Shown piece after piece: positions 1 through 64,000 of a DNA stretch of 64,000 nt (positions within the stretch are counted from its first letter, which is position 1; each line of letters opens with the position of its first letter). The position numbers were made by a program, and so were the translations under genes. The notes under the pieces were generated by a model that worked only from the letters and a program-made list of their open reading frames with translations, was not told the origin of the DNA and did no database searches. The stretch is from IMG/VR virus record IMGVR_UViG_3300028859_000013, positions 1-64,000 of that record. One strand, given 5' to 3'. Source of the DNA: a virus.

Positions 1-282
1 TTTTAGATTCAATAATTTTAGTGTTTATACATCTATTCAATTCAATTATATCATATCTCCTATGATTACCATTAGTTCTTATTGAAGTTATAATTCCATT
101 GCTCTCCCACCGTCTTAGTGTTGATTTTGATACTTTTAAATATTCAGATGCTTCATTCAAATTTAACATTTATTTATTTATTTTTTTTATAAACTATATA
201 TAAATAAAATAAAGTCAATTTTAGTTAATTTTGAATAATAATAAGCAAATATAAATAAGAATTTATCTAACTGTTACTACCC
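1..282 (-). mobile_element. Probable left end of an IS607-family element
   Basis: TnpA start at 169. Tandem 10-bp repeats AGTCAATTTT/AGTTAATTTT at 213-232. TATATTTG promoter-like site (246-253, minus). GG run at about 280-283 where the upstream ORF ends abruptly. Boundary is approximate. Confidence 0.5.
2..169 (-). CDS. tnpA: IS607-family transposase TnpA, N-terminal MerR-type HTH (partial, runs off left edge)
   Basis: Hand translation (not in ORF track): MLNLNEASEYLKVSKSTLRRWESNGIITSIRTNGNHRRYDIIELNRCINTKIIESK... The A..L.VS..TLRRW...G......RT.G.HRRY pattern is typical of IS607 TnpA N-termini. The catalytic domain lies outside the window. Confidence 0.75.
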   Translation of the reverse strand, partial: MLNLNEASEYLKVSKSTLRRWESNGIITSIRTNGNHRRYDIIELNRCINTKIIESK

Positions 283-489
283 CATCCATGAAGTTTTTGT
301 ATCTATAACGTAAATAAAAATCCATCCACTATTTTTTATATAACCATTATTCATATCATATATTTGTTGCTTTAAAAAATCATCAAATTTAAGTTTATTT
401 AATGAGATTTCAAAATATGGTTCATCTGTATTTATTTTCCAAAATTTACCTTCTTCTTTAGAATTTTCAAATATTTTTATATATTTCAT
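277..489 (-). CDS. MKYxKxFE-family small protein, probably truncated by the IS607 insertion
   Basis: Starts MKYIKIFE. TTAATATATA lies just upstream. Lacks the KFN[LI] end of many family members. Confidence 0.6.
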   Translation of the reverse strand: MKYIKIFENSKEEGKFWKINTDEPYFEISLNKLKFDDFLKQQIYDMNNGYIKNSGWIFIYVIDTKTSWMG

Positions 490-567
490 ACTTATTTATA
501 TATTAATTTTTATTTTATAATTTTCTGTGAAGTTATTTTTATATATACTTTAAAATAATTAATATAA

Positions 568-1125
568 ATGAAGAAACTATTTGAAGAATATGTAGAATCT
601 GCTGATTATAAAATTTCAGTATTTTTTAAAGAATTAAAATCTCAAATTGAAAGATGGTTTACTGAAGGCTCATTGGCTGCTCAAGGTTGTGCATTAGATG
701 GACAAATTGATATATCTAATTCAAATCCAATGGAGAAATTTTTAATTTTTAATTTTTCTGAGCCTATAGAAGAAACTAAAAATAAAAAAGATGAAGATGA
801 AGAAAATTCTATTTTTAGATATAGAGTTATATTTATGGTTAGACTTGATGAAATGAAAGGTACAGATAACTCTCAATCACAAGGAGATGGTACTGCACCA
901 ATAGAAACTCCAGTTGAAGGTAAATCACTTGAAATAAATAAAGTATTATTGAAAATTCATCAATTTGATGATGATATGAAAGAAAAAGGTGAATTAGTAG
1001 AAGAAGTCAATGTTGAAGATATAAAAGAAGATTTTATTATTGATAAAATAGGTCAATTAAAAGATAAATCAGATGATAAAGGAATAGATCAAAATGATTT
1101 AAAAGATAATATTCATACACAATGA
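568..1125 (+). CDS. Hypothetical acidic protein with CTS-like N-terminus (MKKLFEEYVE)
   Basis: 185-aa ORF. TTTTTATATATA upstream. Confidence 0.7.
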   Translation: MKKLFEEYVESADYKISVFFKELKSQIERWFTEGSLAAQGCALDGQIDISNSNPMEKFLIFNFSEPIEETKNKKDEDEENSIFRYRVIFMVRLDEMKGTDNSQSQGDGTAPIETPVEGKSLEINKVLLKIHQFDDDMKEKGELVEEVNVEDIKEDFIIDKIGQLKDKSDDKGIDQNDLKDNIHTQ

Positions 1126-1574
1126 TAATAGTCGCAAATACATCAATGTTAAATATATTTAGAAAAATTTCAATATTTAAAATGGATCTAGGTTCTAATT
1201 TTATTGATTTGAAACAAGAAACCGTAATGCTAAAAGATCCGTTCATGATTAAATATTTTAATATGACAGGAACACAAATTTTAACATATGGTTCAATAGG
1301 AAAATTAATTTTTTATCAAGATTTTAATTTATCATCAACTGAATTTTATATATTTAATGAAGAAACTATTTATAGTATGCTTTATACTAAAGATGATATG
1401 AAAATGTCGCCAGAAAATTATTTAGCATCTATTGTTAAAGAGATAAATGAAAAAGAAGGAATTAAAGATAATATTGATAAACCTATTAAAAAATCAGATC
1501 CAAATATTAAATTGCCTACTGATCAATATATTGAAGAAATGATAAAGAAAAGAAAATTAGAAGGAAATGAGTAA
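1122..1574 (+). CDS. Hypothetical protein (weak resemblance to a gp23 capsid segment)
   Basis: 150-aa ORF overlapping both neighbours by a few bases. Confidence 0.7.
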   Translation: MIIVANTSMLNIFRKISIFKMDLGSNFIDLKQETVMLKDPFMIKYFNMTGTQILTYGSIGKLIFYQDFNLSSTEFYIFNEETIYSMLYTKDDMKMSPENYLASIVKEINEKEGIKDNIDKPIKKSDPNIKLPTDQYIEEMIKKRKLEGNE

Positions 1575-2826
1575 TAAAAATTATGTTATTGATAATATTG
1601 TGGTTAATAATCATGGTCTTTTAGGATTAACTCCCAATAACGAAACCGTATATACTCAGCCATCATTACCAAAAATTATTCGAAGAGTAGTATTGGAAGA
1701 TGTTACAGGAGATGCTGAAAAAGTTACAGCGAGAACTAAAACTCCGCCAAAATCTATGTATGAATATGGAGTAAATGATAATGTAACAGGAACTTGGATT
1801 GAAAATGTCACATTAAGAAATAAAACTCCTAATAATGAACAATTATTTACTAATAATGTAGTGAATAAAACTCCTAATAATGAACAATTATTTACTAATA
1901 ATGTCGTGAATAATACATTGACTAATGAACAATTGTATGATGAAAATACAAAAAAGAATAATGTATTAACTAATGAAGAATTGTATGATGAAAATACTAA
2001 GGTCAATAATACATTAACATCAGAATCATTATATGATGAAAATACTAAGGTTAATAACACATTAACATCAGAATCATTATATGATGAAAATGTAATAAAA
2101 AATAATACTTTAACATCAGAATCATTATATGATGAAAATACTAAGGTCAATAACACATTAACATCAGAATCATTATATGATGAAAATACTAAGGTCAATA
2201 ACACATTAACATCAGAATCATTGTATGATGAAAATATTAAAGCTAATAATACATTAAATAACGAACAATTATATGATGAAAATACAATAAAAAATAACAC
2301 ATTAACATCAGAATCATTATATGATGAAAATACTAAGGCCAATAACACATTAACATCAGAATCATTATATGATGAAAATGTAATAAAAAATAATACTTTA
2401 ACATCAGAATCATTATATGATGAGAATACAAAAAAGAATAATACTTTAACATCAGAATCATTATATGATGAAAATATTAAAGTTAATAATACATTAAAGA
2501 ACGAACAATTATATGATGATAGTATAAAAATAAATAATACTTTGAAGAGTGAACAATTGTATGATGAAAATACAATAAAAAATAATACATTAAAGAACGA
2601 ACAATTATATGATGAAAATACTAAGGTCAATAACACATTAACATCAGAATCATTATATGATGATAGTATAAAAATAAATAATTCACTTAAAAATGAAATA
2701 TTATATGATAATATAATAGTTAATAATACATTGGATAATGAAGAATTATATGATAATAAAGATGGTTTTACTCCAACTAATAAAATAGAAAAAGTAGATT
2801 CGTTATATATTAACAGTAATAATTAA
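1567..2826 (+). CDS. Tandem-repeat protein (about 20 units of 15-16 aa, NNTLTSESLYDENTKV)
   Basis: 419-aa ORF with the repeat visible in both protein and DNA. Confidence 0.8.
   Translation: MSNKNYVIDNIVVNNHGLLGLTPNNETVYTQPSLPKIIRRVVLEDVTGDAEKVTARTKTPPKSMYEYGVNDNVTGTWIENVTLRNKTPNNEQLFTNNVVNKTPNNEQLFTNNVVNNTLTNEQLYDENTKKNNVLTNEELYDENTKVNNTLTSESLYDENTKVNNTLTSESLYDENVIKNNTLTSESLYDENTKVNNTLTSESLYDENTKVNNTLTSESLYDENIKANNTLNNEQLYDENTIKNNTLTSESLYDENTKANNTLTSESLYDENVIKNNTLTSESLYDENTKKNNTLTSESLYDENIKVNNTLKNEQLYDDSIKINNTLKSEQLYDENTIKNNTLKNEQLYDENTKVNNTLTSESLYDDSIKINNSLKNEILYDNIIVNNTLDNEELYDNKDGFTPTNKIEKVDSLYINSNN
1819..2756 (+). repeat. Coding tandem repeat, 48-bp period (45-bp units at the ends)
   Basis: Core ACATTAACATCAGAATCATTATATGATGAAAAT recurs every 48 bp. 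Two 15-aa units, sixteen 16-aa units, then two degenerate units. Confidence 0.95.
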
Positions 2827-2874
2827 AAAAATTTAAACTATGAGATTATTTTTCATAGTTATATTATAATGTGT

Positions 2875-2882
2875 TATCTTTG
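2875..2882 (+). promoter_or_regulatory. Bacteroidota-type -7 promoter element TAnnTTTG (TATCTTTG)
   Basis: Exact consensus match 37 nt upstream of ORF 2920. Confidence 0.6.
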
Positions 2883-2919
2883 TATATAAATTATAAATTA
2901 ATAATTAAAAAATATAATT

Positions 2920-3717
2920 ATGAGTATTCTAAATTATAAAGGTTTTTTGGATATAAAGTATAAGAATGAACTAATTGATAAAATTCTTACTATAATTGAG
3001 CCAACGTTAGAAGATTTGCTGACTAAATATGAAGAAAGCAATTTCGATGAAACAGGTAGATATTTTACAGAATTTCAAAAGGAAAATACATTATTGTATT
3101 TGATATTTGATATGGTGAAATCTATTGAAAAATATACAAAGTCATCTGATAAACTTATTGATTTGAGAACAAGATATTCTAATAAAGGAAATCTTGAAAT
3201 TTATGCAGAAATACAAAGAGATGAAGTATTTTATCCATTTTCTACTGAAGTTATAATAGCAGGTGGATATAATATTCAAAAATCTCATTATAGATATATT
3301 ACTAAAACTACTTTACCTCAAACTAATAATTCTGAGTTGACAAATATTTATGCAGAAAAAATTAAGAAATTAAATAAAACTGAAAAACTTCAAAAAGAAA
3401 TTGAGTATTATAAAAATATCATTTCATCTGCTGAAAAAGAAATATCAGAATCAATTAAATTATCAGATAAAGATATTTTTAATTTATTGCTAGATGAATC
3501 ATATGGTAGACTTATGTTGTTAACTTGGGAAACATTAGATAATGAATCTCATTCTAAACAAAATAATACTAAAGAAAGTTGGAATAAAGAACATCAAGAA
3601 TATGTAGATTACCTTATTGATAATTGGAAAAAACAACATATTTATTGGAAACAAGATAGAATAAAATCTTCCGAAATATCAATTAAAAAAATTAAAGATA
3701 AAATAAATAAATTGTGA
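2920..3717 (+). CDS. Hypothetical protein, coiled-coil C-terminal half
   Basis: 265-aa ORF downstream of a host-type promoter. Confidence 0.75.
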   Translation: MSILNYKGFLDIKYKNELIDKILTIIEPTLEDLLTKYEESNFDETGRYFTEFQKENTLLYLIFDMVKSIEKYTKSSDKLIDLRTRYSNKGNLEIYAEIQRDEVFYPFSTEVIIAGGYNIQKSHYRYITKTTLPQTNNSELTNIYAEKIKKLNKTEKLQKEIEYYKNIISSAEKEISESIKLSDKDIFNLLLDESYGRLMLLTWETLDNESHSKQNNTKESWNKEHQEYVDYLIDNWKKQHIYWKQDRIKSSEISIKKIKDKINKL

Positions 3718-4193
3718 TGATAGATAAATATGATAAATATAATTCAAGAATATCTTCAAGAAAATATATTGAGAAATTAGCAAAATCTATTTTACTATTA
3801 TTTAATCATATTATCAAAGAAGAAAATATTGATATTAAAATTAAACATAATTCATGGTGGAAATCAGAGAATGAATATTATATAAATTTTTATAAAGATG
3901 ATATCACATTAAGTAACATTTTTCATATTACATTTGATACTAAAGATAGCAAATTTGATGAATATGGTCCTTATATTCAAATAGCAATTGAAAATGGTAG
4001 TAATATAACAGATATGATAAAATGTGAAAAATTTTTATTGTTTATTAAAAAAATAATTTCTCCATTTGATTATAGTGGACAATATTATTTATTTTCTAAT
4101 TCATTTGATATAGATTCTATTCCATATTTAATTAAAGAGTTATCCATTAAAGATTATGATTTTTCAAATGATATTAAAAAATTTAATATTTGA
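3714..4193 (+). CDS. KFN[LI]-tagged family protein (ends KKFNI)
   Basis: ORF track. ATG at 3717 is the likely start. Confidence 0.75.
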   Translation: MMIDKYDKYNSRISSRKYIEKLAKSILLLFNHIIKEENIDIKIKHNSWWKSENEYYINFYKDDITLSNIFHITFDTKDSKFDEYGPYIQIAIENGSNITDMIKCEKFLLFIKKIISPFDYSGQYYLFSNSFDIDSIPYLIKELSIKDYDFSNDIKKFNI

Positions 4194-4672
4194 TTATGCT
4201 GAGAAAATATAATGAACATGTAATTTATACAGATGAATTTTTGTCACACCTTGATACTCATTATAAAGTAATCAAAATATCAGATAAAATCGTTGAATTT
4301 TTAAAGAATATTGATGATAATTTATACTATGTTACTAATTCTCCTCCAGATTATGAACATATGATAACTATTAATAGATATGAATTTCCTACTTCAGAAT
4401 CAGATGTTATTTTTTATATTCTTTTTACAATAAATGATAATGTTGATATTAAAATAGATTTTCATTGGGGTAAATCTGTAATAGAGTATCATAAAAATAA
4501 ATGGTTGCTTGAATTATCATTTCTAAGACATCTAATGTCAGCAAAAGAAGATTATGGTAAGTATTATAGTTTTTCGACTATTATTAAGCAGAATGATGTA
4601 GATAAACTCATTTCTACTATAAATATAAAATATTTTAATTTATATAAAGATAGTTTAAAATTTAATTTATAA
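4190..4672 (+). CDS. KFN[LI]-tagged family protein (MLRKYNE...LKFNL)
   Basis: ORF track. ATG at 4196 is the likely start. Confidence 0.75.
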   Translation: MIMLRKYNEHVIYTDEFLSHLDTHYKVIKISDKIVEFLKNIDDNLYYVTNSPPDYEHMITINRYEFPTSESDVIFYILFTINDNVDIKIDFHWGKSVIEYHKNKWLLELSFLRHLMSAKEDYGKYYSFSTIIKQNDVDKLISTINIKYFNLYKDSLKFNL

Positions 4673-4700
4673 AAAGCTGAAATTTAATTTCAGCTTTTTT
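4671..4700. terminator. Bidirectional intrinsic terminator
   Basis: AAAAAGCTGAAATT-T-AATTTCAGCTTTTTT hairpin between convergent genes. Confidence 0.8.
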
Positions 4701-4704
4701 GTTT

Positions 4705-5355
4705 TTAGAATGATACTTTTTTAAGAATTTCGTTGTGGTGAGAAAATGCTAATTGTGATTTTGATGCTCTATTTAATAACATCCATTTTCCATTTTTAGC
4801 ATCATCATCAAATGATAATTCGGATGTATTTTTTATATGAATGACAAAAGGAAATGTGAAGAAATTTATTTCCCTTGGATCCGTGGTTCTTATCATATCT
4901 AATGGTTCTATTCCTTTTATATCGTCACTTTTTGCCTTTGTTTCTTCCGTTAGTTCTCTGAGAACTGCTTGTTCAGGTGTTTCTCCTGCATCAATAAAGC
5001 CTCCTGGTAAAGCCCAACCTCTACCATCTTGTCTTTCTATTAGATAAACTCTACCCTCTCTTAAAGCCACTGCATCTACTGCAAAATTTGCAACATATGT
5101 TATTATATTATCATCAATTGTTTCAAAATATTTAGTTATTGGATGTCCAGAGTTCACAAAATTTGCAAACTTATCATCAATTAATGTTAATTTTCCTACT
5201 TGCTCTTTTTGTAAAATAAATTCTTTTCTATCATCTGTTTTATAAATCCAGTTTCCTTCGGAATCTTTATTTATTGATATAATAGTTACTAATTTACTCA
5301 AATCGAAATTTGATAAAGATTCATTCATATTAAATTTTTTAAAATTTGTTATCAT
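4705..5355 (-). CDS. Nudix hydrolase (ADP-ribose pyrophosphatase-like) with CTS-like N-terminus
   Basis: Nudix box GWALPGGFIDAGETPEQAVLRELTEET, AVDAV strand, DPR and LAFSH motifs. Starts MITNFKKFNMNE. Confidence 0.85.
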   Translation of the reverse strand: MITNFKKFNMNESLSNFDLSKLVTIISINKDSEGNWIYKTDDRKEFILQKEQVGKLTLIDDKFANFVNSGHPITKYFETIDDNIITYVANFAVDAVALREGRVYLIERQDGRGWALPGGFIDAGETPEQAVLRELTEETKAKSDDIKGIEPLDMIRTTDPREINFFTFPFVIHIKNTSELSFDDDAKNGKWMLLNRASKSQLAFSHHNEILKKVSF

Positions 5356-5358
5356 TAA

Positions 5359-5610
5359 TTATATTTCTATTTTTTCGAAAGGATGAGTGATTTTTATTTC
5401 TTCATCTTCCTGATTTAGTACCATATCTAAATTATTGACAATTTTATCAACATCAAAATATTTTATATTTTTTTCTGAAAATGTTCTAGCATCTTCTATA
5501 TCTAATACAAGCATTTCTCCAATAACATCATCCATATATAAATAGTAATTATCATATTTATAAACGTATTTTTTGAATAATGAGCCTTCAAATTTTTTTA
5601 CATGTTTCAT
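5359..5610 (-). CDS. MKHxKxFE-family small protein
   Basis: Starts MKHVKKFE. Confidence 0.7.
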   Translation of the reverse strand: MKHVKKFEGSLFKKYVYKYDNYYLYMDDVIGEMLVLDIEDARTFSEKNIKYFDVDKIVNNLDMVLNQEDEEIKITHPFEKIEI

Positions 5611-5629
5611 ATTTGCCTGTATTTATTTT

Positions 5630-5941
5630 TTAAAAATTATGCCATTTTGATTTTGATGGTTCTTTCATTGAATCTACTCCATGTTCAAATCCGCCTATGA
5701 AATCTTCTTCAGAAAAATTATCATCATCCATATATTGATATATTGTTTGTCCGATAAAATTTCCTAAATCTGCAAGTGTGTTTCCAACTAATTTTTCAGT
5801 ATTTAATTTTGATATTAATTCGTTTTTTATTATTTCAAATTTATCAAAATTATTGTCTATCTTAGAATGCTCAATAGGATCATTTACATCTTTTATAAGA
5901 TTTTTTAAATTATCATTCTCATTAAATTTTTGAATTTCCAT
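5630..5941 (-). CDS. Small protein with CTS-like start (MEIQKFNE)
   Basis: 103-aa ORF. TATATTTG at 5956-5963 (minus) upstream. Confidence 0.7.
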   Translation of the reverse strand: MEIQKFNENDNLKNLIKDVNDPIEHSKIDNNFDKFEIIKNELISKLNTEKLVGNTLADLGNFIGQTIYQYMDDDNFSEEDFIGGFEHGVDSMKEPSKSKWHNF

Positions 5942-6026
5942 ATTTTTATTTTTTGCAAATATACAACTATTTTATGTAATAAAAAAATTATATATACATT
6001 ATATATAAAAAATAATATATAAAATA

Positions 6027-6632
6027 ATGGAACAAAATATAATAAATAAATTAAAAGGATATATTCCAGATAATGTATTATCACAAATACCTGAAACTGC
6101 TACAAAATTCAATATAACAACAGTTCTTAGATTATGCCATTTTTTATCTCAGTGCGCACATGAGAGTGAAAACTTTACCGCAGTTAAAGAAAATTTAAAT
6201 TATTCTGCTGCGGCATTAAAAGCAACTTTTCCTACACATTTTCCTGGTACATTAAATGAGTCATATGCACATAATCCAGAAAAAATTGCAGATAGAGCAT
6301 ATGCCAATAGAATGGGTAATGGTGATGAAGCATCTGGAGACGGATATAAATATTGTGGACGCGGATATATAGAATTGACAGGTAAGGTAAATTATGTAGC
6401 CTTTGGTAAATTTATAGGTGAAGATTTATTAACAAATCCAGGATTAGTTGCTACTAAATATCCTTTAATGAGTGCAGCATTTTTCTTTCAAACTAACAAT
6501 CTGTGGAGTATATGTGATCTTGGTTGTGATTTAATTACAATAAAAAAATTAACATTAAAAATTAATGGTGCCTATAACGGATTAGATGATAGAATAAATT
6601 TGTTTAATAAATATTATAACCTTTTGAAATAA
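6027..6632 (+). CDS. Glycoside hydrolase family 19 endolysin (chitinase/lysozyme-like)
   Basis: FLSQCAHES, ENLNYS, YANRMGNG..SGDGYKYCGRGYIELTGKVNY and INGAYNGLDDR motifs. Confidence 0.9.
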   Translation: MEQNIINKLKGYIPDNVLSQIPETATKFNITTVLRLCHFLSQCAHESENFTAVKENLNYSAAALKATFPTHFPGTLNESYAHNPEKIADRAYANRMGNGDEASGDGYKYCGRGYIELTGKVNYVAFGKFIGEDLLTNPGLVATKYPLMSAAFFFQTNNLWSICDLGCDLITIKKLTLKINGAYNGLDDRINLFNKYYNLLK

Positions 6633-6634
6633 AT

Positions 6635-6700
6635 AAAAAGTGATTATCAAATTGTTAAGTATTTTGCTCAGTTTACTTGATAATTTGATAATCACTTTTT
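6635..6700. terminator. Long bidirectional hairpin terminator (paralog of 8610-8641)
   Basis: AAAAAGTGATTATCAA...TTGATAATCACTTTTT with an extended inner stem. Confidence 0.8.
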
Positions 6701-6704
6701 GTTA

Positions 6705-8549
6705 TTAATTTTTTTTTATTTTTTGTATATATCCATTATTTAAATGATTTTTAAATAATTTATTTATTATCTTCTTCTTTTTTGCTGCTGAATATGCATT
6801 TATGTTATTTTTAACAAAATCATTTCTATTTTTATATTTATTAGCTTCTTCTTGTAATTTATCTTCAGTCCAATATCCATATTTAACTCTATTTTCTAAA
6901 TGCCCTTTATTTTTGTGATCATCAAATAATTTATATAGTATATTTTTACTACGAGCAGATTCCCAAGCTTTTTTATTTTTAATACTAAATTCATTTATTG
7001 TTTTATATTTATTAGCTTCTTCTTGTAATCTATTTTCTGTCCAATATCCATTTATATTTCTATCTTTAGAATATCCTTTATTTAAATGATTTTCAAATAG
7101 TTTATCAAGCATTTTTTTATTTTTTGATGCAGAATATGCTTGAAAATCTTCATTTTTGAATTCAAGCCTTGTTTTATATTTATTAGCTTCTTCTTTTAAT
7201 TTATCTTCAGTCCAATAACCATTTATTTTTTTATCTTTGGAATATCCATTGTTTTTATGGTTTTTAAATAATTCATCTAATAATTTATTTCTAACAGCGG
7301 CGGAATATGCATTTGTATTATTTTTATAAAAATCTATTATAGATGTATATTTATTAGCTTCTTCTTGTAATTTATCTTCAGTCCAATAACCATTTATTTT
7401 TTTATCTTTGGAATATCCATTATTTAAATGATTTTTAAATATATCATTTAATATTTTTAATTTTGTTGCTGTCATATATGCAGAACCGTTATGTTCTCTA
7501 AATTCACTTCTTGTTTCGTATTTATTAGCTTCTTCTTGAATTTTTTCTTCATTCCAATATCCGTATTTAACATGATTATTAGAATATCCATTGTTTTTAT
7601 GATTTTTAAATAATTCATCTAATAATTTCTTTCTAGCAGCGGCGGAATATGCATGTGTATTATTTTTATAAAAATCTATTCTATATTCATATTTATCTGC
7701 TTCTTTTTGTAATGCTTTTTTTGTCCATTTTGTAGTATACCCACCTAATGATCCAGATTTAGCTATATTAAACATAAACCAATTATTATTTTTATAATAA
7801 TTTATCCAATATTCTTCTTGTTTTTTTGCGTCAGTTGATTTTAATTTTTCTTCTAATATTTTATATTTTGGATAAGGCATATTATTTTCCTTGCAAAATT
7901 TGTTTAATAGTTCGGTTTCATTGAATACGTGTTCTTTGTCCCTTCTATCTATATCATTAGTTAACCCAACATAAGCTTTATTAAATTCTAATAATTCATA
8001 AACATATATAACATAACTATTTTCTTTCCATTCTTTTTTATCTAAATAACCATTATTTATATGATTTTTAAATAATTCATCTATTATGTTATTCCTGAAT
8101 GATATTATATAAGCACTATTATTTTTTGTTTTAAATTCATTTCTAGTTTGATATTTATTTGCTTCTTTTTGTAATGTTTCTTTTGTCCAATGACCATCTC
8201 TAACTCTATCATTAGAATATCCGTTGTTTAAATGTTTTTTAAATAAAGTATCTAATATTTTTAATCTTTTAGCTGCACAATATGCTAAGTTGTTTTCTTT
8301 TTTAAATTCTGTTCTAGTTTGATATTTGTTTGATTCTTCTTGTAATGTTTCTTCTATCCAATGATTATGCTTATTTATAGAGTATCCTTCGTTATCATGA
8401 TTTTTAAATAATTCGTTTAATAATTTTTTATTCTTAGAATAATTGTAATATACTATGCTTTTTTTTCTGAATTCATTCCTGGTTTTATATTTATTTGCTT
8501 CTTCCTGTAATTCTTGAATATTATATTTATCTTTATTTAGTAAATTCAT
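6705..8549 (-). CDS. GIY-YIG endonuclease with nine ~57-aa helical repeats
   Basis: Central YVIYVYE..KAYVGLT....RR..EH...E...I motif. Three repeats precede and six follow it (YWTEDKLQEEANKY...AYSAA...LFKNH.N.GYS). The 171-bp period is visible at 7201 vs 7372. Confidence 0.8.
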   Translation of the reverse strand: MNLLNKDKYNIQELQEEANKYKTRNEFRKKSIVYYNYSKNKKLLNELFKNHDNEGYSINKHNHWIEETLQEESNKYQTRTEFKKENNLAYCAAKRLKILDTLFKKHLNNGYSNDRVRDGHWTKETLQKEANKYQTRNEFKTKNNSAYIISFRNNIIDELFKNHINNGYLDKKEWKENSYVIYVYELLEFNKAYVGLTNDIDRRDKEHVFNETELLNKFCKENNMPYPKYKILEEKLKSTDAKKQEEYWINYYKNNNWFMFNIAKSGSLGGYTTKWTKKALQKEADKYEYRIDFYKNNTHAYSAAARKKLLDELFKNHKNNGYSNNHVKYGYWNEEKIQEEANKYETRSEFREHNGSAYMTATKLKILNDIFKNHLNNGYSKDKKINGYWTEDKLQEEANKYTSIIDFYKNNTNAYSAAVRNKLLDELFKNHKNNGYSKDKKINGYWTEDKLKEEANKYKTRLEFKNEDFQAYSASKNKKMLDKLFENHLNKGYSKDRNINGYWTENRLQEEANKYKTINEFSIKNKKAWESARSKNILYKLFDDHKNKGHLENRVKYGYWTEDKLQEEANKYKNRNDFVKNNINAYSAAKKKKIINKLFKNHLNNGYIQKIKKN

Positions 8550-8609
8550 ATATTATCTTTTAATTTATATATAAATAAATTAAGGTTTTATATTTAAATA
8601 TGAATAAAT

Positions 8610-8641
8610 AAAAAGTGATTATCAATTGATAATCACTTTTT
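8610..8641. terminator. Hairpin terminator
   Basis: AAAAAGTGATTATCAATTGATAATCACTTTTT perfect inverted repeat. Confidence 0.8.
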
Positions 8642-8977
8642 TTATAAATTGAATTTTTCTGCATTTTCTTTCATTTTAAATTTTTCTATTTCCTTTGGAG
8701 TTGCATATCTTAGTATTTTATTAATATCAAAACATATTATATCTTCACAAAATTCAAACATAGGCATTGGTAAATTTATATATCTTAGATAAATAAAATC
8801 ATTTTCATTTCCGTCTATTTCCATATCTATTATTTTTCCGGCATTATTATTTAAATAATTATTTACATCGTTAATTGTGTATTCGTTATTCGTTTCTGTC
8901 CAATTAACGTTACCTATAACAAAATCTCCAATTTTATATTTATTTTGATTATTTTCAAAGTATTTTAAATATTTCAT
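8642..8977 (-). CDS. MKYLKxFE...KFNL family protein (KOW/SH3-like core)
   Basis: MKYLKYFE, KIGDFVI, NNNAGKI, ends EKFNL. Confidence 0.8.
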   Translation of the reverse strand: MKYLKYFENNQNKYKIGDFVIGNVNWTETNNEYTINDVNNYLNNNAGKIIDMEIDGNENDFIYLRYINLPMPMFEFCEDIICFDINKILRYATPKEIEKFKMKENAEKFNL

Positions 8978-8987
8978 GAATTATTAT

Positions 8988-9680
8988 TTAATTAATTATA
9001 GTTGATGTGCCTATTCGATCTACGTATTGCTTAATTTCTTTAATTTGTTCATTAACTCGTACTCCCCCCGTGAATTTAATTTTAACATATTCAGGTAGAA
9101 TTTTTCTCATAAATTTAACTTTTTCAATTTTCTTTTCAAATGAGTCATCATTTGGTAGTTTACCAGTTGATGTTGATATATAATCTACATTATTTTCAAT
9201 GCATATTCTACAAATTTTTTCAATTTCTTGATAATTAAGTGCGCCTATTTCAATTGTTAATTTTATGATAGAACCTTCTTTATGACAATATTCAGTTAAT
9301 TTTCTAATTTCTGTTTCTATTTCTTCCGTTTTATCATCACTTTTAATTAATTGATAGTTGAGTACGACGTCAATTTCATCAGCTCCATTTACAATTGATT
9401 TATCAATTTGATCAAGTTTGTATTTAGTAATTGATGTACCTTTTGGAAAATCAACTAATGCAGATACTTTAATTTCATTTTTAACAAATGAATAAACTGT
9501 TGCTACAAATTCGGGTAATACTGATATTGCATAAAAATTATTATCTTCTGCTTCTTTACAGATATCTTTAATTTGATCATTAGTTAAATTATCTGATAAT
9601 TTAGTATAATCAATTAATTTATAATTTTCATTCTTTTCTTTATTATCTAAATATTCGAATATTTTTTTATAGACAATCAT
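8988..9680 (-). CDS. deoC: Deoxyribose-phosphate aldolase-like protein, Schiff-base Lys apparently lost
   Basis: IDYTKL, VDFPKG, GADEIDVV, IKLTIE, GGVR and RIGTS motifs. DYISTSTG stands where DeoC has DF[IV]KTSTG. Confidence 0.85.
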   Translation of the reverse strand: MIVYKKIFEYLDNKEKNENYKLIDYTKLSDNLTNDQIKDICKEAEDNNFYAISVLPEFVATVYSFVKNEIKVSALVDFPKGTSITKYKLDQIDKSIVNGADEIDVVLNYQLIKSDDKTEEIETEIRKLTEYCHKEGSIIKLTIEIGALNYQEIEKICRICIENNVDYISTSTGKLPNDDSFEKKIEKVKFMRKILPEYVKIKFTGGVRVNEQIKEIKQYVDRIGTSTIIN

Positions 9681-9730
9681 TTTTGTAACGTTATTTTTTC
9701 TATATATATTAAAAAATAATAATCAAATTA

Positions 9731-10258
9731 ATGACTGCAGGAAGAAATAGTATATCAAGTAAAAAAGATTGGAATACACCACCTAAATTTGTAGAATTGA
9801 TTAATAAAATGTTAGGTGATATAATATTAGATCCTTGTAGTAATAAAAATAGTATAATAGATGCTAAGATTAAGTATATTTTGCCAACTGATGGATTAAA
9901 AGAAGATTGGAATTATAATACAATATTTGTAAATCCGCCATTTGGTAGAATTGTTGAAAATAAAACATCATTATATAATTGGATTGAAAAAGGGGTTGAT
10001 GCGAATGAGAATTATAAAAGTGAAATTTTATATTTAATTCCAGTTGCAACTAATACTAAGCATTTTAAAGATTTAATTTTCAAAAAAGCAAAAGGATTGT
10101 GTTTTTTAAAAGATACAAGATTAAAATTTTGGAGTGAAGGAGTTGAAGATAAAAAAGGTGCTCCAATGGCTTGCTGTTTTATATATTTTGGAGAGAATTA
10201 TGGAAAATTTCATTTATTATTTTCTGACTTTGGACAATGTTTTGAAATAAAATCATAA
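9731..10258 (+). CDS. Phage DNA N6-adenine methyltransferase (Dam-like)
   Basis: DWNTP, LDPC, DGL..DW, NPPF, L.P..T and RLKF motifs. Confidence 0.8.
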   Translation: MTAGRNSISSKKDWNTPPKFVELINKMLGDIILDPCSNKNSIIDAKIKYILPTDGLKEDWNYNTIFVNPPFGRIVENKTSLYNWIEKGVDANENYKSEILYLIPVATNTKHFKDLIFKKAKGLCFLKDTRLKFWSEGVEDKKGAPMACCFIYFGENYGKFHLLFSDFGQCFEIKS

Positions 10259-10600
10259 GTTGAATTTATTTGCAGATAATGACAAATAATATTTTTCTGA
10301 TTCTTCTGGTGTAGCTTCTCTTGTGAAGAATAAATCTTTTTCTGTTAGAGTTTTAATATATTTCAATGTTTTATTAAAATCTATTTCTGTTCCATATTTA
10401 TCAGATGTTTTTGATGTACCATCATAACCGTTATCAAAAATGTCATATAAATAAAATATTGTTTTTGGCTCAATATTTCTGTGTTTATACGGCTTAATTT
10501 TACCAATTGTTATATATCGAATAGTATGATAAATATATATTTTATTTGTGTCAATATTATATTCTTCATCAAATGTTTCAAATATTTTTAAATGTTTCAT
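10253..10600 (-). CDS. MKHLKIFE...NKFNL family protein
   Basis: Both terminal motifs present. Confidence 0.8.
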   Translation of the reverse strand: MKHLKIFETFDEEYNIDTNKIYIYHTIRYITIGKIKPYKHRNIEPKTIFYLYDIFDNGYDGTSKTSDKYGTEIDFNKTLKYIKTLTEKDLFFTREATPEESEKYYLSLSANKFNL

Positions 10601-10602
10601 TT

Positions 10603-10968
10603 TTATAAATTAAATTTTTCTGTTTTTATTATTAATGAAAGTTTATCTATAATATCTTTTGAATTATTAGATTGATAAATTATCATATCATTTAATTTTT
10701 CAGTATATATGTATTCTATATTATTCTTTCTTTCACATCTACGATCACTAAAATTGTGCTCATTTTGATATTCATAAACTATTTTTAATTTTTCTTTTTC
10801 ATAATTATTTATACCACTATCATTAGGTAAAATTTTATATATTACATATACTGGCTCTTCACCCTCGTTGTGATAATTTCTATCCCATCTATCACTATAA
10901 CTAAGTTTACATAGAATATATTTTTTTAAATCTGTATTTAACCTTTCAAATGTTTTTAAATATTTCAT
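10603..10968 (-). CDS. MKYLKTFE...EKFNL family protein (paralog of 10970-11338)
   Basis: Shares GEEPVYVI and EYQ.EHN.SDRR with its neighbour. Confidence 0.8.
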   Translation of the reverse strand: MKYLKTFERLNTDLKKYILCKLSYSDRWDRNYHNEGEEPVYVIYKILPNDSGINNYEKEKLKIVYEYQNEHNFSDRRCERKNNIEYIYTEKLNDMIIYQSNNSKDIIDKLSLIIKTEKFNL

Positions 10969-10969
10969 G

Positions 10970-11338
10970 TTATAGATTAAATTTGTTTGTTTGTATAATT
11001 AATGATAGTTCATCAAAAACATCTTTTGATGTATTAGCTTGATATACTATTTTATCATTTAAGTTTTTAAAACGGTAATATTCCTTGTTGTTAATCTTTC
11101 CCATTCTACGATCACTATAATTGTGTTCGTCTTGATATTCGTATAATATTTTTAATTCTATGTCATATAGATTATCATTATTAATATTAGAATACATATG
11201 TAAAACTTTGAATATTACATATACTGGTTCTTCTCCTTTATTATAAAAATTTCTATTCCATCTATCTTCTTTGTTGAGTAAACAAAGAAGATATTTTTTT
11301 GGATTATTTAATTTTTCAAATGTTTTTAAATATTTCAT
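10970..11338 (-). CDS. MKYLKTFE...NKFNL family protein
   Basis: Both terminal motifs present. Confidence 0.8.
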   Translation of the reverse strand: MKYLKTFEKLNNPKKYLLCLLNKEDRWNRNFYNKGEEPVYVIFKVLHMYSNINNDNLYDIELKILYEYQDEHNYSDRRMGKINNKEYYRFKNLNDKIVYQANTSKDVFDELSLIIQTNKFNL

Positions 11339-11919
11339 TAATCTACAATTTTTAATTTTGAGCCGTCTTTTATTAAAGATTTTATTTCATCTGTACTAAT
11401 ATTTTCTTTGAATTTAGATGTTTTCTTTTCTGTTTCTTTTAATATCCAGTTATTGCCAGAATTTGATGTTTGATAAATGTATATAATATTATCAAAAGTT
11501 AATTTTATAGTTTTTGCTGTTAGTTTTTTATAAAAATCTTCAACTTTACTGTTAATTGAATATATTTCAATAGGATGCCATTTATCATCTTTATAATATT
11601 GTAAAATTAAAAAATTAGGATTATCTAGAACAGTTTCATTTCTACTATAAAGAAAGAAGAATTTCATATCAATATCTTTTCTTAAAAAATTTTCAATTTC
11701 CATTGTAGAAAGAATTTCTCCTTTTTTAAGATTTTGTTTAAATAATTGATTATTAAAATCACTATCATCATATAAAAATTCTATAGTTTTATTTAGATAA
11801 TCATCATTAGATAAACCAATTTTAAAGAAGTCTACTTTAGTGTCATTTATGCTGTTTAATAATCCATCAACATCAGTTGTTATTGATTCTTTTATGTATT
11901 GTAAGTATTTTGTTATCAT
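11338..11919 (-). CDS. Hypothetical protein with CTS-like start (MITKYLQYIKE)
   Basis: 193-aa ORF inside the array. Confidence 0.75.
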   Translation of the reverse strand: MITKYLQYIKESITTDVDGLLNSINDTKVDFFKIGLSNDDYLNKTIEFLYDDSDFNNQLFKQNLKKGEILSTMEIENFLRKDIDMKFFFLYSRNETVLDNPNFLILQYYKDDKWHPIEIYSINSKVEDFYKKLTAKTIKLTFDNIIYIYQTSNSGNNWILKETEKKTSKFKENISTDEIKSLIKDGSKLKIVD

Positions 11920-11924
11920 GTTTT

Positions 11925-12224
11925 TTATAAATTAAATTTTAGCGATGCTTTTTTAATTTCAAATTCTTCTATTTCTTCTTCATTTAATTTTCTTTCAAAA
12001 TATTTATCAGGTAAATAAAATTTTTTTATTGTATTATTTGATATTACTTCAATCGCATACCTAATTTCATAATTTCCAATAATTTTAGCAAATTTAAAAA
12101 CATCTTGTTTTTCTATTGCCCACTTTGATTTCCAAAAATCAATATAATATTTTTTAATTAGAATATAATCATCAACATTATAATCTATATTTTTATTGTC
12201 TTCAAATGTTTTAATATATTTCAT
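11925..12224 (-). CDS. MKYIKTFE...LKFNL family protein (paralog of 12569-12868)
   Basis: Shares DYILIK.YYI.FWKSK with 12569-12868. Confidence 0.8.
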   Translation of the reverse strand: MKYIKTFEDNKNIDYNVDDYILIKKYYIDFWKSKWAIEKQDVFKFAKIIGNYEIRYAIEVISNNTIKKFYLPDKYFERKLNEEEIEEFEIKKASLKFNL

Positions 12225-12275
12225 TAAAAATTATTTAAATTTTTTATTGACAACAACGTTGTCATAAGTTATATG

Positions 12276-12551
12276 TTATATGTTATATTTTCTTGAAGCT
12301 AAAAATGCTTCAACATCTTCTTTATTTTTGGAATGATATTCTATTTGTGATATTTTCCACCATATTTTATCATTATTACATTTTAAACATATATTATATC
12401 CAGGTTCTGAAAAATTATATGATATAACTTCACAAGGTTTATCTAAAAAATGTTTAAAATTTGAATGAGGATTAATATCATTTTTTAGCACAGCATAGTC
12501 GCCTACTTTTATATTTGTATTTGCATTTTCAAATGTTTTGATGTATTTCAT
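12276..12551 (-). CDS. MKYIKTFE...RKYNI family protein
   Basis: Family-type start at 12551 (ORF track extends to 12572). KVGDYAVL core. Confidence 0.75.
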   Translation of the reverse strand: MKYIKTFENANTNIKVGDYAVLKNDINPHSNFKHFLDKPCEVISYNFSEPGYNICLKCNNDKIWWKISQIEYHSKNKEDVEAFLASRKYNI

Positions 12552-12568
12552 ATTAGTATAATTTTTTA

Positions 12569-12868
12569 TCATAAATTAAATTTTAATGTATCTTTTATTG
12601 TATCAAATTCTAATATTTCTTTTTTTGTTGATTTTCTTTTTATTATTGCGGCATCTGAGTAAATAACATTCATATTATTATCTTGAATAACAGAAATTGT
12701 GTAGTATAGTGTATTTCCATGTTCATAATCAAAATCTATAATTTTACCTGTTTTAAAAATGCCTAGTTTTTTTGATTTCCAAAAATTAATATAATAATCT
12801 TTAATTAGAATATAATCATTAATATTATATTTTTCTTTTTTTATTTCAAATGTTTTTAAGTATTTCAT
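12569..12868 (-). CDS. MKYLKTFE...LKFNL family protein, first gene of the left array
   Basis: TTTTTAATATATA lies a few nt upstream of the ATG. Confidence 0.8.
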   Translation of the reverse strand: MKYLKTFEIKKEKYNINDYILIKDYYINFWKSKKLGIFKTGKIIDFDYEHGNTLYYTISVIQDNNMNVIYSDAAIIKRKSTKKEILEFDTIKDTLKFNL

Positions 12869-12890
12869 ATTAATCTATATATTAAAAAAT

Positions 12891-12916
12891 AAACTAATAA
12901 AAAAATATGTTATACA
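12891..12916 (+). promoter_or_regulatory. AAAC-N16-TATACA putative phage (middle) promoter
   Basis: Same spacing as seven other sites. Implies the ATPase starts at the ATG near 12940. Confidence 0.5.
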
Positions 12917-14097
12917 TTATTAAAAATAAAATATTATATATGATGAGTGATATGAATGAAAAATTAGCATCAAATAAATTACCCCCATATTTATTTACTG
13001 ATCAAGCATTAGATAGACGAGAAGATGTTTATGCAATTGCTGAATTTGGTAAAATAGTTAATAGACTTTTTTTAAGTGATCAAATATATTCTGATGATTT
13101 TTGGAAATATATAAATGATAAATTTAAAATAAAGAGTGAAAATATTACGTTTTTCTGTGATGTTCATTCAGATACTAAAAATAGAGTAGAGAAAATATTT
13201 AAATATATAATTAAAATTGAAAAACCATATAAAATTATGTTTCAATTTTATGATGAGGAAAAAGTTATAGATGATAAAATATATGAAACGATAGAATCTC
13301 AAAAAAATAAAGTTTCAGATCTATTGGTATACTATGATTCTGATGCAGTAAAATATATAAATGATATGTCTGATGAACTTAGAAAAATTGTATTTACCCA
13401 ACCAATAAGTAAAACTTTTTTTATTATATCATCTAATTCAATGGGTTATGAATTACAAGCAGCTAATATTAAAGATTATGATATTCAAATAGATTTGAAT
13501 TATGGAGATTCTTTTGTATCAAAGCATAAAGATATATTAGATAAAATTAAAAATAATAAACATGGTTTATTTTTATTCCATGGCGAAGAAGGTACAGGAA
13601 AAACTGTATATCTTCGTAAACTTATTTCCGATTTAGCAGAAGAAAAAACTATAATTTATGTACCATCATATTTGATGATGGATATCGCAAGTCCTGTTTT
13701 AATTTCATTTATTTCTAAATTTAAAAATTCTATTTTATTATTGGAAGATGCAGAATCAATATTAACATCTCCACAAGAAGAAAGAAATCAAGCTGTTAGT
13801 AATATATTAAATATTAGTGATGGATTGCTAAATGATCATATGGATATGCAAATTATAGCAACATTTAATGTAGATAAAAAAATAATAGATAAAGCATTAT
13901 TAAGAAAAGGCAGACTTATGGTGGATTGTAAATTTAAAAAATTAACAGCTAAACAAGCTACTAAATTATCTGAATATATTGGATTGAATAAGATATATTC
14001 TGAATCATCTACACTCGCTGAAATTTATGAAGAAATTGATGGAAGTAAACAATTGATAGATATAGATACTGAAATAAAGAAAATAGGATTTAAATGA
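12907..14097 (+). CDS. AAA+ ATPase
   Basis: Walker A GEEGTGKT, Walker B LLLEDAE, ATFN sensor, DKALLRKGRL arginine finger. Ends KKIGFK. Confidence 0.85.
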   Translation: MLYIIKNKILYMMSDMNEKLASNKLPPYLFTDQALDRREDVYAIAEFGKIVNRLFLSDQIYSDDFWKYINDKFKIKSENITFFCDVHSDTKNRVEKIFKYIIKIEKPYKIMFQFYDEEKVIDDKIYETIESQKNKVSDLLVYYDSDAVKYINDMSDELRKIVFTQPISKTFFIISSNSMGYELQAANIKDYDIQIDLNYGDSFVSKHKDILDKIKNNKHGLFLFHGEEGTGKTVYLRKLISDLAEEKTIIYVPSYLMMDIASPVLISFISKFKNSILLLEDAESILTSPQEERNQAVSNILNISDGLLNDHMDMQIIATFNVDKKIIDKALLRKGRLMVDCKFKKLTAKQATKLSEYIGLNKIYSESSTLAEIYEEIDGSKQLIDIDTEIKKIGFK

Positions 14098-14267
14098 AAT
14101 ATAATAACATGACGAAAGAAGTATTTGATAATTTGAATACTGAAAATTATTTGGAATGTGAAAAATTAAGAGATAAAATATATAGTCATAAAAAAAATGA
14201 TATCAAATTGATATCATTTTTTATGACTATTTATCTATATTTTGATTCTATATATACGATAAAGTAA
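14094..14267 (+). CDS. Possible 57-aa ORF with a UVR-like motif (may be a remnant)
   Basis: Hand translation MKYNNMTKEVFDNLNTENYLECEKLRDKIY... Overlaps the ATPase stop (ATGA). The 3' part runs through a hairpin. Confidence 0.3.
   Translation: MKYNNMTKEVFDNLNTENYLECEKLRDKIYSHKKNDIKLISFFMTIYLYFDSIYTIK
14182..14230. terminator. Long inverted repeat or terminator
   Basis: ATAGTCATAAAAAAAATGATATCAA-A-TTGATATCATTTTTTATGACTAT. Confidence 0.65.
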
Positions 14268-14270
14268 ATT

Positions 14271-14456
14271 ATGTCAATTTTAACAGTTTTATTAGTTTTA
14301 GTTGTTGTTGGTATTTTATTATGGCTTGTTAATTCATATATTCCTATGAACGCAACTATTAAAAAAGTACTCAACATAGTAGTAATTATAGTTTTAGTAG
14401 TTTGGTTACTTAAAGTATTCGGATTACTAGCTATATTATCAAGAATACATGTATAA
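14271..14456 (+). CDS. Small two-TM membrane protein (Thivi_2564-like)
   Basis: LVVVGILLWLVNSYIPM...IKKVLNIVVIIVLVVWLL pattern. Confidence 0.75.
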   Translation: MSILTVLLVLVVVGILLWLVNSYIPMNATIKKVLNIVVIIVLVVWLLKVFGLLAILSRIHV

Positions 14457-14554
14457 TATATTTAAATAGTTTAAATAAAATTATATATTTTATTTAAATT
14501 GAAAACTATAATATAAATTATACAAATATAATAAAAGGTAATTTCAATTAGAAA

Positions 14555-14986
14555 TTACTTTTTTAATTTTATGCTGTTACTATTTAGTAAATATCTCTCA
14601 ATGTTACTATCATTTACTATAGTAAATAATGCAATATTTGTATTATAATACAATAACTCTATATTGTGTTTGTTGTTTTTTGAATCAATAACTTCAATTA
14701 TGTATTGATCTGCATTATCATATTTAACTAATTTTTTTGATTTTATTTTATATATACTTTTATAATTGTTATCATTAACAATAATTTTATTATTTTTTAT
14801 AAAATCAAAAATAACATTTACAGAATCTGTTTTGATCCATTTGCTATTTTGTAACAACAGATCTGGAAATATAGTTCTTGTTGTTTGAATTTGTTTATAT
14901 ATTAGATTATAAGTTTTTACATCATTTGCGTTTAAACAACTTAAACTTAATGTTCCTAATAATAAAAATAAAATAATTTTTTTCAT
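14555..14986 (-). CDS. Secreted or lipoprotein-like hypothetical protein
   Basis: N-terminal signal peptide MKKIILFLLLGTLSLSCLNA. Confidence 0.7.
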   Translation of the reverse strand: MKKIILFLLLGTLSLSCLNANDVKTYNLIYKQIQTTRTIFPDLLLQNSKWIKTDSVNVIFDFIKNNKIIVNDNNYKSIYKIKSKKLVKYDNADQYIIEVIDSKNNKHNIELLYYNTNIALFTIVNDSNIERYLLNSNSIKLKK

Positions 14987-15032
14987 AATTTTTAATTTTT
15001 TTTTTGATATTTTAGTGCAATATACACTAAAA

Positions 15033-15099
15033 ATATGTTATATAACATATATATAAATAAAAAATTATGAAGTTTATCATTTTTATGTTATATAACATA
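15033..15099. promoter_or_regulatory. Twin palindromic operator-like sites TATGTTATATAACATA
   Basis: 18-bp palindrome at 15033-15050 and 16-bp copy at 15084-15099, 50 bp apart. Confidence 0.55.
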
Positions 15100-15158
15100 C
15101 TTTTTATGATAAGTTGTTTAATATGAAGTGTTTATGATGATATTAAAATTGTGTTACA

Positions 15159-15188
15159 AAAAAACCTATCATATATGATAGGTTTTTT
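15159..15188 (-). terminator. Intrinsic terminator
   Basis: AAAAAACCTATCATATATGATAGGTTTTTT. Confidence 0.75.
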
Positions 15189-15190
15189 AT

Positions 15191-16168
15191 TTATTTTTTG
15201 TTTAATTCAATTATATTTTTAAATTCCTCTATTACTTTATTTTTGTTTATTGAGTCTGATTTATTTATATAATCTACAATCATTTCATTTAAAGATAATG
15301 AATTTTCATTTAATTCTAAAATTTCTTCTTTATTTTTTATTATTTCATCATCAGAATATGTGATATTTACAATATCATTTTCTGATATTAACATATCAAT
15401 TTTAAGTTTATTATCAATTAATAGAGATTTGTTAATATTAAGACTTATATAATTATTTTTAAAAATTTCTTTATCTATATTTATGTCTGATTCTGAGTTT
15501 ATTGATATTTTTTTAAAATTTGGACTTATTTTATTTATTATGAATTTGTCTTTATCATTATAAACATCTAGTACAATAAATCCTTTTGTTTCATCACTTT
15601 CTGTATTATATGGTGCTCCTAAATTTTTGATATTTTTTATTACTCCATTTTTATCATAATAACCATTGTAGCATTTTTTAAATTTTTTTAATTTATTTAT
15701 AATAATATCTTTTTTTGGAGAATTTAAATAATCAAAATTGAAGAAGCATACTTCAGAATCAAATTTATCGATATCTTCAATTTTTGTGTTATATGGAAGT
15801 ATAGTAAATATTTGCTCAACTAATAATTTTATTTGAGTTGGTTCTTTAATTATTTCTATATTATTGAAATTTTTGAGTATATTAAGTGATAGTTTATCAT
15901 TTTCTCCTTCAATAATATAAACAGGTAGTATTTTTGATATTTTTTCAAATAATTTTTGAATAAAATTTAATACAGACAAATCAATATTTCTTGATTTGAT
16001 TAAAAAGTTGCCTAGATGAATTAGTATATCATTTGGGTTTACATTTTTTATAAGATATGGAATAAATTCGTTTTTATAATATATTTCCATATTTTTAAGC
16101 CAATCTTTTGTAGATAAGTTTTTTGATATATTAAAATTCGTGTTGCTAATTATGAATATTTTTGACAT
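15191..16168 (-). CDS. Degenerate Mre11/SbcD/T4 gp47-like metallophosphoesterase
   Basis: Motif order retained but metal ligands replaced: ISNTNF (DxH), HLGN (GD), GEND (GNHD), NGYYD (GHxH). LGAPY....D..KGF is retained. Confidence 0.7.
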   Translation of the reverse strand: MSKIFIISNTNFNISKNLSTKDWLKNMEIYYKNEFIPYLIKNVNPNDILIHLGNFLIKSRNIDLSVLNFIQKLFEKISKILPVYIIEGENDKLSLNILKNFNNIEIIKEPTQIKLLVEQIFTILPYNTKIEDIDKFDSEVCFFNFDYLNSPKKDIIINKLKKFKKCYNGYYDKNGVIKNIKNLGAPYNTESDETKGFIVLDVYNDKDKFIINKISPNFKKISINSESDINIDKEIFKNNYISLNINKSLLIDNKLKIDMLISENDIVNITYSDDEIIKNKEEILELNENSLSLNEMIVDYINKSDSINKNKVIEEFKNIIELNKK

Positions 16169-16209
16169 TATTCTATAAATTTTCTTTTTCTTATAATTTT
16201 TTAATTATT

Positions 16210-16641
16210 TTAGTTATTATCTTCTTTACAAATTTTATCTAATTTAATTAACTTATTTTTTCTTTCCTTTATTTCTTGTTGTCTCTTAAGTTTCATCATA
16301 AGTTCATCATCATAATAAGTATAATCAACTAAAAATGTGGAATTTATATAATTACTTCTAAAATTATAATCAAAACTACTAAGAATTACACCGTTCAATA
16401 TCATTCCATTGTAAAAAGTATCAATTTTATATGATGAAGAGCATCCACCATTTTGACTTTTTTGAAGCCAATCTTTTAATAATTCTATATTGCTAATATG
16501 AGTTATTGCAGTCATTTCTATACTAGTATCATGAATATTTGAATACGGTGTGAGTTGTCCTCCATAAGATATTGGAATTGAATTATTTGTCATAGTAATG
16601 TTTGTAATTTCGAAGTCAATGTTATTCATTATTGTAATCAT
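16210..16641 (-). CDS. Hypothetical protein, weak tail-tube-like core, C-terminal ERKNKLIKL motif
   Basis: 143-aa ORF. AAAC-N16-TATATA at 16664-16689 upstream. Confidence 0.65.
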   Translation of the reverse strand: MITIMNNIDFEITNITMTNNSIPISYGGQLTPYSNIHDTSIEMTAITHISNIELLKDWLQKSQNGGCSSSYKIDTFYNGMILNGVILSSFDYNFRSNYINSTFLVDYTYYDDELMMKLKRQQEIKERKNKLIKLDKICKEDNN

Positions 16642-16726
16642 AATATCTAATTGTTTTATTTTTTATATAATAAAAAAATTATATTGTTTATTCAATGAAC
16701 TTATATTTTTTAATATATAATAAAAA

Positions 16727-17188
16727 ATGACATTAAAAATGATAAAATACTTTGCTTATGGTTCGAATATTTCGGAGTATAGAATGAAAAATGAAAGGAA
16801 TGTAAATTTTTTTTCTAGAAAATTTGCAATTTTAGAAAATTATAAATTAGTTTTTAATAAAGTATCTAAGAAGAATTGTTATTTGGGATTTGCAAATGTT
16901 GTACCATCACTTAGTGATATAGTAGAAGGCGCATTATATGAGATTGAAGATTCTGATATTAAAATGATTGATAAGTTTGAAGGACATCCGAAGCATTATA
17001 TAAGAGAAGAAATTGAAGTTTTTTGTGATGGAGAAAAAGTTAAGGCTATTGTTTATATTGCTAATTCATCTATGATTAGAAAAAATATATTACCTGATAA
17101 GAATTATATGAAATATATTTTAGAAGGTAAAGATATATTTAGTTCTGATTATTATGAAAATCTTTCAAAAACAACTACATTAGATTAA
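16727..17188 (+). CDS. Gamma-glutamylcyclotransferase family protein
   Basis: YFAYGSN, VEGALY, IDKFEG and Y.RE motifs. Confidence 0.85.
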   Translation: MTLKMIKYFAYGSNISEYRMKNERNVNFFSRKFAILENYKLVFNKVSKKNCYLGFANVVPSLSDIVEGALYEIEDSDIKMIDKFEGHPKHYIREEIEVFCDGEKVKAIVYIANSSMIRKNILPDKNYMKYILEGKDIFSSDYYENLSKTTTLD

Positions 17189-17696
17189 ATAATATTCCTT
17201 CATTTTGATTATTAATTATTTTTTCTAATTTATTTTTTCTATTCATTTTACAGTATTTATTATCTTTAATTTCTTTAAATCTGGCATAATCTGGTTTTAT
17301 TTGATATAAATAAAAAATATTATTTGAATGTTTTATGTAATTTAATACATCTCCTTCAAAACATATAACACTACCTTGATGTGTAATAACCATGTTATTT
17401 TCTATTGCATAATATATAAATGCTGGCTGATTTATAATATTTACGTTATTCAATTTTGAAATTTCTACAAATAAGTTAAAATCAATAGTATTTAAATATG
17501 TTCGTGATATAATTATATTTTTATTAAATAAATCATTGATTAATAATTCAATTAGATTTTTATATTCTTTAGAAAATTTTGAGGTTATAATATATTCATA
17601 ATTTAGTTTATAAAACAGCATTCCAGTTATTTTTTGATATCTTTTTATGTTTTTTATATCTCTTATAATTTTAATTTTTAACCATTCATTTTTCAT
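17175..17696 (-). CDS. Hypothetical protein with RKNKLEKI motif
   Basis: 173-aa ORF in a tightly packed operon. Confidence 0.7.
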   Translation of the reverse strand: MKNEWLKIKIIRDIKNIKRYQKITGMLFYKLNYEYIITSKFSKEYKNLIELLINDLFNKNIIISRTYLNTIDFNLFVEISKLNNVNIINQPAFIYYAIENNMVITHQGSVICFEGDVLNYIKHSNNIFYLYQIKPDYARFKEIKDNKYCKMNRKNKLEKIINNQNEGILFNLM

Positions 17697-17989
17697 TATA
17701 ATATTCCTTCATTTTTTGCTTCTTCTATTGATATTCTATGTCTTTCTTCAATTTCTTTTCTGTGAGATAGGGCGTCTCTTTTTAACTGTTTTGCTGTTTG
17801 TATTATATATTCCAAATTTTGTCTTAATCGTACAGCTGCAGTTTTATAATCTTTTTTATAAAGTTTATAATAGTCTATTCTACAAAAGTTTAATTTATCA
17901 ATGATATCTTCAATTGGATTATTTTCAGCATCATATTCAGATTTATCTTCTTCATATTCAAAGTTATCATCTTCATAATAATTTTTCAT
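17696..17989 (-). CDS. Histone H1-like (Hc1-type) helical protein
   Basis: KTAAVRLRQ.L....AKQLKR resembles the Hc1 K.A..R.R......K..R helix. Confidence 0.5.
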   Translation of the reverse strand: MKNYYEDDNFEYEEDKSEYDAENNPIEDIIDKLNFCRIDYYKLYKKDYKTAAVRLRQNLEYIIQTAKQLKRDALSHRKEIEERHRISIEEAKNEGIL

Positions 17990-18170
17990 TTATTTCATTT
18001 ATTTTTTCTTTTCTTAAAATTATATTTGCATTTTTATAATAATCTATAAAAATGTTTTTATATATTATAAACAATTCTATTCTTAGATCGATATTTTTAT
18101 TTATAAGTCTTTTTTTAGCATCAATTGAATATAGTTTATATGCTATATTATCTATATCTGTTATTTTCAT
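17973..18170 (-). CDS. Small protein with LRKEKINEI motif
   Basis: 65-aa ORF overlapping its neighbours. Confidence 0.65.
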   Translation of the reverse strand: MKITDIDNIAYKLYSIDAKKRLINKNIDLRIELFIIYKNIFIDYYKNANIILRKEKINEINEKLL

Positions 18171-18496
18171 TTATATATTTCTGTTAATTTATTTTTTCTT
18201 AATTTTCTCAATTTCGTAATTCCATCGATTTTAATTACAAAACTCATTATCGTTGAACAAGAATTATCTGGCATATAAATATATAAATCAATATATATGA
18301 ACTTATCTATATCAAAAATATTATTTGAGTTATCACATGTAACTTTAATTTTATTTATATTATTATATTTATGATTATTTAAAAATGTATAAAATTGATA
18401 TTTAATAAAATCTCTTGAAATTTTATTATTTTCATATATAATTAAATCATCTAATAAATTATAAATATCATTTTGTATAGTTTGTATGTTTATCAT
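18167..18496 (-). CDS. Hypothetical protein with LRKNKLTEI motif
   Basis: 109-aa ORF. Confidence 0.65.
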   Translation of the reverse strand: MINIQTIQNDIYNLLDDLIIYENNKISRDFIKYQFYTFLNNHKYNNINKIKVTCDNSNNIFDIDKFIYIDLYIYMPDNSCSTIMSFVIKIDGITKLRKLRKNKLTEIYK

Positions 18497-19451
18497 TATA
18501 ATATTCTTTTAATAATCTATTTTTATCAATTGATACTACTCCAACTTTTTCACATGCTATTCCTCCTGCTAAGTTTGAGATTTTTGTAATTTCTTCTATA
18601 TCTATATCATTTATTAACATAGATACAACTGAAATTACGCTATCTCCGCAGCCAGACGGATCGACAATATTTCTTGATGTGGTAGGAACTATTTTACTAA
18701 TTATTTTCTTTTCTTTTTTATAAGAAATGAAAATTCCATTTTCTGATAATGTAATAAATATAATATTGATTCCTCTGTTATGTAATATTATAGAACCTTT
18801 TTTAAGTAGTTCATTTTTGTATGATATATTTAAATTTATACTTTCTTTAAATTCTTTAAAATTTGGTTTGAATAATTCTATATTTTTGTAGTAGTTGAAA
18901 TTTTTTTTCTTAGGATCAACTAATATAGAAGTGTTTAATAAATTCGCTTTTTCTATTATAATATTTATAATGTTTTTATTTAAAACTCCTTTATCATAAT
19001 CTTGAAATAAAATACAATCTACTTTTTCTGATGCTATTGCAGATATTACTAATGATATAAATTTATCAGAATCTTCTTTTAAATCTTCTTTTATTTCTTC
19101 ATCAATTCTTAATATTTGATGATTATTTCCAATTATTCTTGTTTTGTTTGTTGTAATTCTATTTTTTGATTGGTAAATATAATTAATTAAAATATCTTGT
19201 TCTTTTAATAAAGATAATAATATTTCGCCATTTTGGTCTTTTCCGATTACTGAACATAATATAGGAGTACCTCCAAGATTTTTTATATTAGATGCTACAT
19301 TTGCGGCACCACCTAATTTATTTTCTTTGTTTATTATATCTACAATTGGAACAGGTGCTTCAGGAGAAATTCTTTCTACATTTCCAAAAAAATAAGAATC
19401 AAGCATGATGTCACCTATGATTAATATTTTTTTATTTTTAAATAACTTCAT
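18468..19451 (-). CDS. hldE: Heptose-7-phosphate kinase (RfaE/HldE kinase domain, PfkB family)
   Basis: IGDIMLD.Y..G.VERISPEAPVP, GGAANVA, TTNKTR, DYDKG, VDPK, PNFKE and DPSGCGD motifs. AAAC-N16-TATATA at 19475-19500. Confidence 0.9.
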   Translation of the reverse strand: MKLFKNKKILIIGDIMLDSYFFGNVERISPEAPVPIVDIINKENKLGGAANVASNIKNLGGTPILCSVIGKDQNGEILLSLLKEQDILINYIYQSKNRITTNKTRIIGNNHQILRIDEEIKEDLKEDSDKFISLVISAIASEKVDCILFQDYDKGVLNKNIINIIIEKANLLNTSILVDPKKKNFNYYKNIELFKPNFKEFKESINLNISYKNELLKKGSIILHNRGINIIFITLSENGIFISYKKEKKIISKIVPTTSRNIVDPSGCGDSVISVVSMLINDIDIEEITKISNLAGGIACEKVGVVSIDKNRLLKEYYNDKHTNYTK

Positions 19452-19508
19452 TTATAAATATTCATTTATGAGTTTATATAAATATTTATAAAAAAAGTTT
19501 TATTATAA

Positions 19509-21353
19509 TTATGCAAATACTGTACCTCCAATTGTTATTCCACCACTAGCAAGTAATTTATTTCTATATCCAATATTAGTTCCTGCTCCATAAGCTTTTG
19601 CTGATGCAGCAGTGAATTTTATTATATTTTTTGGAACTTTTGGTAATATATAAATTGCGGCTTGGAATATACTAGTTTGATTTTTTGCATTGGGGCCATC
19701 TATGAAATTTTTACTCGGTCTGTGTCCATTTGCATTTGTACCAGTAACTGATTGAAATTGACTTTTTGCTGTTAATGTTTCATATACACTATTATTACTT
19801 CCTTTGGATCTAGATCTATTTAACATTACTGCCATACACCATGCTCTTTCTTCTGTGTTATGAGATGCTTCTGCATATACTGCTTTTATTAACATATTCC
19901 ATTCAACTGCACTCATAATTCTACCTAAATATGTATCTGCTGATTTTTTTGCTAATGCTGAACTAGCAGAATCTCCAACAACAATAGGTGAACCATATAT
20001 ATCTTCCAATGATACATTATTATTTACATCACATGGAGTATTTGATGTCGGTGCTGTATATGAACTTCCTTTATATTGACCTGACCCTGTATTAGTACCT
20101 TTTTGTACATCTCCTGTTCTTGTGGGCCATGTGAAATATAATTCAGGATCAATTTTTTTATTAGCTGGAGTTATTACAGCAAAATGTAAATGCGGACCAG
20201 TTGTGTGACCTCCTGTATTTCCAACTAATCCTATTGGATTACCTCGTTTCACAGTATCATTTACATTAACTAAAAATTTACTTAAATGACAATATCCAGT
20301 TGTGAAACCATTAGTATGCTTTATTTTAATTGTATTACCACCACCATATTGACTATCAAATGATGCAGATTCTACAGTTCCATCAAATGGACTAAATATC
20401 ATAGTACCTATTGGTGCTGCTATGTCTATACCTGCATGAAATGTTATTCCTTCTCCTTTTAGTTGTCTAGGCCCAAATCTACAAGATATTCTAACACCTA
20501 ATAATGGAAGAGTCATCTCAGAACTTGTTGGTACATAATCTGTCACGTTAGTGGCTTTTAATTCTTCACAACCAGCGGAATTTAATGCATTTACACGATT
20601 TAATAAATTAGTATAATCTGAGTCTTTTGGTAATACTAAATCAACATCATTTATATTGCTATTAGTGTCACATGGTCTTTCTGCGCTAATAACTGCATTA
20701 TTATCAACAATTTTAACATTTCTTGATACGAAATTTTCTCTTAATGATGTATATTCATCACATATTGCATCGAGTTTTGTTTTAAGAATAGGACCCATTG
20801 AGCTATCAAACATGGATAATGGATTTCTAAATTCGTTTATAAATGTATCCATCCAATTGAAAAATCTGGTACCTAACACTGCTTCTTGTCCTGCTTCTTT
20901 TGAACCTAAATTTAAAGTTCTTGTGTTATCTTTAAGTTCAATATTTATTGCATCTCTTTCAATTGATATTTTATTATAGTAGTAATCAAGAGATAATGAT
21001 GTATCATCAGAATATATTTGAGTTCTATCATCGTATAATAGTGCAGTGAATCTTGTATATTCATCATCGCTCAATCCAGTTAATCTTGTTTGAAGATTGA
21101 TATTATAATTTTCTGAATATATATAATAAGGTGAATATAAATCATCAGATAAAAATAATATATTAACTAGTTTACCAACCGCTGGAACTGAAAATTCTTT
21201 TCCACTTAAACTTCCGAATGGATACGCCCATGGAATATCATCAACAGATATACTATGATATAATGTTTGTACTCTTACTTTTATTCTACCTTTTTTGGTA
21301 GAATCTATATTTTCTTCTACTACTCCAACGTAAAAATCCCTTAATAATTCCAT
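19509..21353 (-). CDS. gp5-like baseplate spike: OB-fold, M23 peptidase and SleB-like cell-wall hydrolase
   Basis: GRIKVRV..DDIPWA..VPAVG (Gp5 OB). HAGIDIA, YCHL, GNTG..TGPHLHF (M23). AVYAEA..AVMLNR..QFQSV (Hydrolase_2). Confidence 0.85.
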   Translation of the reverse strand: MELLRDFYVGVVEENIDSTKKGRIKVRVQTLYHSISVDDIPWAYPFGSLSGKEFSVPAVGKLVNILFLSDDLYSPYYIYSENYNINLQTRLTGLSDDEYTRFTALLYDDRTQIYSDDTSLSLDYYYNKISIERDAINIELKDNTRTLNLGSKEAGQEAVLGTRFFNWMDTFINEFRNPLSMFDSSMGPILKTKLDAICDEYTSLRENFVSRNVKIVDNNAVISAERPCDTNSNINDVDLVLPKDSDYTNLLNRVNALNSAGCEELKATNVTDYVPTSSEMTLPLLGVRISCRFGPRQLKGEGITFHAGIDIAAPIGTMIFSPFDGTVESASFDSQYGGGNTIKIKHTNGFTTGYCHLSKFLVNVNDTVKRGNPIGLVGNTGGHTTGPHLHFAVITPANKKIDPELYFTWPTRTGDVQKGTNTGSGQYKGSSYTAPTSNTPCDVNNNVSLEDIYGSPIVVGDSASSALAKKSADTYLGRIMSAVEWNMLIKAVYAEASHNTEERAWCMAVMLNRSRSKGSNNSVYETLTAKSQFQSVTGTNANGHRPSKNFIDGPNAKNQTSIFQAAIYILPKVPKNIIKFTAASAKAYGAGTNIGYRNKLLASGGITIGGTVFA

Positions 21354-21372
21354 TTATTTTATTTTATTTTAT

Positions 21373-22830
21373 TTAAAAATTTAAAGCAGATTTTGTTTCA
21401 TCAACAAAATCATTTATTAATCCAGATGCTAATTCTTTTCCAAGATTTTTAACACTAGTTCTATTATTAAAATCAGAACTATAAACATTATCTGGCTCAA
21501 TTTTATTTATATTAGTTGAATTTGTAAATTGATTTAATAAGCCATTGACCGCTGATCCTCTAGTTTCTCTTAATGATGTTTCAAGACTTGATATATAATT
21601 TGATCCAACTGTGCTAATAGTAGATTGTGCTTTAGTCATTAAACTATTCATAAAACCTTTACTTGTAGAAGAACTATTATTTTTAGTCTGTTGCGTAATA
21701 TTAAAATAATCTGTAGCATCTGATGCACTTGTTATAATATTATCTTCATAAGGTTGGATTATATAACTTTCTTTAATTAATGGAAAACTACTTGATCTTT
21801 CTACAGATTTATAATAAATATCAAATGATAGAGTCGATGGAATATTTGATGAACTTGTTCCGTAACCCCCTATTGTAATATCATCTCCATAATTTTTACT
21901 TTCAAGAAAATTAAAATTACAATCATTTAAAGTATATATTATTGTTGATTTACTTGATACAGAATTTTTAACATTATTGCTAATATTGCTTGTATCAATA
22001 GATGTATTATTAGATGATGTTGAGTTATTTTGTGGTATAGTAAAATTTCTCATATCATTAATTTGTATTTTCATATTAAATCTTAAAACATTTTCTGGAA
22101 ACATATATCTTTTATTTTTATAACTATAAATCATAGTATTGTATAATTCAGCTAAATACCAACCTATCATTGATATATCTTCATTTAATGTTATCGTAAT
22201 TTTATCTTCACCATATTTTATCATTTTATGATTTAAATTTCCTAATCCCTCAATTTTTGTTGCATAATATGATTTATCTGATATCCCTCTATTTGAATTG
22301 CTATATAAAGTAGTTTCAAATATTTTAAAAAAAGTGTTTCTAAATTCGTTCCAAATACCAACTCTATTTGTATAATCTGCAGAGTTTATAATATTATAAT
22401 TAGTTATAAAATATTGAAAGCTATTATTAGTTGTCTGACTGGTTACAAATAATGGAGAATTTTGATCAAAAAAAAGTTCAAAAGATGGAATAAAAGGATC
22501 TTCATAATAATAATCAATATCAGTACCTTTTAATGCTCTTTTAAATATGCTAGTATCATTATCCGCTAATGATTGTACATCTCTACCAAAACTGTTAGTA
22601 GTTCCATCAGAATTATACCAAAATTCTTCTGGTTTGGCATCAGACATATGATTAGGATCATATGCGTCAGTTTGATTTTGAGTTAATCCTAATGAACTAC
22701 CCAATGTACTATTCGCTAATTGACCTAATGCTGATTGATCAGAATATCCTTTAATATATTTTGCACTATTTTTACTTATATCATTAATATTATTTAATAC
22801 TTCACTAGCTGCTAATCCAATTATACTCAT
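21373..22830 (-). CDS. Putative virion structural protein (baseplate module)
   Basis: 485 aa, S/T/N-rich, located within the baseplate operon. Confidence 0.6.
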   Translation of the reverse strand: MSIIGLAASEVLNNINDISKNSAKYIKGYSDQSALGQLANSTLGSSLGLTQNQTDAYDPNHMSDAKPEEFWYNSDGTTNSFGRDVQSLADNDTSIFKRALKGTDIDYYYEDPFIPSFELFFDQNSPLFVTSQTTNNSFQYFITNYNIINSADYTNRVGIWNEFRNTFFKIFETTLYSNSNRGISDKSYYATKIEGLGNLNHKMIKYGEDKITITLNEDISMIGWYLAELYNTMIYSYKNKRYMFPENVLRFNMKIQINDMRNFTIPQNNSTSSNNTSIDTSNISNNVKNSVSSKSTIIYTLNDCNFNFLESKNYGDDITIGGYGTSSSNIPSTLSFDIYYKSVERSSSFPLIKESYIIQPYEDNIITSASDATDYFNITQQTKNNSSSTSKGFMNSLMTKAQSTISTVGSNYISSLETSLRETRGSAVNGLLNQFTNSTNINKIEPDNVYSSDFNNRTSVKNLGKELASGLINDFVDETKSALNF

Positions 22831-22837
22831 AATTTAT

Positions 22838-24301
22838 TTATGTTGTTTTTATTCCTGTGCTAATAGTTGTTCCACCAGCATTATTTGATCCTGCTAATGC
22901 AGAAAAATCATGTTGCTCATTATTTCCATTACCATAGTCTACATTTAAATCTCTTCTCATTAGAATAATTTCTTGCTTTACTCCTTCGTTATATTCAAAT
23001 ATATAATTTATACCAGTAACAAACCAATATCCAGATAATTTAGTATTTACATTATTTAATGGTTTTTTAGTGTTCGCATTACTTGAAAATAAATCATTTG
23101 GATTAAATATTTCAACTTTGATATTTTGAAATCTTTTTATAGATAAATTTAATACGTCTAATGTAAGAATTAATTTCATTTTTTCCATAGAAACTAAATT
23201 ATATTCATTAGAAAGTTTTGCATAATTATAATTTTCATGTACATTCTGATTATCCATTTTACCAATAAAATATTCATCATTAACGTTATCATTAAATATT
23301 TTAGATTGTTTATCTTTTAATATTTTTAATTGACTTCCTACTTTATTTTCATCTGTTTCTAAATCTATTATTTCTTTTTTTGTTACAGTATTTTCATTTT
23401 TTGTATACCAGGTACATAATGTTTGATAAGCTAATTCTAAATTTATACTAAATGATTGATTTATAATATTATATTTACTAAAATATTGATTACTTCCTTT
23501 TAGTCCATCATTATTACTTAAATATAATAATACAGGAATCTCATTTGCAACTTTTTCTAATTGGGTATTTGCTTGAATATGAGATTCATCTTTTATTATA
23601 CTATTTAGTTCCGCTTGAACATCTACATAATTTAAATTATAATAAAAATCAATAAATGTCCAAACAAATGATTGATCCGATACATATGAATATTTAGTTA
23701 TATCTTTAATGAATATGTGATTTTCATCACTTGGATTTATCCATTTCATAGAATCTGAACTATCTTGAATATTTGATGCAAATCCTAAATTCATTCTAAG
23801 TGCCAATTGTTTTATTGCTTGAAAACTTGTTGCATTTATTGATTCATAATTAGAATCATGTAAATCGTCTACGTCTAATATTCCTTTTATTAAAAATTGT
23901 AATGCTCCTACTTTAGGATCAGATTTTATAGTTTGGAATTCAGTTAATCTAAAATCCATTCTTATTGGCATGATTGTAGTGGAACTAACTTTAACAAAAA
24001 CACTTATAATTGTATCATGATCAAAAGGATAAAAATCAGTAAATAATACACCTAATGAATCTGTACAAAATAATTCTACCTCAGGTAAAAATCTATTATT
24101 ATATAATTTTAGAGATATTATATCTTTTGAATCAACTGTAGTTCCATTAAGAGGAGGATTACTAGTGTCATATAATTTGCTAATAAATACAAGAGGTACA
24201 TAATCAAGTGACTGTATAAAAACATCGGTAGCATCTTTATCATATAATTGAAAATTCAATTCTATTGTTTTAATTTTAGCTTTATCTGTAACTTGTATCA
24301 T
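22838..24301 (-). CDS. Putative baseplate hub protein (gp27-like)
   Basis: C-terminal LSGYWFVTGINY..F.....QEI.L.RR pattern. Sits upstream of the gp5-like gene. Confidence 0.6.
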   Translation of the reverse strand: MIQVTDKAKIKTIELNFQLYDKDATDVFIQSLDYVPLVFISKLYDTSNPPLNGTTVDSKDIISLKLYNNRFLPEVELFCTDSLGVLFTDFYPFDHDTIISVFVKVSSTTIMPIRMDFRLTEFQTIKSDPKVGALQFLIKGILDVDDLHDSNYESINATSFQAIKQLALRMNLGFASNIQDSSDSMKWINPSDENHIFIKDITKYSYVSDQSFVWTFIDFYYNLNYVDVQAELNSIIKDESHIQANTQLEKVANEIPVLLYLSNNDGLKGSNQYFSKYNIINQSFSINLELAYQTLCTWYTKNENTVTKKEIIDLETDENKVGSQLKILKDKQSKIFNDNVNDEYFIGKMDNQNVHENYNYAKLSNEYNLVSMEKMKLILTLDVLNLSIKRFQNIKVEIFNPNDLFSSNANTKKPLNNVNTKLSGYWFVTGINYIFEYNEGVKQEIILMRRDLNVDYGNGNNEQHDFSALAGSNNAGGTTISTGIKTT

Positions 24302-24315
24302 ATTTAAATGTTATT

Positions 24316-24801
24316 TTATTCAAAAGAATTTATTATTTTTATTTTGTTGTCATTAGTTACACTAATTTGATTTAATGTAGTTGGCTTAATAGTAAGTGGT
24401 AAATTTTCATTATTAGATAAATTCTTTTTATTTCTATTTGTTTGAATAGAATTTATTAATGCCTGACGAGCTTTATCTTGTTGTGTAGGTATATCATCAG
24501 TTACATATAATTTAGATAAATCAGAATACTGACAATAATAAATATATTGACCTTCTTTAACAGAATACGGATTTATTAAGTCATTTAATATCATTAATTC
24601 TTCAACATAATCAGATGATCCATATATATAATTAGATATTGCATCTAATCTCATTTCATATTCACGTGGAACTATATATATTCTTTTAGATATAGTTAAT
24701 GTATTAACTATATTTTTTTGAAATATATCAAAAAGATTATTTTGATTAGGATCTCTTTTAATTAAATTGTTTCCATTGTCGTCAAATGATAGTATTTTCA
24801 T
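24316..24801 (-). CDS. Baseplate wedge protein with LysM-like motif (gp53-like)
   Basis: Y.V...EMRLDAISNYIYGS....EELMILN...NP..V..G. Confidence 0.7.
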   Translation of the reverse strand: MKILSFDDNGNNLIKRDPNQNNLFDIFQKNIVNTLTISKRIYIVPREYEMRLDAISNYIYGSSDYVEELMILNDLINPYSVKEGQYIYYCQYSDLSKLYVTDDIPTQQDKARQALINSIQTNRNKKNLSNNENLPLTIKPTTLNQISVTNDNKIKIINSFE

Positions 24802-26834
24802 TGTTGTATATTATTTGAATTTTTTAGTGAATTTAGCCATGCAGTATTTTGCTCAGCAGTACCAGTATAGTTTTCTATTCCTGATTGTTCTGCTAAGACT
24901 TTTCTTTGCTGAAAAGTATAATATGTACCAACATTTTGTCCTTGTGCGTTTTTACCTCCAGTTTGATTAAATAAATAATTTTCAATTGAACCTTGATCAT
25001 CAAATGCTGCTTTGCCAGGTACTTTAATATATTTCGCAGTAATAGTAACATTTGGTAAAACAACATCAGTTGCCTCTGTATCTGCGTTTGCTGATACTGT
25101 TTCACCATTATATTGTATTGGTGTTGTTGGAACTTTTGTGTATTCTCTTTTATATGTATTATTAAACATTCTCATTAACTCTTGTTTACCTAATGATCTA
25201 GAAAGTCCACACGTGAATTTTGCTGTTAATTTTTGTGGCATATCATTGAAACCCATTTCATTACTTGTTTCTAATGTGCATGTTTTTACTATTATATGAC
25301 TTGTATTTATCCAAGGAGAATATGGATTTCCTATCGTTAAATGCCAAGGAGCAGCACTATCTTGTCCTCCAGTCATCAATTCTATTGATCCTCTAAGTTC
25401 AAATCTATGTATTGCTACTGTACTTGTTAATATTGTTTGTATTACGCCTAATGCTGATTTTACAACTGTTGTTAATGCTGATGCGCCGTTTGCTGCTGCT
25501 GCGTTTAATGCTGCAGTTGCACTATTTTTTGCTGCTGATAATGAATCAGTTTTTCCTTTCTCATTGGCTTTATCAAGTAATGATTGATTATATGCTATGC
25601 TTTTTTGAGTTGTTTTATATTCATCACTATTTGCATTAGGAGATCCTTTAGCATAAAAATTTAAATTATGTTTTAATACCGCTATTTTATTTGTATAAGC
25701 ATTAATGTTTGCTTGATTTGATCTTGTTGCTGCTGCATTTGCTGATTGTGTAGCTTTATCTGTTTGAGCAAAAGTTGATAAATAATCTGCATTAGCAGTC
25801 AATCCTGATAATGTTTCTGTAAATAATGTTTTTAAAGTATTCCAAAATTTTTCAGTAATTGTTTTTACAAGATTCCACCACTCATTTATATTATTACCCC
25901 TTTTAGCTACAGCCCCTTTTGCTTCTTGTATAATTTGTGATGAGTCACTCCAGTAAAATGCCATATTTGATGTACCCATTGCATAAATATTATCTATTAT
26001 ATCTAGTAATGCAGAACCTGGATCCACATCTCCTATCAATTTTTGTTCATAAGTAGATATAAGTTCAAATTCAAATGAGGATCTTATATTTTGAACTTCT
26101 GCATTTCTATAAGGAGCTTCCTTTAATACGTTAGGATTTCCTACTGGTATATTATTAAGTCCCCATATATTTGTTGTTGGATCATCTGATTCATCATTCG
26201 CAGTATTTGATGTTGTTATACCCATTCTTTTATATATTTCAAATAACATACCTTGTGCAAAACTTGGAATAGGAATAAGATTAGCTACATCAATTTTTGT
26301 TACACTGTGGACAATTTCAGCAATTTTTTCATCAAATCTTTTATTCGTAACGTCCCAAGACTCATTAAAATTTATAGTACCAAAATTATCATCTGGTTTA
26401 ATCCAACCTACAATAGTTGATATTGGCTCTACGTTCATAAGTCCTAAATTTTCAGGTACAAAAACTCCTTCTGGAAATCTTCTAAGAATAGCCATTCTAT
26501 TTATAGGATATACTCCTAATTCTCTCAAATATGCAAAATCTGATGGTTTTAACCTTAATCCAGCACCTGGAGTGCCTGCAGTATTAGTAAATGTCGGATC
26601 TTTTAATATTTTAATATAAGGATTGCTACTATTTACCTCATTATTATATATATTTTCTTGTATGTAATTTTTTATATTTGCTGTACCTGCTACTATACTA
26701 CCTTGAACATTTTTTTTATATACTGTATACTTAGAATTAAAAATACTACGAGTATTTCCAACACTTGTATTATTTAATTGCGTTGTAGTATAATCATCAG
26801 AAAATAGAAAATCCATCTCGGAATAATGTGCCAT
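24798..26834 (-). CDS. Putative baseplate/tail protein with C-terminal DUF3597-like domain
   Basis: PWHLTIGNPY.P motif. C-terminal FQQRKVLAEQSGIENYTGTAEQNTAWLNSL. Confidence 0.6.
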   Translation of the reverse strand: MAHYSEMDFLFSDDYTTTQLNNTSVGNTRSIFNSKYTVYKKNVQGSIVAGTANIKNYIQENIYNNEVNSSNPYIKILKDPTFTNTAGTPGAGLRLKPSDFAYLRELGVYPINRMAILRRFPEGVFVPENLGLMNVEPISTIVGWIKPDDNFGTINFNESWDVTNKRFDEKIAEIVHSVTKIDVANLIPIPSFAQGMLFEIYKRMGITTSNTANDESDDPTTNIWGLNNIPVGNPNVLKEAPYRNAEVQNIRSSFEFELISTYEQKLIGDVDPGSALLDIIDNIYAMGTSNMAFYWSDSSQIIQEAKGAVAKRGNNINEWWNLVKTITEKFWNTLKTLFTETLSGLTANADYLSTFAQTDKATQSANAAATRSNQANINAYTNKIAVLKHNLNFYAKGSPNANSDEYKTTQKSIAYNQSLLDKANEKGKTDSLSAAKNSATAALNAAAANGASALTTVVKSALGVIQTILTSTVAIHRFELRGSIELMTGGQDSAAPWHLTIGNPYSPWINTSHIIVKTCTLETSNEMGFNDMPQKLTAKFTCGLSRSLGKQELMRMFNNTYKREYTKVPTTPIQYNGETVSANADTEATDVVLPNVTITAKYIKVPGKAAFDDQGSIENYLFNQTGGKNAQGQNVGTYYTFQQRKVLAEQSGIENYTGTAEQNTAWLNSLKNSNNIQQ

Positions 26835-26882
26835 TTTATTTATATATTTTTTTGTATATATAAAAAAATCTTCTGTGGATTA

Positions 26883-27284
26883 TTAATAATCCCTAATTAT
26901 TTGAATAGAGTCAAATAACGATATACTTGATAATAAATCATCAAATAATTTCTGATTATCTTTAAAATCTTCATAAAAAAAAAGTAAGTTGAAATTAATT
27001 TTTCCTATTAAATTTTCTTTGATTTGAAATATATCATCTATTTCTAATGTGTTTATTTTATATAAATTTGGAATATAATATACATCTTTACTTTTTCTTA
27101 TAGTTTGAGATATCTTTGTATAAATTATAAGATTGAAATATTCTTTCCATTCATTAACATCTTCTAAGCCATGATCTTCTAATTGCTGTTTGATGTCTAT
27201 TATCGTTTTATTACGAATTTTATTAATTTTAATATACTTATCAAGTTTTTTTCTATTTTTAACGAACACTATGTAGAATTCCAT
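26883..27284 (-). CDS. Hypothetical protein
   Basis: 133-aa ORF. Confidence 0.7.
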   Translation of the reverse strand: MEFYIVFVKNRKKLDKYIKINKIRNKTIIDIKQQLEDHGLEDVNEWKEYFNLIIYTKISQTIRKSKDVYYIPNLYKINTLEIDDIFQIKENLIGKINFNLLFFYEDFKDNQKLFDDLLSSISLFDSIQIIRDY

Positions 27285-27518
27285 AAATCTTATAATATTA
27301 ATTTTGAATTATATATATTTTCAATAGGGTTCAATTCAAAAATAATATTTTATTATATTTAAAACTTTTATTGTTTTTTTATCTAAAAATAATACATAAC
27401 TTAATATAAAAGATATGCAACTATAACAATGGTATTTATGAAAATTAATTTATAAAAAACTTTTCATGTATTTTTTATTACAATATGATTGTTACAATAA
27501 AAAAAATAAAAATCAAAA

Positions 27519-28763
27519 ATGGCAAAAAAAACCACACAAACTTCACAAAAAAATAGTTTTGATTTTTCGAATATTTCTGGATTGATTGATACTATGTCAA
27601 AAAAAGAAATTATTTCAATTGAAGATTTTGAAAAAGAAAAAAGTTTTATTTCAACTGGAGTGTATATTTTAGATGCGTTATTATCTAAAAGTATTTTACA
27701 TGGAGGTATATCTAATAATAGAATAACACTGTTGGCTGGGCCAAAACAAACAGGTAAATCGTTTCTTTCTCTAAACATAGCTAGAAATGCTCAAAAATTA
27801 GGATATAATATTATATGGATTGATACTGAATTTTCTATTGAAAAATCAGATTTTGATATGTATGGAATTGATACATCAGATTCTAATAAATTTATGTTAA
27901 TTAGAACTAATATAGTAGAAAAAATTAAAATGTTTATGACTTCTATGCTAGATGATATGACAAAATTAAAAGAAAAAGGTATGGATGTTTCTAAAACAAT
28001 TTTCTTTTTAGATTCAATTGGTATGCTATCATCAGAAAAAGAAAAGGCTGATACTCTTAAATTAGATATTAAACAAGATATGACACGTGCAAAACAAATA
28101 AAATCTCTTGTTAGACTTATAACAAATGACTTAGGATATTTGTCAATACCTCTTGTAGCAACGAATCATATTTATTTAACTCAAGATATGTTTCCTCAAA
28201 CTATCATGTCAGGTGGAGAAGGCTTGTATTATGCAGCTAGTAGTATAGTATTTTTAAGTGATGCAAAATTGAAAACTGGAGAAGAAGATGAAATGGATCT
28301 TGGACGCTCTGGTTCTATTATTACTGCAAAAGCAGGTAAAAATAGATTAGCTAAACCTAAGAAAGTTAAATTCGAAATTGATCATACAAAAGGTATTAAT
28401 CCATTTAAAGGTTTAGATCTGTTTTGTACACCTGAAAATTTTGATAAAATTGGAATTGCAAAAGTTAAACCAGTTGTAAATAAAGAAACAGGAGAAATAA
28501 CTTATCAATCATCTAATAGATGGTATGTTAAACATTTAGATAAAGCAGTCGCTACTGCTCAATTATTTAATAGAAAAGTATTTACGCAAGAAGTATTAGA
28601 AAAAATGGACCCAATAATTTATGATTATTTTAAATATCCATCATATGAAGAATGTATGAAAGAATTAGATGAAATTGATGAAAGATTGAACGAATTAGAA
28701 GATAAAGATATGCTAACTTCCGAAGAATTCGATATTGATTCAGATGATACATTATTTACTTAA
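27519..28763 (+). CDS. uvsX: UvsX/RecA-like recombinase
   Basis: FISTG...LD.LL, GPKQTGKS, IDTE, FLDSIG, DMTRAK, TNH.Y, MSGG.G..YAAS and KNR motifs. Confidence 0.9.
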   Translation: MAKKTTQTSQKNSFDFSNISGLIDTMSKKEIISIEDFEKEKSFISTGVYILDALLSKSILHGGISNNRITLLAGPKQTGKSFLSLNIARNAQKLGYNIIWIDTEFSIEKSDFDMYGIDTSDSNKFMLIRTNIVEKIKMFMTSMLDDMTKLKEKGMDVSKTIFFLDSIGMLSSEKEKADTLKLDIKQDMTRAKQIKSLVRLITNDLGYLSIPLVATNHIYLTQDMFPQTIMSGGEGLYYAASSIVFLSDAKLKTGEEDEMDLGRSGSIITAKAGKNRLAKPKKVKFEIDHTKGINPFKGLDLFCTPENFDKIGIAKVKPVVNKETGEITYQSSNRWYVKHLDKAVATAQLFNRKVFTQEVLEKMDPIIYDYFKYPSYEECMKELDEIDERLNELEDKDMLTSEEFDIDSDDTLFT

Positions 28764-28829
28764 ATATAAATAATAATTAAAAAATAGATAATAAATAAAC
28801 AATAATAAAAATTTAATATAGTACTTTAT

Positions 28830-29549
28830 ATGGCAGATACAACAAACACAAATATGGAACGACATTATTTCGTTCACATTTTGGACAATCCTGATCAATT
28901 TTCAAAAGTAGATCCTTTTTTCTTTAGAAATTCGGATATTCAATTCATTTATACTGTAATAAGAGAAGAATATATTAAAAGCGATAGTCATACAGTACCA
29001 AGCATTAAGCAAATCTATTCAATGGTTAAATTGGCTGATTCAGATAATAAAGTAAATGATAAAGTAATAAAAATGCTTCTTCAATCTGATAATAGCGAGT
29101 TTAGCCCTGAATGGTTATTACCAATGTTCAAAGGTTGGAAAATTCAAAACCAATTAAAAGGCGATGTACTAAAAAGTATTGATATGGTCCGAGGTATAGA
29201 AGATGTAAATTATGATAATGCTCTCGAAATTGCCCAAAAAATGAAAGGTATGTTTGGTAACGTACTTTTAGTTGATGATGATGATAACGATTTAGGATCT
29301 GATTTTGATGACCCTGAATCTCATAAACAAATGATTTCTAAAAATTGTATACCTTCAGGATGGCCATGTATAGATAATATTTTAGGAGGAGGATGGAGTA
29401 AATCAACGTTAAATGTTATTATGGGGGAAACTAATGTTGGTAAATGCTCTCATTATCAGACATTTATAAAAATTAGAAATAAAAAAACAGGAAAAATAGA
29501 AGAAATTAGTATAGGGGATTTTTATGATTCAATTAAAAATAAAATATAA
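28830..29549 (+). CDS. dnaB: gp41/DnaB replicative helicase N-terminal fragment fused to split-intein IntN
   Basis: IPSGW..ID..LGGG.....LNVIMGETNVGK, directly followed by Cys and a 34-aa intein block-A peptide, then stop. Confidence 0.9.
   Translation: MADTTNTNMERHYFVHILDNPDQFSKVDPFFFRNSDIQFIYTVIREEYIKSDSHTVPSIKQIYSMVKLADSDNKVNDKVIKMLLQSDNSEFSPEWLLPMFKGWKIQNQLKGDVLKSIDMVRGIEDVNYDNALEIAQKMKGMFGNVLLVDDDDNDLGSDFDDPESHKQMISKNCIPSGWPCIDNILGGGWSKSTLNVIMGETNVGKCSHYQTFIKIRNKKTGKIEEISIGDFYDSIKNKI
29445..29546 (+). mobile_element. Split intein, N-fragment (34 aa)
   Basis: CSHYQTFIKIRNKKTGKIEEISIGDFYDSIKNKI, beginning at Cys immediately after Walker A GK. Confidence 0.85.
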
Positions 29550-29551
29550 AA

Positions 29552-30665
29552 ATGAAATGTGAAATATGCGGAAAAGAATTTGATACTACTAAAGGTTTGT
29601 CTATTCATTTAACGAAATATCATAACGAAATAATTAAAAAAGAATATTATGATGAATATTTAAAAGATGAAAATGAAGGTATTTGTTATTTCTGCGGAGA
29701 AGAAGCAATTTTTAAAAATATTACAAATGGATATCATAGAATATGTAATTCTAAAATATGTTTAGGTAAAACTAGAGCAACAGCTACATATGAATTTTTA
29801 ATGTATAAATATAATTTATCTGAAATAGATTCAATCAAATTATTAAATAGTAGAATTAAAGATAATAGTATAAAAACTAAAAATGGATTACAAAAAAGTT
29901 TTGAAAAAAACGAAAATTTTTTTAAAGAAAAATCCAGACAATGCGTTGAATATTGGCTAAAAAAAGGATATTCACAAGAAGATTCTGAAATAGAAGTCAA
30001 AAAATCTTTTGATGATATTCATACTAAAACATGGAAAAAACGTAGAGAAAATCCAGAATTATATCAAGATGTTAATACTACTCAAATAGGATATTGGTTA
30101 AAAAAAGGATATTCACAAGAAGAATCAGAATATAAAATAAAAGAGAGACAGAAAACATTTACAATTGAAAAATGTATTCAAAAATATGGTAAATCTGAAG
30201 GATTGAATATTTGGACTGAAAGACAAAAAAATTGGAGTGAAAAAATTGAAATTATGTATAAAGATGGACTTTTCGTAAAATTTAGAAAAGAACCATATTC
30301 TAATAGTGAAATAGAATTATTTTCTGAAGTTTCTAAAAATTTTGATAAATTTTATTTTGGTGATAATCAATTTTATAGATATATTAAAGATATAGGTAAA
30401 ACATTTGCATATGATTTTGTTTGTAAAAAAAAAGGTTATAGAATTTAATGGTGATTATTGGCATTGCAATCCTTTAATTTATAAAGAAGATTTTTTTAAT
30501 AAAAGTAAACAAATGTTTGCAAAAGATATATGGAATTATGATAAAATTAAAATAGATTCAATTGAAAAACTTGGTTATAAAGCATTAATAATTTGGGAAT
30601 ATGATTACAATAATAATAAACAAAAAGTTGTACAGCAATGTATAGATTTTATAAAAAATGATTAA
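29552..30665 (+). CDS. Vsr/DUF559-like free-standing homing endonuclease, broken by a +1 frameshift at an A9 run (30425-30433)
   Basis: ORF 29552-30448 (C2H2 finger, YWLKKGYS repeats, ...FAYDFVCKKK) continues in ORF 30405-30665 (KKVIEFNGDYWH...IIWE). Removing one A joins them. Confidence 0.8.
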
Positions 30666-30933
30666 TATGAGTGATTTTGAAAAGTATATAATAGAATTTA
30701 TAGAAGAAAATGTAGGTGAATATGATGAAATACATATATCAAAATATTTATCTGATAAAATAGAACAATTTGATAATTTTGAAATATATGATGGAGAACA
30801 ATCAATTGTTGGAGATACATATATTGGTAATTTAATATTAACTGATAAAATAATTGAAGTGTTTTATAATATTTTATATGATAATGATGATATAGAATTT
30901 AAACAAAAGGAAGAAGTTGAATATGATAAGTGA
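30658..30933 (+). CDS. Small acidic hypothetical protein inside the fractured helicase locus
   Basis: 91-aa ORF overlapping both neighbours. Confidence 0.65.
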   Translation: MINMSDFEKYIIEFIEENVGEYDEIHISKYLSDKIEQFDNFEIYDGEQSIVGDTYIGNLILTDKIIEVFYNILYDNDDIEFKQKEEVEYDK

Positions 30934-31285
30934 TAATATATATAAAAAATTTGTAGAAACATTTGATGTAGAAGATTGGGAAATTGAAACTGATAATGGT
31001 TGGTCTGATATTAAAGAAATTGGTAAGACTATAGAATATGTTGAGTGGGTATTAAAAACATCGGATGATTTTAGTTTGATATGCGCAGATACTCATATTG
31101 TTTTTGATGAAAATTTCAATGAAGTTTTTGTTAAATATTTGAAAATTGGAGATAAAATAATAACAAAAAATGGTATAAGTGATGTGACAGAAGTTTATGA
31201 AACAGAAAAATCATCTAATATGTATGATTTATCATTATCTGATGATAATCATAGATTTTATTCAGATGGAATTTTATCCCACAAT
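30917..31285 (+). mobile_element. Split intein, C-fragment (up to 123 aa)
   Basis: Block B LICADTH, LKIGD, block F MYDLSL..NHRFY, block G HN followed by +1 Ser (31286). Confidence 0.9.
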
Positions 31286-32011
31286 TCAATGTGGTTACAT
31301 AATATAGCTACTAATGCAGCAAACGCTGGTACTAATGTATTACTTATTACATTAGAGATGGCTACAAGAAAAGTAATGAAGAGATTAGGTTCTATGAGAC
31401 TTAAAATTAAATCTGATGAGTATGATGAAAAATCAAAAGATCCAGTTTTCATGAAACAAAAATTAAATAATCTTAAATCACAATCAACTGTTGGTAATTT
31501 ATTCGATGCTCAACCAGGTAAAATATTTGTTAAAAAATATAATACCAGTGATTGTACTGTTACTGATATTGATAATTATATTAAAAAATTCGAAGAAGTT
31601 AAAAGAATTAAAGTTGGAATGGTAATCGTAGATTATATAAATATTATGTCAATTGAAAAAGGCTATGATATTACTAATATGCTTTACCTAAAAGGTAAAC
31701 ATTTAGCTGAAGGATTAAGACGTGTAGCAGATAAGTATGAATGTGCAGTTATAACTGCAACTCAAACCGATAAGAGCGTTTGGGGTGCTTCTGATATTAC
31801 ACTTAATGCTATTCCTGAAAGTAAAGCGATAGCAGATACATCTGATTCAGTCTGGGGGATCATAAGAAATCCCGAAATGAAAAGAAATAATAGTTATAGA
31901 TTAAAAATATTAAAGTTAAGAGATGGTGAACATCATGAAGAACAAGTTAGATTTGATTTTAATACAAATTTTTTAACTATGGAGAATGATGTTTTAGTAG
32001 GAGTTAAATAA
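30917..32011 (+). CDS. dnaB: Split-intein IntC fused to gp41/DnaB helicase C-terminal fragment
   Basis: Intein ends ...GILSHN, then S-MWLHNIA, ITLEM, VIVDYIN, TATQ, ESKAI..T.D and K.RDG helicase motifs. Confidence 0.9.
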   Translation: MNMISDNIYKKFVETFDVEDWEIETDNGWSDIKEIGKTIEYVEWVLKTSDDFSLICADTHIVFDENFNEVFVKYLKIGDKIITKNGISDVTEVYETEKSSNMYDLSLSDDNHRFYSDGILSHNSMWLHNIATNAANAGTNVLLITLEMATRKVMKRLGSMRLKIKSDEYDEKSKDPVFMKQKLNNLKSQSTVGNLFDAQPGKIFVKKYNTSDCTVTDIDNYIKKFEEVKRIKVGMVIVDYINIMSIEKGYDITNMLYLKGKHLAEGLRRVADKYECAVITATQTDKSVWGASDITLNAIPESKAIADTSDSVWGIIRNPEMKRNNSYRLKILKLRDGEHHEEQVRFDFNTNFLTMENDVLVGVK

Positions 32012-32017
32012 TAAAAA

Positions 32018-32896
32018 ATGGGAAAAAGATTAACTAATGATATATTTATAGAAAGATCAAATATAATTCATAATAATTTTTATAGTTATCCAAATACTAA
32101 TTATATAAATAATGATTGTTATGTGAAAATTGTATGTCCTAAACATGGAGAATTTATTCAAAATGCTAAATCTCATTTGGATGGACATGGATGCTCGGAA
32201 TGTGGAAATAATCATTTTACTACAATTAATTATATAGAAAAAGTTAATATTATTCATAATTTTAAATATAAATATGATAAAACTATTTTTATTAATTATA
32301 GTAGCGATATTATTATTTATTGTGATAGACATGGATATTTTTCACAAAATACTAAACTACATTTAAATGGCCATGGATGTCCAAAATGTGCAAATAATGT
32401 TTATACTAAAAAAGAAATATTAGAAAAAGCTAATAATATACATAATTTTAAATATAAGTATGATGATTTTGAGTTAGATAAAAGAATGAATGAAACTATT
32501 TTAACTATTTATTGCAAAAAACATGGTAAATTTAATCAAAGATTGAACAATCATATACATCAAGCTAATGGCTGCCCGCTGTGTAGTGAATCTAAAGGTG
32601 AGATTGAAATTGAAAATATATTAATTGATAAATTTATTAAACACGAAAGACAAAAAAAATTTGAAAAATGTAAAAATAATAAAAAATTACCTTTTGATTT
32701 TTATCTAATAGATTATAATATATGTATAGAATATGATGGTATACAGCATTATAGTCCAATATATGGAGAAGATAATTTAATTAAAACAAATAAAAATGAT
32801 AATATTAAAAATGAATTTTGCTTAAATAATAATATAAGATTAATAAGAATAAAATATGATGAGAATATCATTGAGAAATTAGAATTTCTCAAATAA
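32018..32896 (+). CDS. Putative homing endonuclease (C.x.HG.F.Q...H..G.GC..C repeats plus PD-(D/E)xK domain)
   Basis: Three Zn-binding repeats. SKGE, LPFDFYL and IEYDGIQH motifs. Confidence 0.8.
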   Translation: MGKRLTNDIFIERSNIIHNNFYSYPNTNYINNDCYVKIVCPKHGEFIQNAKSHLDGHGCSECGNNHFTTINYIEKVNIIHNFKYKYDKTIFINYSSDIIIYCDRHGYFSQNTKLHLNGHGCPKCANNVYTKKEILEKANNIHNFKYKYDDFELDKRMNETILTIYCKKHGKFNQRLNNHIHQANGCPLCSESKGEIEIENILIDKFIKHERQKKFEKCKNNKKLPFDFYLIDYNICIEYDGIQHYSPIYGEDNLIKTNKNDNIKNEFCLNNNIRLIRIKYDENIIEKLEFLK

Positions 32897-32917
32897 AAAT
32901 CAATTAATAATTAATAA

Positions 32918-33625
32918 ATGAAAAATGATGAAGAAATAAATGACGATTTGAATGAAGATTTGGATAACGATTTAGATTTGGAAGAAGATTTAGAAGAAGA
33001 TTTGAATCTATTAGATGAAAATTTAGATGACTCGTCTGAAGAAGATGCATTAGTATCTGATGAATCTATTGATGAAGATGATGAAGATGATGAAGATAAT
33101 GAAATAGATATAATGGTTAAATTCAATACAAATAATCATAAAATTGAAGGTAAACATGCATTATCTAGAGATACAATATTTAAAGGTAAAGTTGAAGATA
33201 ATGTAGATCAGCAAGAATATGATTATAATATTAATCAACAAGAAGATTTTAATTTAAATGATGGATTGCCGATAGAAGCTGGATCATCGTATGAATTTGA
33301 AAGTAAACATTATGAAGATTACGTAGATAGATTAAATTTGCAAAGAGATATTTATGATTTATTAAGTGAGAAAACAGATTTGGATTTTTCTTCAAATAGA
33401 AGAAAACCAAATAAGCAAGCATTTAACGATTATTATAGAATGTTATTAAATAATATTGGAAAAGAATATAGTAAATCTGAAATATTTGTAGAACTTTCTT
33501 ATTATTTCACAGACAACATCTTCAATATGTTTAAATTATTAGATAAAGAATATGCAACACGTATAATAGTAGAATTAAAACAGCGTGGTCATTTAACAAA
33601 TTTAAACAATATAAATTTTATATGA
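32918..33625 (+). CDS. Hypothetical protein with long acidic N-terminus
   Basis: 235-aa ORF, first ~65 aa D/E-rich. Confidence 0.75.
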   Translation: MKNDEEINDDLNEDLDNDLDLEEDLEEDLNLLDENLDDSSEEDALVSDESIDEDDEDDEDNEIDIMVKFNTNNHKIEGKHALSRDTIFKGKVEDNVDQQEYDYNINQQEDFNLNDGLPIEAGSSYEFESKHYEDYVDRLNLQRDIYDLLSEKTDLDFSSNRRKPNKQAFNDYYRMLLNNIGKEYSKSEIFVELSYYFTDNIFNMFKLLDKEYATRIIVELKQRGHLTNLNNINFI

Positions 33626-34491
33626 GCAAAGTAAAAAATGTAGATGATTATATAAAAGAAGTTTCAATAATACATAATTATTATTATGATTATAGTTTAG
33701 TTTTATATATTAATGCTCATACTAAAATAAAAATTATTTGTCCAATACATGGAATATTTGAACAAGAACCTCTTAATCATAAGAGATATGGTTGTAAAAA
33801 ATGTGGTAAATTATTAGATGAAAAAGTTGTATTAAATAGATGTACTAAAATACATGGAGATAGATATGATTATTCTAAATTTAAATATATTGGTATGTAT
33901 AATAATTCTACTATAATATGTAAAATTCATGGTGAATTTGAACAACAAGTGATTAATCATTTAGCAGGTAAAGGTTGTCAAAAATGTGCACCAAATTATA
34001 AAAAAGATAAAAAAACGATTTTAAATAAATTAAATAAAGTTCATAATAATAAATATGATTATTCATTGTCTATTTTTAATAGAACAAAGGATATAATAAA
34101 AATAATATGTCCTTTACATGGAGAATTTGAACAAATATTAAATAATCATTTAAGAGGAAATGGTTGTCCTTTATGTGATGAAAGTAAAGGAGAAAGAGCG
34201 GTAGAAAGTTATCTAATAGAGCATGATATTATTTTTGAAAGACAAAAAAAATTTGAAGGTTGTATGAATAAAAGATTATTATCTTTTGATTTTTATTTAC
34301 CTGATTATAATTTATGTATAGAATTCGATGGTGCTCAGCATTTTATAGAAGTTCTTAATTGGGGTAATCTTGAATATACTAAAGAAAATGATGAAATTAA
34401 AAATATTTTTTGTTTAAATAATAATATTGATTTATATAGAATATCATATAAAGATAATATACTTGGTAGATTAAATGCCAAATTTAAATAA
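33622..34491 (+). CDS. Putative homing endonuclease, paralog of 32018-32896
   Basis: Same repeats. SKGE, FDFYL and IEFDGAQH motifs. Confidence 0.8.
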   Translation: MSKVKNVDDYIKEVSIIHNYYYDYSLVLYINAHTKIKIICPIHGIFEQEPLNHKRYGCKKCGKLLDEKVVLNRCTKIHGDRYDYSKFKYIGMYNNSTIICKIHGEFEQQVINHLAGKGCQKCAPNYKKDKKTILNKLNKVHNNKYDYSLSIFNRTKDIIKIICPLHGEFEQILNNHLRGNGCPLCDESKGERAVESYLIEHDIIFERQKKFEGCMNKRLLSFDFYLPDYNLCIEFDGAQHFIEVLNWGNLEYTKENDEIKNIFCLNNNIDLYRISYKDNILGRLNAKFK

Positions 34492-34568
34492 TATAAAAAT
34501 ATCAAAAACTAATATAAAAATATCTACTAATATAGTAGATTAATAATTATAAAATAAAATAGAATAGA

Positions 34569-37127
34569 ATGAGTTTTAAAAGAGAAGAAGCGTTTGATGC
34601 AGCATTAAAATATTTCAAAGGAGATACATTAGCTGCTGATGTTTGGGTTAATAAGTATGCATTAAAAGAAACGGTAGATAATGAAACAGTTTATTATGAG
34701 TTGACTCCTGATGATATGCATAGAAGATTAGCTAAAGAAATATATAGAATTGAATTAAAATATGAAAATCCGTTATCAGAAGATTTTATATTTGATTTGA
34801 TAAAAGATTTTAAATATATTATACCTCAGGGCTCTCCAATGTCAGGGATAGGTAATGATAATCAAGTAGTGTCCATATCAAATTGTTTTGTTATTGGTAA
34901 TCCTTCTGATTCTTATGGATCAATTATGCAAGTAGATGAAGAACAAATTCAATTAATGAAAAGGCGTGGAGGAGTTGGACATGATCTTTCACATATTAGG
35001 CCAGCAGGAATGCCTGTTAAAAATTCTGCATTAACTTCAACAGGTTTAGTTCCTTTTATGAGTAGATATTCAAATTCAACAAATGAAGTTGCTCAAGGAG
35101 GAAGAAGGGGTGCGTTGATGTTATCTTGTTCTGTTCTTCATCCTGATTCTGAATCATTTATTGATGCTAAATTAGAGCAAGGAAAAGTAACAGGAGCGAA
35201 TATATCAATAAAATTAACGGATGAATTTATGGAAGCAGCTATGAATTCTGGAATGTTTACTCAATTATATCCAATTGATTCTGAAACTCCATTAATTACA
35301 AAACAAATAGATGCAAATAAACTTTGGAAAAAAATTATACATAATGCATGGAAATCAGCAGAACCTGGTATATTATTTTGGGATACTGTAATGAGAGAAT
35401 CTGTCGCAGATTGCTATCAAGAATATGGATATAAAACTGTATCAACAAACCCTTGTGGAGAGTTGCCATTATGCCCATATGATTCTTGTAGATTATTAGC
35501 AATAAATCTTTATAGTTATGTTATAAATCCTTTTACTAAAGATGCATATTTCGATTGGAAATTATTTAAAGAACATACAATTTATGCTGAAAGATTTATG
35601 GATGATATTGTTGATTTGGAATCTGAAAAAATAGATAAAATTCTAGAAAAAATTGAATCTGATCCAGAAAACGAGAATACAAAAATGGTTGAAAAAGAAA
35701 CATGGGTCAAAATAAAAAATATGACTATTAAAGGGCGTAGAACAGGATTAGGTGTGACTGCTGAAGGTGATATGTTAGCTGCTCTTGGTATGACTTATGG
35801 AACAACAGAAGCAACTGATTTTTCAACAGAAGTTCATAAAAATTTAGCTGTATATGCTTATAAATCATCTGCTATTATGGCAAAAGAAAGAGGAGCATTT
35901 TCTGTTTATAATTATAATAATGAGATAAATAATCCATTTGTTCAGAGATTGAAAGATATTGATCCTGAATTAGATACTATGATGAAAGAATATGGTAGAA
36001 GAAATATAGCATTGTTGACGATTGCGCCTACTGGTAGTGTAAGCATTTTATCTCAAACTACATCAGGTGTTGAACCTGCATATAAAGTATCATATAAGAG
36101 AAGAAGGAAGATAAATCCAAGTGATAAAAATGGTAGAGTAGACTTCATAGATGCAGAAGGACAAAAATGGGAAGAATATTACGTATTTCATAAGAAATTT
36201 GAAGTATGGTTGGAAATAAATGGATATAATGTAGATGAAGTTAAATTAATGAAAGATGTAGATTTAAATCCAATTATTGAAAAATCACCATATTATAAAG
36301 CAACTGCTAATGATGTTAATTGGGTAGAAAAAGTAAAAATGCAAGGTAGTATTCAAAAATTTATTGATCATTCTATTTCAGTAACAGTAAATTTACCAAA
36401 TAATGTAACAGAAGAACTTGTTTCAAAAGTTTATGAAACAGGATGGAAAAGTGGATGTAAAGGAATCACTGTTTATCGTGATGGATCTAGAGAAGGAGTT
36501 ATCATGTCAAATGAAGGTACTACTCAAAATGTTGTATTAGAATCAGGTGAAAATAATGCAAAAAAACGTCCAAAAAAACTTGAATGCGATGTTGTTAGAT
36601 TTACAAATAAAGGTGAGAAATGGATTGGATTTTTAGGATTGAATGTAGATGATAAAGGTGAAAAATATCCTTATGAATTATTTACTGGTTTGGCTGAATC
36701 ATTTCTTATTCCTGTTAGTGTAGAAAAAGGAGAAATTGTTAGATTTAAAACTGAACCAAAAAATGGTGAAGAAGGTAAGAGTAGATATGACTTTGTTTAT
36801 AAAGATAAAGATGGATATAATGTGACTATGGAAGGATTAAATAGAGCTTTTAATAGAGAACTATGGAATACAAGTAAATTATTATCAGCTTTCTTAAGAC
36901 ATAGAATTCACTTACCAAGTGTTATTCACCTTATCGATACTTTACAAATGACAGACAATGCAGCTTTTGGTACATGGAAAAGTGGAGTGAAACGAATTAT
37001 TAAGAAATATATAAATTCTGCTGTGGTTGGAGAAAAATGTCCAAATTGCGGAGCAACTGGAGATGACTTGGTTTATGAGAATGGATGTCGGACATGCAGA
37101 AAATGTGGATATTCGCGCTGTGACTAG
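34569..37127 (+). CDS. nrdJ: Class II (adenosylcobalamin-dependent) ribonucleotide reductase
   Basis: PQGSPM, SNCFV, GGRRGALM, EPG, TNPCGE, GRRTGLG, TIAPTG, DHSIS.TVN and KGITVYRDG motifs, plus C-terminal CPNC...GC..C..CGYS.C. Confidence 0.95.
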   Translation: MSFKREEAFDAALKYFKGDTLAADVWVNKYALKETVDNETVYYELTPDDMHRRLAKEIYRIELKYENPLSEDFIFDLIKDFKYIIPQGSPMSGIGNDNQVVSISNCFVIGNPSDSYGSIMQVDEEQIQLMKRRGGVGHDLSHIRPAGMPVKNSALTSTGLVPFMSRYSNSTNEVAQGGRRGALMLSCSVLHPDSESFIDAKLEQGKVTGANISIKLTDEFMEAAMNSGMFTQLYPIDSETPLITKQIDANKLWKKIIHNAWKSAEPGILFWDTVMRESVADCYQEYGYKTVSTNPCGELPLCPYDSCRLLAINLYSYVINPFTKDAYFDWKLFKEHTIYAERFMDDIVDLESEKIDKILEKIESDPENENTKMVEKETWVKIKNMTIKGRRTGLGVTAEGDMLAALGMTYGTTEATDFSTEVHKNLAVYAYKSSAIMAKERGAFSVYNYNNEINNPFVQRLKDIDPELDTMMKEYGRRNIALLTIAPTGSVSILSQTTSGVEPAYKVSYKRRRKINPSDKNGRVDFIDAEGQKWEEYYVFHKKFEVWLEINGYNVDEVKLMKDVDLNPIIEKSPYYKATANDVNWVEKVKMQGSIQKFIDHSISVTVNLPNNVTEELVSKVYETGWKSGCKGITVYRDGSREGVIMSNEGTTQNVVLESGENNAKKRPKKLECDVVRFTNKGEKWIGFLGLNVDDKGEKYPYELFTGLAESFLIPVSVEKGEIVRFKTEPKNGEEGKSRYDFVYKDKDGYNVTMEGLNRAFNRELWNTSKLLSAFLRHRIHLPSVIHLIDTLQMTDNAAFGTWKSGVKRIIKKYINSAVVGEKCPNCGATGDDLVYENGCRTCRKCGYSRCD

Positions 37128-37197
37128 TTAATACAATTAATTTAAAATAAATCCACATATTTCACGGTTATGACTACCATAATTTAATATATAGATT

Positions 37198-38229
37198 ATG
37201 GTAAAATATAAAAAATGTGAAATATGTGGATTAACTTTTCCTTATACTACTGGAAAATTTACAATTCATTTAATGGAAGAACACAATATATCTTTAAAAG
37301 ATTATATTATTAAATATGAATTAGATGGTATAACTCCAAAATGTCAATGTGGTTATTGTGATGATGATGCACCTTTTTATAGAGGTACATTTTTGACTAA
37401 AAGTAGTGAACATAAAAAATATAAATCTTTAAAGGAAGGTTATATAAAAAAATATGGTATACCTAAATGTGTAAATTGTGGAGAAGATGTAAAATGGCAT
37501 AGAGGAATACCAAATATTTATTGCTCACCAAGTTGTTTTCCTTGTCAATGGAATCAAGAGAAAGTTAAACAAACTGTTAAAGAAAGATATGGAGTAGATA
37601 ATGTATCATTTTTAGATGAAGTTAAAGAAAAAATATCAAAATCTAAAAATGAAAAAAATGAAAATGAAAAAAATGAAATTTTAAATAAAATTAAAAAAAC
37701 TTGTTTAGAAAGATATGGTACAGTATCTTTTTTTAGTACTAAATTATTTTATGATAAAAATAAAACAACTATGCTTGAAAGATATGAAGTAGATCATCCT
37801 TCTAAAATGATGAAGAATAGGGAGAGTGCAAGTAAGAGAATGATAGAAAATAATTCAAATTTTGATTTGGATTTTAGAAATTGTTATAACATTAAGAGAT
37901 ATAAAGATACTGATTTGTGTTATCAGAGTTCATATGAAGAAGACTTTTTAGATTTATGTGATAAGTATCAAATACTTAATAAAGTTGAAAATGGACATAC
38001 ATATAAGTTTTTAGAAGAAGATTATTCATATGGATTAAGGACAATTACTGATTTTTGTATTGATGATATGGAGATTGAGATTAAATCATCTTATATATTA
38101 GAGAAACAAGGAGGAGAAGAAGTTATTGATATAAAAAGAAAATCTGTTAAAAGAGCAGGTAAATATTATTTATTAATTTTAGATAAAAATTATTCTGAGT
38201 TTAATAAGTATTTCAAAAAATTATTTTAA
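37198..38229 (+). CDS. Putative free-standing homing endonuclease (Zn fingers, ERYG repeats, PD-(D/E)xK)
   Basis: CEICG, KERYGVDN and CLERYG repeats. QSSYE...TDF...EIK. TTTAATATATA lies 4 nt upstream. Confidence 0.7.
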   Translation: MVKYKKCEICGLTFPYTTGKFTIHLMEEHNISLKDYIIKYELDGITPKCQCGYCDDDAPFYRGTFLTKSSEHKKYKSLKEGYIKKYGIPKCVNCGEDVKWHRGIPNIYCSPSCFPCQWNQEKVKQTVKERYGVDNVSFLDEVKEKISKSKNEKNENEKNEILNKIKKTCLERYGTVSFFSTKLFYDKNKTTMLERYEVDHPSKMMKNRESASKRMIENNSNFDLDFRNCYNIKRYKDTDLCYQSSYEEDFLDLCDKYQILNKVENGHTYKFLEEDYSYGLRTITDFCIDDMEIEIKSSYILEKQGGEEVIDIKRKSVKRAGKYYLLILDKNYSEFNKYFKKLF

Positions 38230-38232
38230 AAT

Positions 38233-38364
38233 ATGAGTAATTTAATATTTAATTTGAGGATTTATAAGTATCATTTTCAAATAACAAAGAAATTAAGAAT
38301 GAGTATTTCTTATAATGAAAGTTATGATTTTCATAAAGATCCGTTCATAAGATTATTCAAATAA
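38233..38364 (+). CDS. Possible 43-aa protein
   Basis: Hand translation MSNLIFNLRIYKYHFQITKKLRMSISYNESYDFHKDPFIRLFK, followed by a terminator. Confidence 0.4.
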   Translation: MSNLIFNLRIYKYHFQITKKLRMSISYNESYDFHKDPFIRLFK

Positions 38365-38393
38365 AAAACTACTAATTTAATTAGTAGTTTTTT
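38363..38393. terminator. Bidirectional terminator
   Basis: AAAAAACTACTAATT-T-AATTAGTAGTTTTTT. Confidence 0.75.
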
Positions 38394-38407
38394 ATTTTGT
38401 GAATTTT

Positions 38408-38635
38408 TTATTCTTCATTATCAATTAACTTACAACCTTCTAAATGACAAAAATCATCTATGTGACAATCATAACAACAAGTTAAATTTGGACAATTACT
38501 TTCCACAATTCTAAACACTTTTTATCCAAGTTCATCGTATAGTTGATTGAATATTTTAGTTAACATTCTTGAATTAGGTTCAGTCAATAATGGACAGTTA
38601 TTGCAATTAGAATCACATACTCTATCATTTTTCAT
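38408..38635 (-). pseudogene. Cys-rich 75-codon ORF interrupted by in-frame TAA (38522-38524)
   Basis: MKNDRVCDSNCNNCPLL...YDELG*KVFRIVESNCPNLTCCYDCHIDDFCHLEGCKLIDNEE. Confidence 0.55.
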
Positions 38636-38653
38636 AAATTTTACTTTTTAAAT

Positions 38654-38686
38654 AAAAAAAGTCACTCAATTTGAGTGACTTTTTTT
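38654..38686 (-). terminator. Terminator after the AAA ATPase
   Basis: AAAAAAAGTCACTCAA-T-TTGAGTGACTTTTTTT. Confidence 0.8.
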
Positions 38687-38698
38687 ATTAATTATTAA

Positions 38699-39976
38699 TT
38701 ATTTTTTATCATCACTATCATCACTATCATCAACATGTTTGAAGATAGATTCTCTAAATTTATTAAACCTCTTATCTGCTAAGAATTTTTGTGCAGCTTT
38801 ATTTGTTTTAGAGTCTTCAGATAAAGTATATTCTGTATCAAGAACATGAAGTAAATAACCTACAACTTCATCATCTGAAATGGTTCCAAGAAATTTGATA
38901 AGATTTTCAACTTCTTTAGATTTCAATACTGAAACACTACGTTCTTTCATGTTTGCAAGAAGTTCAGATTTTTTATCACGATTGAAGTTTTTGATGTCAT
39001 CAATAATATCATCAAAACGATTAAGAACATCATCAAGAGTTATTTTAAGAGTATCTTCACAATATCTAATGAATTGTACATTTGATGCACCAACATAACC
39101 ATGACCAATTTCTTTAATGTCATTTATCCAAGTACGAATAGATGGGAATTTTTTGACCATTATTGAGTTACCTTTTTCATCTTTTATAGAATTTCCAGAA
39201 ACATCAGTTTTTTCAACAAATCCTCCAAAATTTTCAAAAATATAATCACTTAAAAAAGTCCAAGAACGAGGTGTAGCATATGCTTTATTCGTTTTATTTG
39301 TGATGTTCCTTTGATCAGGTTTTTTATAATAATGTTCAGTTTGATTTTTCAAAAATTGAACAATTATTGGAGCTACATTTTTATTTGCATATTGATCAGC
39401 CCATTCTGTAAATGGTAAAGTATGTTCAATATGAATTAAACGATTATTAAGAGCTTGATCAAATTCTTCTACATCTGTACCATCTTCTTCTCCAAGGTTA
39501 CCAGAAGAACACATAAATACATTTGAATTAAAAGCGAAAAATGAACCAATTTCTCTTTCAAGTAATATTTGAAGAGCAGCATTCCTTACTGCAAGAGTAG
39601 AACGATTTAATTCTTCAAAGTGAATAATGGTCGGACGTTTATTAGCTTCATATGCCCATTTAGGTGCAACGTGAGCTAACATTCGTTGCATTTTACCATC
39701 TACCATTTCTTCATCCAATGATGGGTATAACCCTACATCTGTTTCATCAATCATTGATAACCTGATATCAAAATATTGAAATCCTACTTTATTCGCAATT
39801 GATCTCATAATTGCAGACTTGGCATAACCAGGAGGAGATGTTATAAAAAGAACTCCACTTTTGGAATTCATAATTTTAAAATACCTTTTCTCTCTTTCTG
39901 ATAGAGATTCATACCCTTCTGGAAATCTGTTAGCTGGAGTCAGTGTTACACCTTTACCCATGTTTTTTTCTGTCAT
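38699..39976 (-). CDS. MoxR/dynein-related AAA+ ATPase (likely partner of vWA protein 42920-44506)
   Basis: PPGYAKS, DIRLS..D.TD..GLYP, FEELNR, QNAA-like RNAALQ, SGN, ALNNR and TPRSW motifs. TATCTTTG at 40043-40050 (minus). Confidence 0.85.
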   Translation of the reverse strand: MTEKNMGKGVTLTPANRFPEGYESLSEREKRYFKIMNSKSGVLFITSPPGYAKSAIMRSIANKVGFQYFDIRLSMIDETDVGLYPSLDEEMVDGKMQRMLAHVAPKWAYEANKRPTIIHFEELNRSTLAVRNAALQILLEREIGSFFAFNSNVFMCSSGNLGEEDGTDVEEFDQALNNRLIHIEHTLPFTEWADQYANKNVAPIIVQFLKNQTEHYYKKPDQRNITNKTNKAYATPRSWTFLSDYIFENFGGFVEKTDVSGNSIKDEKGNSIMVKKFPSIRTWINDIKEIGHGYVGASNVQFIRYCEDTLKITLDDVLNRFDDIIDDIKNFNRDKKSELLANMKERSVSVLKSKEVENLIKFLGTISDDEVVGYLLHVLDTEYTLSEDSKTNKAAQKFLADKRFNKFRESIFKHVDDSDDSDDKK

Positions 39977-40208
39977 AATTAATTCAATTTAATTTTAATT
40001 TAATATTTATTATTTAATTGATGTTTTGTTTTTTATACATTACAAAGATACTACTTATTTCTGATATAAAAAAATATTTTTGTACTTATTATTAAAGAAT
40101 ATCATCATATTCTTCATTTTTATTTTTATTTTTTTCTATTGTATTATTAATTAAGTTTTTATCATCTTCTGAATTTTTATCATAAAATGTATCAATAGAA
40201 TTTTTTAA

Positions 40209-41267
40209 TTATTCATTTACATTTTCTTCATTTTCTTCATCAGTTAATGTTTTTAAATATTCTTGAGCTTTATCATCTTTTATTTTTTTGAAAATAGGAA
40301 CCAAATAGTCAATGATATATTCAAACCGTTCTGTTTCATTTTTAAATTCCCAATCTTTTACAGATTTTAAATCAACATCATATAATATTGATAATACATC
40401 ATAATCTTGTATAATATCTGGTATAGTATCGCCATATTCAATTTTTACGATATTTTCAGTATCAATTATAGTATCTTTAAATATTAAAGTTGCAGTATAT
40501 GAATAATCATTATTATCTGTTAGATATACATTAATTCTATCTTTCTCCAAGGATAATACTTTAATTATACAAACATAAGGTTTATCATTAATTTTTATCC
40601 ATGTCTCAGGATTAATTAAATTTCCTATTATTTTTTGTAATTCTACCTCAAATGAAAAATCTTGTTTTTCATATTCAATTATACTTTCAAAATACTCTTT
40701 TAAAAGTTTAATTAAGTCATTATCATATGCTAATAATGCATCTTTTCTATCCTTAACATCATTCTCTATTTGCTTAGCATATTTATCCCATAATTCTTTC
40801 TGATGATCTATATGTTCCTTCTTTTTAGCTTCTTCATAAGCTTCAGGATCTTTCTTATATAAAAGAGAATCTTTTACTTCTAATATTCTATACTCATCTT
40901 TTATACTTTCAATAAAATTAGAAAACTCAATATTTTTAATCAATTTATTATTTAATTTACTAGATAATAAATTAACATCAGTTTCTTCTGTGAAATAAAT
41001 AGCAGGTGCAAATTTTTCAATTTTAATTGAACATTGCTCAATTAATTCCTCAACTATTTTCAATGGAGAAAATTCTAATGAATCTGTATTTAATTCTAAC
41101 CCATTTTTAATTAAGTAAATGAGACTACCACTTGGCTCAATCGTAGATATAATATGATAATTATATTCTACATCTTGCGTAAATAATGATAATAAATCTT
41201 GTTTTTTGCCCATTTTATTTTTTGTTTTTAAATAATAATTTTGTATATATTTTGCTAATATATTCAA
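40209..41267 (-). CDS. Hypothetical protein (likely start MGKKQ at 41213; frame stays open 38 codons past its TAA)
   Basis: ORF track plus hand translation. Confidence 0.7.
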   Translation of the reverse strand: MNILAKYIQNYYLKTKNKMGKKQDLLSLFTQDVEYNYHIISTIEPSGSLIYLIKNGLELNTDSLEFSPLKIVEELIEQCSIKIEKFAPAIYFTEETDVNLLSSKLNNKLIKNIEFSNFIESIKDEYRILEVKDSLLYKKDPEAYEEAKKKEHIDHQKELWDKYAKQIENDVKDRKDALLAYDNDLIKLLKEYFESIIEYEKQDFSFEVELQKIIGNLINPETWIKINDKPYVCIIKVLSLEKDRINVYLTDNNDYSYTATLIFKDTIIDTENIVKIEYGDTIPDIIQDYDVLSILYDVDLKSVKDWEFKNETERFEYIIDYLVPIFKKIKDDKAQEYLKTLTDEENEENVNE

Positions 41268-41396
41268 TATAATCTTTTCCTGATATAATATATGGAATAG
41301 TTGTGAATATAGCTGATATAAAAAATACTATTAATATAATAAACCATAATACGCTTTCATATAATCTATATGAGTATTTTTTTAATGCTTTCATGT

Positions 41397-41636
41397 TTAA
41401 AATTTTTTGTTTTTTATAGAGTAATAAACAGAATAAGGAAATATTATCAAATTCATTAAAAATGTACGAATTAAATTGCTAAATTTCTTACCCAAATTAC
41501 CCATTTTATACGTTCTGTGTAAACAATAAATAGCCCATATTATAGCTAAAATTAAATATATCAGTATATAAATCATGTTTATGTTTTTTGTACTACAAAA
41601 GTAATAAAAAAATCTGATATACCATAGTAAAATCAA
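41397..41636 (-). CDS. Small membrane protein (true start probably the internal MIYIL)
   Basis: Hydrophobic helices. TACTTTTG at 41596-41603 (minus) lies inside the called 5' extension. Confidence 0.6.
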   Translation of the reverse strand: MILLWYIRFFYYFCSTKNINMIYILIYLILAIIWAIYCLHRTYKMGNLGKKFSNLIRTFLMNLIIFPYSVYYSIKNKKF

Positions 41637-41700
41637 ACTATTTTTTAAAAAAAAGATAAACTTTTATCTTTTTTGATTATATATTATTTATATATAAAAT

Positions 41701-41862
41701 ATGAAAAATATGAAAAAACTAAAAAATATGAAAATTGATGAAAAATTGCATACAGAATTAAAAAAATATGCAACTGAAAATTCATTAAAATTAAATGATT
41801 GGGTTGAAAAAATAATCAAAAAAGAATTCGAAAAAATAAAACAAAATAATAATGATTATTGA
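41701..41862 (+). CDS. Ribbon-helix-helix DNA-binding protein (53 aa, not in ORF track)
   Basis: MKNMKKLKNMKIDEKLHTELKKYATENSLKLNDWVEKII...: beta-strand then D..LH..LK..A......L...VE..I. AAAC-N16-TATATA at 41658-41683. Confidence 0.7.
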   Translation: MKNMKKLKNMKIDEKLHTELKKYATENSLKLNDWVEKIIKKEFEKIKQNNNDY

Positions 41863-42886
41863 TAAAGAAGTTATAGTAAAACCTAATAATCACAGTATTA
41901 AACATTATATAGATAAAGGATATGATGCTAAATGTAAATGTGAATTGTTAGTTAAAGTTGAAGATTTAACAACATCATCTAATGTTAGAGTTAATTGTAA
42001 GTGTGAAAACTGTAATGAAATAACTAATATAAAATATCATGATTATAGTATATGTTTATCTAAAAATAATTTTTATGTTTGTAAGAAATGTAAATTTGAA
42101 AAAATTAAAATAACTAATAAAGAAAAATATGGAGATGAAAATTATTCTAATTGTGAGAAAAGAAATAAAACTATGATTGATAAATATGGAAGTTCAATTC
42201 CATTAAAAAATATTAATATAAAAAATAAAAAAGAACAAACTTGTTTAGAAAAATATGGTTTTAAAAATGCATCTGAAAATGATGAAATTAAAAATAAAAT
42301 AAAAAATAGTCATATAATGATATATCAAGATGATGATAATAAAAATAAAATTGTAGATAAAAGGAGAAAAACTTGTATATTAAAATATGGAGTAGATAGT
42401 TTTACTAAAACAGAAGAATATAAACAAAAAAGTGAAAAAACTTGTAGTAATAAATATGGATATCTACACAATGGTTCAGTTCCAGAATTTATTTTAAAAA
42501 GACAAGAAACTCATTTAAAAAATAATGTAGATGATAATAGAACAGATTTCTATTTATATAAAAGAAAAGTGAATAACTATACTAGAATATTTTTAAAAGA
42601 ATTGTTTTATAAATGGAATGGTTTTGATTATTACGATAATGAATATATAAAAAATAATTTAAGTTATGACTCAGGTTGTTCATTATACCCATCAGTTGAT
42701 CATAAGATACCAAAATATTTTGGATTTAAAAATAATATAGATCCTAAAATAATAGGAGATATTAATAATTTGTGCATAACAAAAAGATCAATAAATTCTA
42801 AGAAAAAAGATAAAATTTATGATATAAAATTATTAATTAAAATGAAATTGATAATAATAAGTGATATAATAAAAAAAGAGAGTTAA
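41852..42886 (+). CDS. Putative HNH homing endonuclease
   Basis: C..C zinc ribbon, CLEKYG repeats, PSVDHKIP...NLCITKRSINSKK. Confidence 0.75.
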   Translation: MIIDKEVIVKPNNHSIKHYIDKGYDAKCKCELLVKVEDLTTSSNVRVNCKCENCNEITNIKYHDYSICLSKNNFYVCKKCKFEKIKITNKEKYGDENYSNCEKRNKTMIDKYGSSIPLKNINIKNKKEQTCLEKYGFKNASENDEIKNKIKNSHIMIYQDDDNKNKIVDKRRKTCILKYGVDSFTKTEEYKQKSEKTCSNKYGYLHNGSVPEFILKRQETHLKNNVDDNRTDFYLYKRKVNNYTRIFLKELFYKWNGFDYYDNEYIKNNLSYDSGCSLYPSVDHKIPKYFGFKNNIDPKIIGDINNLCITKRSINSKKKDKIYDIKLLIKMKLIIISDIIKKES

Positions 42887-42903
42887 AATAACTCTCTTTT
42901 TTT
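42871..42903. terminator. Bidirectional terminator
   Basis: AAAAAAAGAGAGTTA-AAA-TAACTCTCTTTTTTT. Confidence 0.75.
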
Positions 42904-42919
42904 TATTTAAAAATTATTA

Positions 42920-44506
42920 TTAATCTTGTTTACCAACATTAACAATTTGTTTTACTTTTCCATTATCAAATGTAATAGGACATTTTTCTGCAGTCGATAA
43001 TATTAATGTTCTTGATTTAATATTTTTAAAATCCAAAGAATCTGTGTATCCATCTGTTAATATGACATTGTTAAATCCTGAAATTCTATTTTTAGGATCT
43101 GAAATAAAGTCCAACCCCGGCATAAGTGTGGTACCACCAAGTCCGGAAATTTTCATTTTTTCAATTTCTTTCTTATTTTTGATATGTAAAACCTTTTGAA
43201 TCTGCGCATCGCACTGTATTAAATTAATTTCGATGTCATTCTGAAAGATATAGGAAAGAACTTTTTCAAATTCACCGTTCATTGATCCACTGGTATCAAG
43301 AAGAACATTAATTTCATTTTTGAATTTTTTATGACCTTTTAATCCTTGTATACCTTTTCTATTAGGACGTACTATGGTTTTTTCTTTTTTTGAACCAAAA
43401 ACATGACTGCTCATCGCTCTTTTAATTTCTTTCAGGTAATCTTTTTTTGTTTTTCTAAGTTTATTAAGAATAGCATCAACATCTCCTGATTCAAGTCCAC
43501 GATTTTTCAATCTTGACATAACTCCTTCAACTATTTCTCTTTTTAGTTCTTGAGGTATATCATCTCCTAAATGTACATCAAGTGTATTTTGTTCTTGACG
43601 TTCTTCACCTTCAAAAATAGTTTCAAGAGAATAGCATTCTGCATCATTTTTGCCATATTTGCCATATCTATCTTTTCCAGATGTATCAGTTTTTCCTTGA
43701 CGAGATTGATTATTTTTGTGTTCATGCCCACAATTTGGACATTTATTGCTATTGCTTTGACCTTCACCATCACCTCCTTGACCTTCACCATCACCTCCTT
43801 GACCTTCACCATCACCTCCTTGACCTTCACCATCGCCTTCTTGACCTTTACCTTGTCCTTTTTCTTTACCTTCATCATCTTGATGTTCTTCTCCTGGTTG
43901 GTTCATAGGTGATCCACATTTAGAACATTTATTACTTTGACCTTGCATTTTTTTAATGCTTTCCTTATTTTTTTCTTGCCATTCTCTTTTTTTGTTGACA
44001 AACCATTCGTATAAGTCTTCAAATATTTGTTCTCCTTTATAATCTTTAGGAACCATAAGAGCACTATTATTTTTCAATTCATCTTTTGGAATATCAATAA
44101 AAGGTTTAGCTCCTATACCAAGACCTTGTTTTTTCATAATTTCGTCATATATGATTTGGTTGATAATCATATCTTGAACGATATTAGCATCTTTTTGATT
44201 ATATCCTACGCTTCTTTTAATATGTGAAAAAAGAATATGGAATTCTTCGTGTATTAGCAGAAAATTTATTTCAGGTTGTGGTAGAGAGTCTATAAATTTT
44301 CTATCCCAATAAAAGTTCATACCAGCGGAAGTAACATTAACTCCTGCTGTAGGAATATAAGGATTGTTTTTACTTTCGAAAAAATTAATAAACAAAGCGA
44401 ATTCACCATAGTATGGTAAATTGCCAGTTGCCATCATAGCCACTACTGCTTCAGTAAGCTTTTCGTGCATTTGATCTGGAATTACGTATTTATAAAAATC
44501 TATCAT
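42920..44506 (-). CDS. DUF2201-like protein: HExxH metallopeptidase domain plus vWA domain
   Basis: PTAGV, LIHEEFHILFSH, N...D..IN. LDTSGSM, QCDAQI, GGT, ILTDGY. Confidence 0.85.
   Translation of the reverse strand: MIDFYKYVIPDQMHEKLTEAVVAMMATGNLPYYGEFALFINFFESKNNPYIPTAGVNVTSAGMNFYWDRKFIDSLPQPEINFLLIHEEFHILFSHIKRSVGYNQKDANIVQDMIINQIIYDEIMKKQGLGIGAKPFIDIPKDELKNNSALMVPKDYKGEQIFEDLYEWFVNKKREWQEKNKESIKKMQGQSNKCSKCGSPMNQPGEEHQDDEGKEKGQGKGQEGDGEGQGGDGEGQGGDGEGQGGDGEGQSNSNKCPNCGHEHKNNQSRQGKTDTSGKDRYGKYGKNDAECYSLETIFEGEERQEQNTLDVHLGDDIPQELKREIVEGVMSRLKNRGLESGDVDAILNKLRKTKKDYLKEIKRAMSSHVFGSKKEKTIVRPNRKGIQGLKGHKKFKNEINVLLDTSGSMNGEFEKVLSYIFQNDIEINLIQCDAQIQKVLHIKNKKEIEKMKISGLGGTTLMPGLDFISDPKNRISGFNNVILTDGYTDSLDFKNIKSRTLILSTAEKCPITFDNGKVKQIVNVGKQD
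43757..43840 (-). repeat. 21-bp coding repeat x4 (GGDGEGQ linker)
   Basis: TTGACCTTCACCATCACCTCC three times plus one variant. Confidence 0.9.
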
Positions 44507-44573
44507 ATTTATTTATTTAATTATTTGTTTATTATTTATATGTAAAAGTACTACAATTTTTTCTAATCACCTA

Positions 44574-44912
44574 TTATTTTTCTTTATTTTTTAGATAAAG
44601 TAAGAAAAAAACAATAAATATAAATACAGGTACAAATATATTTGAATTTGCTTTTATTGTTTCTTTTAATCCATATACACGAATTTCAGTAGTTATAATT
44701 GAAACTCCTTTTTTTCCTATTACAAATGTGTCGTCCATGATTTTTTTGTTATCATTGATATCTTTAACTACTTGTTTTGGATCCAGTTCTTTTTCTTTTG
44801 CTGATACATTAGAATATGTAAACATAGGAATTAATATTAATAGAATAATAAATATTTTTTTCATAATGATATTATTTATAATTATTGTATATGGTTTTTT
44901 ATATTTGAGCAA
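44574..44912 (-). CDS. Membrane protein with signal peptide and C-terminal anchor
   Basis: Internal MKKIFIILLILIPMFTYSNVSA is the likely start. C-terminus IFVPVFIFIVFFLLYLKNKEK. Confidence 0.65.
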   Translation of the reverse strand: MLKYKKPYTIIINNIIMKKIFIILLILIPMFTYSNVSAKEKELDPKQVVKDINDNKKIMDDTFVIGKKGVSIITTEIRVYGLKETIKANSNIFVPVFIFIVFFLLYLKNKEK

Positions 44913-45148
44913 TTTGAATTATATCCTATTTTACAATTTTGACAACCTTGTATTTGTTCTGTATAATATTTACAAGTTAGATATCCTTTTTCACATCCTA
45001 TTATTTTTATAATTATGTGCATATCTGCATCTAATTCATTTTTAAAATGTTGAATATCATTTTGAGTTTCAACATTCCAACATGATGTAAATCCACTTTT
45101 GAATTTTATATAATCTCCGTTAGTTTCATAGCCTGATTTTGTTTTCAT
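44882..45148 (-). CDS. Small Cys-containing hypothetical protein
   Basis: 88-aa ORF. TATCTTTG at 45173-45180 (minus). Confidence 0.6.
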   Translation of the reverse strand: MKTKSGYETNGDYIKFKSGFTSCWNVETQNDIQHFKNELDADMHIIIKIIGCEKGYLTCKYYTEQIQGCQNCKIGYNSNCSNIKNHIQ

Positions 45149-45202
45149 ATTATATTATTTATAATTACACTACAAAGATACTACATTTATTTGATATAAT
45201 TA

Positions 45203-45934
45203 TTAATATGTATGAATTTGTTTTTTATTTTTCCAATATAGCATTATTAAATATCCTCCAATTAGTCCTCCTAGATGTCCAAAGTGTGCGATTCCAAATC
45301 CTAATGATGGATTTATCATAGATAGTAATCCAAATACTAATGAAAATGCTGCAAATCCATATAAAAAAAACTTCACTTTCATTGGTATAGCAAAAAACAA
45401 AAAAATTTTTGATTCTGGAGCTAAAAATAAAAGTGCTATCATTGCTCCACTAATTGCTCCTGATGCTCCAATTGCAGGAACTGGACTAAGAAACATGCAT
45501 AATATACTTGAAGAAATACCACTTAAGAAATATAATATTAAGAATTTTTTACTACTGATTGTTTTATCTATAAAATTACCAGTAAACCATAATGCAAGCA
45601 TATTACCAAGTAAGTGTATAATACTACCATGTAGAAACATTGATGTTATTATTTGATATGGCTGAAAATCTGGACTGGATATATTATAAATAGCTCCTTT
45701 ATCTATTAAAGATGGTATGAAATAATAACTAATTATAAATATTATAGTATTTATGATGATTAAATACTTTATGACGTCTGTTGAATTTCCAATAGATGTG
45801 AATTTATAAGTTGTTTCTCTTCGTTTTTGAATTTTTTGTTTTTTACTCTTATATTCTCTATATTCAGGAGTATCAAGAAGTTCTTTAATTGATTTCTTTT
45901 TAGATGAAAAATCATATCCATTAGTATTGCTCAT
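45203..45934 (-). CDS. Rhomboid intramembrane serine protease
   Basis: ITSMFLHG...HLLGNM, GASGA, AHFGHLGG. Start placed at ATG 45934 because TATCTTTG occupies 45959-45966. Confidence 0.9.
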   Translation of the reverse strand: MSNTNGYDFSSKKKSIKELLDTPEYREYKSKKQKIQKRRETTYKFTSIGNSTDVIKYLIIINTIIFIISYYFIPSLIDKGAIYNISSPDFQPYQIITSMFLHGSIIHLLGNMLALWFTGNFIDKTISSKKFLILYFLSGISSSILCMFLSPVPAIGASGAISGAMIALLFLAPESKIFLFFAIPMKVKFFLYGFAAFSLVFGLLSMINPSLGFGIAHFGHLGGLIGGYLIMLYWKNKKQIHTY

Positions 45935-46039
45935 AAAAAATAGTTTTATATTGAGGTACAAAGATAATATATTTTTTTTATTAAATGAATATAAATTTGA
46001 GATATTTTTTAGTTATTATTTAAATATCTGATTATTAGA

Positions 46040-46324
46040 TTAATCGTCTCTTTCTATTTTTGTTGAAAATTTATACATTTTATTTATTTCTACGAGAGTT
46101 TTTATTTCTCTCCATTTTTTTCTAAGTTTAGCAGAATCATTAGAAATTCCATTATTTACTACATTTATTGAAATTCCGCTATTTATTAAATAGTCTATCC
46201 ATAATTGCAAATTTATAAAATTTTTAATATGAAGAAAGATGGCATATAAATACCATCTATTTCTCCACAATTTTACAATTTTTGAAGATGATTCATATGA
46301 AATTATTTCATTTTTAACCTTCAT
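46040..46324 (-). CDS. Hypothetical protein downstream of the sigma factor
   Basis: 94-aa ORF overlapping the sigma 3' end. Confidence 0.65.
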   Translation of the reverse strand: MKVKNEIISYESSSKIVKLWRNRWYLYAIFLHIKNFINLQLWIDYLINSGISINVVNNGISNDSAKLRKKWREIKTLVEINKMYKFSTKIERDD

Positions 46325-46934
46325 TATAATCTATATCTTTGAATTTTTTTTCTACTTTTTTTCTAATTATTGTTCTTCCTTTTTTAATTTGAGATTTTAT
46401 AGTAGATAGATTTATATTTAGTTCATCTGAAATTTCTTTATATTGCATACCTTCGATTTCTCTCATTATAAGAACTTTTTTATATTTTGAATCTTTTTCT
46501 GGTAAATTGTATATAGCATCTTTTATGATAGATGCTTTTTTAACAAAAATATTATATTCTTCTATTGGTTTTTTGCTATCATCATATGCTATCACATTAG
46601 ATAAACTAAAATTTATTGCTAAATCTTTATCAATTGAATCTGTTGGTAACCTTTCATTATCTTTGTGTACTTTTTTGACAATATTTTCTGCTATTTTATA
46701 AATCCAAGTATTTAGTTGTGCTCCTCCTTCATCTGGTCTTTTATATGTTTCAATATTCAGTAATGCTTGAATAAATGCATCTTCTACATGATCTTCTGCT
46801 ATTCCAGAATCTTTAGTATATTTTGTGATATACCATATTAATTTAGGTTTGTGATTTTTATAAAAATCTTGAAAATTTATACCTGTGCGAGCTTCGAACT
46901 GTATTTCAAGTTCATTATTTTTAGTTGATGTCAT
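46314..46934 (-). CDS. ECF-type sigma-70 family RNA polymerase sigma factor
   Basis: Region 2: AED.V.DAFI.A....TWIYKIA.N. Region 4: LP.....V.IMREIEGM.YKEIS..LNINLSTIKSQI.KGR. Confidence 0.9.
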   Translation of the reverse strand: MTSTKNNELEIQFEARTGINFQDFYKNHKPKLIWYITKYTKDSGIAEDHVEDAFIQALLNIETYKRPDEGGAQLNTWIYKIAENIVKKVHKDNERLPTDSIDKDLAINFSLSNVIAYDDSKKPIEEYNIFVKKASIIKDAIYNLPEKDSKYKKVLIMREIEGMQYKEISDELNINLSTIKSQIKKGRTIIRKKVEKKFKDIDYNEG

Positions 46935-47367
46935 AAAGTTTATATTTGAGTTGTTATATATATAAAATGTATTGGTTTGTTTTTAAAAAATACATTTTTT
47001 AACTATTTTTGGATATTATATAATTCTATCATACCTACCACTTGAGTAGGACTATGTTGCATAGTTATGATCGTTGAGAAATTAATTCATTTTATGATAC
47101 ATCAATAATTTATGTACTGATAATTTTAATTCGTTCAACATTAGAATTTTATATAAGTTTATCCTATATTGATTATTTTTATTATAATCATTTTTTTATT
47201 TCTATAATTGATATTTATTATAATTTATTTTCTGTTTTTGTTATTTTTATTTTTTAATTGTTAATATTAATTTAGTTAATTATCTCATTTCTTATTTTAT
47301 AAATTTATATATTTCATCATTTTAAAAGTCAACGTTTTTAGCTCACTTAACATCATGTAATTTATAT

Positions 47368-47841
47368 CTAAGATTCTGTTATTTTATTTAATTTATTTCT
47401 TCTTGTTCTTTTTATATTTTCTTCGAATCTAAGCTCGTAAATTGGTAGGTGTTTATCTATGAAATTTTTATATTGAACATCAACATAAATAATATCTTCT
47501 GCATTTATTATTGTACCCTTATATCTATGCGATAATAATTCAACAGCATCTCCAATTATAGGTTTGTATATTATACGATTTTTCTCCAAATAATTAAATG
47601 GATTGAAATAATTTGCAAAATTAATAAATTCTTCATCTGTAACTCTTATGCTTTGTTTAAGTTCACTATCACTTTTATGATAACCTTTTATTATTTTTTC
47701 AAATTTTATTCCAAAAAAATAGCATGTATTAAATATTATATCATCAGTAAATATTGGTTTGTTATATTTGTCATATCCTACCAAATATGAATCTGGCTCA
47801 ATTGAAGTATATTTCATTTTTCTGTCTGTGTATGTTTTCAT
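47368..47841 (-). CDS. Hypothetical protein with RRNKLNKI C-terminal motif
   Basis: YopX-like G.DK..K.IF.DDI motif and KOW-like IGDAVE. Confidence 0.65.
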   Translation of the reverse strand: MKTYTDRKMKYTSIEPDSYLVGYDKYNKPIFTDDIIFNTCYFFGIKFEKIIKGYHKSDSELKQSIRVTDEEFINFANYFNPFNYLEKNRIIYKPIIGDAVELLSHRYKGTIINAEDIIYVDVQYKNFIDKHLPIYELRFEENIKRTRRNKLNKITES

Positions 47842-48067
47842 ATTTCATTAAACTTATTGTTATACAACATAAATGTTTTTTATTGTTTGTTTATATAAAG
47901 GTAATAAAAAAATTGGATAAAAAAAATAATATCATGTTTTATTTTGCATCTTTTTTAGCTATTTTTCAAAAAAACTATTTAATATATATCGTACGTAAAA
48001 AGTAAATATCAACAAATAGTTTTTTTATAAAAATATTTAATATATACATAAAAATAATTTTTAAATT

Positions 48068-51000
48068 ATGCCAATAAAAGACGCAGATTTCGGAAAATAC
48101 AAAAGACCAGGTATTTTCTTTGAGGAAATTGACCAGAGTATTGTTCAACTTCCAGTACAAAATGTTTTAATAAATTTAGTTCCTGGTTTTTCAAAAAAAG
48201 GTCCTTTTAATACTCCACTTTATGTTACAAATCCTACAGATTTTAGTACAATATTTGGAGATGATGATACTAGATTAGAAAATAAGGGATCATTTTTTCA
48301 TAAAACAGTTAAACAAATGCTAAAAAGCGGTCCTGTTTGGGCGTTAAATCTTTTAGCAACAGATCCAAATAGAGATAAAGTGGACTGGCAATCAATAGGT
48401 GTGTCAGCAAGTGTAAAATCTCAAAATAGTAATGTTATAAGATCTGCTTATGAATCATTTTATAATAGACAAGCTTTCTGGGAAAGAGATACTGATTCAT
48501 TTTTAAATGTTGTACAAGCAAATAATTATGGTGTTCAAGATACTGATAGACTTTTTCATATAACAAACATGGGATATACAGATATTAGTATATTTATGTT
48601 TAAATCATCTATAACTGGTTTCGATGTTACAGCAGAATCATGGTACGGTGATAGAACAAAAGTACCATCATATCTTGATTATAGAGATTGGATTTCAGAT
48701 TATTTAGTAACTATCATTGTAGTAGCTGGTGATTGGTCAGATTATAAAACATTATCTAATGATACTACATATGGTAAGTATTTTGATAAAAATGGATTAA
48801 TTAAAAATAACGTATCTTCATTTCTTAATGAAAGTACTGTATCTGTTCTTGCAAATTATGATTGTTCTTTAATTCCATATTTTAAAGATTTGAATAATAG
48901 AGATATGTACATTAAAAATATTATAAATAATGATACAGATAAAACTGGTTTATTCTGTACATATAATGAAGATGTATTACTTGAAGCTGATTTTAGAGTA
49001 AGTAGTTTGGATATTATAGGTGGAACAATTGTTGGAGAAGATGTTAGTAGTATTAATTTTATGTCATATAATACAATTCTTAATGAACAAATATCATATT
49101 CTCAAACATATTTGGATTCAACTAATAATGTTATTACTAATAATTATGATAGTTATAATCAAGATTTTGTGTCAAATAATGTAGATGTTAGATCAGGTGC
49201 ATATGTGAATGGAAATATATTTGGTGTTAGTTGTAATACAACATCATTAACAGGAACAACAGGAACAACTTTATTAACAACGTTTACTATTGATCCTAAC
49301 GCATATTATGTATTAAATGGAGTACTTATTACTGGTAATACATTTGTTGTTAATGCATCAGATGGTGTTTCATATCCAAATGGATCAAGATATGATGTTC
49401 TTTATCTTACTAATGATAATACTATTAACGTGCTAAAAGGAACAGAATCTAATTCTAATACAGGAGCAATTTTACCAGATTATTTATATAGTTTAGATAG
49501 TACTATAATTTTAGGATATGTGTATATATTAAATTCTGGATTAACTGCAACATTAACATATAATTCTATATCTGTAGGAACTAATGGTTATATTGCTCTT
49601 GGAACTACAACAGGATATGAATCAGTAATTACTGATGGTTTTGATACACAAAATTATATGAATATTCAATTTAATGGCACATCTGGTCAAACAGGAATTT
49701 ATAATGATTATAATTATCTTAGATTAGCTCAATGTTTTTATGAAATATATGAAAATATTACTGCAAAGAGCGTTTTTATTCATCAAACAAGTGGTGATTT
49801 TATTGGTGGAGATAAAGATCCTGTTGTTTCAGTTTTAGCAACTGAGGCTACTTCATTACAAAATGCGAATATTAAAATTTATATTGATAGTGATTCTCCT
49901 GCTTTATGTCATTCAGGTAATACATTTTTATTATATTATGTGGACAATGAATTTTTGTTACATGAAAATTTTGTTGATACTAATACATTGGTAACTATAA
50001 ATTCTGTTTTATCATCAGGAACTAATGGTATTGTAGCAACATATTCTCAATTTTATTTAGATTATTATAATGGTAATATTAATAACGATGATTATTTTTA
50101 TGTTAATAATAATAGTGGATTGACAACTAAGATATATTTGGATATGTTTATTGATCAAAATAATATATTAACTGTCAATTTTTTATCTGCAATCAATCCT
50201 CCAATAACATATAGTGTTTCACATACAGATTGGGATAATTCTAACTATTATAATTATAGTTTAATAGTATATTCCGATAGATCTAATTGGAAACAATCAG
50301 TTCAAATCGATCAATGGTACGGTGATGATCTTACAGATTGTAGACAAATATCTATAGATAAAAATAGATATTCAGAAATAACAATAGGTAATTTTTTAAC
50401 CGCTTATTATGATGAATCATATTGGACTGCACCTAATGGAGAAGGATATTTAGAAGGATCTGTTCCAAGAAAAATAACTAGAATTATAAATATTAAAAAT
50501 GATCCAACAAATGTTAATAATAAATATATTTATACAGATTCTCCTATTAAAATTGATAATTATAATTCATTAAATCCAAGTGGTACTACATCATTACAAA
50601 CATTTACATATCCAGAAATTGATGAATATGTTGATGAATATAAAGCATTGGTATTATCGCCTTTTACAGTAAATGTAGCATCTATACCAGATGGTACTGA
50701 TATTAGACAAAATTCAATATTGGATATTATTGATATTGATACAAATCTTGGAAAGGCTCTGGCAGATAAAAATAAAATATCATGGAGATATCTTGTAGAT
50801 TCATTTGGATTAGGATTGACTCCAATGGACGGATATGGATCAAAACAACAACTTGCTAATGTTTGTGGATTGAAACTTAATTGCTTAGGATTTATAAGTA
50901 TGCCATCAGCTAAAATATTTAAAAATTCAACTAATCCATCATTTATAAATGACGATTATACTTTAAATATTCAATATGTTGCTGCTGGAGCAGATGATAG

Positions 51001-51733
51001 TAAAAATCCAGATTATTATTATCAATTTGCTCAACCTTATACAGACGCTGTAGATAATGTTTCTGTTGATGGTAGAAGTTGTGTTGGTTATTTCTTCCCA
51101 TATATAAGAATATATGATAATGGTGTACCAAAATGGGTTCCGCCTGCATCTTACGCAGCAACAACTTATATGCAAAAGTTTGTATCTAATACAGCAGGTA
51201 TGGTGCCTTGGACAATATGCGCTGGTATTACTAATGGTAGAGTTCAAACTATAACTAAAACTGAAATGGACTTTAATGATACTGATCTTGATTATTTACA
51301 TGGCATGAATGCAAATCCTATTGTATATAAATTAAATAATGGATATTGTATTAATGACGATGCATCAGCACAAGTATTTCCATACTCATCTCTTAGCTTC
51401 TTACATTCAAGAGAAGTTCTTATTGAACTTGAAAATAGAATGTACGATATGCTATTAAAATATCAATGGCAATTTAATACTGCAGAAATTCGTTCCGAAA
51501 TCAAATACAATGCTAATAAAATCTGTAAAGATATGTTGGATAACAACGCATTATATGACTTTTGGAATGTTTGTGATGAAAGTAATAATACTGATTATGT
51601 TATAGATTTACAGATGGGCGTAATTGACACGTATGTAGAGTTGATAAAAGGAATGGGTATTATTGTTAATAATATTACAATAATGAAGAAAGGTGATATA
51701 CAATCTATGGGATTTTCATCAGTTGGTAGCTAA
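48068..51733 (+). CDS. Contractile tail sheath protein (gp18-like) with large insertion
   Basis: N-terminal PGIFFEEID, GFSKKGPFN.P, F...FG. C-terminal FPY...VPPA, PW...AG..NG, NPI, S.L...REVLI.LE, FNT...R, VCDESNNT. TTTAATATATA upstream. Confidence 0.9.
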   Translation: MPIKDADFGKYKRPGIFFEEIDQSIVQLPVQNVLINLVPGFSKKGPFNTPLYVTNPTDFSTIFGDDDTRLENKGSFFHKTVKQMLKSGPVWALNLLATDPNRDKVDWQSIGVSASVKSQNSNVIRSAYESFYNRQAFWERDTDSFLNVVQANNYGVQDTDRLFHITNMGYTDISIFMFKSSITGFDVTAESWYGDRTKVPSYLDYRDWISDYLVTIIVVAGDWSDYKTLSNDTTYGKYFDKNGLIKNNVSSFLNESTVSVLANYDCSLIPYFKDLNNRDMYIKNIINNDTDKTGLFCTYNEDVLLEADFRVSSLDIIGGTIVGEDVSSINFMSYNTILNEQISYSQTYLDSTNNVITNNYDSYNQDFVSNNVDVRSGAYVNGNIFGVSCNTTSLTGTTGTTLLTTFTIDPNAYYVLNGVLITGNTFVVNASDGVSYPNGSRYDVLYLTNDNTINVLKGTESNSNTGAILPDYLYSLDSTIILGYVYILNSGLTATLTYNSISVGTNGYIALGTTTGYESVITDGFDTQNYMNIQFNGTSGQTGIYNDYNYLRLAQCFYEIYENITAKSVFIHQTSGDFIGGDKDPVVSVLATEATSLQNANIKIYIDSDSPALCHSGNTFLLYYVDNEFLLHENFVDTNTLVTINSVLSSGTNGIVATYSQFYLDYYNGNINNDDYFYVNNNSGLTTKIYLDMFIDQNNILTVNFLSAINPPITYSVSHTDWDNSNYYNYSLIVYSDRSNWKQSVQIDQWYGDDLTDCRQISIDKNRYSEITIGNFLTAYYDESYWTAPNGEGYLEGSVPRKITRIINIKNDPTNVNNKYIYTDSPIKIDNYNSLNPSGTTSLQTFTYPEIDEYVDEYKALVLSPFTVNVASIPDGTDIRQNSILDIIDIDTNLGKALADKNKISWRYLVDSFGLGLTPMDGYGSKQQLANVCGLKLNCLGFISMPSAKIFKNSTNPSFINDDYTLNIQYVAAGADDSKNPDYYYQFAQPYTDAVDNVSVDGRSCVGYFFPYIRIYDNGVPKWVPPASYAATTYMQKFVSNTAGMVPWTICAGITNGRVQTITKTEMDFNDTDLDYLHGMNANPIVYKLNNGYCINDDASAQVFPYSSLSFLHSREVLIELENRMYDMLLKYQWQFNTAEIRSEIKYNANKICKDMLDNNALYDFWNVCDESNNTDYVIDLQMGVIDTYVELIKGMGIIVNNITIMKKGDIQSMGFSSVGS

Positions 51734-51752
51734 TTAATTATAAATAATAATG

Positions 51753-51789
51753 AAAAAAAGAGAAATAATTTAATTATTTCTCTTTTTTT
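51753..51789 (+). terminator. Terminator after the sheath gene (paralog of 53817-53851)
   Basis: AAAAAAAGAGAAATAATT-T-AATTATTTCTCTTTTTTT. Confidence 0.8.
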
Positions 51790-51846
51790 ATAAACTTTAT
51801 ATTAAAATATTTATATATAGGAGAAATAGAAACATATATAAAGTTT

Positions 51847-53601
51847 ATGAATAAAGAAGAAAATATAGAAAAAATAAAAAAAGAAAATGGTACATCAGGA
51901 AAAATGTATAATGAGAAATACATTAAAAATAATTATCCTGAAATTTTTAAAGATGTTATAGAATTTTGTAGTAGTGATAAATTGATAGATTTACCTTTTA
52001 AAGAAAAAATTTATCATTATGTTAATGATTTAAAAGAAATTTTATATTGTTCAAATCCAAATTGTAATAATATAGTTAAGTTTAAGAATTCAACGATAGG
52101 ATATCATAAACATTGCTCTAAAGGTTGTACGAGTAAAGATCCGAATATTAAACAACAAAAAGAAGATAATTCATATATAAAATATGGAACTAAAGCACCA
52201 GGAATGAATAATGATATTAAAGAAAAAATGATAAAAACCAATCAGGAAAGATATGGCGGTAATAGTCCTATGCAAAATATTGAAATACAAGAAAAATCTA
52301 AAAAAACATTATTTAAAAATTATGGTGTATATAATTTAAACGATTCAGAAGAAATTGTAAAAAGAAGAATCGAATCATTTAAAAAAAGTAATTATAAAGA
52401 AAATTATACTAATACTATGATGTCCCGTTATGGAGTAAAATATACATTTCAAAATGAAGATTTTTATAAAAAATCTAAAGAAACATTATTTAAAAATTAT
52501 GGAGTATTTAATCCTTATGAAAATAAAGAGATATTAGACAGAGCACAAAAGAAAAGAAAAAATACTATTAAAAATAATAAAATATTGAATCAAGATAATA
52601 ATATAATTGATGTTGATTATGATACAAGAGAATATTTGATGAATTGTGATGTTGGAAAAAATCATACATTTAAAATTAGTTTTGAATTATATAAATCTAG
52701 AAAGCAATTTGCTAATTATAAATGTACTGAATGCTTTCCAGAACATTTCAATCAAACTTCAATGAGTGAATTCGAATTATTAAATTTTATACAAAAACAT
52801 TATAAAGACGAAATAGTAGTTAATAGCAAAAAAATTATTTATCCTTTTGAATTAGATATTTATTTACCAGAAATAAATATTGCATTTGAATTTAATGGTA
52901 TTTATTGGCATGATGAACAGCACAAATCAAGTGATTATCATTTAAAAAAGACTGAATTATGTGACGAAAATGGTATTAAATTAATTCATATATGGGAAGA
53001 TGATTGGATGTATAAAAATGATATAGTAAAATCAAATATTTTAAATATTTTAAGTATAAAAACAAATATTATAGATGTAAATGATTGTGATATAAAAGAA
53101 ATAACTAATAGTGAAGTTATTAAAGATTTTTTAGAAAAAAATCATATTCAAGGATTTATAGATTCACAAATTAAAATAGGATTATATCATAATAATGAAT
53201 TAATTAGTTTAATGAATTTTGAAAATAATATTGAATCATATGAATTATTAAGATTTTGTAATAAGTTAAATACTAATATTATTGGCGGATATGATAAATT
53301 ATTCAAATATTTTGTTATAAATTATGAACCAACGGAAATTATAGCATATTTTGATAGAAGTTGGAGTTATGATAAAATATATGAAAATTTAGGATTTGAA
53401 TTAGTACATAAATCTCAATCTAATTATTCTTATGTTATTGATGGTATTCGTAAAAATAGATTTAATTTTGGCAAATCTATTTTAATAAAAGAAGGATATT
53501 CAAGTGAAAAAACTGAAAGTGAGATTATGTTAGAAAGAAAAATTTATAGAATTTATGATTCTGGACAATTAAAATTTATATGGAAAGATAAACAAATTTG
53601 A
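51847..53601 (+). CDS. Putative homing endonuclease (Hef/DUF559-like with C-terminal GNAT-like domain)
   Basis: KNYGV repeats. ELDIYLP, FEFNGIYWH, IHIWEDDW. NHIQG, ELLRFC, IYDSG. AAAC-N16-TATATA at 51792-51817. Confidence 0.8.
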   Translation: MNKEENIEKIKKENGTSGKMYNEKYIKNNYPEIFKDVIEFCSSDKLIDLPFKEKIYHYVNDLKEILYCSNPNCNNIVKFKNSTIGYHKHCSKGCTSKDPNIKQQKEDNSYIKYGTKAPGMNNDIKEKMIKTNQERYGGNSPMQNIEIQEKSKKTLFKNYGVYNLNDSEEIVKRRIESFKKSNYKENYTNTMMSRYGVKYTFQNEDFYKKSKETLFKNYGVFNPYENKEILDRAQKKRKNTIKNNKILNQDNNIIDVDYDTREYLMNCDVGKNHTFKISFELYKSRKQFANYKCTECFPEHFNQTSMSEFELLNFIQKHYKDEIVVNSKKIIYPFELDIYLPEINIAFEFNGIYWHDEQHKSSDYHLKKTELCDENGIKLIHIWEDDWMYKNDIVKSNILNILSIKTNIIDVNDCDIKEITNSEVIKDFLEKNHIQGFIDSQIKIGLYHNNELISLMNFENNIESYELLRFCNKLNTNIIGGYDKLFKYFVINYEPTEIIAYFDRSWSYDKIYENLGFELVHKSQSNYSYVIDGIRKNRFNFGKSILIKEGYSSEKTESEIMLERKIYRIYDSGQLKFIWKDKQI

Positions 53602-53628
53602 AAATATATAATATATAAATAAAAAATT

Positions 53629-53814
53629 ATGATAGAACAAAAACAGAAGGATGATTTAAAAAACCAACTTTTAGATATGACTGAATTGAGTAAGAATTTA
53701 CAAGAACCAGTATCTGAAGAAGAACAAAAGTCTTTAGATGATATTATGAATCAAATTCAAGAAGCTAGAGATTTTTTAGATGAATGTATTAAAAATAATA
53801 AAAAGGAGAAATGA
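53629..53814 (+). CDS. Small coiled-coil protein
   Basis: 61-aa ORF. Confidence 0.6.
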   Translation: MIEQKQKDDLKNQLLDMTELSKNLQEPVSEEEQKSLDDIMNQIQEARDFLDECIKNNKKEK

Positions 53815-53816
53815 AT

Positions 53817-53851
53817 AAAAAAGAGAAATGATTAAATCATTTCTCTTTTTT
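53817..53851. terminator. Bidirectional terminator
   Basis: AAAAAAGAGAAATGATT-A-AATCATTTCTCTTTTTT. Confidence 0.8.
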
Positions 53852-54251
53852 ATATGTTAAATTTTTTAGTGCTTTTTGCTAATTCTAATTCAGTTTCTAA
53901 CTTGCCTTTTTTATGATTATATAAAGTGAATGATTGAGTTTTATTTATTTTCCGATCTGTCAACTCATACCATTTATTATTCATTTTTACTAATATATCA
54001 GATTCATAAGTACTTGATAGTTCATCTACTAATTTAATATCTTCACACCTCCCAGTTATACTTTTATTTATAGTTAAATAATTAAAATCATACTTATAAA
54101 TTTTAAAGCATTGAAATGTTATCATATGATTTAATATCATTTCAGAAATTAAATCAAAAAAATCAATATTATATGTTATGCAGTCATTCATTAAATTCAT
54201 GATTGATATTTCTGTGTTGCGTAAATCTTCAAAGGTTTTTATATATTTCAT
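53850..54251 (-). CDS. MKYIKTFE...KKFNI family protein
   Basis: Both terminal motifs. TTTAATATATA lies 5 nt upstream. Confidence 0.8.
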   Translation of the reverse strand: MKYIKTFEDLRNTEISIMNLMNDCITYNIDFFDLISEMILNHMITFQCFKIYKYDFNYLTINKSITGRCEDIKLVDELSSTYESDILVKMNNKWYELTDRKINKTQSFTLYNHKKGKLETELELAKSTKKFNI

Positions 54252-54296
54252 GATATTATATATTAAATTAAATATTTATTTTTTATATATAATGCT

Positions 54297-54656
54297 ATGA
54301 AGCATTTAAAAATATATGAAGCATTTAAAGAATCTGATGTCAAAATAGGAAATTATGTAATATTAAACGTTAAATTTAAAGATTTTGGATATTCTTTATC
54401 TGATAATCAAAAAAATACTCTTGTCGAATATTTAAATAATACAATATGTGAAATTGTTAATATAACTACTAGTTATTCTGGTATCCAAGAGATAGATGTT
54501 AAATATAATAATATACCGTTTACTCTTAATGATTGGTTCGGTGTAGGAAGAACTATTACATTAGATATTACAGATATTTTTGATATGTCAGATTCAAAAA
54601 AAGAACTAATTGATAGACATAATTTAAGGCAAGTAGTAAATAAATTTAATATATGA
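54297..54656 (+). CDS. MKHLKIYE...NKFNI family protein
   Basis: Both motifs. KIGNYVIL core. Confidence 0.8.
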   Translation: MKHLKIYEAFKESDVKIGNYVILNVKFKDFGYSLSDNQKNTLVEYLNNTICEIVNITTSYSGIQEIDVKYNNIPFTLNDWFGVGRTITLDITDIFDMSDSKKELIDRHNLRQVVNKFNI

Positions 54657-54958
54657 AGTATTTAAAAATATATGAAAAATATAATAATTTGCCTATTCTT
54701 GGTGATTATGTCGTAGTTTATTGTGAATCAATGAATGAAAAATTTAACGATTTTATAAATAATAATATTGGTAAGTTAAATAATTACGGTAGAATAACAG
54801 ATCTTGCTTGGGTTGAGTATTTTAATATTCCAGAAGAATTAAAAAAACATTTTGATGATGATAAATATGCTATACTTAATACAAATACTATTAAATATTT
54901 TTCTAGTGACAAAAAAAATGTAGAAGCGTATTTGAAAGCTCAAAAATTTAATATATAA
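54653..54958 (+). CDS. MKYLKIYE...QKFNI family protein
   Basis: Both motifs. LGDYVVV and NNNIGKL. Confidence 0.8.
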   Translation: MKYLKIYEKYNNLPILGDYVVVYCESMNEKFNDFINNNIGKLNNYGRITDLAWVEYFNIPEELKKHFDDDKYAILNTNTIKYFSSDKKNVEAYLKAQKFNI

Positions 54959-54961
54959 AAT

Positions 54962-55477
54962 ATGAAATTGAAAAGATTTAATGAAAGTGTTCATGAAGAT
55001 TATGTCGAAATACTTCAAGATAAAATTAAAAATGATAAAAAAATTATTAATAGATTTGAATTTTATTTTGATAACATGAGTAATACATTTGAATGGGATT
55101 CTGATAATATTACAATATTTGCAACTCCTTATTGGGAAGAAAATTTAAATTTACCTATTGATATTCTTATTGATGATACCGATCGTAATATTGTTTTTGA
55201 ATTAAAAGAATTAACTTCACAAAAAGACGTTGATAATACTATAAATTATTATTATGAAATAATAGATTCATTAACATTAAAATTAAATAAAATATCAGAA
55301 TTGAATAGTGTTATTCCTATTATATTAAATAAATTGAGTATTATAAAATTTGATAATATTATTATAAAATCTATTGACGATATAAAAAAATATGATATTG
55401 ATGAATTAGTAAAATTATATAATTACTTATATAAACAATATCCTGAAATATTTTTAGCTAAAAATTTTAATATATAA
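54962..55477 (+). CDS. MKLKRFNE...KNFNI family protein
   Basis: Variant terminal motifs around an unrelated core. Confidence 0.8.
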   Translation: MKLKRFNESVHEDYVEILQDKIKNDKKIINRFEFYFDNMSNTFEWDSDNITIFATPYWEENLNLPIDILIDDTDRNIVFELKELTSQKDVDNTINYYYEIIDSLTLKLNKISELNSVIPIILNKLSIIKFDNIIIKSIDDIKKYDIDELVKLYNYLYKQYPEIFLAKNFNI

Positions 55478-55480
55478 AAA

Positions 55481-55822
55481 ATGAAATATTTAAAAAAATT
55501 TGAAAGTTTCAATTGGAATTCTTTAATAGATATTAAAATAGGAGATTATGTGATAATTGATTCTAGTAAATTGTCAAATTTTATGATTAAAAATAATGTT
55601 GATATATATAGAAATTTTTTGAATAGTAATATAGGTAAAATTATTAATATTAGTCGTGTGCTTGATAATATTAGAGTTAAATATGAAAATATACCTGATA
55701 TTATTAAAGATTATTTTGAAGAAGATAATTCTATATTTTTACATCCGTCAAAAATAAAATATTTTTCTAAAACAATAGATGACTTAAAATTGAAATTAGA
55801 TACTGATAAATTTAATTTATAA
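55481..55822 (+). CDS. MKYLKKFE...DKFNL family protein
   Basis: Both motifs. KIGDYVII and NSNIGKI. Confidence 0.8.
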   Translation: MKYLKKFESFNWNSLIDIKIGDYVIIDSSKLSNFMIKNNVDIYRNFLNSNIGKIINISRVLDNIRVKYENIPDIIKDYFEEDNSIFLHPSKIKYFSKTIDDLKLKLDTDKFNL

Positions 55823-55825
55823 AAA

Positions 55826-56521
55826 ATGAAATATTTAAAAAAATTTGAAGGATTGATAAAAACTTATGATTATAATATAATCATAAAATTATTAAATAAT
55901 TTACTTGTTAAATATAATGAAAATGATAGTAATATAAGGCAATCCGCACAAGGTATTTATGCTAGATTTTCAAAAAAATTCATTAAAAAATCATATCTTG
56001 ATATTTTAAATATATTGAAAGTTTGTGGTTATGTAATATCTTCATATAGTTATGATGAGAAAAAAAGAATTAATAAACAACCAGAAAATAATAATATTTT
56101 ATCTGATATTTATACATATATTAATTTTACACTTATAAAAAAGTTTGATATCGAAAATATAGATAATATAGATAATTTATATCACGTTACTGATAAAAAA
56201 AATATTAAAAATATATTAAAAAACGGATTAATTCCAAAATCAAATAATAAAATAGAATCACATCCAGATAGAATTTATTTAATGAGTAATTTAACTGGAG
56301 CTAATCATTATTTGCGATTACTAGAAGATAAATATGGAGATTATTCTGGCGATAGGTTTATAATATTAAAAATTAATAAAAAATTAATAAATATAAAATT
56401 ATATTATGACCCAATGTATCTTAGGTCAGAAAAAAACGTTGAAGTATCTGGATTTGACGCATTTTATACATATGATAATATTTCACCTGATTCTATAGAA
56501 TTACTTACTATTGATTATTAA
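55826..56521 (+). CDS. MKYLKKFE-tagged protein with ADP-ribosyltransferase-fold (Tpt1/DarT-like) C-terminal domain
   Basis: LYHVT...NI..IL.NGL.P, RIYL, ILKI, and Y....I.P..I motifs. Confidence 0.65.
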   Translation: MKYLKKFEGLIKTYDYNIIIKLLNNLLVKYNENDSNIRQSAQGIYARFSKKFIKKSYLDILNILKVCGYVISSYSYDEKKRINKQPENNNILSDIYTYINFTLIKKFDIENIDNIDNLYHVTDKKNIKNILKNGLIPKSNNKIESHPDRIYLMSNLTGANHYLRLLEDKYGDYSGDRFIILKINKKLINIKLYYDPMYLRSEKNVEVSGFDAFYTYDNISPDSIELLTIDY

Positions 56522-56691
56522 AAATATGTCATAGTTAATAGGTGTAATCTTTTTTTAAATTTACATTATAAATATCTTTAATTTTTGTATATGTTTCCTT
56601 CTATGAATTCTAATATAGAATCATAAAAAAGTTTCATATTTATTTTTTAATGTAAACAACATTATCACCAATTTTAATATTTTATGATATT

Positions 56692-57009
56692 TTATATTAA
56701 CCAATTATTTTCATCAATAATCTCAATTTCTAATATTATTTCATTATCTTTTTTTAAATATATTTTATTATCGTCCCATTTCTGATAAGTATTAACATTT
56801 AGTGTAATATTATTAAATAAACCAACAGTATATATTTTTTGATCTTTATTTAAACTTGGTAATTTATATAAACTACTATCACACAAAATAGTAGCAATAT
56901 TTCCATTTGTTTCTATATTATCAACATTTTCATCAATGTGTGATATGATATCATCTTCTAATTGTTTTTGTGATAAAATACCGGTTTTTTCTGTTATTTT
57001 AATTTTCAT
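56692..57009 (-). CDS. Hypothetical protein, possible truncated gp23 capsid-like fragment
   Basis: ETNGNIATIL...YTVGLFNNITLNVNTYQKWDD. Confidence 0.55.
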   Translation of the reverse strand: MKIKITEKTGILSQKQLEDDIISHIDENVDNIETNGNIATILCDSSLYKLPSLNKDQKIYTVGLFNNITLNVNTYQKWDDNKIYLKKDNEIILEIEIIDENNWLI

Positions 57010-57592
57010 GTTTTTTAATTATTTTTATTATATAATATGCTTTTTCAGGAAACATTCCTATATCAATTAATGCTATTTTAATATTATTTTTATCATTTAA
57101 AGCATTTTCGTTAGTAGCTACAATGATACCTGGCTGATCAATATTAGTTTTATACCCAAATATGATTTCGTCATTTAAATATTCAGAAATAATGATAGGT
57201 ATATTAATATTTTTTTCATTTATAATATCTATTAAATCATTATTGTTTTTTGTGATATGTATTTTTTTAGGTATTATAATAAATTTATCATCATATCCAA
57301 TTTTGATAGTTGATTCTTTTAATATTTTAAAATTATCATTAATATAATTCGCTATTTCATCAATATTAATATTAATATTTGTTGAATTTCTTTTAATATC
57401 TTTAATTTTATTTATAAAAATTTTTTCAATAAGTTCAGGAATATTTTCTAAATCATCAATTTTAAACGTGCCTGCAGATACTGTCTTAGTATATACATTA
57501 TTATCTTCATTAACATATAGTAAAGATATTTTTTCTAAATTGTCAGTTTCTTTTACTGATATATAATCTAATGTTTTTATTTTTTCTAACAT
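56999..57592 (-). CDS. Hypothetical protein resembling the C-terminal part of gp23-type major capsid proteins
   Basis: IIISEYLNDEIIFGYKTNIDQPGIIVA. AAAC-N16-TATATA at 57609-57634 (minus). Confidence 0.55.
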   Translation of the reverse strand: MLEKIKTLDYISVKETDNLEKISLLYVNEDNNVYTKTVSAGTFKIDDLENIPELIEKIFINKIKDIKRNSTNININIDEIANYINDNFKILKESTIKIGYDDKFIIIPKKIHITKNNNDLIDIINEKNINIPIIISEYLNDEIIFGYKTNIDQPGIIVATNENALNDKNNIKIALIDIGMFPEKAYYIIKIIKKHEN

Positions 57593-57640
57593 ATCATTTT
57601 TATTTTAATATATATACTAATAAAAAATAAGTTTAAAAAT

Positions 57641-58384
57641 ATGAAGACATATATTCAATTTATAAATGAAGCAAGTATTGGAGATCTTTTTAAAAATCAA
57701 GTAGAACTATTTCTATCTAATGATAGAGAAGATAAACAATTGTTTGCTGAAAGTAAAACATTAGGTAAAAAAATTTTAGAAGATTCTACCATTGTACTTA
57801 AATGTAAAAATTATATAATTAATTCATTTTCTCAAATGGGATATGATAAATTAAGCATAGAAAATATAGAATTAACTTTTTATGAACCTGAAAATATAAT
57901 AGTCGGTATTATTCCAGATGGAGTTCTAAAAAATTTTGGTAAAACTGGTCATAGTGTATCTTTAAGAAAACTTAATATAATAGTTTTTGAAAAATCTCAA
58001 TGGAAAAATGATGTTGAAGGTTGGATAATACATGAAGTTGGTCATGTTATATCTTGGAGAGATTATAAAGATTCACCGAAAATAAAAAATGAATTTATTA
58101 CTGGAACTAAAGTCGATGCTAATTCTAATGTATTTGACTCAAAAGATTGCTTCGGTTATAATGGATATCCAAATGTTTGGTTCGAATATATACCATTTAT
58201 AAATCAAATTAAATTTTTATTGAAATCAAATTCTCCAGAAAATACAATTAGATTAATGATGAAAGATTATGAAGTAGAACATAATCCTGACGAATTGATG
58301 AAATATGAACAAATTTTTATAAATTATTTGAATTGCGTATTAGGTGAAAAAAGTGAAATAAAAAATAAATATATAACATTATAA
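57641..58384 (+). CDS. Protein with T4-CTS-like start (MKTYIQFINE) and HExxH zinc-metalloprotease motif
   Basis: WIIHEVGHV with a downstream E in WFEY. Confidence 0.7.
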   Translation: MKTYIQFINEASIGDLFKNQVELFLSNDREDKQLFAESKTLGKKILEDSTIVLKCKNYIINSFSQMGYDKLSIENIELTFYEPENIIVGIIPDGVLKNFGKTGHSVSLRKLNIIVFEKSQWKNDVEGWIIHEVGHVISWRDYKDSPKIKNEFITGTKVDANSNVFDSKDCFGYNGYPNVWFEYIPFINQIKFLLKSNSPENTIRLMMKDYEVEHNPDELMKYEQIFINYLNCVLGEKSEIKNKYITL

Positions 58385-58395
58385 AAATAATAAAG

Positions 58396-58773
58396 ATGAA
58401 AAAAATAAAAACATTCGAAAATTTTACAGCACAAAATGAAATTAATGTTATTATTGATACTTCTGCAAGTATGTCAGATGATCAATTACAAAAAGCTATA
58501 ACTGAAATAGATATGATAGATGATTACTGTTGTAATATTAATGTTATACAAGTATCAGATAAAATTGATGATGTTACTGTAATTAATAATATACATAATT
58601 TATTATATTTGAAATTTAAATTTGGTGCTGGAGGTTCTGATTTACGTGCAGCAATAGATTATATTATTGATAATGACTTAAATGATAATAAAACATATAT
58701 TATATCAGATTTCATTTTACCTAAAATAGATTTCTCAGAATTATCAGATTACGAAAAAATAGTAGTAGAATAA
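58396..58773 (+). CDS. Stand-alone vWA domain with MKKIKTFE start
   Basis: NEINVIIDTSASMS, GGSD and IISD motifs. Resembles the C-terminal domain of 42920-44506 (NEINVLLDTSGSM). Confidence 0.8.
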   Translation: MKKIKTFENFTAQNEINVIIDTSASMSDDQLQKAITEIDMIDDYCCNINVIQVSDKIDDVTVINNIHNLLYLKFKFGAGGSDLRAAIDYIIDNDLNDNKTYIISDFILPKIDFSELSDYEKIVVE

Positions 58774-58814
58774 TTAATTTTATTCTTGATATATTATAAA
58801 ATAAAATATGAAAT

Positions 58815-59066
58815 ATGAAATACTTAAAAAAATATGAGATCGTTAATCAAAACCCAAAAATTGATGATTATGTTATTTTAAATGATATGCCATCAGTAAT
58901 AGGTAGAATAAAAGAAGTCAATAGAAATTTTACATATTATATTAAATTTATAGGTAATAGTTATATTACTGATAGAAGAGTTTTTTCAACATCTGAGATT
59001 AAATATTGGAGCGAGAATAAGAAAGAATTAGAGTTAATAGCTGATACAAATAAATTTAACATATAA
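58815..59066 (+). CDS. MKYLKKYE...NKFNI family protein
   Basis: Both motifs. KIDDYVIL core. Confidence 0.8.
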   Translation: MKYLKKYEIVNQNPKIDDYVILNDMPSVIGRIKEVNRNFTYYIKFIGNSYITDRRVFSTSEIKYWSENKKELELIADTNKFNI

Positions 59067-59076
59067 TATTTAAAAA

Positions 59077-59565
59077 ATGAAGACATATATACAATTTATA
59101 AAAGAAGATAATAATTAAAAATTATCTGATGATAAATATGAAATTAAATATGAAAAATGGAAAAAATCAGATTATTCTGAATGTTATATGGCATATAACC
59201 TTTATAAAAATGATCAATTAGTAGCTGGTATTTCAAATGATAGTAAAGATAAAATGAAAGTTGTTGTTAGACACATTGAAAATTTTTCAACTGAAAAAGG
59301 AATGACAACAAAATTATTATTTATGTTGTTAGATATGAATGTTTCTATTGATACTGGTAAACCAAATTATAATTCAATTTCAACTACTGCATATAATATG
59401 AATAAAAAAATAGTGGAAATAATAAATAATAGTAAAGGTAAATATAAAGCAACTATTTTAGGTCCTGCTAATAATAAAGGCAAAGAAAATGAAGAAAAAT
59501 ATAAAGATGTCGCAGGTAAAAATACTAAATCAGATAATTATCATTATAGATTTCAAAAAATATAA
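59077..59565 (+). pseudogene. CTS-tagged gene interrupted by in-frame TAA (59116-59118)
   Basis: MKTYIQFIKEDNN*KLSDDKYEIKYEKWKKSDYSECY reads in frame into ORF 59188-59565. Confidence 0.65.
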
Positions 59566-59747
59566 TATATAAATCTATTATATATAAATATTTTTTTTTA
59601 CTTTTTCATTTTTTATTAAAATACTCAATATATAAGCACCTATTTAGGTAAATAAATTTATTTATTGGTTTTTTTCATTACAGTGTGTTAGATTTAATAT
59701 ATAGACTGAATTATATATTTAATTTATAAAAAATAATCTAATAAAAA

Positions 59748-60311
59748 ATGGGATTAGCACACTTTACAGCAGTGGATACGGCAAGAGAAAAATGGGAACC
59801 TATTCACAAGAATCTATACGAGACTACAATTATTTTACCAACTGTTCTCCAATCACTACATCCAAACGCAACACACTTACTTTTGGAAAATACAAAATCA
59901 GCAAAGTTTCCAGCTTATCCTGATTTATCAACTGGTGTTCAAAGATTTAAATACTCTACAAGAGTTTTTATTATGATGCCAGAAAAAACACATATAGATG
60001 ATTTATCTATTGTATTTAATCTTAACCAAAATGATGACTATCAAATATTTTGCTTTAAAATGCTAAAAGATTGGTACGATTTAGGCTGGAATAACGAAAC
60101 TGGTACTCTTCATTATAAGAAAAATACGGTTGGAGATATTATTATTCATGCTCATGATAAAGAAGGTAAAGTTATTCGTAGGGTAACATACCATAACGTT
60201 ATGATGAAAAGCTTTACAGGATTTGAAGATCTAAGTTGGGAAAGTTCAACTGATATTTTCGACCTTACTGCAAACTTCGTTGCAGATTATTGGGAAGATT
60301 TCTACTATTAA
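59748..60311 (+). CDS. Tail tube protein (gp19-like)
   Basis: EP...N..E, F.LN, ..W.DL..N..TG, G.I.I..HDKEG, L.WE....L.A.F.ADYWE. TTTAATATATAG upstream. Confidence 0.8.
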   Translation: MGLAHFTAVDTAREKWEPIHKNLYETTIILPTVLQSLHPNATHLLLENTKSAKFPAYPDLSTGVQRFKYSTRVFIMMPEKTHIDDLSIVFNLNQNDDYQIFCFKMLKDWYDLGWNNETGTLHYKKNTVGDIIIHAHDKEGKVIRRVTYHNVMMKSFTGFEDLSWESSTDIFDLTANFVADYWEDFYY

Positions 60312-60327
60312 AATTTTATGAATTTTT

Positions 60328-60361
60328 AAAAATTAATAGGTATAAAAACCTATTAATTTTT
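60328..60361 (+). terminator. Terminator after the tail tube gene
   Basis: AAAAATTAATAGGT-ATAAAA-ACCTATTAATTTTT. Confidence 0.7.
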
Positions 60362-60425
60362 AAATTTTTAGATTACTGGGAAGAAAATAAATTAAACAAA
60401 AAACAAAAAATCATATATATAAAAT

Positions 60426-61112
60426 ATGAAAAAAATATGTAGAATTTGTAAAGAAAATAAAGAATTAAGTGAGTTTCATAAAAAATGTAATACTTTTGAT
60501 GGTCATAGAAGTGAATGTAAAGAATGTATTAAAGATATTCAAAAAAAATATAAAGAAAAACCTGATTTTAAAGAAAAAAGAAAAGAATATGATAAAGATC
60601 GTTATGATGAAAATAGAGAAAAAATATTAGATAGGAAAAAAGAATATCACATTGAAAACAGAGAAAAAATATTGGAGAAAAAAAAGGAATATCATAGTAA
60701 ACCAGAAGTAAAAGAAAAAATGAAGGATTATAGTAAATATTATAGAACAGAATGTAAAGATAAGTTTTATAAGTATAGGAACAACAATCCTCACATTATA
60801 GTATGGCGTTCGGTATTAAATTCCACGTTAAAGAGATTAGGAACTATGAAGGAGGGTAACACGATAGATATATTAGGTTATTCTGCATTAGAGTTAAAGG
60901 AGCACATTGAGAATTTATTTACTCCTGGAATGACTTGGAATAATCATGGTGATTGGCATATAGATCATATAATAGGTGTTATAAATTTTACCAGTGATTC
61001 TGACATTAGGGAAGTATGTTCATTAAGTAATTTACGTCCATTATGGTCGACTACGAGGGAGATAGATGGTATAATATATGAAGGAAATTTAAACAGGAGT
61101 AAGATTAATTAG
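60426..61112 (+). CDS. HNH homing endonuclease
   Basis: CRIC...EF......G....CKEC, LGYS...L..HIE..F..GMTW.N.G.WHIDHI, NLRPLW. AAAC-N16-TATATA at 60394-60419. Confidence 0.85.
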   Translation: MKKICRICKENKELSEFHKKCNTFDGHRSECKECIKDIQKKYKEKPDFKEKRKEYDKDRYDENREKILDRKKEYHIENREKILEKKKEYHSKPEVKEKMKDYSKYYRTECKDKFYKYRNNNPHIIVWRSVLNSTLKRLGTMKEGNTIDILGYSALELKEHIENLFTPGMTWNNHGDWHIDHIIGVINFTSDSDIREVCSLSNLRPLWSTTREIDGIIYEGNLNRSKIN

Positions 61113-61124
61113 AAAAAGATTCCA

Positions 61125-61340
61125 TTAGGAATCTTTTTCTATATTTTTAGGTTTTTTATCGAACATTACGATTAATGCGATTGCTGCAAAAATATCTACC
61201 CATAATATATTAATTGGATGTATACCTATTAGTCCGCATGTTGCTCCGATAATAAATGCTACAGTTATTGGAATTAAAGCATACCATTTCCAGCCTTTTC
61301 TCCACACTAAGATTGTTAAAATAATTTCTATTATACCCAT
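61125..61340 (-). CDS. Small membrane protein
   Basis: Hydrophobic segments. AAAC-N16-TATATA at 61358-61383 (minus). Confidence 0.7.
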   Translation of the reverse strand: MGIIEIILTILVWRKGWKWYALIPITVAFIIGATCGLIGIHPINILWVDIFAAIALIVMFDKKPKNIEKDS

Positions 61341-61385
61341 AATTTATTTTTATTTTTTATATAGAAATAGATTATTAAAGTTTAA

Positions 61386-62486
61386 TTAAAAATAATAGTT
61401 ATCATCATAGAAATCTGATAAAAAATTTAGCCAAGCATTTATTGCATTTTCATTATATTTTTTAAGAGATATTAAGTTTTTCTTAGTATATGATTCTTTA
61501 TTTTTTATAGTATTACTTAGTTGTTTACACATTGAGTTTACACTATTTGGATCTGATATTCCTGTAGATACCCAATTTATTTCGTTTGATACTACAACAG
61601 GAACGTTCATAAATACAGCATCTGCTGTTACGATATTAAATGTTTCAGTTAATGATACTTGCATTAATATATCCATTTTACTTAGTAGATTAAGAAAGTT
61701 TTCTCTATTTAGCCATTCAATTTCGATTAAGTTATGTTTAGTATTATTGAATAATGCTTTAATATTTTTATAAACATTAGCGCCAGATTGTTCTAGTCTA
61801 CTATAATTGATATAGAAATTTACAATTGTATTATTTTCTTCTCCAAATTTTATAGCTGCAACAGCTTGGTTTAGTTGATTTTTCAATGGTCTAATTGCGC
61901 CGAAGCATCCAATATTATATGATTCTTTAATTTTTATTTTTGAAAATAATTTAAAAAAATTACCACATTTTTTTTTAATTATAATATCTTCATATATATT
62001 TGGTAGATATATATTTTTTATGCCTATTGAATTTAGATCTTTATGAGTTATTTCATTATTAAATGAAACTTCAACATTTTCAATTTTCAAATATTCTTTA
62101 ATCCATGTAATAGCGATTCCTTCCATTGCTAAAAATGGAATTTTACTATGTATTCTTATAATAAATTTTATATTTGGATATAATTTATGTAATTCTGATA
62201 TTTTTTCAGGAGTTACCCAAATTGCTTCAATTATACATATATTTGGTTTTATTTTGAATAATTTATTATCAATGTCGTTACCATCAATACACAATTCTAC
62301 ATCAGATTGAATATTTGGTAGAGTTGATATAAAATTTGAAACAAGTCTAGCAGAATTATACAATCCAGATTTTAATTTACCAAATGAATAATCTGGTGAA
62401 TCATTATAGCCTGAATTGTCACTATACTCCGAATTATAGTCTGAGCAATAAGTTTGAGATTTTTTAAGTAAGAATAAAATTTTCAT
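61386..62486 (-). CDS. GT-B (family 4-like) glycosyltransferase
   Basis: GCFGAIRPLKNQ, VSLTETFNIVTADA, VPVVVS motifs. Confidence 0.8.
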   Translation of the reverse strand: MKILFLLKKSQTYCSDYNSEYSDNSGYNDSPDYSFGKLKSGLYNSARLVSNFISTLPNIQSDVELCIDGNDIDNKLFKIKPNICIIEAIWVTPEKISELHKLYPNIKFIIRIHSKIPFLAMEGIAITWIKEYLKIENVEVSFNNEITHKDLNSIGIKNIYLPNIYEDIIIKKKCGNFFKLFSKIKIKESYNIGCFGAIRPLKNQLNQAVAAIKFGEENNTIVNFYINYSRLEQSGANVYKNIKALFNNTKHNLIEIEWLNRENFLNLLSKMDILMQVSLTETFNIVTADAVFMNVPVVVSNEINWVSTGISDPNSVNSMCKQLSNTIKNKESYTKKNLISLKKYNENAINAWLNFLSDFYDDNYYF

Positions 62487-62662
62487 ATATAAGTTTTTTT
62501 TTTAATTGTTAAATAAGTTTTAATATTTTTTATAACTTATATATAAAAATATATTGTTAAATAATTGATAAAATACTAATTATTATGATATAAAAATAAA
62601 AAAATATATTTTTATGGTGGGACAGAATCTTTTTTATATATAATCAAAAAATAATTAATTAT

Positions 62663-63619
62663 ATGAGTAATAATTCAAATAATAAGAAAGAAGAAGATGC
62701 ATTATCTTATTTAGAAAATAATTTTGTTGATGATAAAGATGATATTGTTTCTATAAAAAAGCCAGATATGTCATATTTAGATAATAATGTACCATCTAAT
62801 GAATATATTATTATTCCATTAAATATTTTACCTTGCGGAATATTTTATAAAAATGGTACAAAAATTAGTATTAGAGCGGCTAGAGTACAGGAAGTTCAGG
62901 CTTATTCGGTAGTTGATGATAAGAATTACCTTGATATTACTGAAAAAATGAATCAGATATTAAGTGGATGTGTAAGATTTTTTAATCCAAATGGCAAACA
63001 AGGTTCATATAAAGATATTAGAGATGGTGATAGATTATTTCTAATTTTCATGATTAGAGAATTAACATTTCCAGGTGGTAAAAATTTATCAAAAGAAGTT
63101 GTATGTGGTAATTGTGGTAATGAATTTAAGATGGAATTAAGAGCAACAAGTTCAACTACTGTAGAGAAATCTTTTGTAAATCATGATATACCTGAAAAAT
63201 TAAAGAAATTTTTTGATCCTATTAATAAAGTTTTTGTATTTAAAATTGATGGAGTTGATTATAATTTAGCTCCTCCTACAATTGGAATTCAGGAAACATT
63301 TTTTGGAGATATTAAAAATAAAATTCAAGGAGAAAAAAATCCAAACGTTGCATTTTTGAAATTGGAATCATTTTTGTTACATGATAGAAATAACATAACA
63401 GAAGATGGTATAAAAGTAAAAGAGCAAGAATTTAAAAGAATGGATATGAAAACTTTTCAAATTTTAAATCAAGCAGTTAATCAAATGTTATTTGGTATAA
63501 AAGAAATGAAAAATCAGTGTCCAAGTTGTGGAATGGAGGTCCATACTGATATGAGCTTTCCCACAGGAGCCTCAAATATTTTCGTTATTCCAGATGCCTT
63601 TGGAGACTATTTTGGATAA
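62663..63619 (+). CDS. Baseplate hub assembly protein (T4 gp26-like)
   Basis: LP.G.FY, D..FL...IR.LTF, CGNC and CPSCG zinc pairs. TTTTTATATATA upstream. Confidence 0.7.
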   Translation: MSNNSNNKKEEDALSYLENNFVDDKDDIVSIKKPDMSYLDNNVPSNEYIIIPLNILPCGIFYKNGTKISIRAARVQEVQAYSVVDDKNYLDITEKMNQILSGCVRFFNPNGKQGSYKDIRDGDRLFLIFMIRELTFPGGKNLSKEVVCGNCGNEFKMELRATSSTTVEKSFVNHDIPEKLKKFFDPINKVFVFKIDGVDYNLAPPTIGIQETFFGDIKNKIQGEKNPNVAFLKLESFLLHDRNNITEDGIKVKEQEFKRMDMKTFQILNQAVNQMLFGIKEMKNQCPSCGMEVHTDMSFPTGASNIFVIPDAFGDYFG

Positions 63620-63848
63620 TAAATTTGGATTTATGGATGTTGATCATATTGCGCCTAGATATATAGATGAATTAGCTTGGTGGGAATATGAAGAATATGT
63701 AAAAAGATTAAATGCTAGAATTGAAAGAGATAATAAGCAGCAAAAAGAAACATCATCATCAACTGATAATTCAAGTATGTCAAATTATGCTAATAAAATG
63801 CCTAATATGAATTCTATGATGAACAATCTTGGTAAATATAAACCTTAA
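63594..63848 (+). CDS. Small baseplate/tail assembly protein (gp51-like position)
   Basis: IDELAWWEYEEYV..L....E pattern directly after the gp26-like gene. True start uncertain. Confidence 0.55.
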   Translation: MPLETILDNKFGFMDVDHIAPRYIDELAWWEYEEYVKRLNARIERDNKQQKETSSSTDNSSMSNYANKMPNMNSMMNNLGKYKP

Positions 63849-63849
63849 T

Positions 63850-63881
63850 AAAAAATCACTATTTTTTAATAGTGATTTTTT
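63850..63881 (+). terminator. Intrinsic terminator
   Basis: AAAAAATCACTATT-TTTT-AATAGTGATTTTTT. Confidence 0.75.
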
Positions 63882-64000
63882 ATATATATCGAATCCAGAA
63901 CATAAAAAATATTATAAATTATATTATTAAAAAATATTCTGATTTCATGAAAGAAGTATAAATTGAAAGAAGTATAAAAAATTTTTTAATTTATAAAAAT

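Follow-up and report, generated by a model that had tools for sequence, protein, structure and literature searches.

The DnaB/gp41-type helicase of an uncultured huge phage is encoded by two genes, with its Walker A motif interrupted between them. We consider it very likely that the interruption is a naturally, atypically split class-1 intein lying between the Lys and Ser of Walker A, that the helicase is rejoined by trans-splicing, and that the split originated with the insertion of an endonuclease gene. The window analyzed here is a stretch of 64,000 nucleotides (positions 1 to 64,000 of IMG/VR virus record IMGVR_UViG_3300028859_000013), and the features of the locus are as follows, each with its evidence in brackets; a hyphen within a motif marks the insertion site.

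28830..29444, plus strand: N-extein of the DnaB/gp41-type helicase, 205 aa, up to GETNVGK (ORF, PHROG 19, relatives, junction alignment)
29445..29549, plus strand: IntN, 34 aa (Cys1, beta1-beta2-alpha1), then a TAA stop (ORF, relatives' IntN, mini-intein alignment)
29552..30665, plus strand: free-standing, probably Vsr-like (EDxHD-type) homing endonuclease gene, frameshifted (homologues, PHROGs, PDB profile)
30658..30933, plus strand: orphan acidic 91-aa ORF between the endonuclease gene and IntC (ORF list)
30923..31285, plus strand: IntC, 121 aa, with blocks B (CADTH), F (NMYDL..DDNHRFY) and G (ILSHN) (phmmer, AlphaFold, Foldseek)
31286..32011, plus strand: C-extein of the helicase, 241 aa plus stop, from Ser+1 of Walker A (GK-S) (Pfam DnaB_C, PHROG 19)

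The ORF layout places a 205-aa N-extein with terminal GETNVGK, a 34-aa IntN beginning at Cys and a TAA stop in the N gene (28830-29549), and an IntC with terminal GILSHN followed by a 241-aa C-extein from SMWL, ending at 32011, in the C gene. A preliminary description, made from the letters of the window alone, had claimed this arrangement of ORFs, with a helicase cut within Walker A (GETNVGK followed by C, SHN followed by SMWL) and exteins summing to 446 aa (205+241), and the layout bears it out; its IntC length and its omission of the 91-aa ORF needed correction, and the endonuclease gene between the halves proved to be frameshifted. Intein-less helicase homologues in two huge-phage records, LR756501 and LR745206, run uninterrupted through the same position (GETNVGK-SMWL and GETNGGK-SLWM in the junction alignment). 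The two halves cover consecutive stretches of PHROG 19 (DnaB-like helicase): the N half accounts for profile positions 160-366, the C half for 368-575. Against the helicases of relatives, whether N half or N part, the N-extein shows 38-80% identity; for the C-extein, which matches Pfam DnaB_C at E 8e-16, the figure is 60-93%. Scans for promoters and terminators gave counts not above those of shuffled sequence.

The two fragments between the exteins carry the residues of a class 1 intein, all of them present and conserved: Cys1 directly after GETNVGK, a His in block B, Asp and His in block F, His and Asn as the last two intein residues, and Ser+1 directly after SHN. Cys1 occurs in every IntN examined (23/23); IntC residues G26, H58, D102 and S119 are invariant in the family, and H110, H120 and N121 are conserved in at least 90% of it. 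IntN is 50-81% identical to IntN from nine relatives and follows a family motif, C..(I)RNKKTGEI.E..IG[DE]F[YF]. A search of the PDB with IntN by itself, too short a query, gave nothing beyond chance matches. Relatives' IntC begins at a Met that corresponds to ATG 30923 rather than to TTG 30917, and the fragment is therefore 121 aa, not the 123 aa first proposed. The earlier characterization of a net basic 34-aa IntN and a strongly acidic IntC bearing blocks B, F and G agrees with the computed net charges of +3 and -16, and this charge complementarity is family-wide (0 to +7 for IntN, -5 to -16 for IntC). In block B (CADTH), Ala replaces the Thr usual among inteins, a feature common to VidaL. 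We estimated dN/dS at about 0.1-0.5 in IntC and at 0.16-0.6 in IntN; these values are rough, synonymous distances being near saturation, and they point to purifying selection on both fragments.

Pfam intein models scored IntC below threshold, not reaching E 0.1, and kinship with inteins was therefore demonstrated by sequence search of the PDB, by fold and by family searches. With phmmer, IntC matched VidaL (6vgv, E 2.6e-6, 30% identity) and also PolB16 and gp41-1. AlphaFold predicted a HINT domain for IntC alone (pLDDT 91.9), and Foldseek aligned this model to 42 PDB entries at E <=1e-3, with VidaL at the top (TM 0.77, rmsd 1.3 A); the matches listed are nearly all inteins, along with a few other HINT domains (BIL domains and the hedgehog autoprocessing domain).

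The joined IntN and IntC, whose alignment to inteins had been proposed as a check, are colinear over their full length with the family's contiguous mini-inteins (153-174 aa), which occupy GK-S/T sites, and nothing is missing. The break falls in a linker of variable length. In the model of one contiguous relative (P0156), onto which the split point was mapped via an intein-only alignment, the part equivalent to IntN forms two strands and a helix (helix 223-238), which leads into a linker (238-249) with pLDDT <50. The break at this disordered loop after helix alpha1 corresponds to the atypical "S2" site, and the 34-aa IntN lies within the ~15-37 aa of such inteins. The fragments lie on different ORFs, one joined to the N-extein and the other to the C-extein, with a TAA after IntN and an ATG of its own for IntC, as in naturally split inteins. 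These data uphold the core of the preliminary reading, namely an intein split in nature into a short IntN and a long IntC, set in a helicase P-loop around a probably Vsr-like endonuclease gene.

The endonuclease gene was present between the halves as expected, but it is frameshifted: one extra A in an A9 run (30426-30434) breaks it into 29552-30448 and 30405-30665. Intact, colinear single-ORF homologues occur at four related loci (L005, L010, L011 and L013; 56-83% identity) and carry the motifs YDF, KK[IV]IEFNGDYWH and IWE. The product has an N-terminal C2H2-like zinc finger and matches PHROG 22677 and PHROG 3339 ("homing endonuclease"). In a profile search of the PDB, the best nucleases were I-Bth0305I (3r3p) and Vsr (1vsr, 1cw0, 1odg), all aligned over the same region with weak E values of 0.2-0.7; among Pfam models only MTES_1575 matched (E 0.002, under its cut-off). 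The 91-aa ORF that follows overlaps the endonuclease stop with its start and the IntC start with its end. We found no counterpart of it in 30 related loci, phage records or IMG/VR, and no match in Pfam or PHROG, and the protein atlas yielded nothing usable; it appears to be an additional insertion peculiar to this genome.

At least 11 IMG/VR viral contigs carry this split allele, and in four of these 11 the endonuclease gene has been lost while the gene remains split and both intein pieces are intact. A fused IntC plus C half of about 360 aa is represented by about 200 protein clusters at 90% identity.

Judging from the conserved residues and from characterized relatives, the helicase halves would be translated separately, and the basic 34-aa IntN (two strands and a helix) would dock on a largely pre-formed, acidic 121-aa IntC to complete the HINT fold. 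Splicing would then proceed by an N-S acyl shift at Cys1, trans-esterification by Ser+1, cyclization of the terminal Asn and an O-N shift, releasing a helicase of 446 aa whose GETNVGKS P-loop is intact. The split itself would date from the arrival of a free-standing Vsr-like homing endonuclease gene in a contiguous mini-intein, within the DNA encoding the loop after helix alpha1. It is plausible that replication depends on trans-splicing of the helicase.

Alternatively, the intein could be a decayed relic whose flanking halves form a non-covalent two-chain enzyme or are dead, with another helicase replicating the roughly 700-kb genome. The 111-kb contig is estimated by CheckV to cover only about 16% of that genome, leaving room for a second helicase elsewhere, and the frameshifted endonuclease gene does indicate some decay of the element. 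We nevertheless regard this reading as unlikely, since the catalytic residues of the intein are all intact and conserved, both fragments appear to be under purifying selection, and relatives that lack the endonuclease gene retain both fragments intact. Without splicing, moreover, 155 additional residues would occupy the ATP-binding loop, and in the contig only the C-extein passes the Pfam cut-off for DnaB_C.

An intein maintained as a regulated switch, in which conditional trans-splicing (through the redox state of Cys1 or the timing of the halves' expression) gates the onset of replication, is less likely again. Conditional splicing is documented for mycobacterial P-loop DnaB inteins (PMC6195587, PMC7360933), and persistence of the split state after loss of the endonuclease gene would fit such a role; that persistence is, however, equally explained by the difficulty of deleting an intein precisely, and the locus contains nothing that points to a sensor. 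Least probable of all is an assembly or sequencing artefact, or joining at the RNA level, of a gene that is truly contiguous (a maxi-intein with an endonuclease domain, or an intron): the homopolymer frameshift in the endonuclease gene could be a sequencing error, but IntN stops at TAA, the endonuclease starts at its own ATG in another frame, the split layout recurs across independent ENA, JGI, Logan and NCBI assemblies, the two intein pieces both show protein-level conservation of their coding sequence, and an Rfam scan of 28500-32500 had no hits, group I and group II introns included, at a cut-off of E 1.

We then compared the trans-splicing intein proposed here with known systems. VidaL, the closest solved relative of this IntC, is likewise natural, atypically split and cysteine-dependent, with Cys1 and Ser+1, and the two have in common a C-A-x-x-H block B and an NHR[YF]Y...SH block F/G. 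We take VidaL to originate from a T4-like helicase gene in a Lake Vida metagenome. It differs in its split: the VidaL type (S1) has an IntN of ~16 aa split after strand beta2, with 16 aa in VidaL itself, whereas the IntN here has 34 aa and includes alpha1 (S2). Structures of VidaL (PDB 6vgv/6vgw) are credited to Burton et al., 2020 (PNAS) as cited in PMC13014065.

AceL-TerL, GOS-TerL and the consensus Cat-TerL (PDB 6dsl), also from metagenomic phage genes, are split at the same position after alpha1. Their IntN measures 25-37 aa and their IntC 104-115 aa, and docking is modeled as the binding of a short disordered IntN to a partly folded IntC (PMC13014065, PMC11766414). Foldseek aligned our IntC model to Cat with TM 0.68-0.70; sequence similarity to CatC is marginal, at E 0.45 with this IntC and E 0.027 with a member of the family hosted by TerL. 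The AceL/GOS/Cat inteins use Cys+1 (PMC11766414), with Ser1 in GOS-TerL, whereas this family has Ser/Thr+1 directly after the Walker A GK, indicating a different insertion site. The helicase intein would work like those inteins but belongs to another clade.

In gene order, the closest parallels are the fractured genes of Dassa et al., 2009 (PMC2677866), including gp41-1 to gp41-9, which share with this locus the succession of N half-IntN, free-standing Vsr-like endonuclease gene and IntC-C half, as well as a phage gp41-type helicase host adjoining uvsX; alleles without an endonuclease gene are known here and likewise for gp41-7. In contrast, gp41-1 to gp41-7 have a canonical split, with a long IntN and a short IntC, at residue 356 of P-SSM2 gp41 (PMC2677866), whereas here the intein is inserted in Walker A and the endonuclease gene lies near the intein N-terminus. 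Fragment sizes are reversed relative to the gp41-1 type (IntN ~88 aa, IntC ~37 aa), and IntC has weak similarity to gp41-1 (E 0.007). A tblastn alignment (92% query coverage) had also suggested an intein in gp41 of Synechococcus phage S-SSM7, and it proved to be an alignment artefact involving an ordinary 461-aa gp41. The contiguous inteins TerL1-a and DnaBi1 (PMC5050341, PMC4760082, PMC6195587) occupy the same site as the helicase intein, between the invariant Walker A Lys and the Ser/Thr nucleophile, and differ in being unsplit, many of them with an internal endonuclease domain.

The preliminary description's claim of a new natural atypically split intein was overstated. Natural inteins with an IntN of 15-37 aa have been published (AceL-TerL, GOS-TerL, VidaL and PolB16; PMC13014065, PMC11766414, PMC10189870), and the family to which this intein belongs numbers 889 clusters at 50% identity, the majority of them hosted by TerL and the majority split. 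What is new is another S2-type member of that family, a kind of system already described. Among the papers we searched, none joined an atypically split intein with a helicase. Split inteins whose first piece is short enough for peptide synthesis are wanted for protein labeling and semisynthesis, and the four natural ones named above make up the handful that has been characterized. The helicase intein adds an S2-type example with Ser rather than Cys at the junction, and its distance from the nearest solved intein (only ~30% identity) may make it orthogonal to the tools now in use. It also presents a huge phage in which an essential replication enzyme appears to depend on protein trans-splicing.

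Members of the family are inserted after the Walker A GK of TerL, of helicases and of further ATPases, and among 143 representatives 141 carry Ser or Thr at +1. The family illustrates how an intein-endonuclease pair can spread across unrelated ATPases via their common P-loop. We tentatively suggest, as a possibility somewhat short of an even chance, that the helicase intein is a single leaf on a very large P-loop-generalist clade that is S2-split, with Cys1 and Ser/Thr+1, and spans six ATPase families or more; we found no name or description of such a clade in the literature. If so, the clade would be a P-loop-generalist mobile element and would constitute a natural library of short-IntN inteins, usable for protein semisynthesis with no need for an extein cysteine. 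It would comprise at least 514 clusters at E <1e-10, hosted at Walker A GK-S/T sites of TerL, DnaB/gp41 helicases, Rad50/SMC-like proteins, ClpB-type AAA+ proteins, ABC ATPases and a clamp loader. Many of its members are accompanied by a Vsr-like endonuclease gene.

The helicase P-loop of this virus carries a real and complete intein, atypically split at the S2 site and predicted to be almost certainly functional. We mapped the open reading frames (ORFs) of the helicase region, all on the + strand, and list with them two endonuclease-like genes that follow:

27519-28763, + strand, UvsX-like recombinase gene
28830-29549, + strand, 239-aa ORF: a 205-aa helicase part ending GETNVGK, then 34 residues starting from Cys (IntN)
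29552-30448, + strand, 298-aa ORF, overlapped by the 86-aa ORF
30405-30665, + strand, 86-aa ORF
30658-30933, + strand, 91-aa ORF
30917 (TTG) or 30923 (ATG) to 32011, + strand, ORF of 364 or 362 aa, respectively: 121 residues ending GILSHN (IntC), then 241 helicase residues from SMWL
32018-32896, + strand, endonuclease-like gene downstream of the helicase
33622-34473, paralogous free-standing endonuclease-like gene

The two helicase halves match consecutive stretches of PHROG 19 (DnaB-like replicative helicase), at profile positions 160-366 for the N half and 368-575 for the C half, and Pfam DnaB_C matches the C part (E 8e-16). Across the 111-kb contig (111323 bases) we found a single DnaB-type helicase and a single intein of the IntC family. 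With CheckV completeness estimated at about 16% and phage records of 420-735 kb as the nearest relatives, the window is probably part of a genome of several hundred kb, at about 22% GC. The nearest relatives by tblastn against phage records belong to huge uncultured phages, LR756501 (735 kb), LR745206 and LR756502/4 (~640 kb), with Lak phages more distant. LR756501 and LR745206 encode the helicase as a single ORF of ~450 aa and read uninterrupted through the window's break point (GETNVGK-SMWL and GETNGGK-SLWM), making the window's extein boundaries exact; removal of the 34 + 121 residues would restore the Walker A motif. The preliminary description gave the product length (205 + 241 = 446 aa) correctly and rightly called IntN basic (net +3) and IntC acidic (net -16), but misplaced the start of IntC and hence its length: relatives begin at a Met that matches ATG 30923 (MLSDN.. 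versus MISDN..), so IntC is 121 aa.

Several comparisons identify these residues as an intein. In a phmmer search of PDB sequences, IntC matched VidaL (6vgv, E 2.6e-6), followed by PolB16 and gp41-1. An AlphaFold model of IntC, built from a 34-row family alignment, is all-beta (pLDDT 91.9) and gave 42 Foldseek hits in the PDB at E up to 1e-3; the matches listed are nearly all inteins, with a few related HINT domains. Top among them is VidaL (TM 0.77, rmsd 1.3 A, 30% identity); Cat, an atypically split intein, ranks third. The catalytic set is complete, comprising Cys1, block B CADTH, block F NMYDL..DDNHRFY, block G ILSHN and Ser+1, and in the IntC family alignment H58 and D102 are invariant, with conservation of 90% or more at H110, H120 and N121. 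Joining of the halves at the RNA level had been raised as an alternative, and an Rfam scan of the helicase region matched no intron family at E up to 1.

We then found that the two pieces together make up a whole intein. When IntC was searched exhaustively with HMMER, 889 clusters (50% identity) matched at E 1e-3 or better, and 514 of them at E 1e-10 or better. Most of the best 150 are matched almost from their N-terminus, starting in roughly the first dozen residues, which identifies these as split forms. Fifteen instead have a contiguous mini-intein of 153-174 aa immediately behind the Walker A GK. The window's IntN followed by IntC aligns with these end to end; only a length-variable linker, located exactly at the break, aligns irregularly. 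In a structure model of one contiguous relative, a 615-aa helicase (P0156), the intein starts with strands at 207-212 and 218-222 and a helix at 223-238, followed by a segment of pLDDT <50 (238-249) and a beta-rich body. By the mini-intein alignment, the window's IntN ends in the helix-to-linker transition of this model, which corresponds to the S2 atypical site, after alpha1 (nomenclature quoted in PMC13014065). AceL-TerL and GOS-TerL share this site, unlike VidaL and PolB16, which are split at S1, after beta2.

Atypically split inteins compared with the window's intein (IntN/IntC length; residue 1/+1)
AceL-TerL: 25/104 aa; Cys/Cys
GOS-TerL: 37/115 aa; Ser/Cys
Cat (consensus): 30/104 aa; Cys/Cys
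VidaL: IntN 16 aa; Cys/Ser
PolB16: 15/168 aa; Ser/Ser
Window's intein: 34/121 aa; Cys/Ser

Although the AceL/GOS/Cat group resembles the window's intein in split site and fragment sizes, its clade excludes it (CatC match E 0.45, with a different +1 residue and insertion site), and VidaL, the nearest solved relative, has a different split site. Dassa et al. 2009 described 'fractured genes' of this architecture, gp41 helicases included; those gp41 inteins are, as the preliminary description held, canonically split and lie elsewhere in the helicase (PMC2677866). The proposal of a new natural atypically split intein thus stands as to a real, S2-split intein, but the kind has been published, with IntN of 15-37 aa (PMC13014065, PMC11766414, PMC10189870); the window's intein adds to a known, rare and useful kind.

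The split allele recurs in other contigs. Our related-locus search of IMG/VR returned 30 loci, 11 with the helicase allele; nine of these (L004-L006, L009-L013, L030) have the full order of uvsX, N half with IntN, gap, and IntC with C half, and L007 and L008 are truncated by the contig end. The gap spans ~1.1-1.2 kb with an intact endonuclease homologue in L005 and L010-L013, and just 84-147 nt in L004, L006, L009 and L030, which have lost the endonuclease gene (a remnant of its C-terminus is kept in all but L006) and are still split, with IntN and IntC intact. In a word-indexed search, 216 clusters (90% identity) proved to bear this IntC, nearly all of 355-365 aa with a DnaB_C domain, in assemblies from ENA, JGI, Logan and NCBI. 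This recurrence across loci and assemblies excludes an assembly artefact, the other alternative that had been raised. Pairwise Nei-Gojobori dN/dS values, which are rough as synonymous distances are large, were ~0.1-0.5 for IntC, 0.16-0.6 for IntN and 0.04-0.3 for the exteins; such apparent purifying selection on both intein pieces within an essential gene argues for splicing activity.

The same IntN/IntC pair occurs at other IMG/VR loci in non-helicase genes encoding TerL, an SMC/Rad50-like protein and a ClpB-type AAA+ protein, with IntC 43-58% identical to the window's, IntN of 37-47 aa (motif C..RNKKTGEI..IG[DE]FY) and usually a homologous endonuclease gene between the pieces. In each of the 13 non-helicase loci for which we read the IntN gene, IntN comes after ..GK and IntC is followed by Ser/Thr. 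The position between Lys and Ser/Thr of Walker A is a 'classic' intein site (PMC5050341). We scanned 96 family representatives with Pfam for their hosts:

Host domains among the family representatives
Terminase_6N (TerL): 46
DnaB_C (helicase): 18
AAA_2 (ClpB-type): 4
ABC_tran: 2
AAA: 2
KaiC-like: 1
Clamp-loader lid (Gp44_lid): 1

At +1, 88 of the 143 representatives with a splice-junction motif have Thr, 53 have Ser and 2 have Cys. These host and +1 counts make the window's intein the helicase branch of a P-loop-seeking family hosted mainly by TerL. The family is large and apparently undescribed, no paper on it having been found in a literature search of incomplete coverage. Four terminase loci (L021:6001-7339, L022, L023:6001-7402, L024) have the family intein at the P-loop and a second, more distant IntC-like segment (25-28% identity) ~700 nt downstream; assembling such a terminase would take the joining of three pieces. 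In L025:1178-3337 and L028:2043-4202, a 720-aa open frame has an IntC-like segment from near residue 391, preceded by sequence matching neither the window's IntN nor its endonuclease, and may be a fusion or contain a different inserted domain.

The 298-aa and 86-aa ORFs are a single endonuclease gene: they are 56-83% identical to intact relatives and abut at ..YDFVCKKK / KVIEFNGDYWH... Its sole defect is an A9 run at 30426-30434; with A8 the gene would be one unbroken ORF of 370 aa, as in relatives. A homopolymer sequencing error may explain the frameshift, as may a real inactivating or decay mutation, or a slippage site, at which polymerase or transcriptional slippage may yield some full-length product and throttle expression. 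The endonuclease has a C2H2-like zinc finger at its N-terminus and conserved YDF, IEFNGDYWH and IWE motifs in its C-terminal core. Its best nuclease matches in the PDB, I-Bth0305I (3r3p) and Vsr (1vsr, 1cw0, 1odg), fall in a common region of the profile; they fit the Vsr-like family that Dassa et al. 2009 described (PMC2677866), though at E 0.2-0.7 they fall short of proof. A short stretch at 37213-37377 resembles the zinc-finger N-terminal region of this endonuclease (41% over 59 aa).

Between this gene and IntC, overlapping each by a few bases, lies the strongly acidic 91-aa ORF, which had no counterpart in the 30 related loci or any database searched (phage records, IMG/VR, Pfam, PHROGs, protein atlas). 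Relatives have ~20 nt between the endonuclease stop and the start of IntC, which makes this ORF an additional insertion; a chance ORF of 91 aa is unlikely in DNA of ~20% GC.

Just downstream of the helicase, the genes at 32018-32896 and 33622-34473 are 45% identical and flank an ORF at 32918-33625; both match PHROG 559, with repeated DUF723-type zinc ribbons and a DUF2726-like C-terminus, and have homologues at the same position in L006 and L013. Adjacent to the helicase, uvsX is intact in the window, unlike in L010:682-4016 and L013:2241-4071, where it is interrupted near residue 221-233 by ~2 kb and ~0.5 kb, respectively; an intein, an intron and an endonuclease gene are candidates for the insert.

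Follow-up and report, generated by a model that had tools for sequence, protein, structure and literature searches.

The segment between positions 53850 and 59565 of the window (the whole stretch of 64,000 nucleotides that we analyzed) holds a series of small genes that share short peptides at their ends. The window comes from a 111-kb fragment of a huge phage with 23% GC and a T4-type portal. Ten ORFs of the segment begin with a short leader, and 6 of these 10 also end in a tail of the form [KN]-[FY]-N-[LI]. The features of the segment, and those of the two other clusters of such genes in the window, are as follows.

53850..54251, minus strand: leader MKYIKTFE, tail KKFNI, 133 aa; middle without a match among the members
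54252..54296: divergent intergenic region with promoter-like T-rich and ATATATA motifs toward both arrays
54297..54656, plus strand: SH3-like (GDYV/GNYV) subfamily, leader MKHLKIYE, tail NKFNI, 119 aa; ATGA stop/start overlap
54653..54958, plus strand: GDYV member, leader MKYLKIYE, tail QKFNI, 101 aa
54962..55477, plus strand: class-2 leader MKLKRFNE, tail KNFNI, 171 aa
55481..55822, plus strand: GDYV member, 113 aa, modeled as an SH3-like barrel
55826..56521, plus strand: leader MKYLKKFE alone, 231 aa
57641..58384, plus strand: HExxH protein, 247 aa, class-4 leader MKTYIQFINE, without tail
58396..58773, plus strand: VWA-like protein (DUF2201), 125 aa, leader MKKIKTFE, without tail
58815..59066, plus strand: leader MKYLKKYE, tail NKFNI, 83 aa
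59077..59565, plus strand: class-4 leader MKTYIQFIKE, without tail, interrupted gene
277..5941, both strands: first cluster
277-489, 5359-5610 and 5630-5941, minus strand: leader-only ORFs of the first cluster
3714-4193 and 4190-4672, plus strand: tail with variant leaders
4705-5355, minus strand: NUDIX protein with MITNFKKFNMNE
8642..12868, minus strand: eight-member array
8642-8977, 10253-10600, 10603-10968 and 10970-11338, minus strand: members of this array
11925-12224, 12276-12551 and 12569-12868, minus strand: members of this array
11338-11919, minus strand: array member, class-4 leader MITKYLQYIKE, without tail

The gene at 59077 is interrupted by an in-frame TAA (59116-59118), after which the frame continues into an ORF at 59188-59565. 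The product of 55826..56521 gives weak, sub-threshold hints of an ART fold (Tpt1, DarT).

Abundance and setting of the tagged genes

The preliminary description of this DNA had named 15 ORFs that end exactly in [KN][FY]N[LI]-stop, and all 15 do so. It had also estimated about 25 leaders in the window, a figure that we recover once variant leaders are counted (MKLKRFNE, MEIQKFNE, MITNFKKFNMNE, MKTYIQFINE, MKTYIQFIKE, and MITKYLQYIKE). Under strict patterns, the window holds 15 tails, 16 starts of the form MK.[LIVM][KQR].[FY][EN], and 12 ORFs that combine the two. When the 111-kb contig is simulated with an order-2 Markov model, the expectation is 0.2 tails, 0.05 leaders, and no double matches, and the reversed 111-kb sequence has no match to the tail, the leader, or both. 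The census of relatives proposed in the preliminary description added 316 further tagged ORFs from related IMG/VR contigs, the densest of which has one strict tail match per 3 kb. The source clade is one of huge peat phages, and this phage and its close relatives each carry dozens to more than 100 small tagged genes. We found no published account of such a system of leader and tail tags in the literature.

The tagged proteins are small (mostly 90 to 180 aa), fast evolving (dN/dS of about 0.4 in the middles of orthologues), and largely acidic: their median pI is 5.2, with 67% below 6 and 16% above 8. Their arrays sit amid accessory genes (DeoC, Dam, NUDIX, homing endonucleases) and not solely near head genes; in the array at 8642..12868, for example, DeoC and Dam genes separate 8642-8977 from 10253-10600. 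No large housekeeping or structural enzyme carries the leader.

Two portable peptides on unrelated proteins

The leader falls into four array-specific classes, MK[YH][IL]KxFE, MK[IV]x[KR]FNE, MITKFK[IL]FE, and MKTYIQFI[NK]E, and Glu is the near-invariant last residue of each. Classes 2 to 4 have F, I, or L at P3, whereas class 1 has K, T, or a variable residue there. Class 1 (K-x-F-E) is the commonest, and it lacks the P3 hydrophobic residue of T4 sites. Orthologues that are about 50% identical overall keep the leader invariant, and the first nine residues do not change among the orthologues of 54962..55477, which are 46-63% identical overall. The class of leader tracks the array and not the cargo, an arrangement that gene conversion would also give.

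The tail lies at the free C terminus or at most 2 residues from it. The preliminary description had equated it with [KN]-[FY]-N-[LI], which is correct for the exact ends, but the conserved end is not merely four residues long. In the largest subfamily it spans about 20 residues, comprising a helix followed by [AST]-x-K-[FY]-N-[LI], and this helix also stands in frame ahead of the tail on ankyrin-repeat (Ank) and leucine-rich repeat (LRR) folds. The two peptides were thought to form one two-ended system. This is an overstatement because they are separable: LR756502 encodes 16 leader proteins as scattered single genes outside arrays, and none of the 16 has the tail.

The wide divergence of the middles was well described: after trimming, 340 sequences form 140 BLAST clusters, and no pair among 21 cluster profiles reaches 90% in hhalign. 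Pfam identifies Ank, LRR, and NUDIX proteins among the cargo, and more than 100 core types have no match. The ankyrin members are located in relatives, not in the window; one of them (L031:15496-16263) matches the Pfam ankyrin-repeat models (Ank_2, PF12796, is the family concerned) with an E-value of 1.8e-18, and helix pairs are seen in a 21-member alignment and in a model. The largest BLAST cluster (101 of the 340 sequences) is a single SH3-like domain family. The AlphaFold model of 55481 (pLDDT 84) has an SH3-like barrel, a C-terminal helix (residues 99-111) packed on this barrel with good confidence, a free tail, and disordered residues 1-10. Its best structural matches are NdhS/PsaE, chromo, Tudor, PWWP, and KOW domains (Z of 5-6.2), with Foldseek E-values of 0.02 or worse. 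The GDYV core has no match in Pfam. It is compatible with the SH3-like barrel class on the basis of this model, and the KOW family is a candidate for its membership.

One could imagine that all these genes belong to one ordinary, fast-diverging domain family whose two ends are structural parts of a single fold, a possibility that had been raised from the start. The size of the SH3-like cluster and the packing of its C-terminal helix would fit such a family. Yet the same ends occur on unrelated ankyrin-repeat and LRR folds, and the middles of the 21 profiled clusters are dissimilar. Furthermore, in two AlphaFold models of different folds (mean pLDDT 84) both tags lie outside the fold as flexible termini, the leader having a pLDDT below 50 and the last 3-4 residues being non-helical. 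These observations contradict the single-family explanation, which we consider hardly tenable. Since the tags lie outside the folds and the middles are unrelated, they are portable protein-level motifs and do not represent the structural termini of a single domain. The claim of portable tags on varied cargo is thus borne out by the ankyrin, LRR, SH3-like, and unmatched middles.

Codon use and gene junctions

Is the conserved unit a peptide or a piece of nucleic acid? The preliminary description had argued for selection on the protein from synonymous variation in the tail. Such variation exists, but it is not neutral relative to the background. Of the last sense codons, 87% are ATA or TTA and about 95% have A as the third base, and ATT, which makes up 49% of Ile codons in the background, is nearly absent from this position. 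The Asn of the tail is encoded by AAC in 43% of cases versus 11% in the background, and this four-fold enrichment is found in uncoupled genes too. The stop codon is TGA in 51% versus 23%, since in roughly half of the genes the stop is shared with the following start codon in an ATGA overlap. In these arrays, which are translationally coupled, the A of the next ATG is supplied by the last sense codon, and for 236 of 311 tails the distance to the next ATG is at most 8 nt.

These biases could mean that the conserved unit is the gene junction itself, i.e., about 40 nt made of the last five and the first eight codons, with the peptides as passengers. Such an element could act as a promoter, in translational coupling, or in recombination, and could be spread and homogenized by duplication and gene conversion. 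The proximity of the next ATG, the ATGA overlaps, the bias for a final A and for AAC even in uncoupled genes, and the association of leader class with array all fit this explanation, as does the presence of the clade's promoter-like core, ATATATA, in AAATTTAATATATAA. However, this core occurs in only 25 of 312 tails (AAC, TTA, and TGA each break it), and the promoter motif usually lies 19-22 nt ahead of the ATG, whereas the tail codons lie 0-3 nt from it. We therefore rejected the idea that the tail codons double as a promoter. Other observations also argue against a junction element. The tail is retained in 52 of the 64 genes (81%) that have no coupled downstream gene, including those ahead of terminators and convergent genes. 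The leaders of LR756502 are on single genes, and the tags, with the helix in frame before the tail, occur on Ank and LRR folds. Amino acid replacements in the tags are conservative (F/Y, I/L, Y/H, K/R). Finally, synonymous sites of the leader vary freely and its codons are used at background frequencies, which indicates that selection acts on the leader peptide. Altogether, we find the junction explanation improbable.

There is a partial parallel for repeats of this kind. PeSLs (promoter-early stem-loops) are mobile regulatory cassettes in the hyperplastic regions of T4-type phages, and short repeats at junctions in plastic regions may likewise aid modular shuffling here, where leaders are array specific. 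They differ from the present repeat, which is inside the coding sequence, is conserved as a peptide and not as DNA, and mostly lacks the promoter core.

Proposed capsid targeting and other possible roles

The T4-type portal of the 111-kb contig is 91% identical to that of a close relative, L042, with the same synteny. There, the portal gene is followed by a gene for a 780-aa protease-scaffold protein and then by that for the major capsid protein. The 780-aa protein matches Peptidase_S80 (24.6 bits, curated cut-off 23.4) and S77 (21 bits), and after these matches has at least eight tandem repeats of Y[ST]EY[IL]AE with a period of 14 residues. A prohead protease and scaffold are also present in LR756501 and LR756502. 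The protease-scaffold gene is absent from the 111-kb contig, which ends 3.5 kb past the portal, and was not found in four partial relatives (G001-G004).

The heptad of the scaffold repeat is also that of the T4 targeting sequence (PMC8442874) and of three class-4 leaders in the window. The pattern Y.[EQ][FY][IL].E fits 57641, 59077, and 11338 (minus strand), at residues 4-5, as well as two proteins in relatives, and these five proteins account for 5 of the 13 heptad matches outside scaffolds in the 197,588 aa searched. The leader of 57641, MKTYIQFINE, is identical to the T4 sequence MKTYQEFIAE at 7 of 10 residues. Classes 1 to 3 have only the basic-aromatic-Glu pattern in common with it.

We propose that the leader is a T4-type capsid-targeting propeptide, that the proteins are packaged and delivered with the DNA, and that the tail is a second motif; we give this reading slightly less than even odds (about 45%). 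The leader would copy one unit of the repeat of the prohead scaffold (Y-x-[EQ]-[FY]-[IL]-x-E) and co-assemble with the core of the scaffold, whose fused prohead protease, of the S80/S77 family, would cut the leader off after the Glu. The proteins would then travel in the very large capsid and enter the cell along with the DNA, where they would serve as a collection of small binders or effectors. The tail may have been acquired later as a linear motif read by one shared partner, serving as a docking, retention, or ejection handle. The link to T4 targeting made in the preliminary description is thus favored by the class-4 leaders and by the protease-scaffold of the relative, but fits poorly with the commonest leader and with the acidic nature of the proteins.

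The comparison with known phages points both ways. As in T4, a leader of 8-10 residues ending in Glu is found on small, diverse, and otherwise unrelated proteins (PMC3012670, PMC8442874), and the head module of the close relative is of T4 type (portal, gp21/gp175-family protease, scaffold). On the other hand, T4 has 3-4 genes for internal proteins, versus tens to more than 100 per genome here; it has no conserved C-terminal tail, and here there are four leader classes, the commonest of which breaks the hydrophobic-x-Glu rule. For the tagged proteins, packaging and cleavage are predicted. S80 and S77 proteases always cleave after Glu (PMC5694885), and giant phages can carry large internal protein sets: SPN3US packs about 50 head proteins (PMC7411985), and in phiKZ- and SPN3US-like phages a gp21-related protease cuts many head-internal proteins after Glu (PMC5694885, PMC7411985). 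The above-cut-off S80 match in L042 recalls these phages. Yet most SPN3US propeptides exceed 100 residues and share no short leader, the site motif is A/G/S-x-E, and no common C-terminal motif has been described, whereas in L042 protease and repeat scaffold form one protein. The small size of the tagged proteins would suit passage through the phage tail. Against packaging, T4 internal proteins are highly basic whereas the tagged proteins are mostly acidic, and up to one C-terminal tail per 3 kb would imply that over 100 different proteins are packaged, for which we know of no precedent.

Alternatively, the proteins could form an intracellular library of binders that is not packaged, made of early host-takeover or anti-defense proteins. 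Their cores would bind different targets in the host, and the constant tail (perhaps the leader too) would act as a shared adaptor or degron coupling them to one partner, for example a protease, an unfoldase, or a timed-degradation route. Ank, LRR, and SH3-like cores are classic protein-binding scaffolds, and being small, acidic, and fast evolving is common among phage early proteins. The terminal placement of the tail resembles that of ssrA-, PDZ-, and PTS1-type signals, and the setting of the arrays among accessory genes is also in line with this scenario. However, a search of four tag-bearing contigs and LR756501 revealed no PDZ domain encoded by the phages, and the neighboring AAA ATPase is not kept beside the arrays elsewhere. 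Such a library would also leave the constant Glu and the likeness of the leader to the scaffold repeat and the T4 sequence unexplained. We regard it as unlikely on balance.

The architecture has analogues in other systems. Poxvirus Ank-PRANC and African swine fever virus MGF proteins have a constant terminal module on variable binders, and PEXEL and RxLR are short leaders that mark the effector repertoires of pathogens. They share with the tagged genes a lineage-specific expansion with a constant terminal signal on unrelated cores, but the organisms, machineries, and motifs differ and the analogy is one of architecture only. Poxvirus Ank-PRANC or F-box proteins can be likened in this respect to an intracellular binder library. 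Encapsulin cargo-loading peptides and the C-terminal helices of phage scaffolds suffice to place unrelated cargo in an HK97-fold shell, and the tail is similarly terminal, portable, and common to unrelated cargo. To our knowledge, K-[FY]-N-[LI] is not a recognized encapsulin motif. The tail also differs from the scaffold C termini of related phages, to which it has no detectable likeness: when scored with a position-specific matrix built from positions -20 to -5 of the family, the C-terminal ends of the LR756501 and LR756502 scaffolds do no better than 20% and 67%, respectively, of background C termini.

Returning to capsid targeting, the correspondence between the T4 sequence, the scaffold repeat, and the leader suggests that targeting may operate by placing one scaffold repeat on the cargo, a mechanism that, as far as we know, is not settled even in T4. 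If the tags are sorting signals, a virus with a large capsid would deliver a big and rapidly diversifying set of proteins at the onset of infection, far more than T4 does with its three or four internal proteins. In the fullest version, a two-signal code would load at least 100 binders or effectors, with the leader mimicking the scaffold repeat before being clipped and the tail docking for retention or ejection. We hold this version to be possible but rather doubtful; if true, phages would have an equivalent of the effector repertoires that belong to bacterial secretion systems. Short, portable tags of this kind could serve to package foreign proteins in phage capsids. Packaged or not, more than 100 unrelated cores between two invariant peptides, at up to one gene per 3 kb, need explaining, and the family is a rich pool of candidate host-interaction proteins.

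The N-terminal region of the major capsid protein of the relatives ends in [LM]-N-E and is followed by a conserved NV[AG]Y block. This end resembles the leader termini F-N-E and I-N-E.

Portable tags on unrelated cargo proteins

The region under study (window 53850-59565) encodes proteins with one or both of two shared short end peptides: a leader, an N-terminal motif of 8-10 residues ending in Glu, and a tail, the C-terminal [KN][FY]N[LI]-stop. All 15 window ORFs listed in the preliminary description as ending in the tail do so, and its estimate of about 25 leader-bearing ORFs holds once variant leaders are counted. The strict leader MK.[LIVM][KQR].[FY][EN] begins 16 window ORFs, and 12 ORFs have both ends. 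The chance expectation from order-2 Markov simulations of the contig (the whole record containing the window) is 0.2 tails, 0.05 leaders and 0 ORFs with both, and the reversed sequence has none. Both ends are kept in 7/7 metagenomic homologues of ORF 55481 (33-98% identity). An alignment of 12 proteins, six of these homologues and six window paralogues, has M1, K2, K5 and E8 as invariant columns, together with the K and N of the tail.

A scan of IMG/VR yielded 43 loci on large viral contigs, 730 kb in all, with 316 unique ORFs carrying either tag. By the strict patterns, 174 have both tags, 121 only the tail and 21 only the leader, and most of the "tail only" proteins have a variant leader. 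The leaders fall into four classes: MK[YH][IL]KxFE (class 1, the commonest), MK[IV]x[KR]FNE (class 2), MITKFK[IL]FE (class 3) and MKTYIQF(I)NE (class 4).

The cargo between the tags is very diverse. With 10 residues trimmed from the start and 22 from the end of each, 340 proteins formed 140 BLAST clusters, and hhalign comparisons among the 21 clusters of at least three members gave no pair at 90% probability or above and a single pair at 50% or above. The largest cluster (GDYV) has an SH3-like barrel in the predicted model, whose best structural matches are NdhS/PsaE, chromo, Tudor, PWWP and KOW domains at Z 5-6. Ankyrin-repeat and LRR proteins form the next two clusters in size, and NUDIX, DUF7487 and ExoX-like_C also occur. 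In the models of a GDYV member and an ankyrin member (pLDDT 84 each), the leader region (first 10-15 residues) lacks secondary structure, with pLDDT below 50, and the last 3-4 residues project from a confident C-terminal helix. The alternative of a single structural family, in which one ordinary domain would simply begin and end with these residues, is unlikely given the unrelated clusters, the ankyrin and LRR cargo and the position of the tags outside the predicted folds. Hence, the proposal that leader and tail are portable tags on arbitrary cargo is well supported. Some leader-bearing genes and related ORFs deserve mention:

Window 57641-58384 and 58396-58773: HExxH protein and adjoining VWA-like DUF2201 protein, each with a leader
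Contig 96694-97593 and 107921-108814: two more HExxH proteins
Window 59077-59565: gene with a class-4 leader, starting MKTYIQFIKEDNN; in-frame TAA at 59116-59118, the same frame resuming in ORF 59188-59565

The adjoining HExxH and VWA-like proteins look like a split version of metallopeptidase-plus-VWA proteins, which are usually one chain. The in-frame TAA may have arisen by nonsense mutation or sequencing error, or it may be read through.

Peptide and nucleotide conservation at the gene ends

The tail had been described as selected at the protein level, because it survives synonymous changes. Protein-level selection does find support at both ends, but the tail has a nucleotide overlay. Synonymous codons of the leader are at background frequencies (AAA 91%, GAA 91%), its position 4 uses ATA, ATT, TTA, TTG, ATC and CTA, and replacements in the tags are conservative (F/Y, I/L, Y/H). 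Orthologues of ORF 54962, with an overall identity of 46-63%, all have the same first nine residues. The middles of orthologues have a dN/dS of about 0.4, which indicates real, fast-evolving genes.

The overlay is visible at the junctions. The next ATG lies at most 8 nt away in 236/311 tails, and TGA accounts for half of the tail stops, as an ATGA overlap. The final sense codon is ATA or TTA, with ATT almost absent, and it is NTA even when no gene lies downstream. The invariant Asn is encoded by AAC in 43% of tails vs 11% genome-wide, a four-fold excess also found in uncoupled genes, i.e., those with no coupled gene downstream. Neither start-codon overlap nor avoidance of a promoter motif fully accounts for this AAC/NTA bias. 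A purely nucleic-acid junction element could produce such constraints; it is nevertheless an unlikely explanation, since leader-bearing ORFs retain the tail in 52/64 uncoupled genes, including those directly before terminators, and in 121/130 coupled ones.

We also considered the tail as a promoter. A promoter-like motif, consisting of a T-rich run, ATATATA and A/C/G, precedes 29% of long unrelated genes at a modal distance of 19-22 nt from the ATG, with examples in the window at:

54283-54291
59578-59586
12880-12890

The ATATATA core occurs in 25/312 tails (8%), at 0-3 nt from the next ATG vs the modal 19-22 nt, and a promoter role is mostly not supported.

The leader as a candidate capsid-targeting sequence

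In T4, the targeting sequence MKTYQEFIAE receives one cut, after Glu, and brings about the packing of any protein fused to it (PMC8442874). The internal proteins of T-even phages are described as highly diverse, with this sequence as their sole common feature (PMC3012670). The preliminary description read the leader as its equivalent, a reading that we consider plausible on sequence grounds and weakest for class 1, the main leader class.

The window opens a 111,323-bp IMG/VR virus record (23% GC), whose CheckV completeness of 16% points to a genome several hundred kb in size. A protein of baseplate or tube type (window 59748-60311) is 49% identical to its counterpart in the 735-kb uncultured phage LR756501. 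The contig ends 3.5 kb past the portal gene, with an inserted HExxH gene, a tagged gene and a homing-endonuclease-like gene in between:

Contig 106025-107782: T4-type portal (Pfam Portal_T4, E 9e-65)

A long Gly/Gln/Ala low-complexity stretch with GGGQAQ repeats forms the end of the portal, as it does in LR756501 and in L042, a 17-kb contig from a related phage. The gene order of L042 matches contig 95-111 kb, the two portals are 91% identical, and L042 has tagged members. There, the genes after the portal encode, in order, a 167-aa product, a 780-aa protein (14425-16767) and the major capsid protein. The N-terminal domain of the 780-aa protein matches Peptidase_S80 at 24.6 bits (cut-off 23.4) and S77 at 21 bits, and the remainder contains at least 8 tandem repeats of Y[ST]EY[IL]AE-NLD-x-x-I. 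The same S80/S77-like protease-scaffold fusion is encoded by LR756501 (3914-6337 of its locus L057) and LR756502 (1501-3600 of L074). The scaffold part of the three fusions has 8-14 tandem 14-residue repeats, Y[ST]EY[IL]AE[NH]LD.NI.

The heptad of these repeats has the pattern Y.[EQ][FY][IL].E, which also fits the T4 targeting sequence, the N-terminal ends of window ORFs 57641, 59077 and 11338(-), and those of two proteins in relatives, one of which starts MIKKYSEYIKE. Outside the scaffolds it has 13 matches in 197,588 residues, of which 5 lie at residues 4-5. This hints that T4 capsid-targeting-type sequences may work by mimicry of the scaffold repeat: the leader would mimic the repeat and then be cut by the Glu-specific protease. 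S80 and S77 proteases always cleave after Glu (PMC5694885), and a nearly invariant Glu terminates every leader class. In the relatives' capsid protein, the N-region ends in [LM]-N-E ahead of a conserved block, resembling the leader ends F-N-E and I-N-E; from the cleavage position of T4 gp23, we infer that this may be the maturation site.

Thus, the heptad match, the terminal Glu and the S80/S77-type protease of a relative favor capsid targeting. The T4 likeness belongs to the class-4 heptad, whereas class 1 differs from T4 in having no hydrophobic residue at P3, and the leader/tail proteins are acidic. Pfam searches for S77, S78 and Gp23 in G000-G004 (the contig and four related records, all partial) gave no match, and none of these five records of the tail-bearing lineage has the protease-scaffold gene. 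The high number of members is a lesser objection, given that about 50 different proteins are packed into the SPN3US head (PMC7411985). For ORFs at contig 97.9-98.9 kb, a degenerate gp21-like or gp23-like identity was discarded, with no PHROG match and empty whole-contig Pfam S77 and Gp23 searches.

Spread of the tags and reading of the tail

The two tags differ in their distribution. The strict tail pattern AAATTYAAYWTATRA captures about 60% of tails, and its reversed control gives 0-2 matches.

Strict tail and class-1 leader matches in the contig and related records
Record, length: strict tails; class-1 leaders
G000 (contig with the window), 111 kb: 13; 15
G001, 501 kb: 1; 26
G002, 330 kb: 85; 56
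G003, 222 kb: 73; 48
G004, 215 kb: 57; 46
LR756501, 735 kb: 2; 0
LR756502, 642 kb: 4; 16

The leader appears to be the older and more widespread tag, and the tail a later gain in one sublineage, since the class-1 pattern is more widely distributed than the strict tail and the 16 leader proteins of LR756502 (45-250 aa, scattered) have no common C-end; no Pfam domain was found among them either. Tail variants did not co-vary with leader class. A 711-kb contig encodes P0015, an orthologue of ORF 54962. Searches elsewhere gave little: tblastn of one family member against cultured and GenBank phages had no match, ESM Atlas matched only unnamed viral clusters, and a two-tag profile, too weak to gauge the spread of the family, had only 4 matches among 1.8 billion representatives. 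No description of the motifs was found in the literature search or in family libraries.

The common core of the tail spans about 6-8 residues, lies at or within 2 residues of the free C-terminus and follows an amphipathic helix that varies in sequence from one cargo type to another. This fits a short linear motif that would be read by one shared factor. The preliminary description proposed the tail as a second signal beside the leader, and a role in packaging is one candidate. The main rival to capsid targeting builds on such a factor: the proteins would be an intracellular library of binders, with the tail as a shared adaptor or degron signal. The acidity of the family leaves room for it; the leader's resemblance to scaffold repeats favors capsid targeting.

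Candidate partners of the tail were also sought. A phage-encoded PDZ domain that could read the free C-terminus was not found in four tag-bearing contigs or in LR756501. The scaffold C-terminus of LR756501 (IEAYLK) resembles VEAYLK of ORF 54653 by eye, but a C-anchored PSSM and an HMM showed the tail to be unlike scaffold C-termini, and we attribute the resemblance to chance. An AAA ATPase, divergent from the second array, is not beside the arrays in relatives and was rejected as a conserved partner:

Window 12907-14097: classic AAA (PF00004) ATPase; its N-terminal domain, about 200 residues long, has no match

G001, whose lineage is more distant, combines the leader with a shifted tail, KKYNI plus 1-2 residues (IL, IGL, IAL), so a free carboxylate right after [LI] is not universal. 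The contig also has genes rich in repeats:

Window 1567-2826: 419-aa ORF, almost all of it about 20 tandem 15-residue repeats (NNTLTSESLYDENTK and variants)
Window 6705-8549(-) and 51847-53601(+), contig 103001-103988 and 109482-111119(-): large repeat-rich genes, homing-endonuclease-like by appearance

The homing-endonuclease-like genes contain DUF7487 or GYWTEDKLQEEANKY-type repeats, and one is inserted directly past the portal region.
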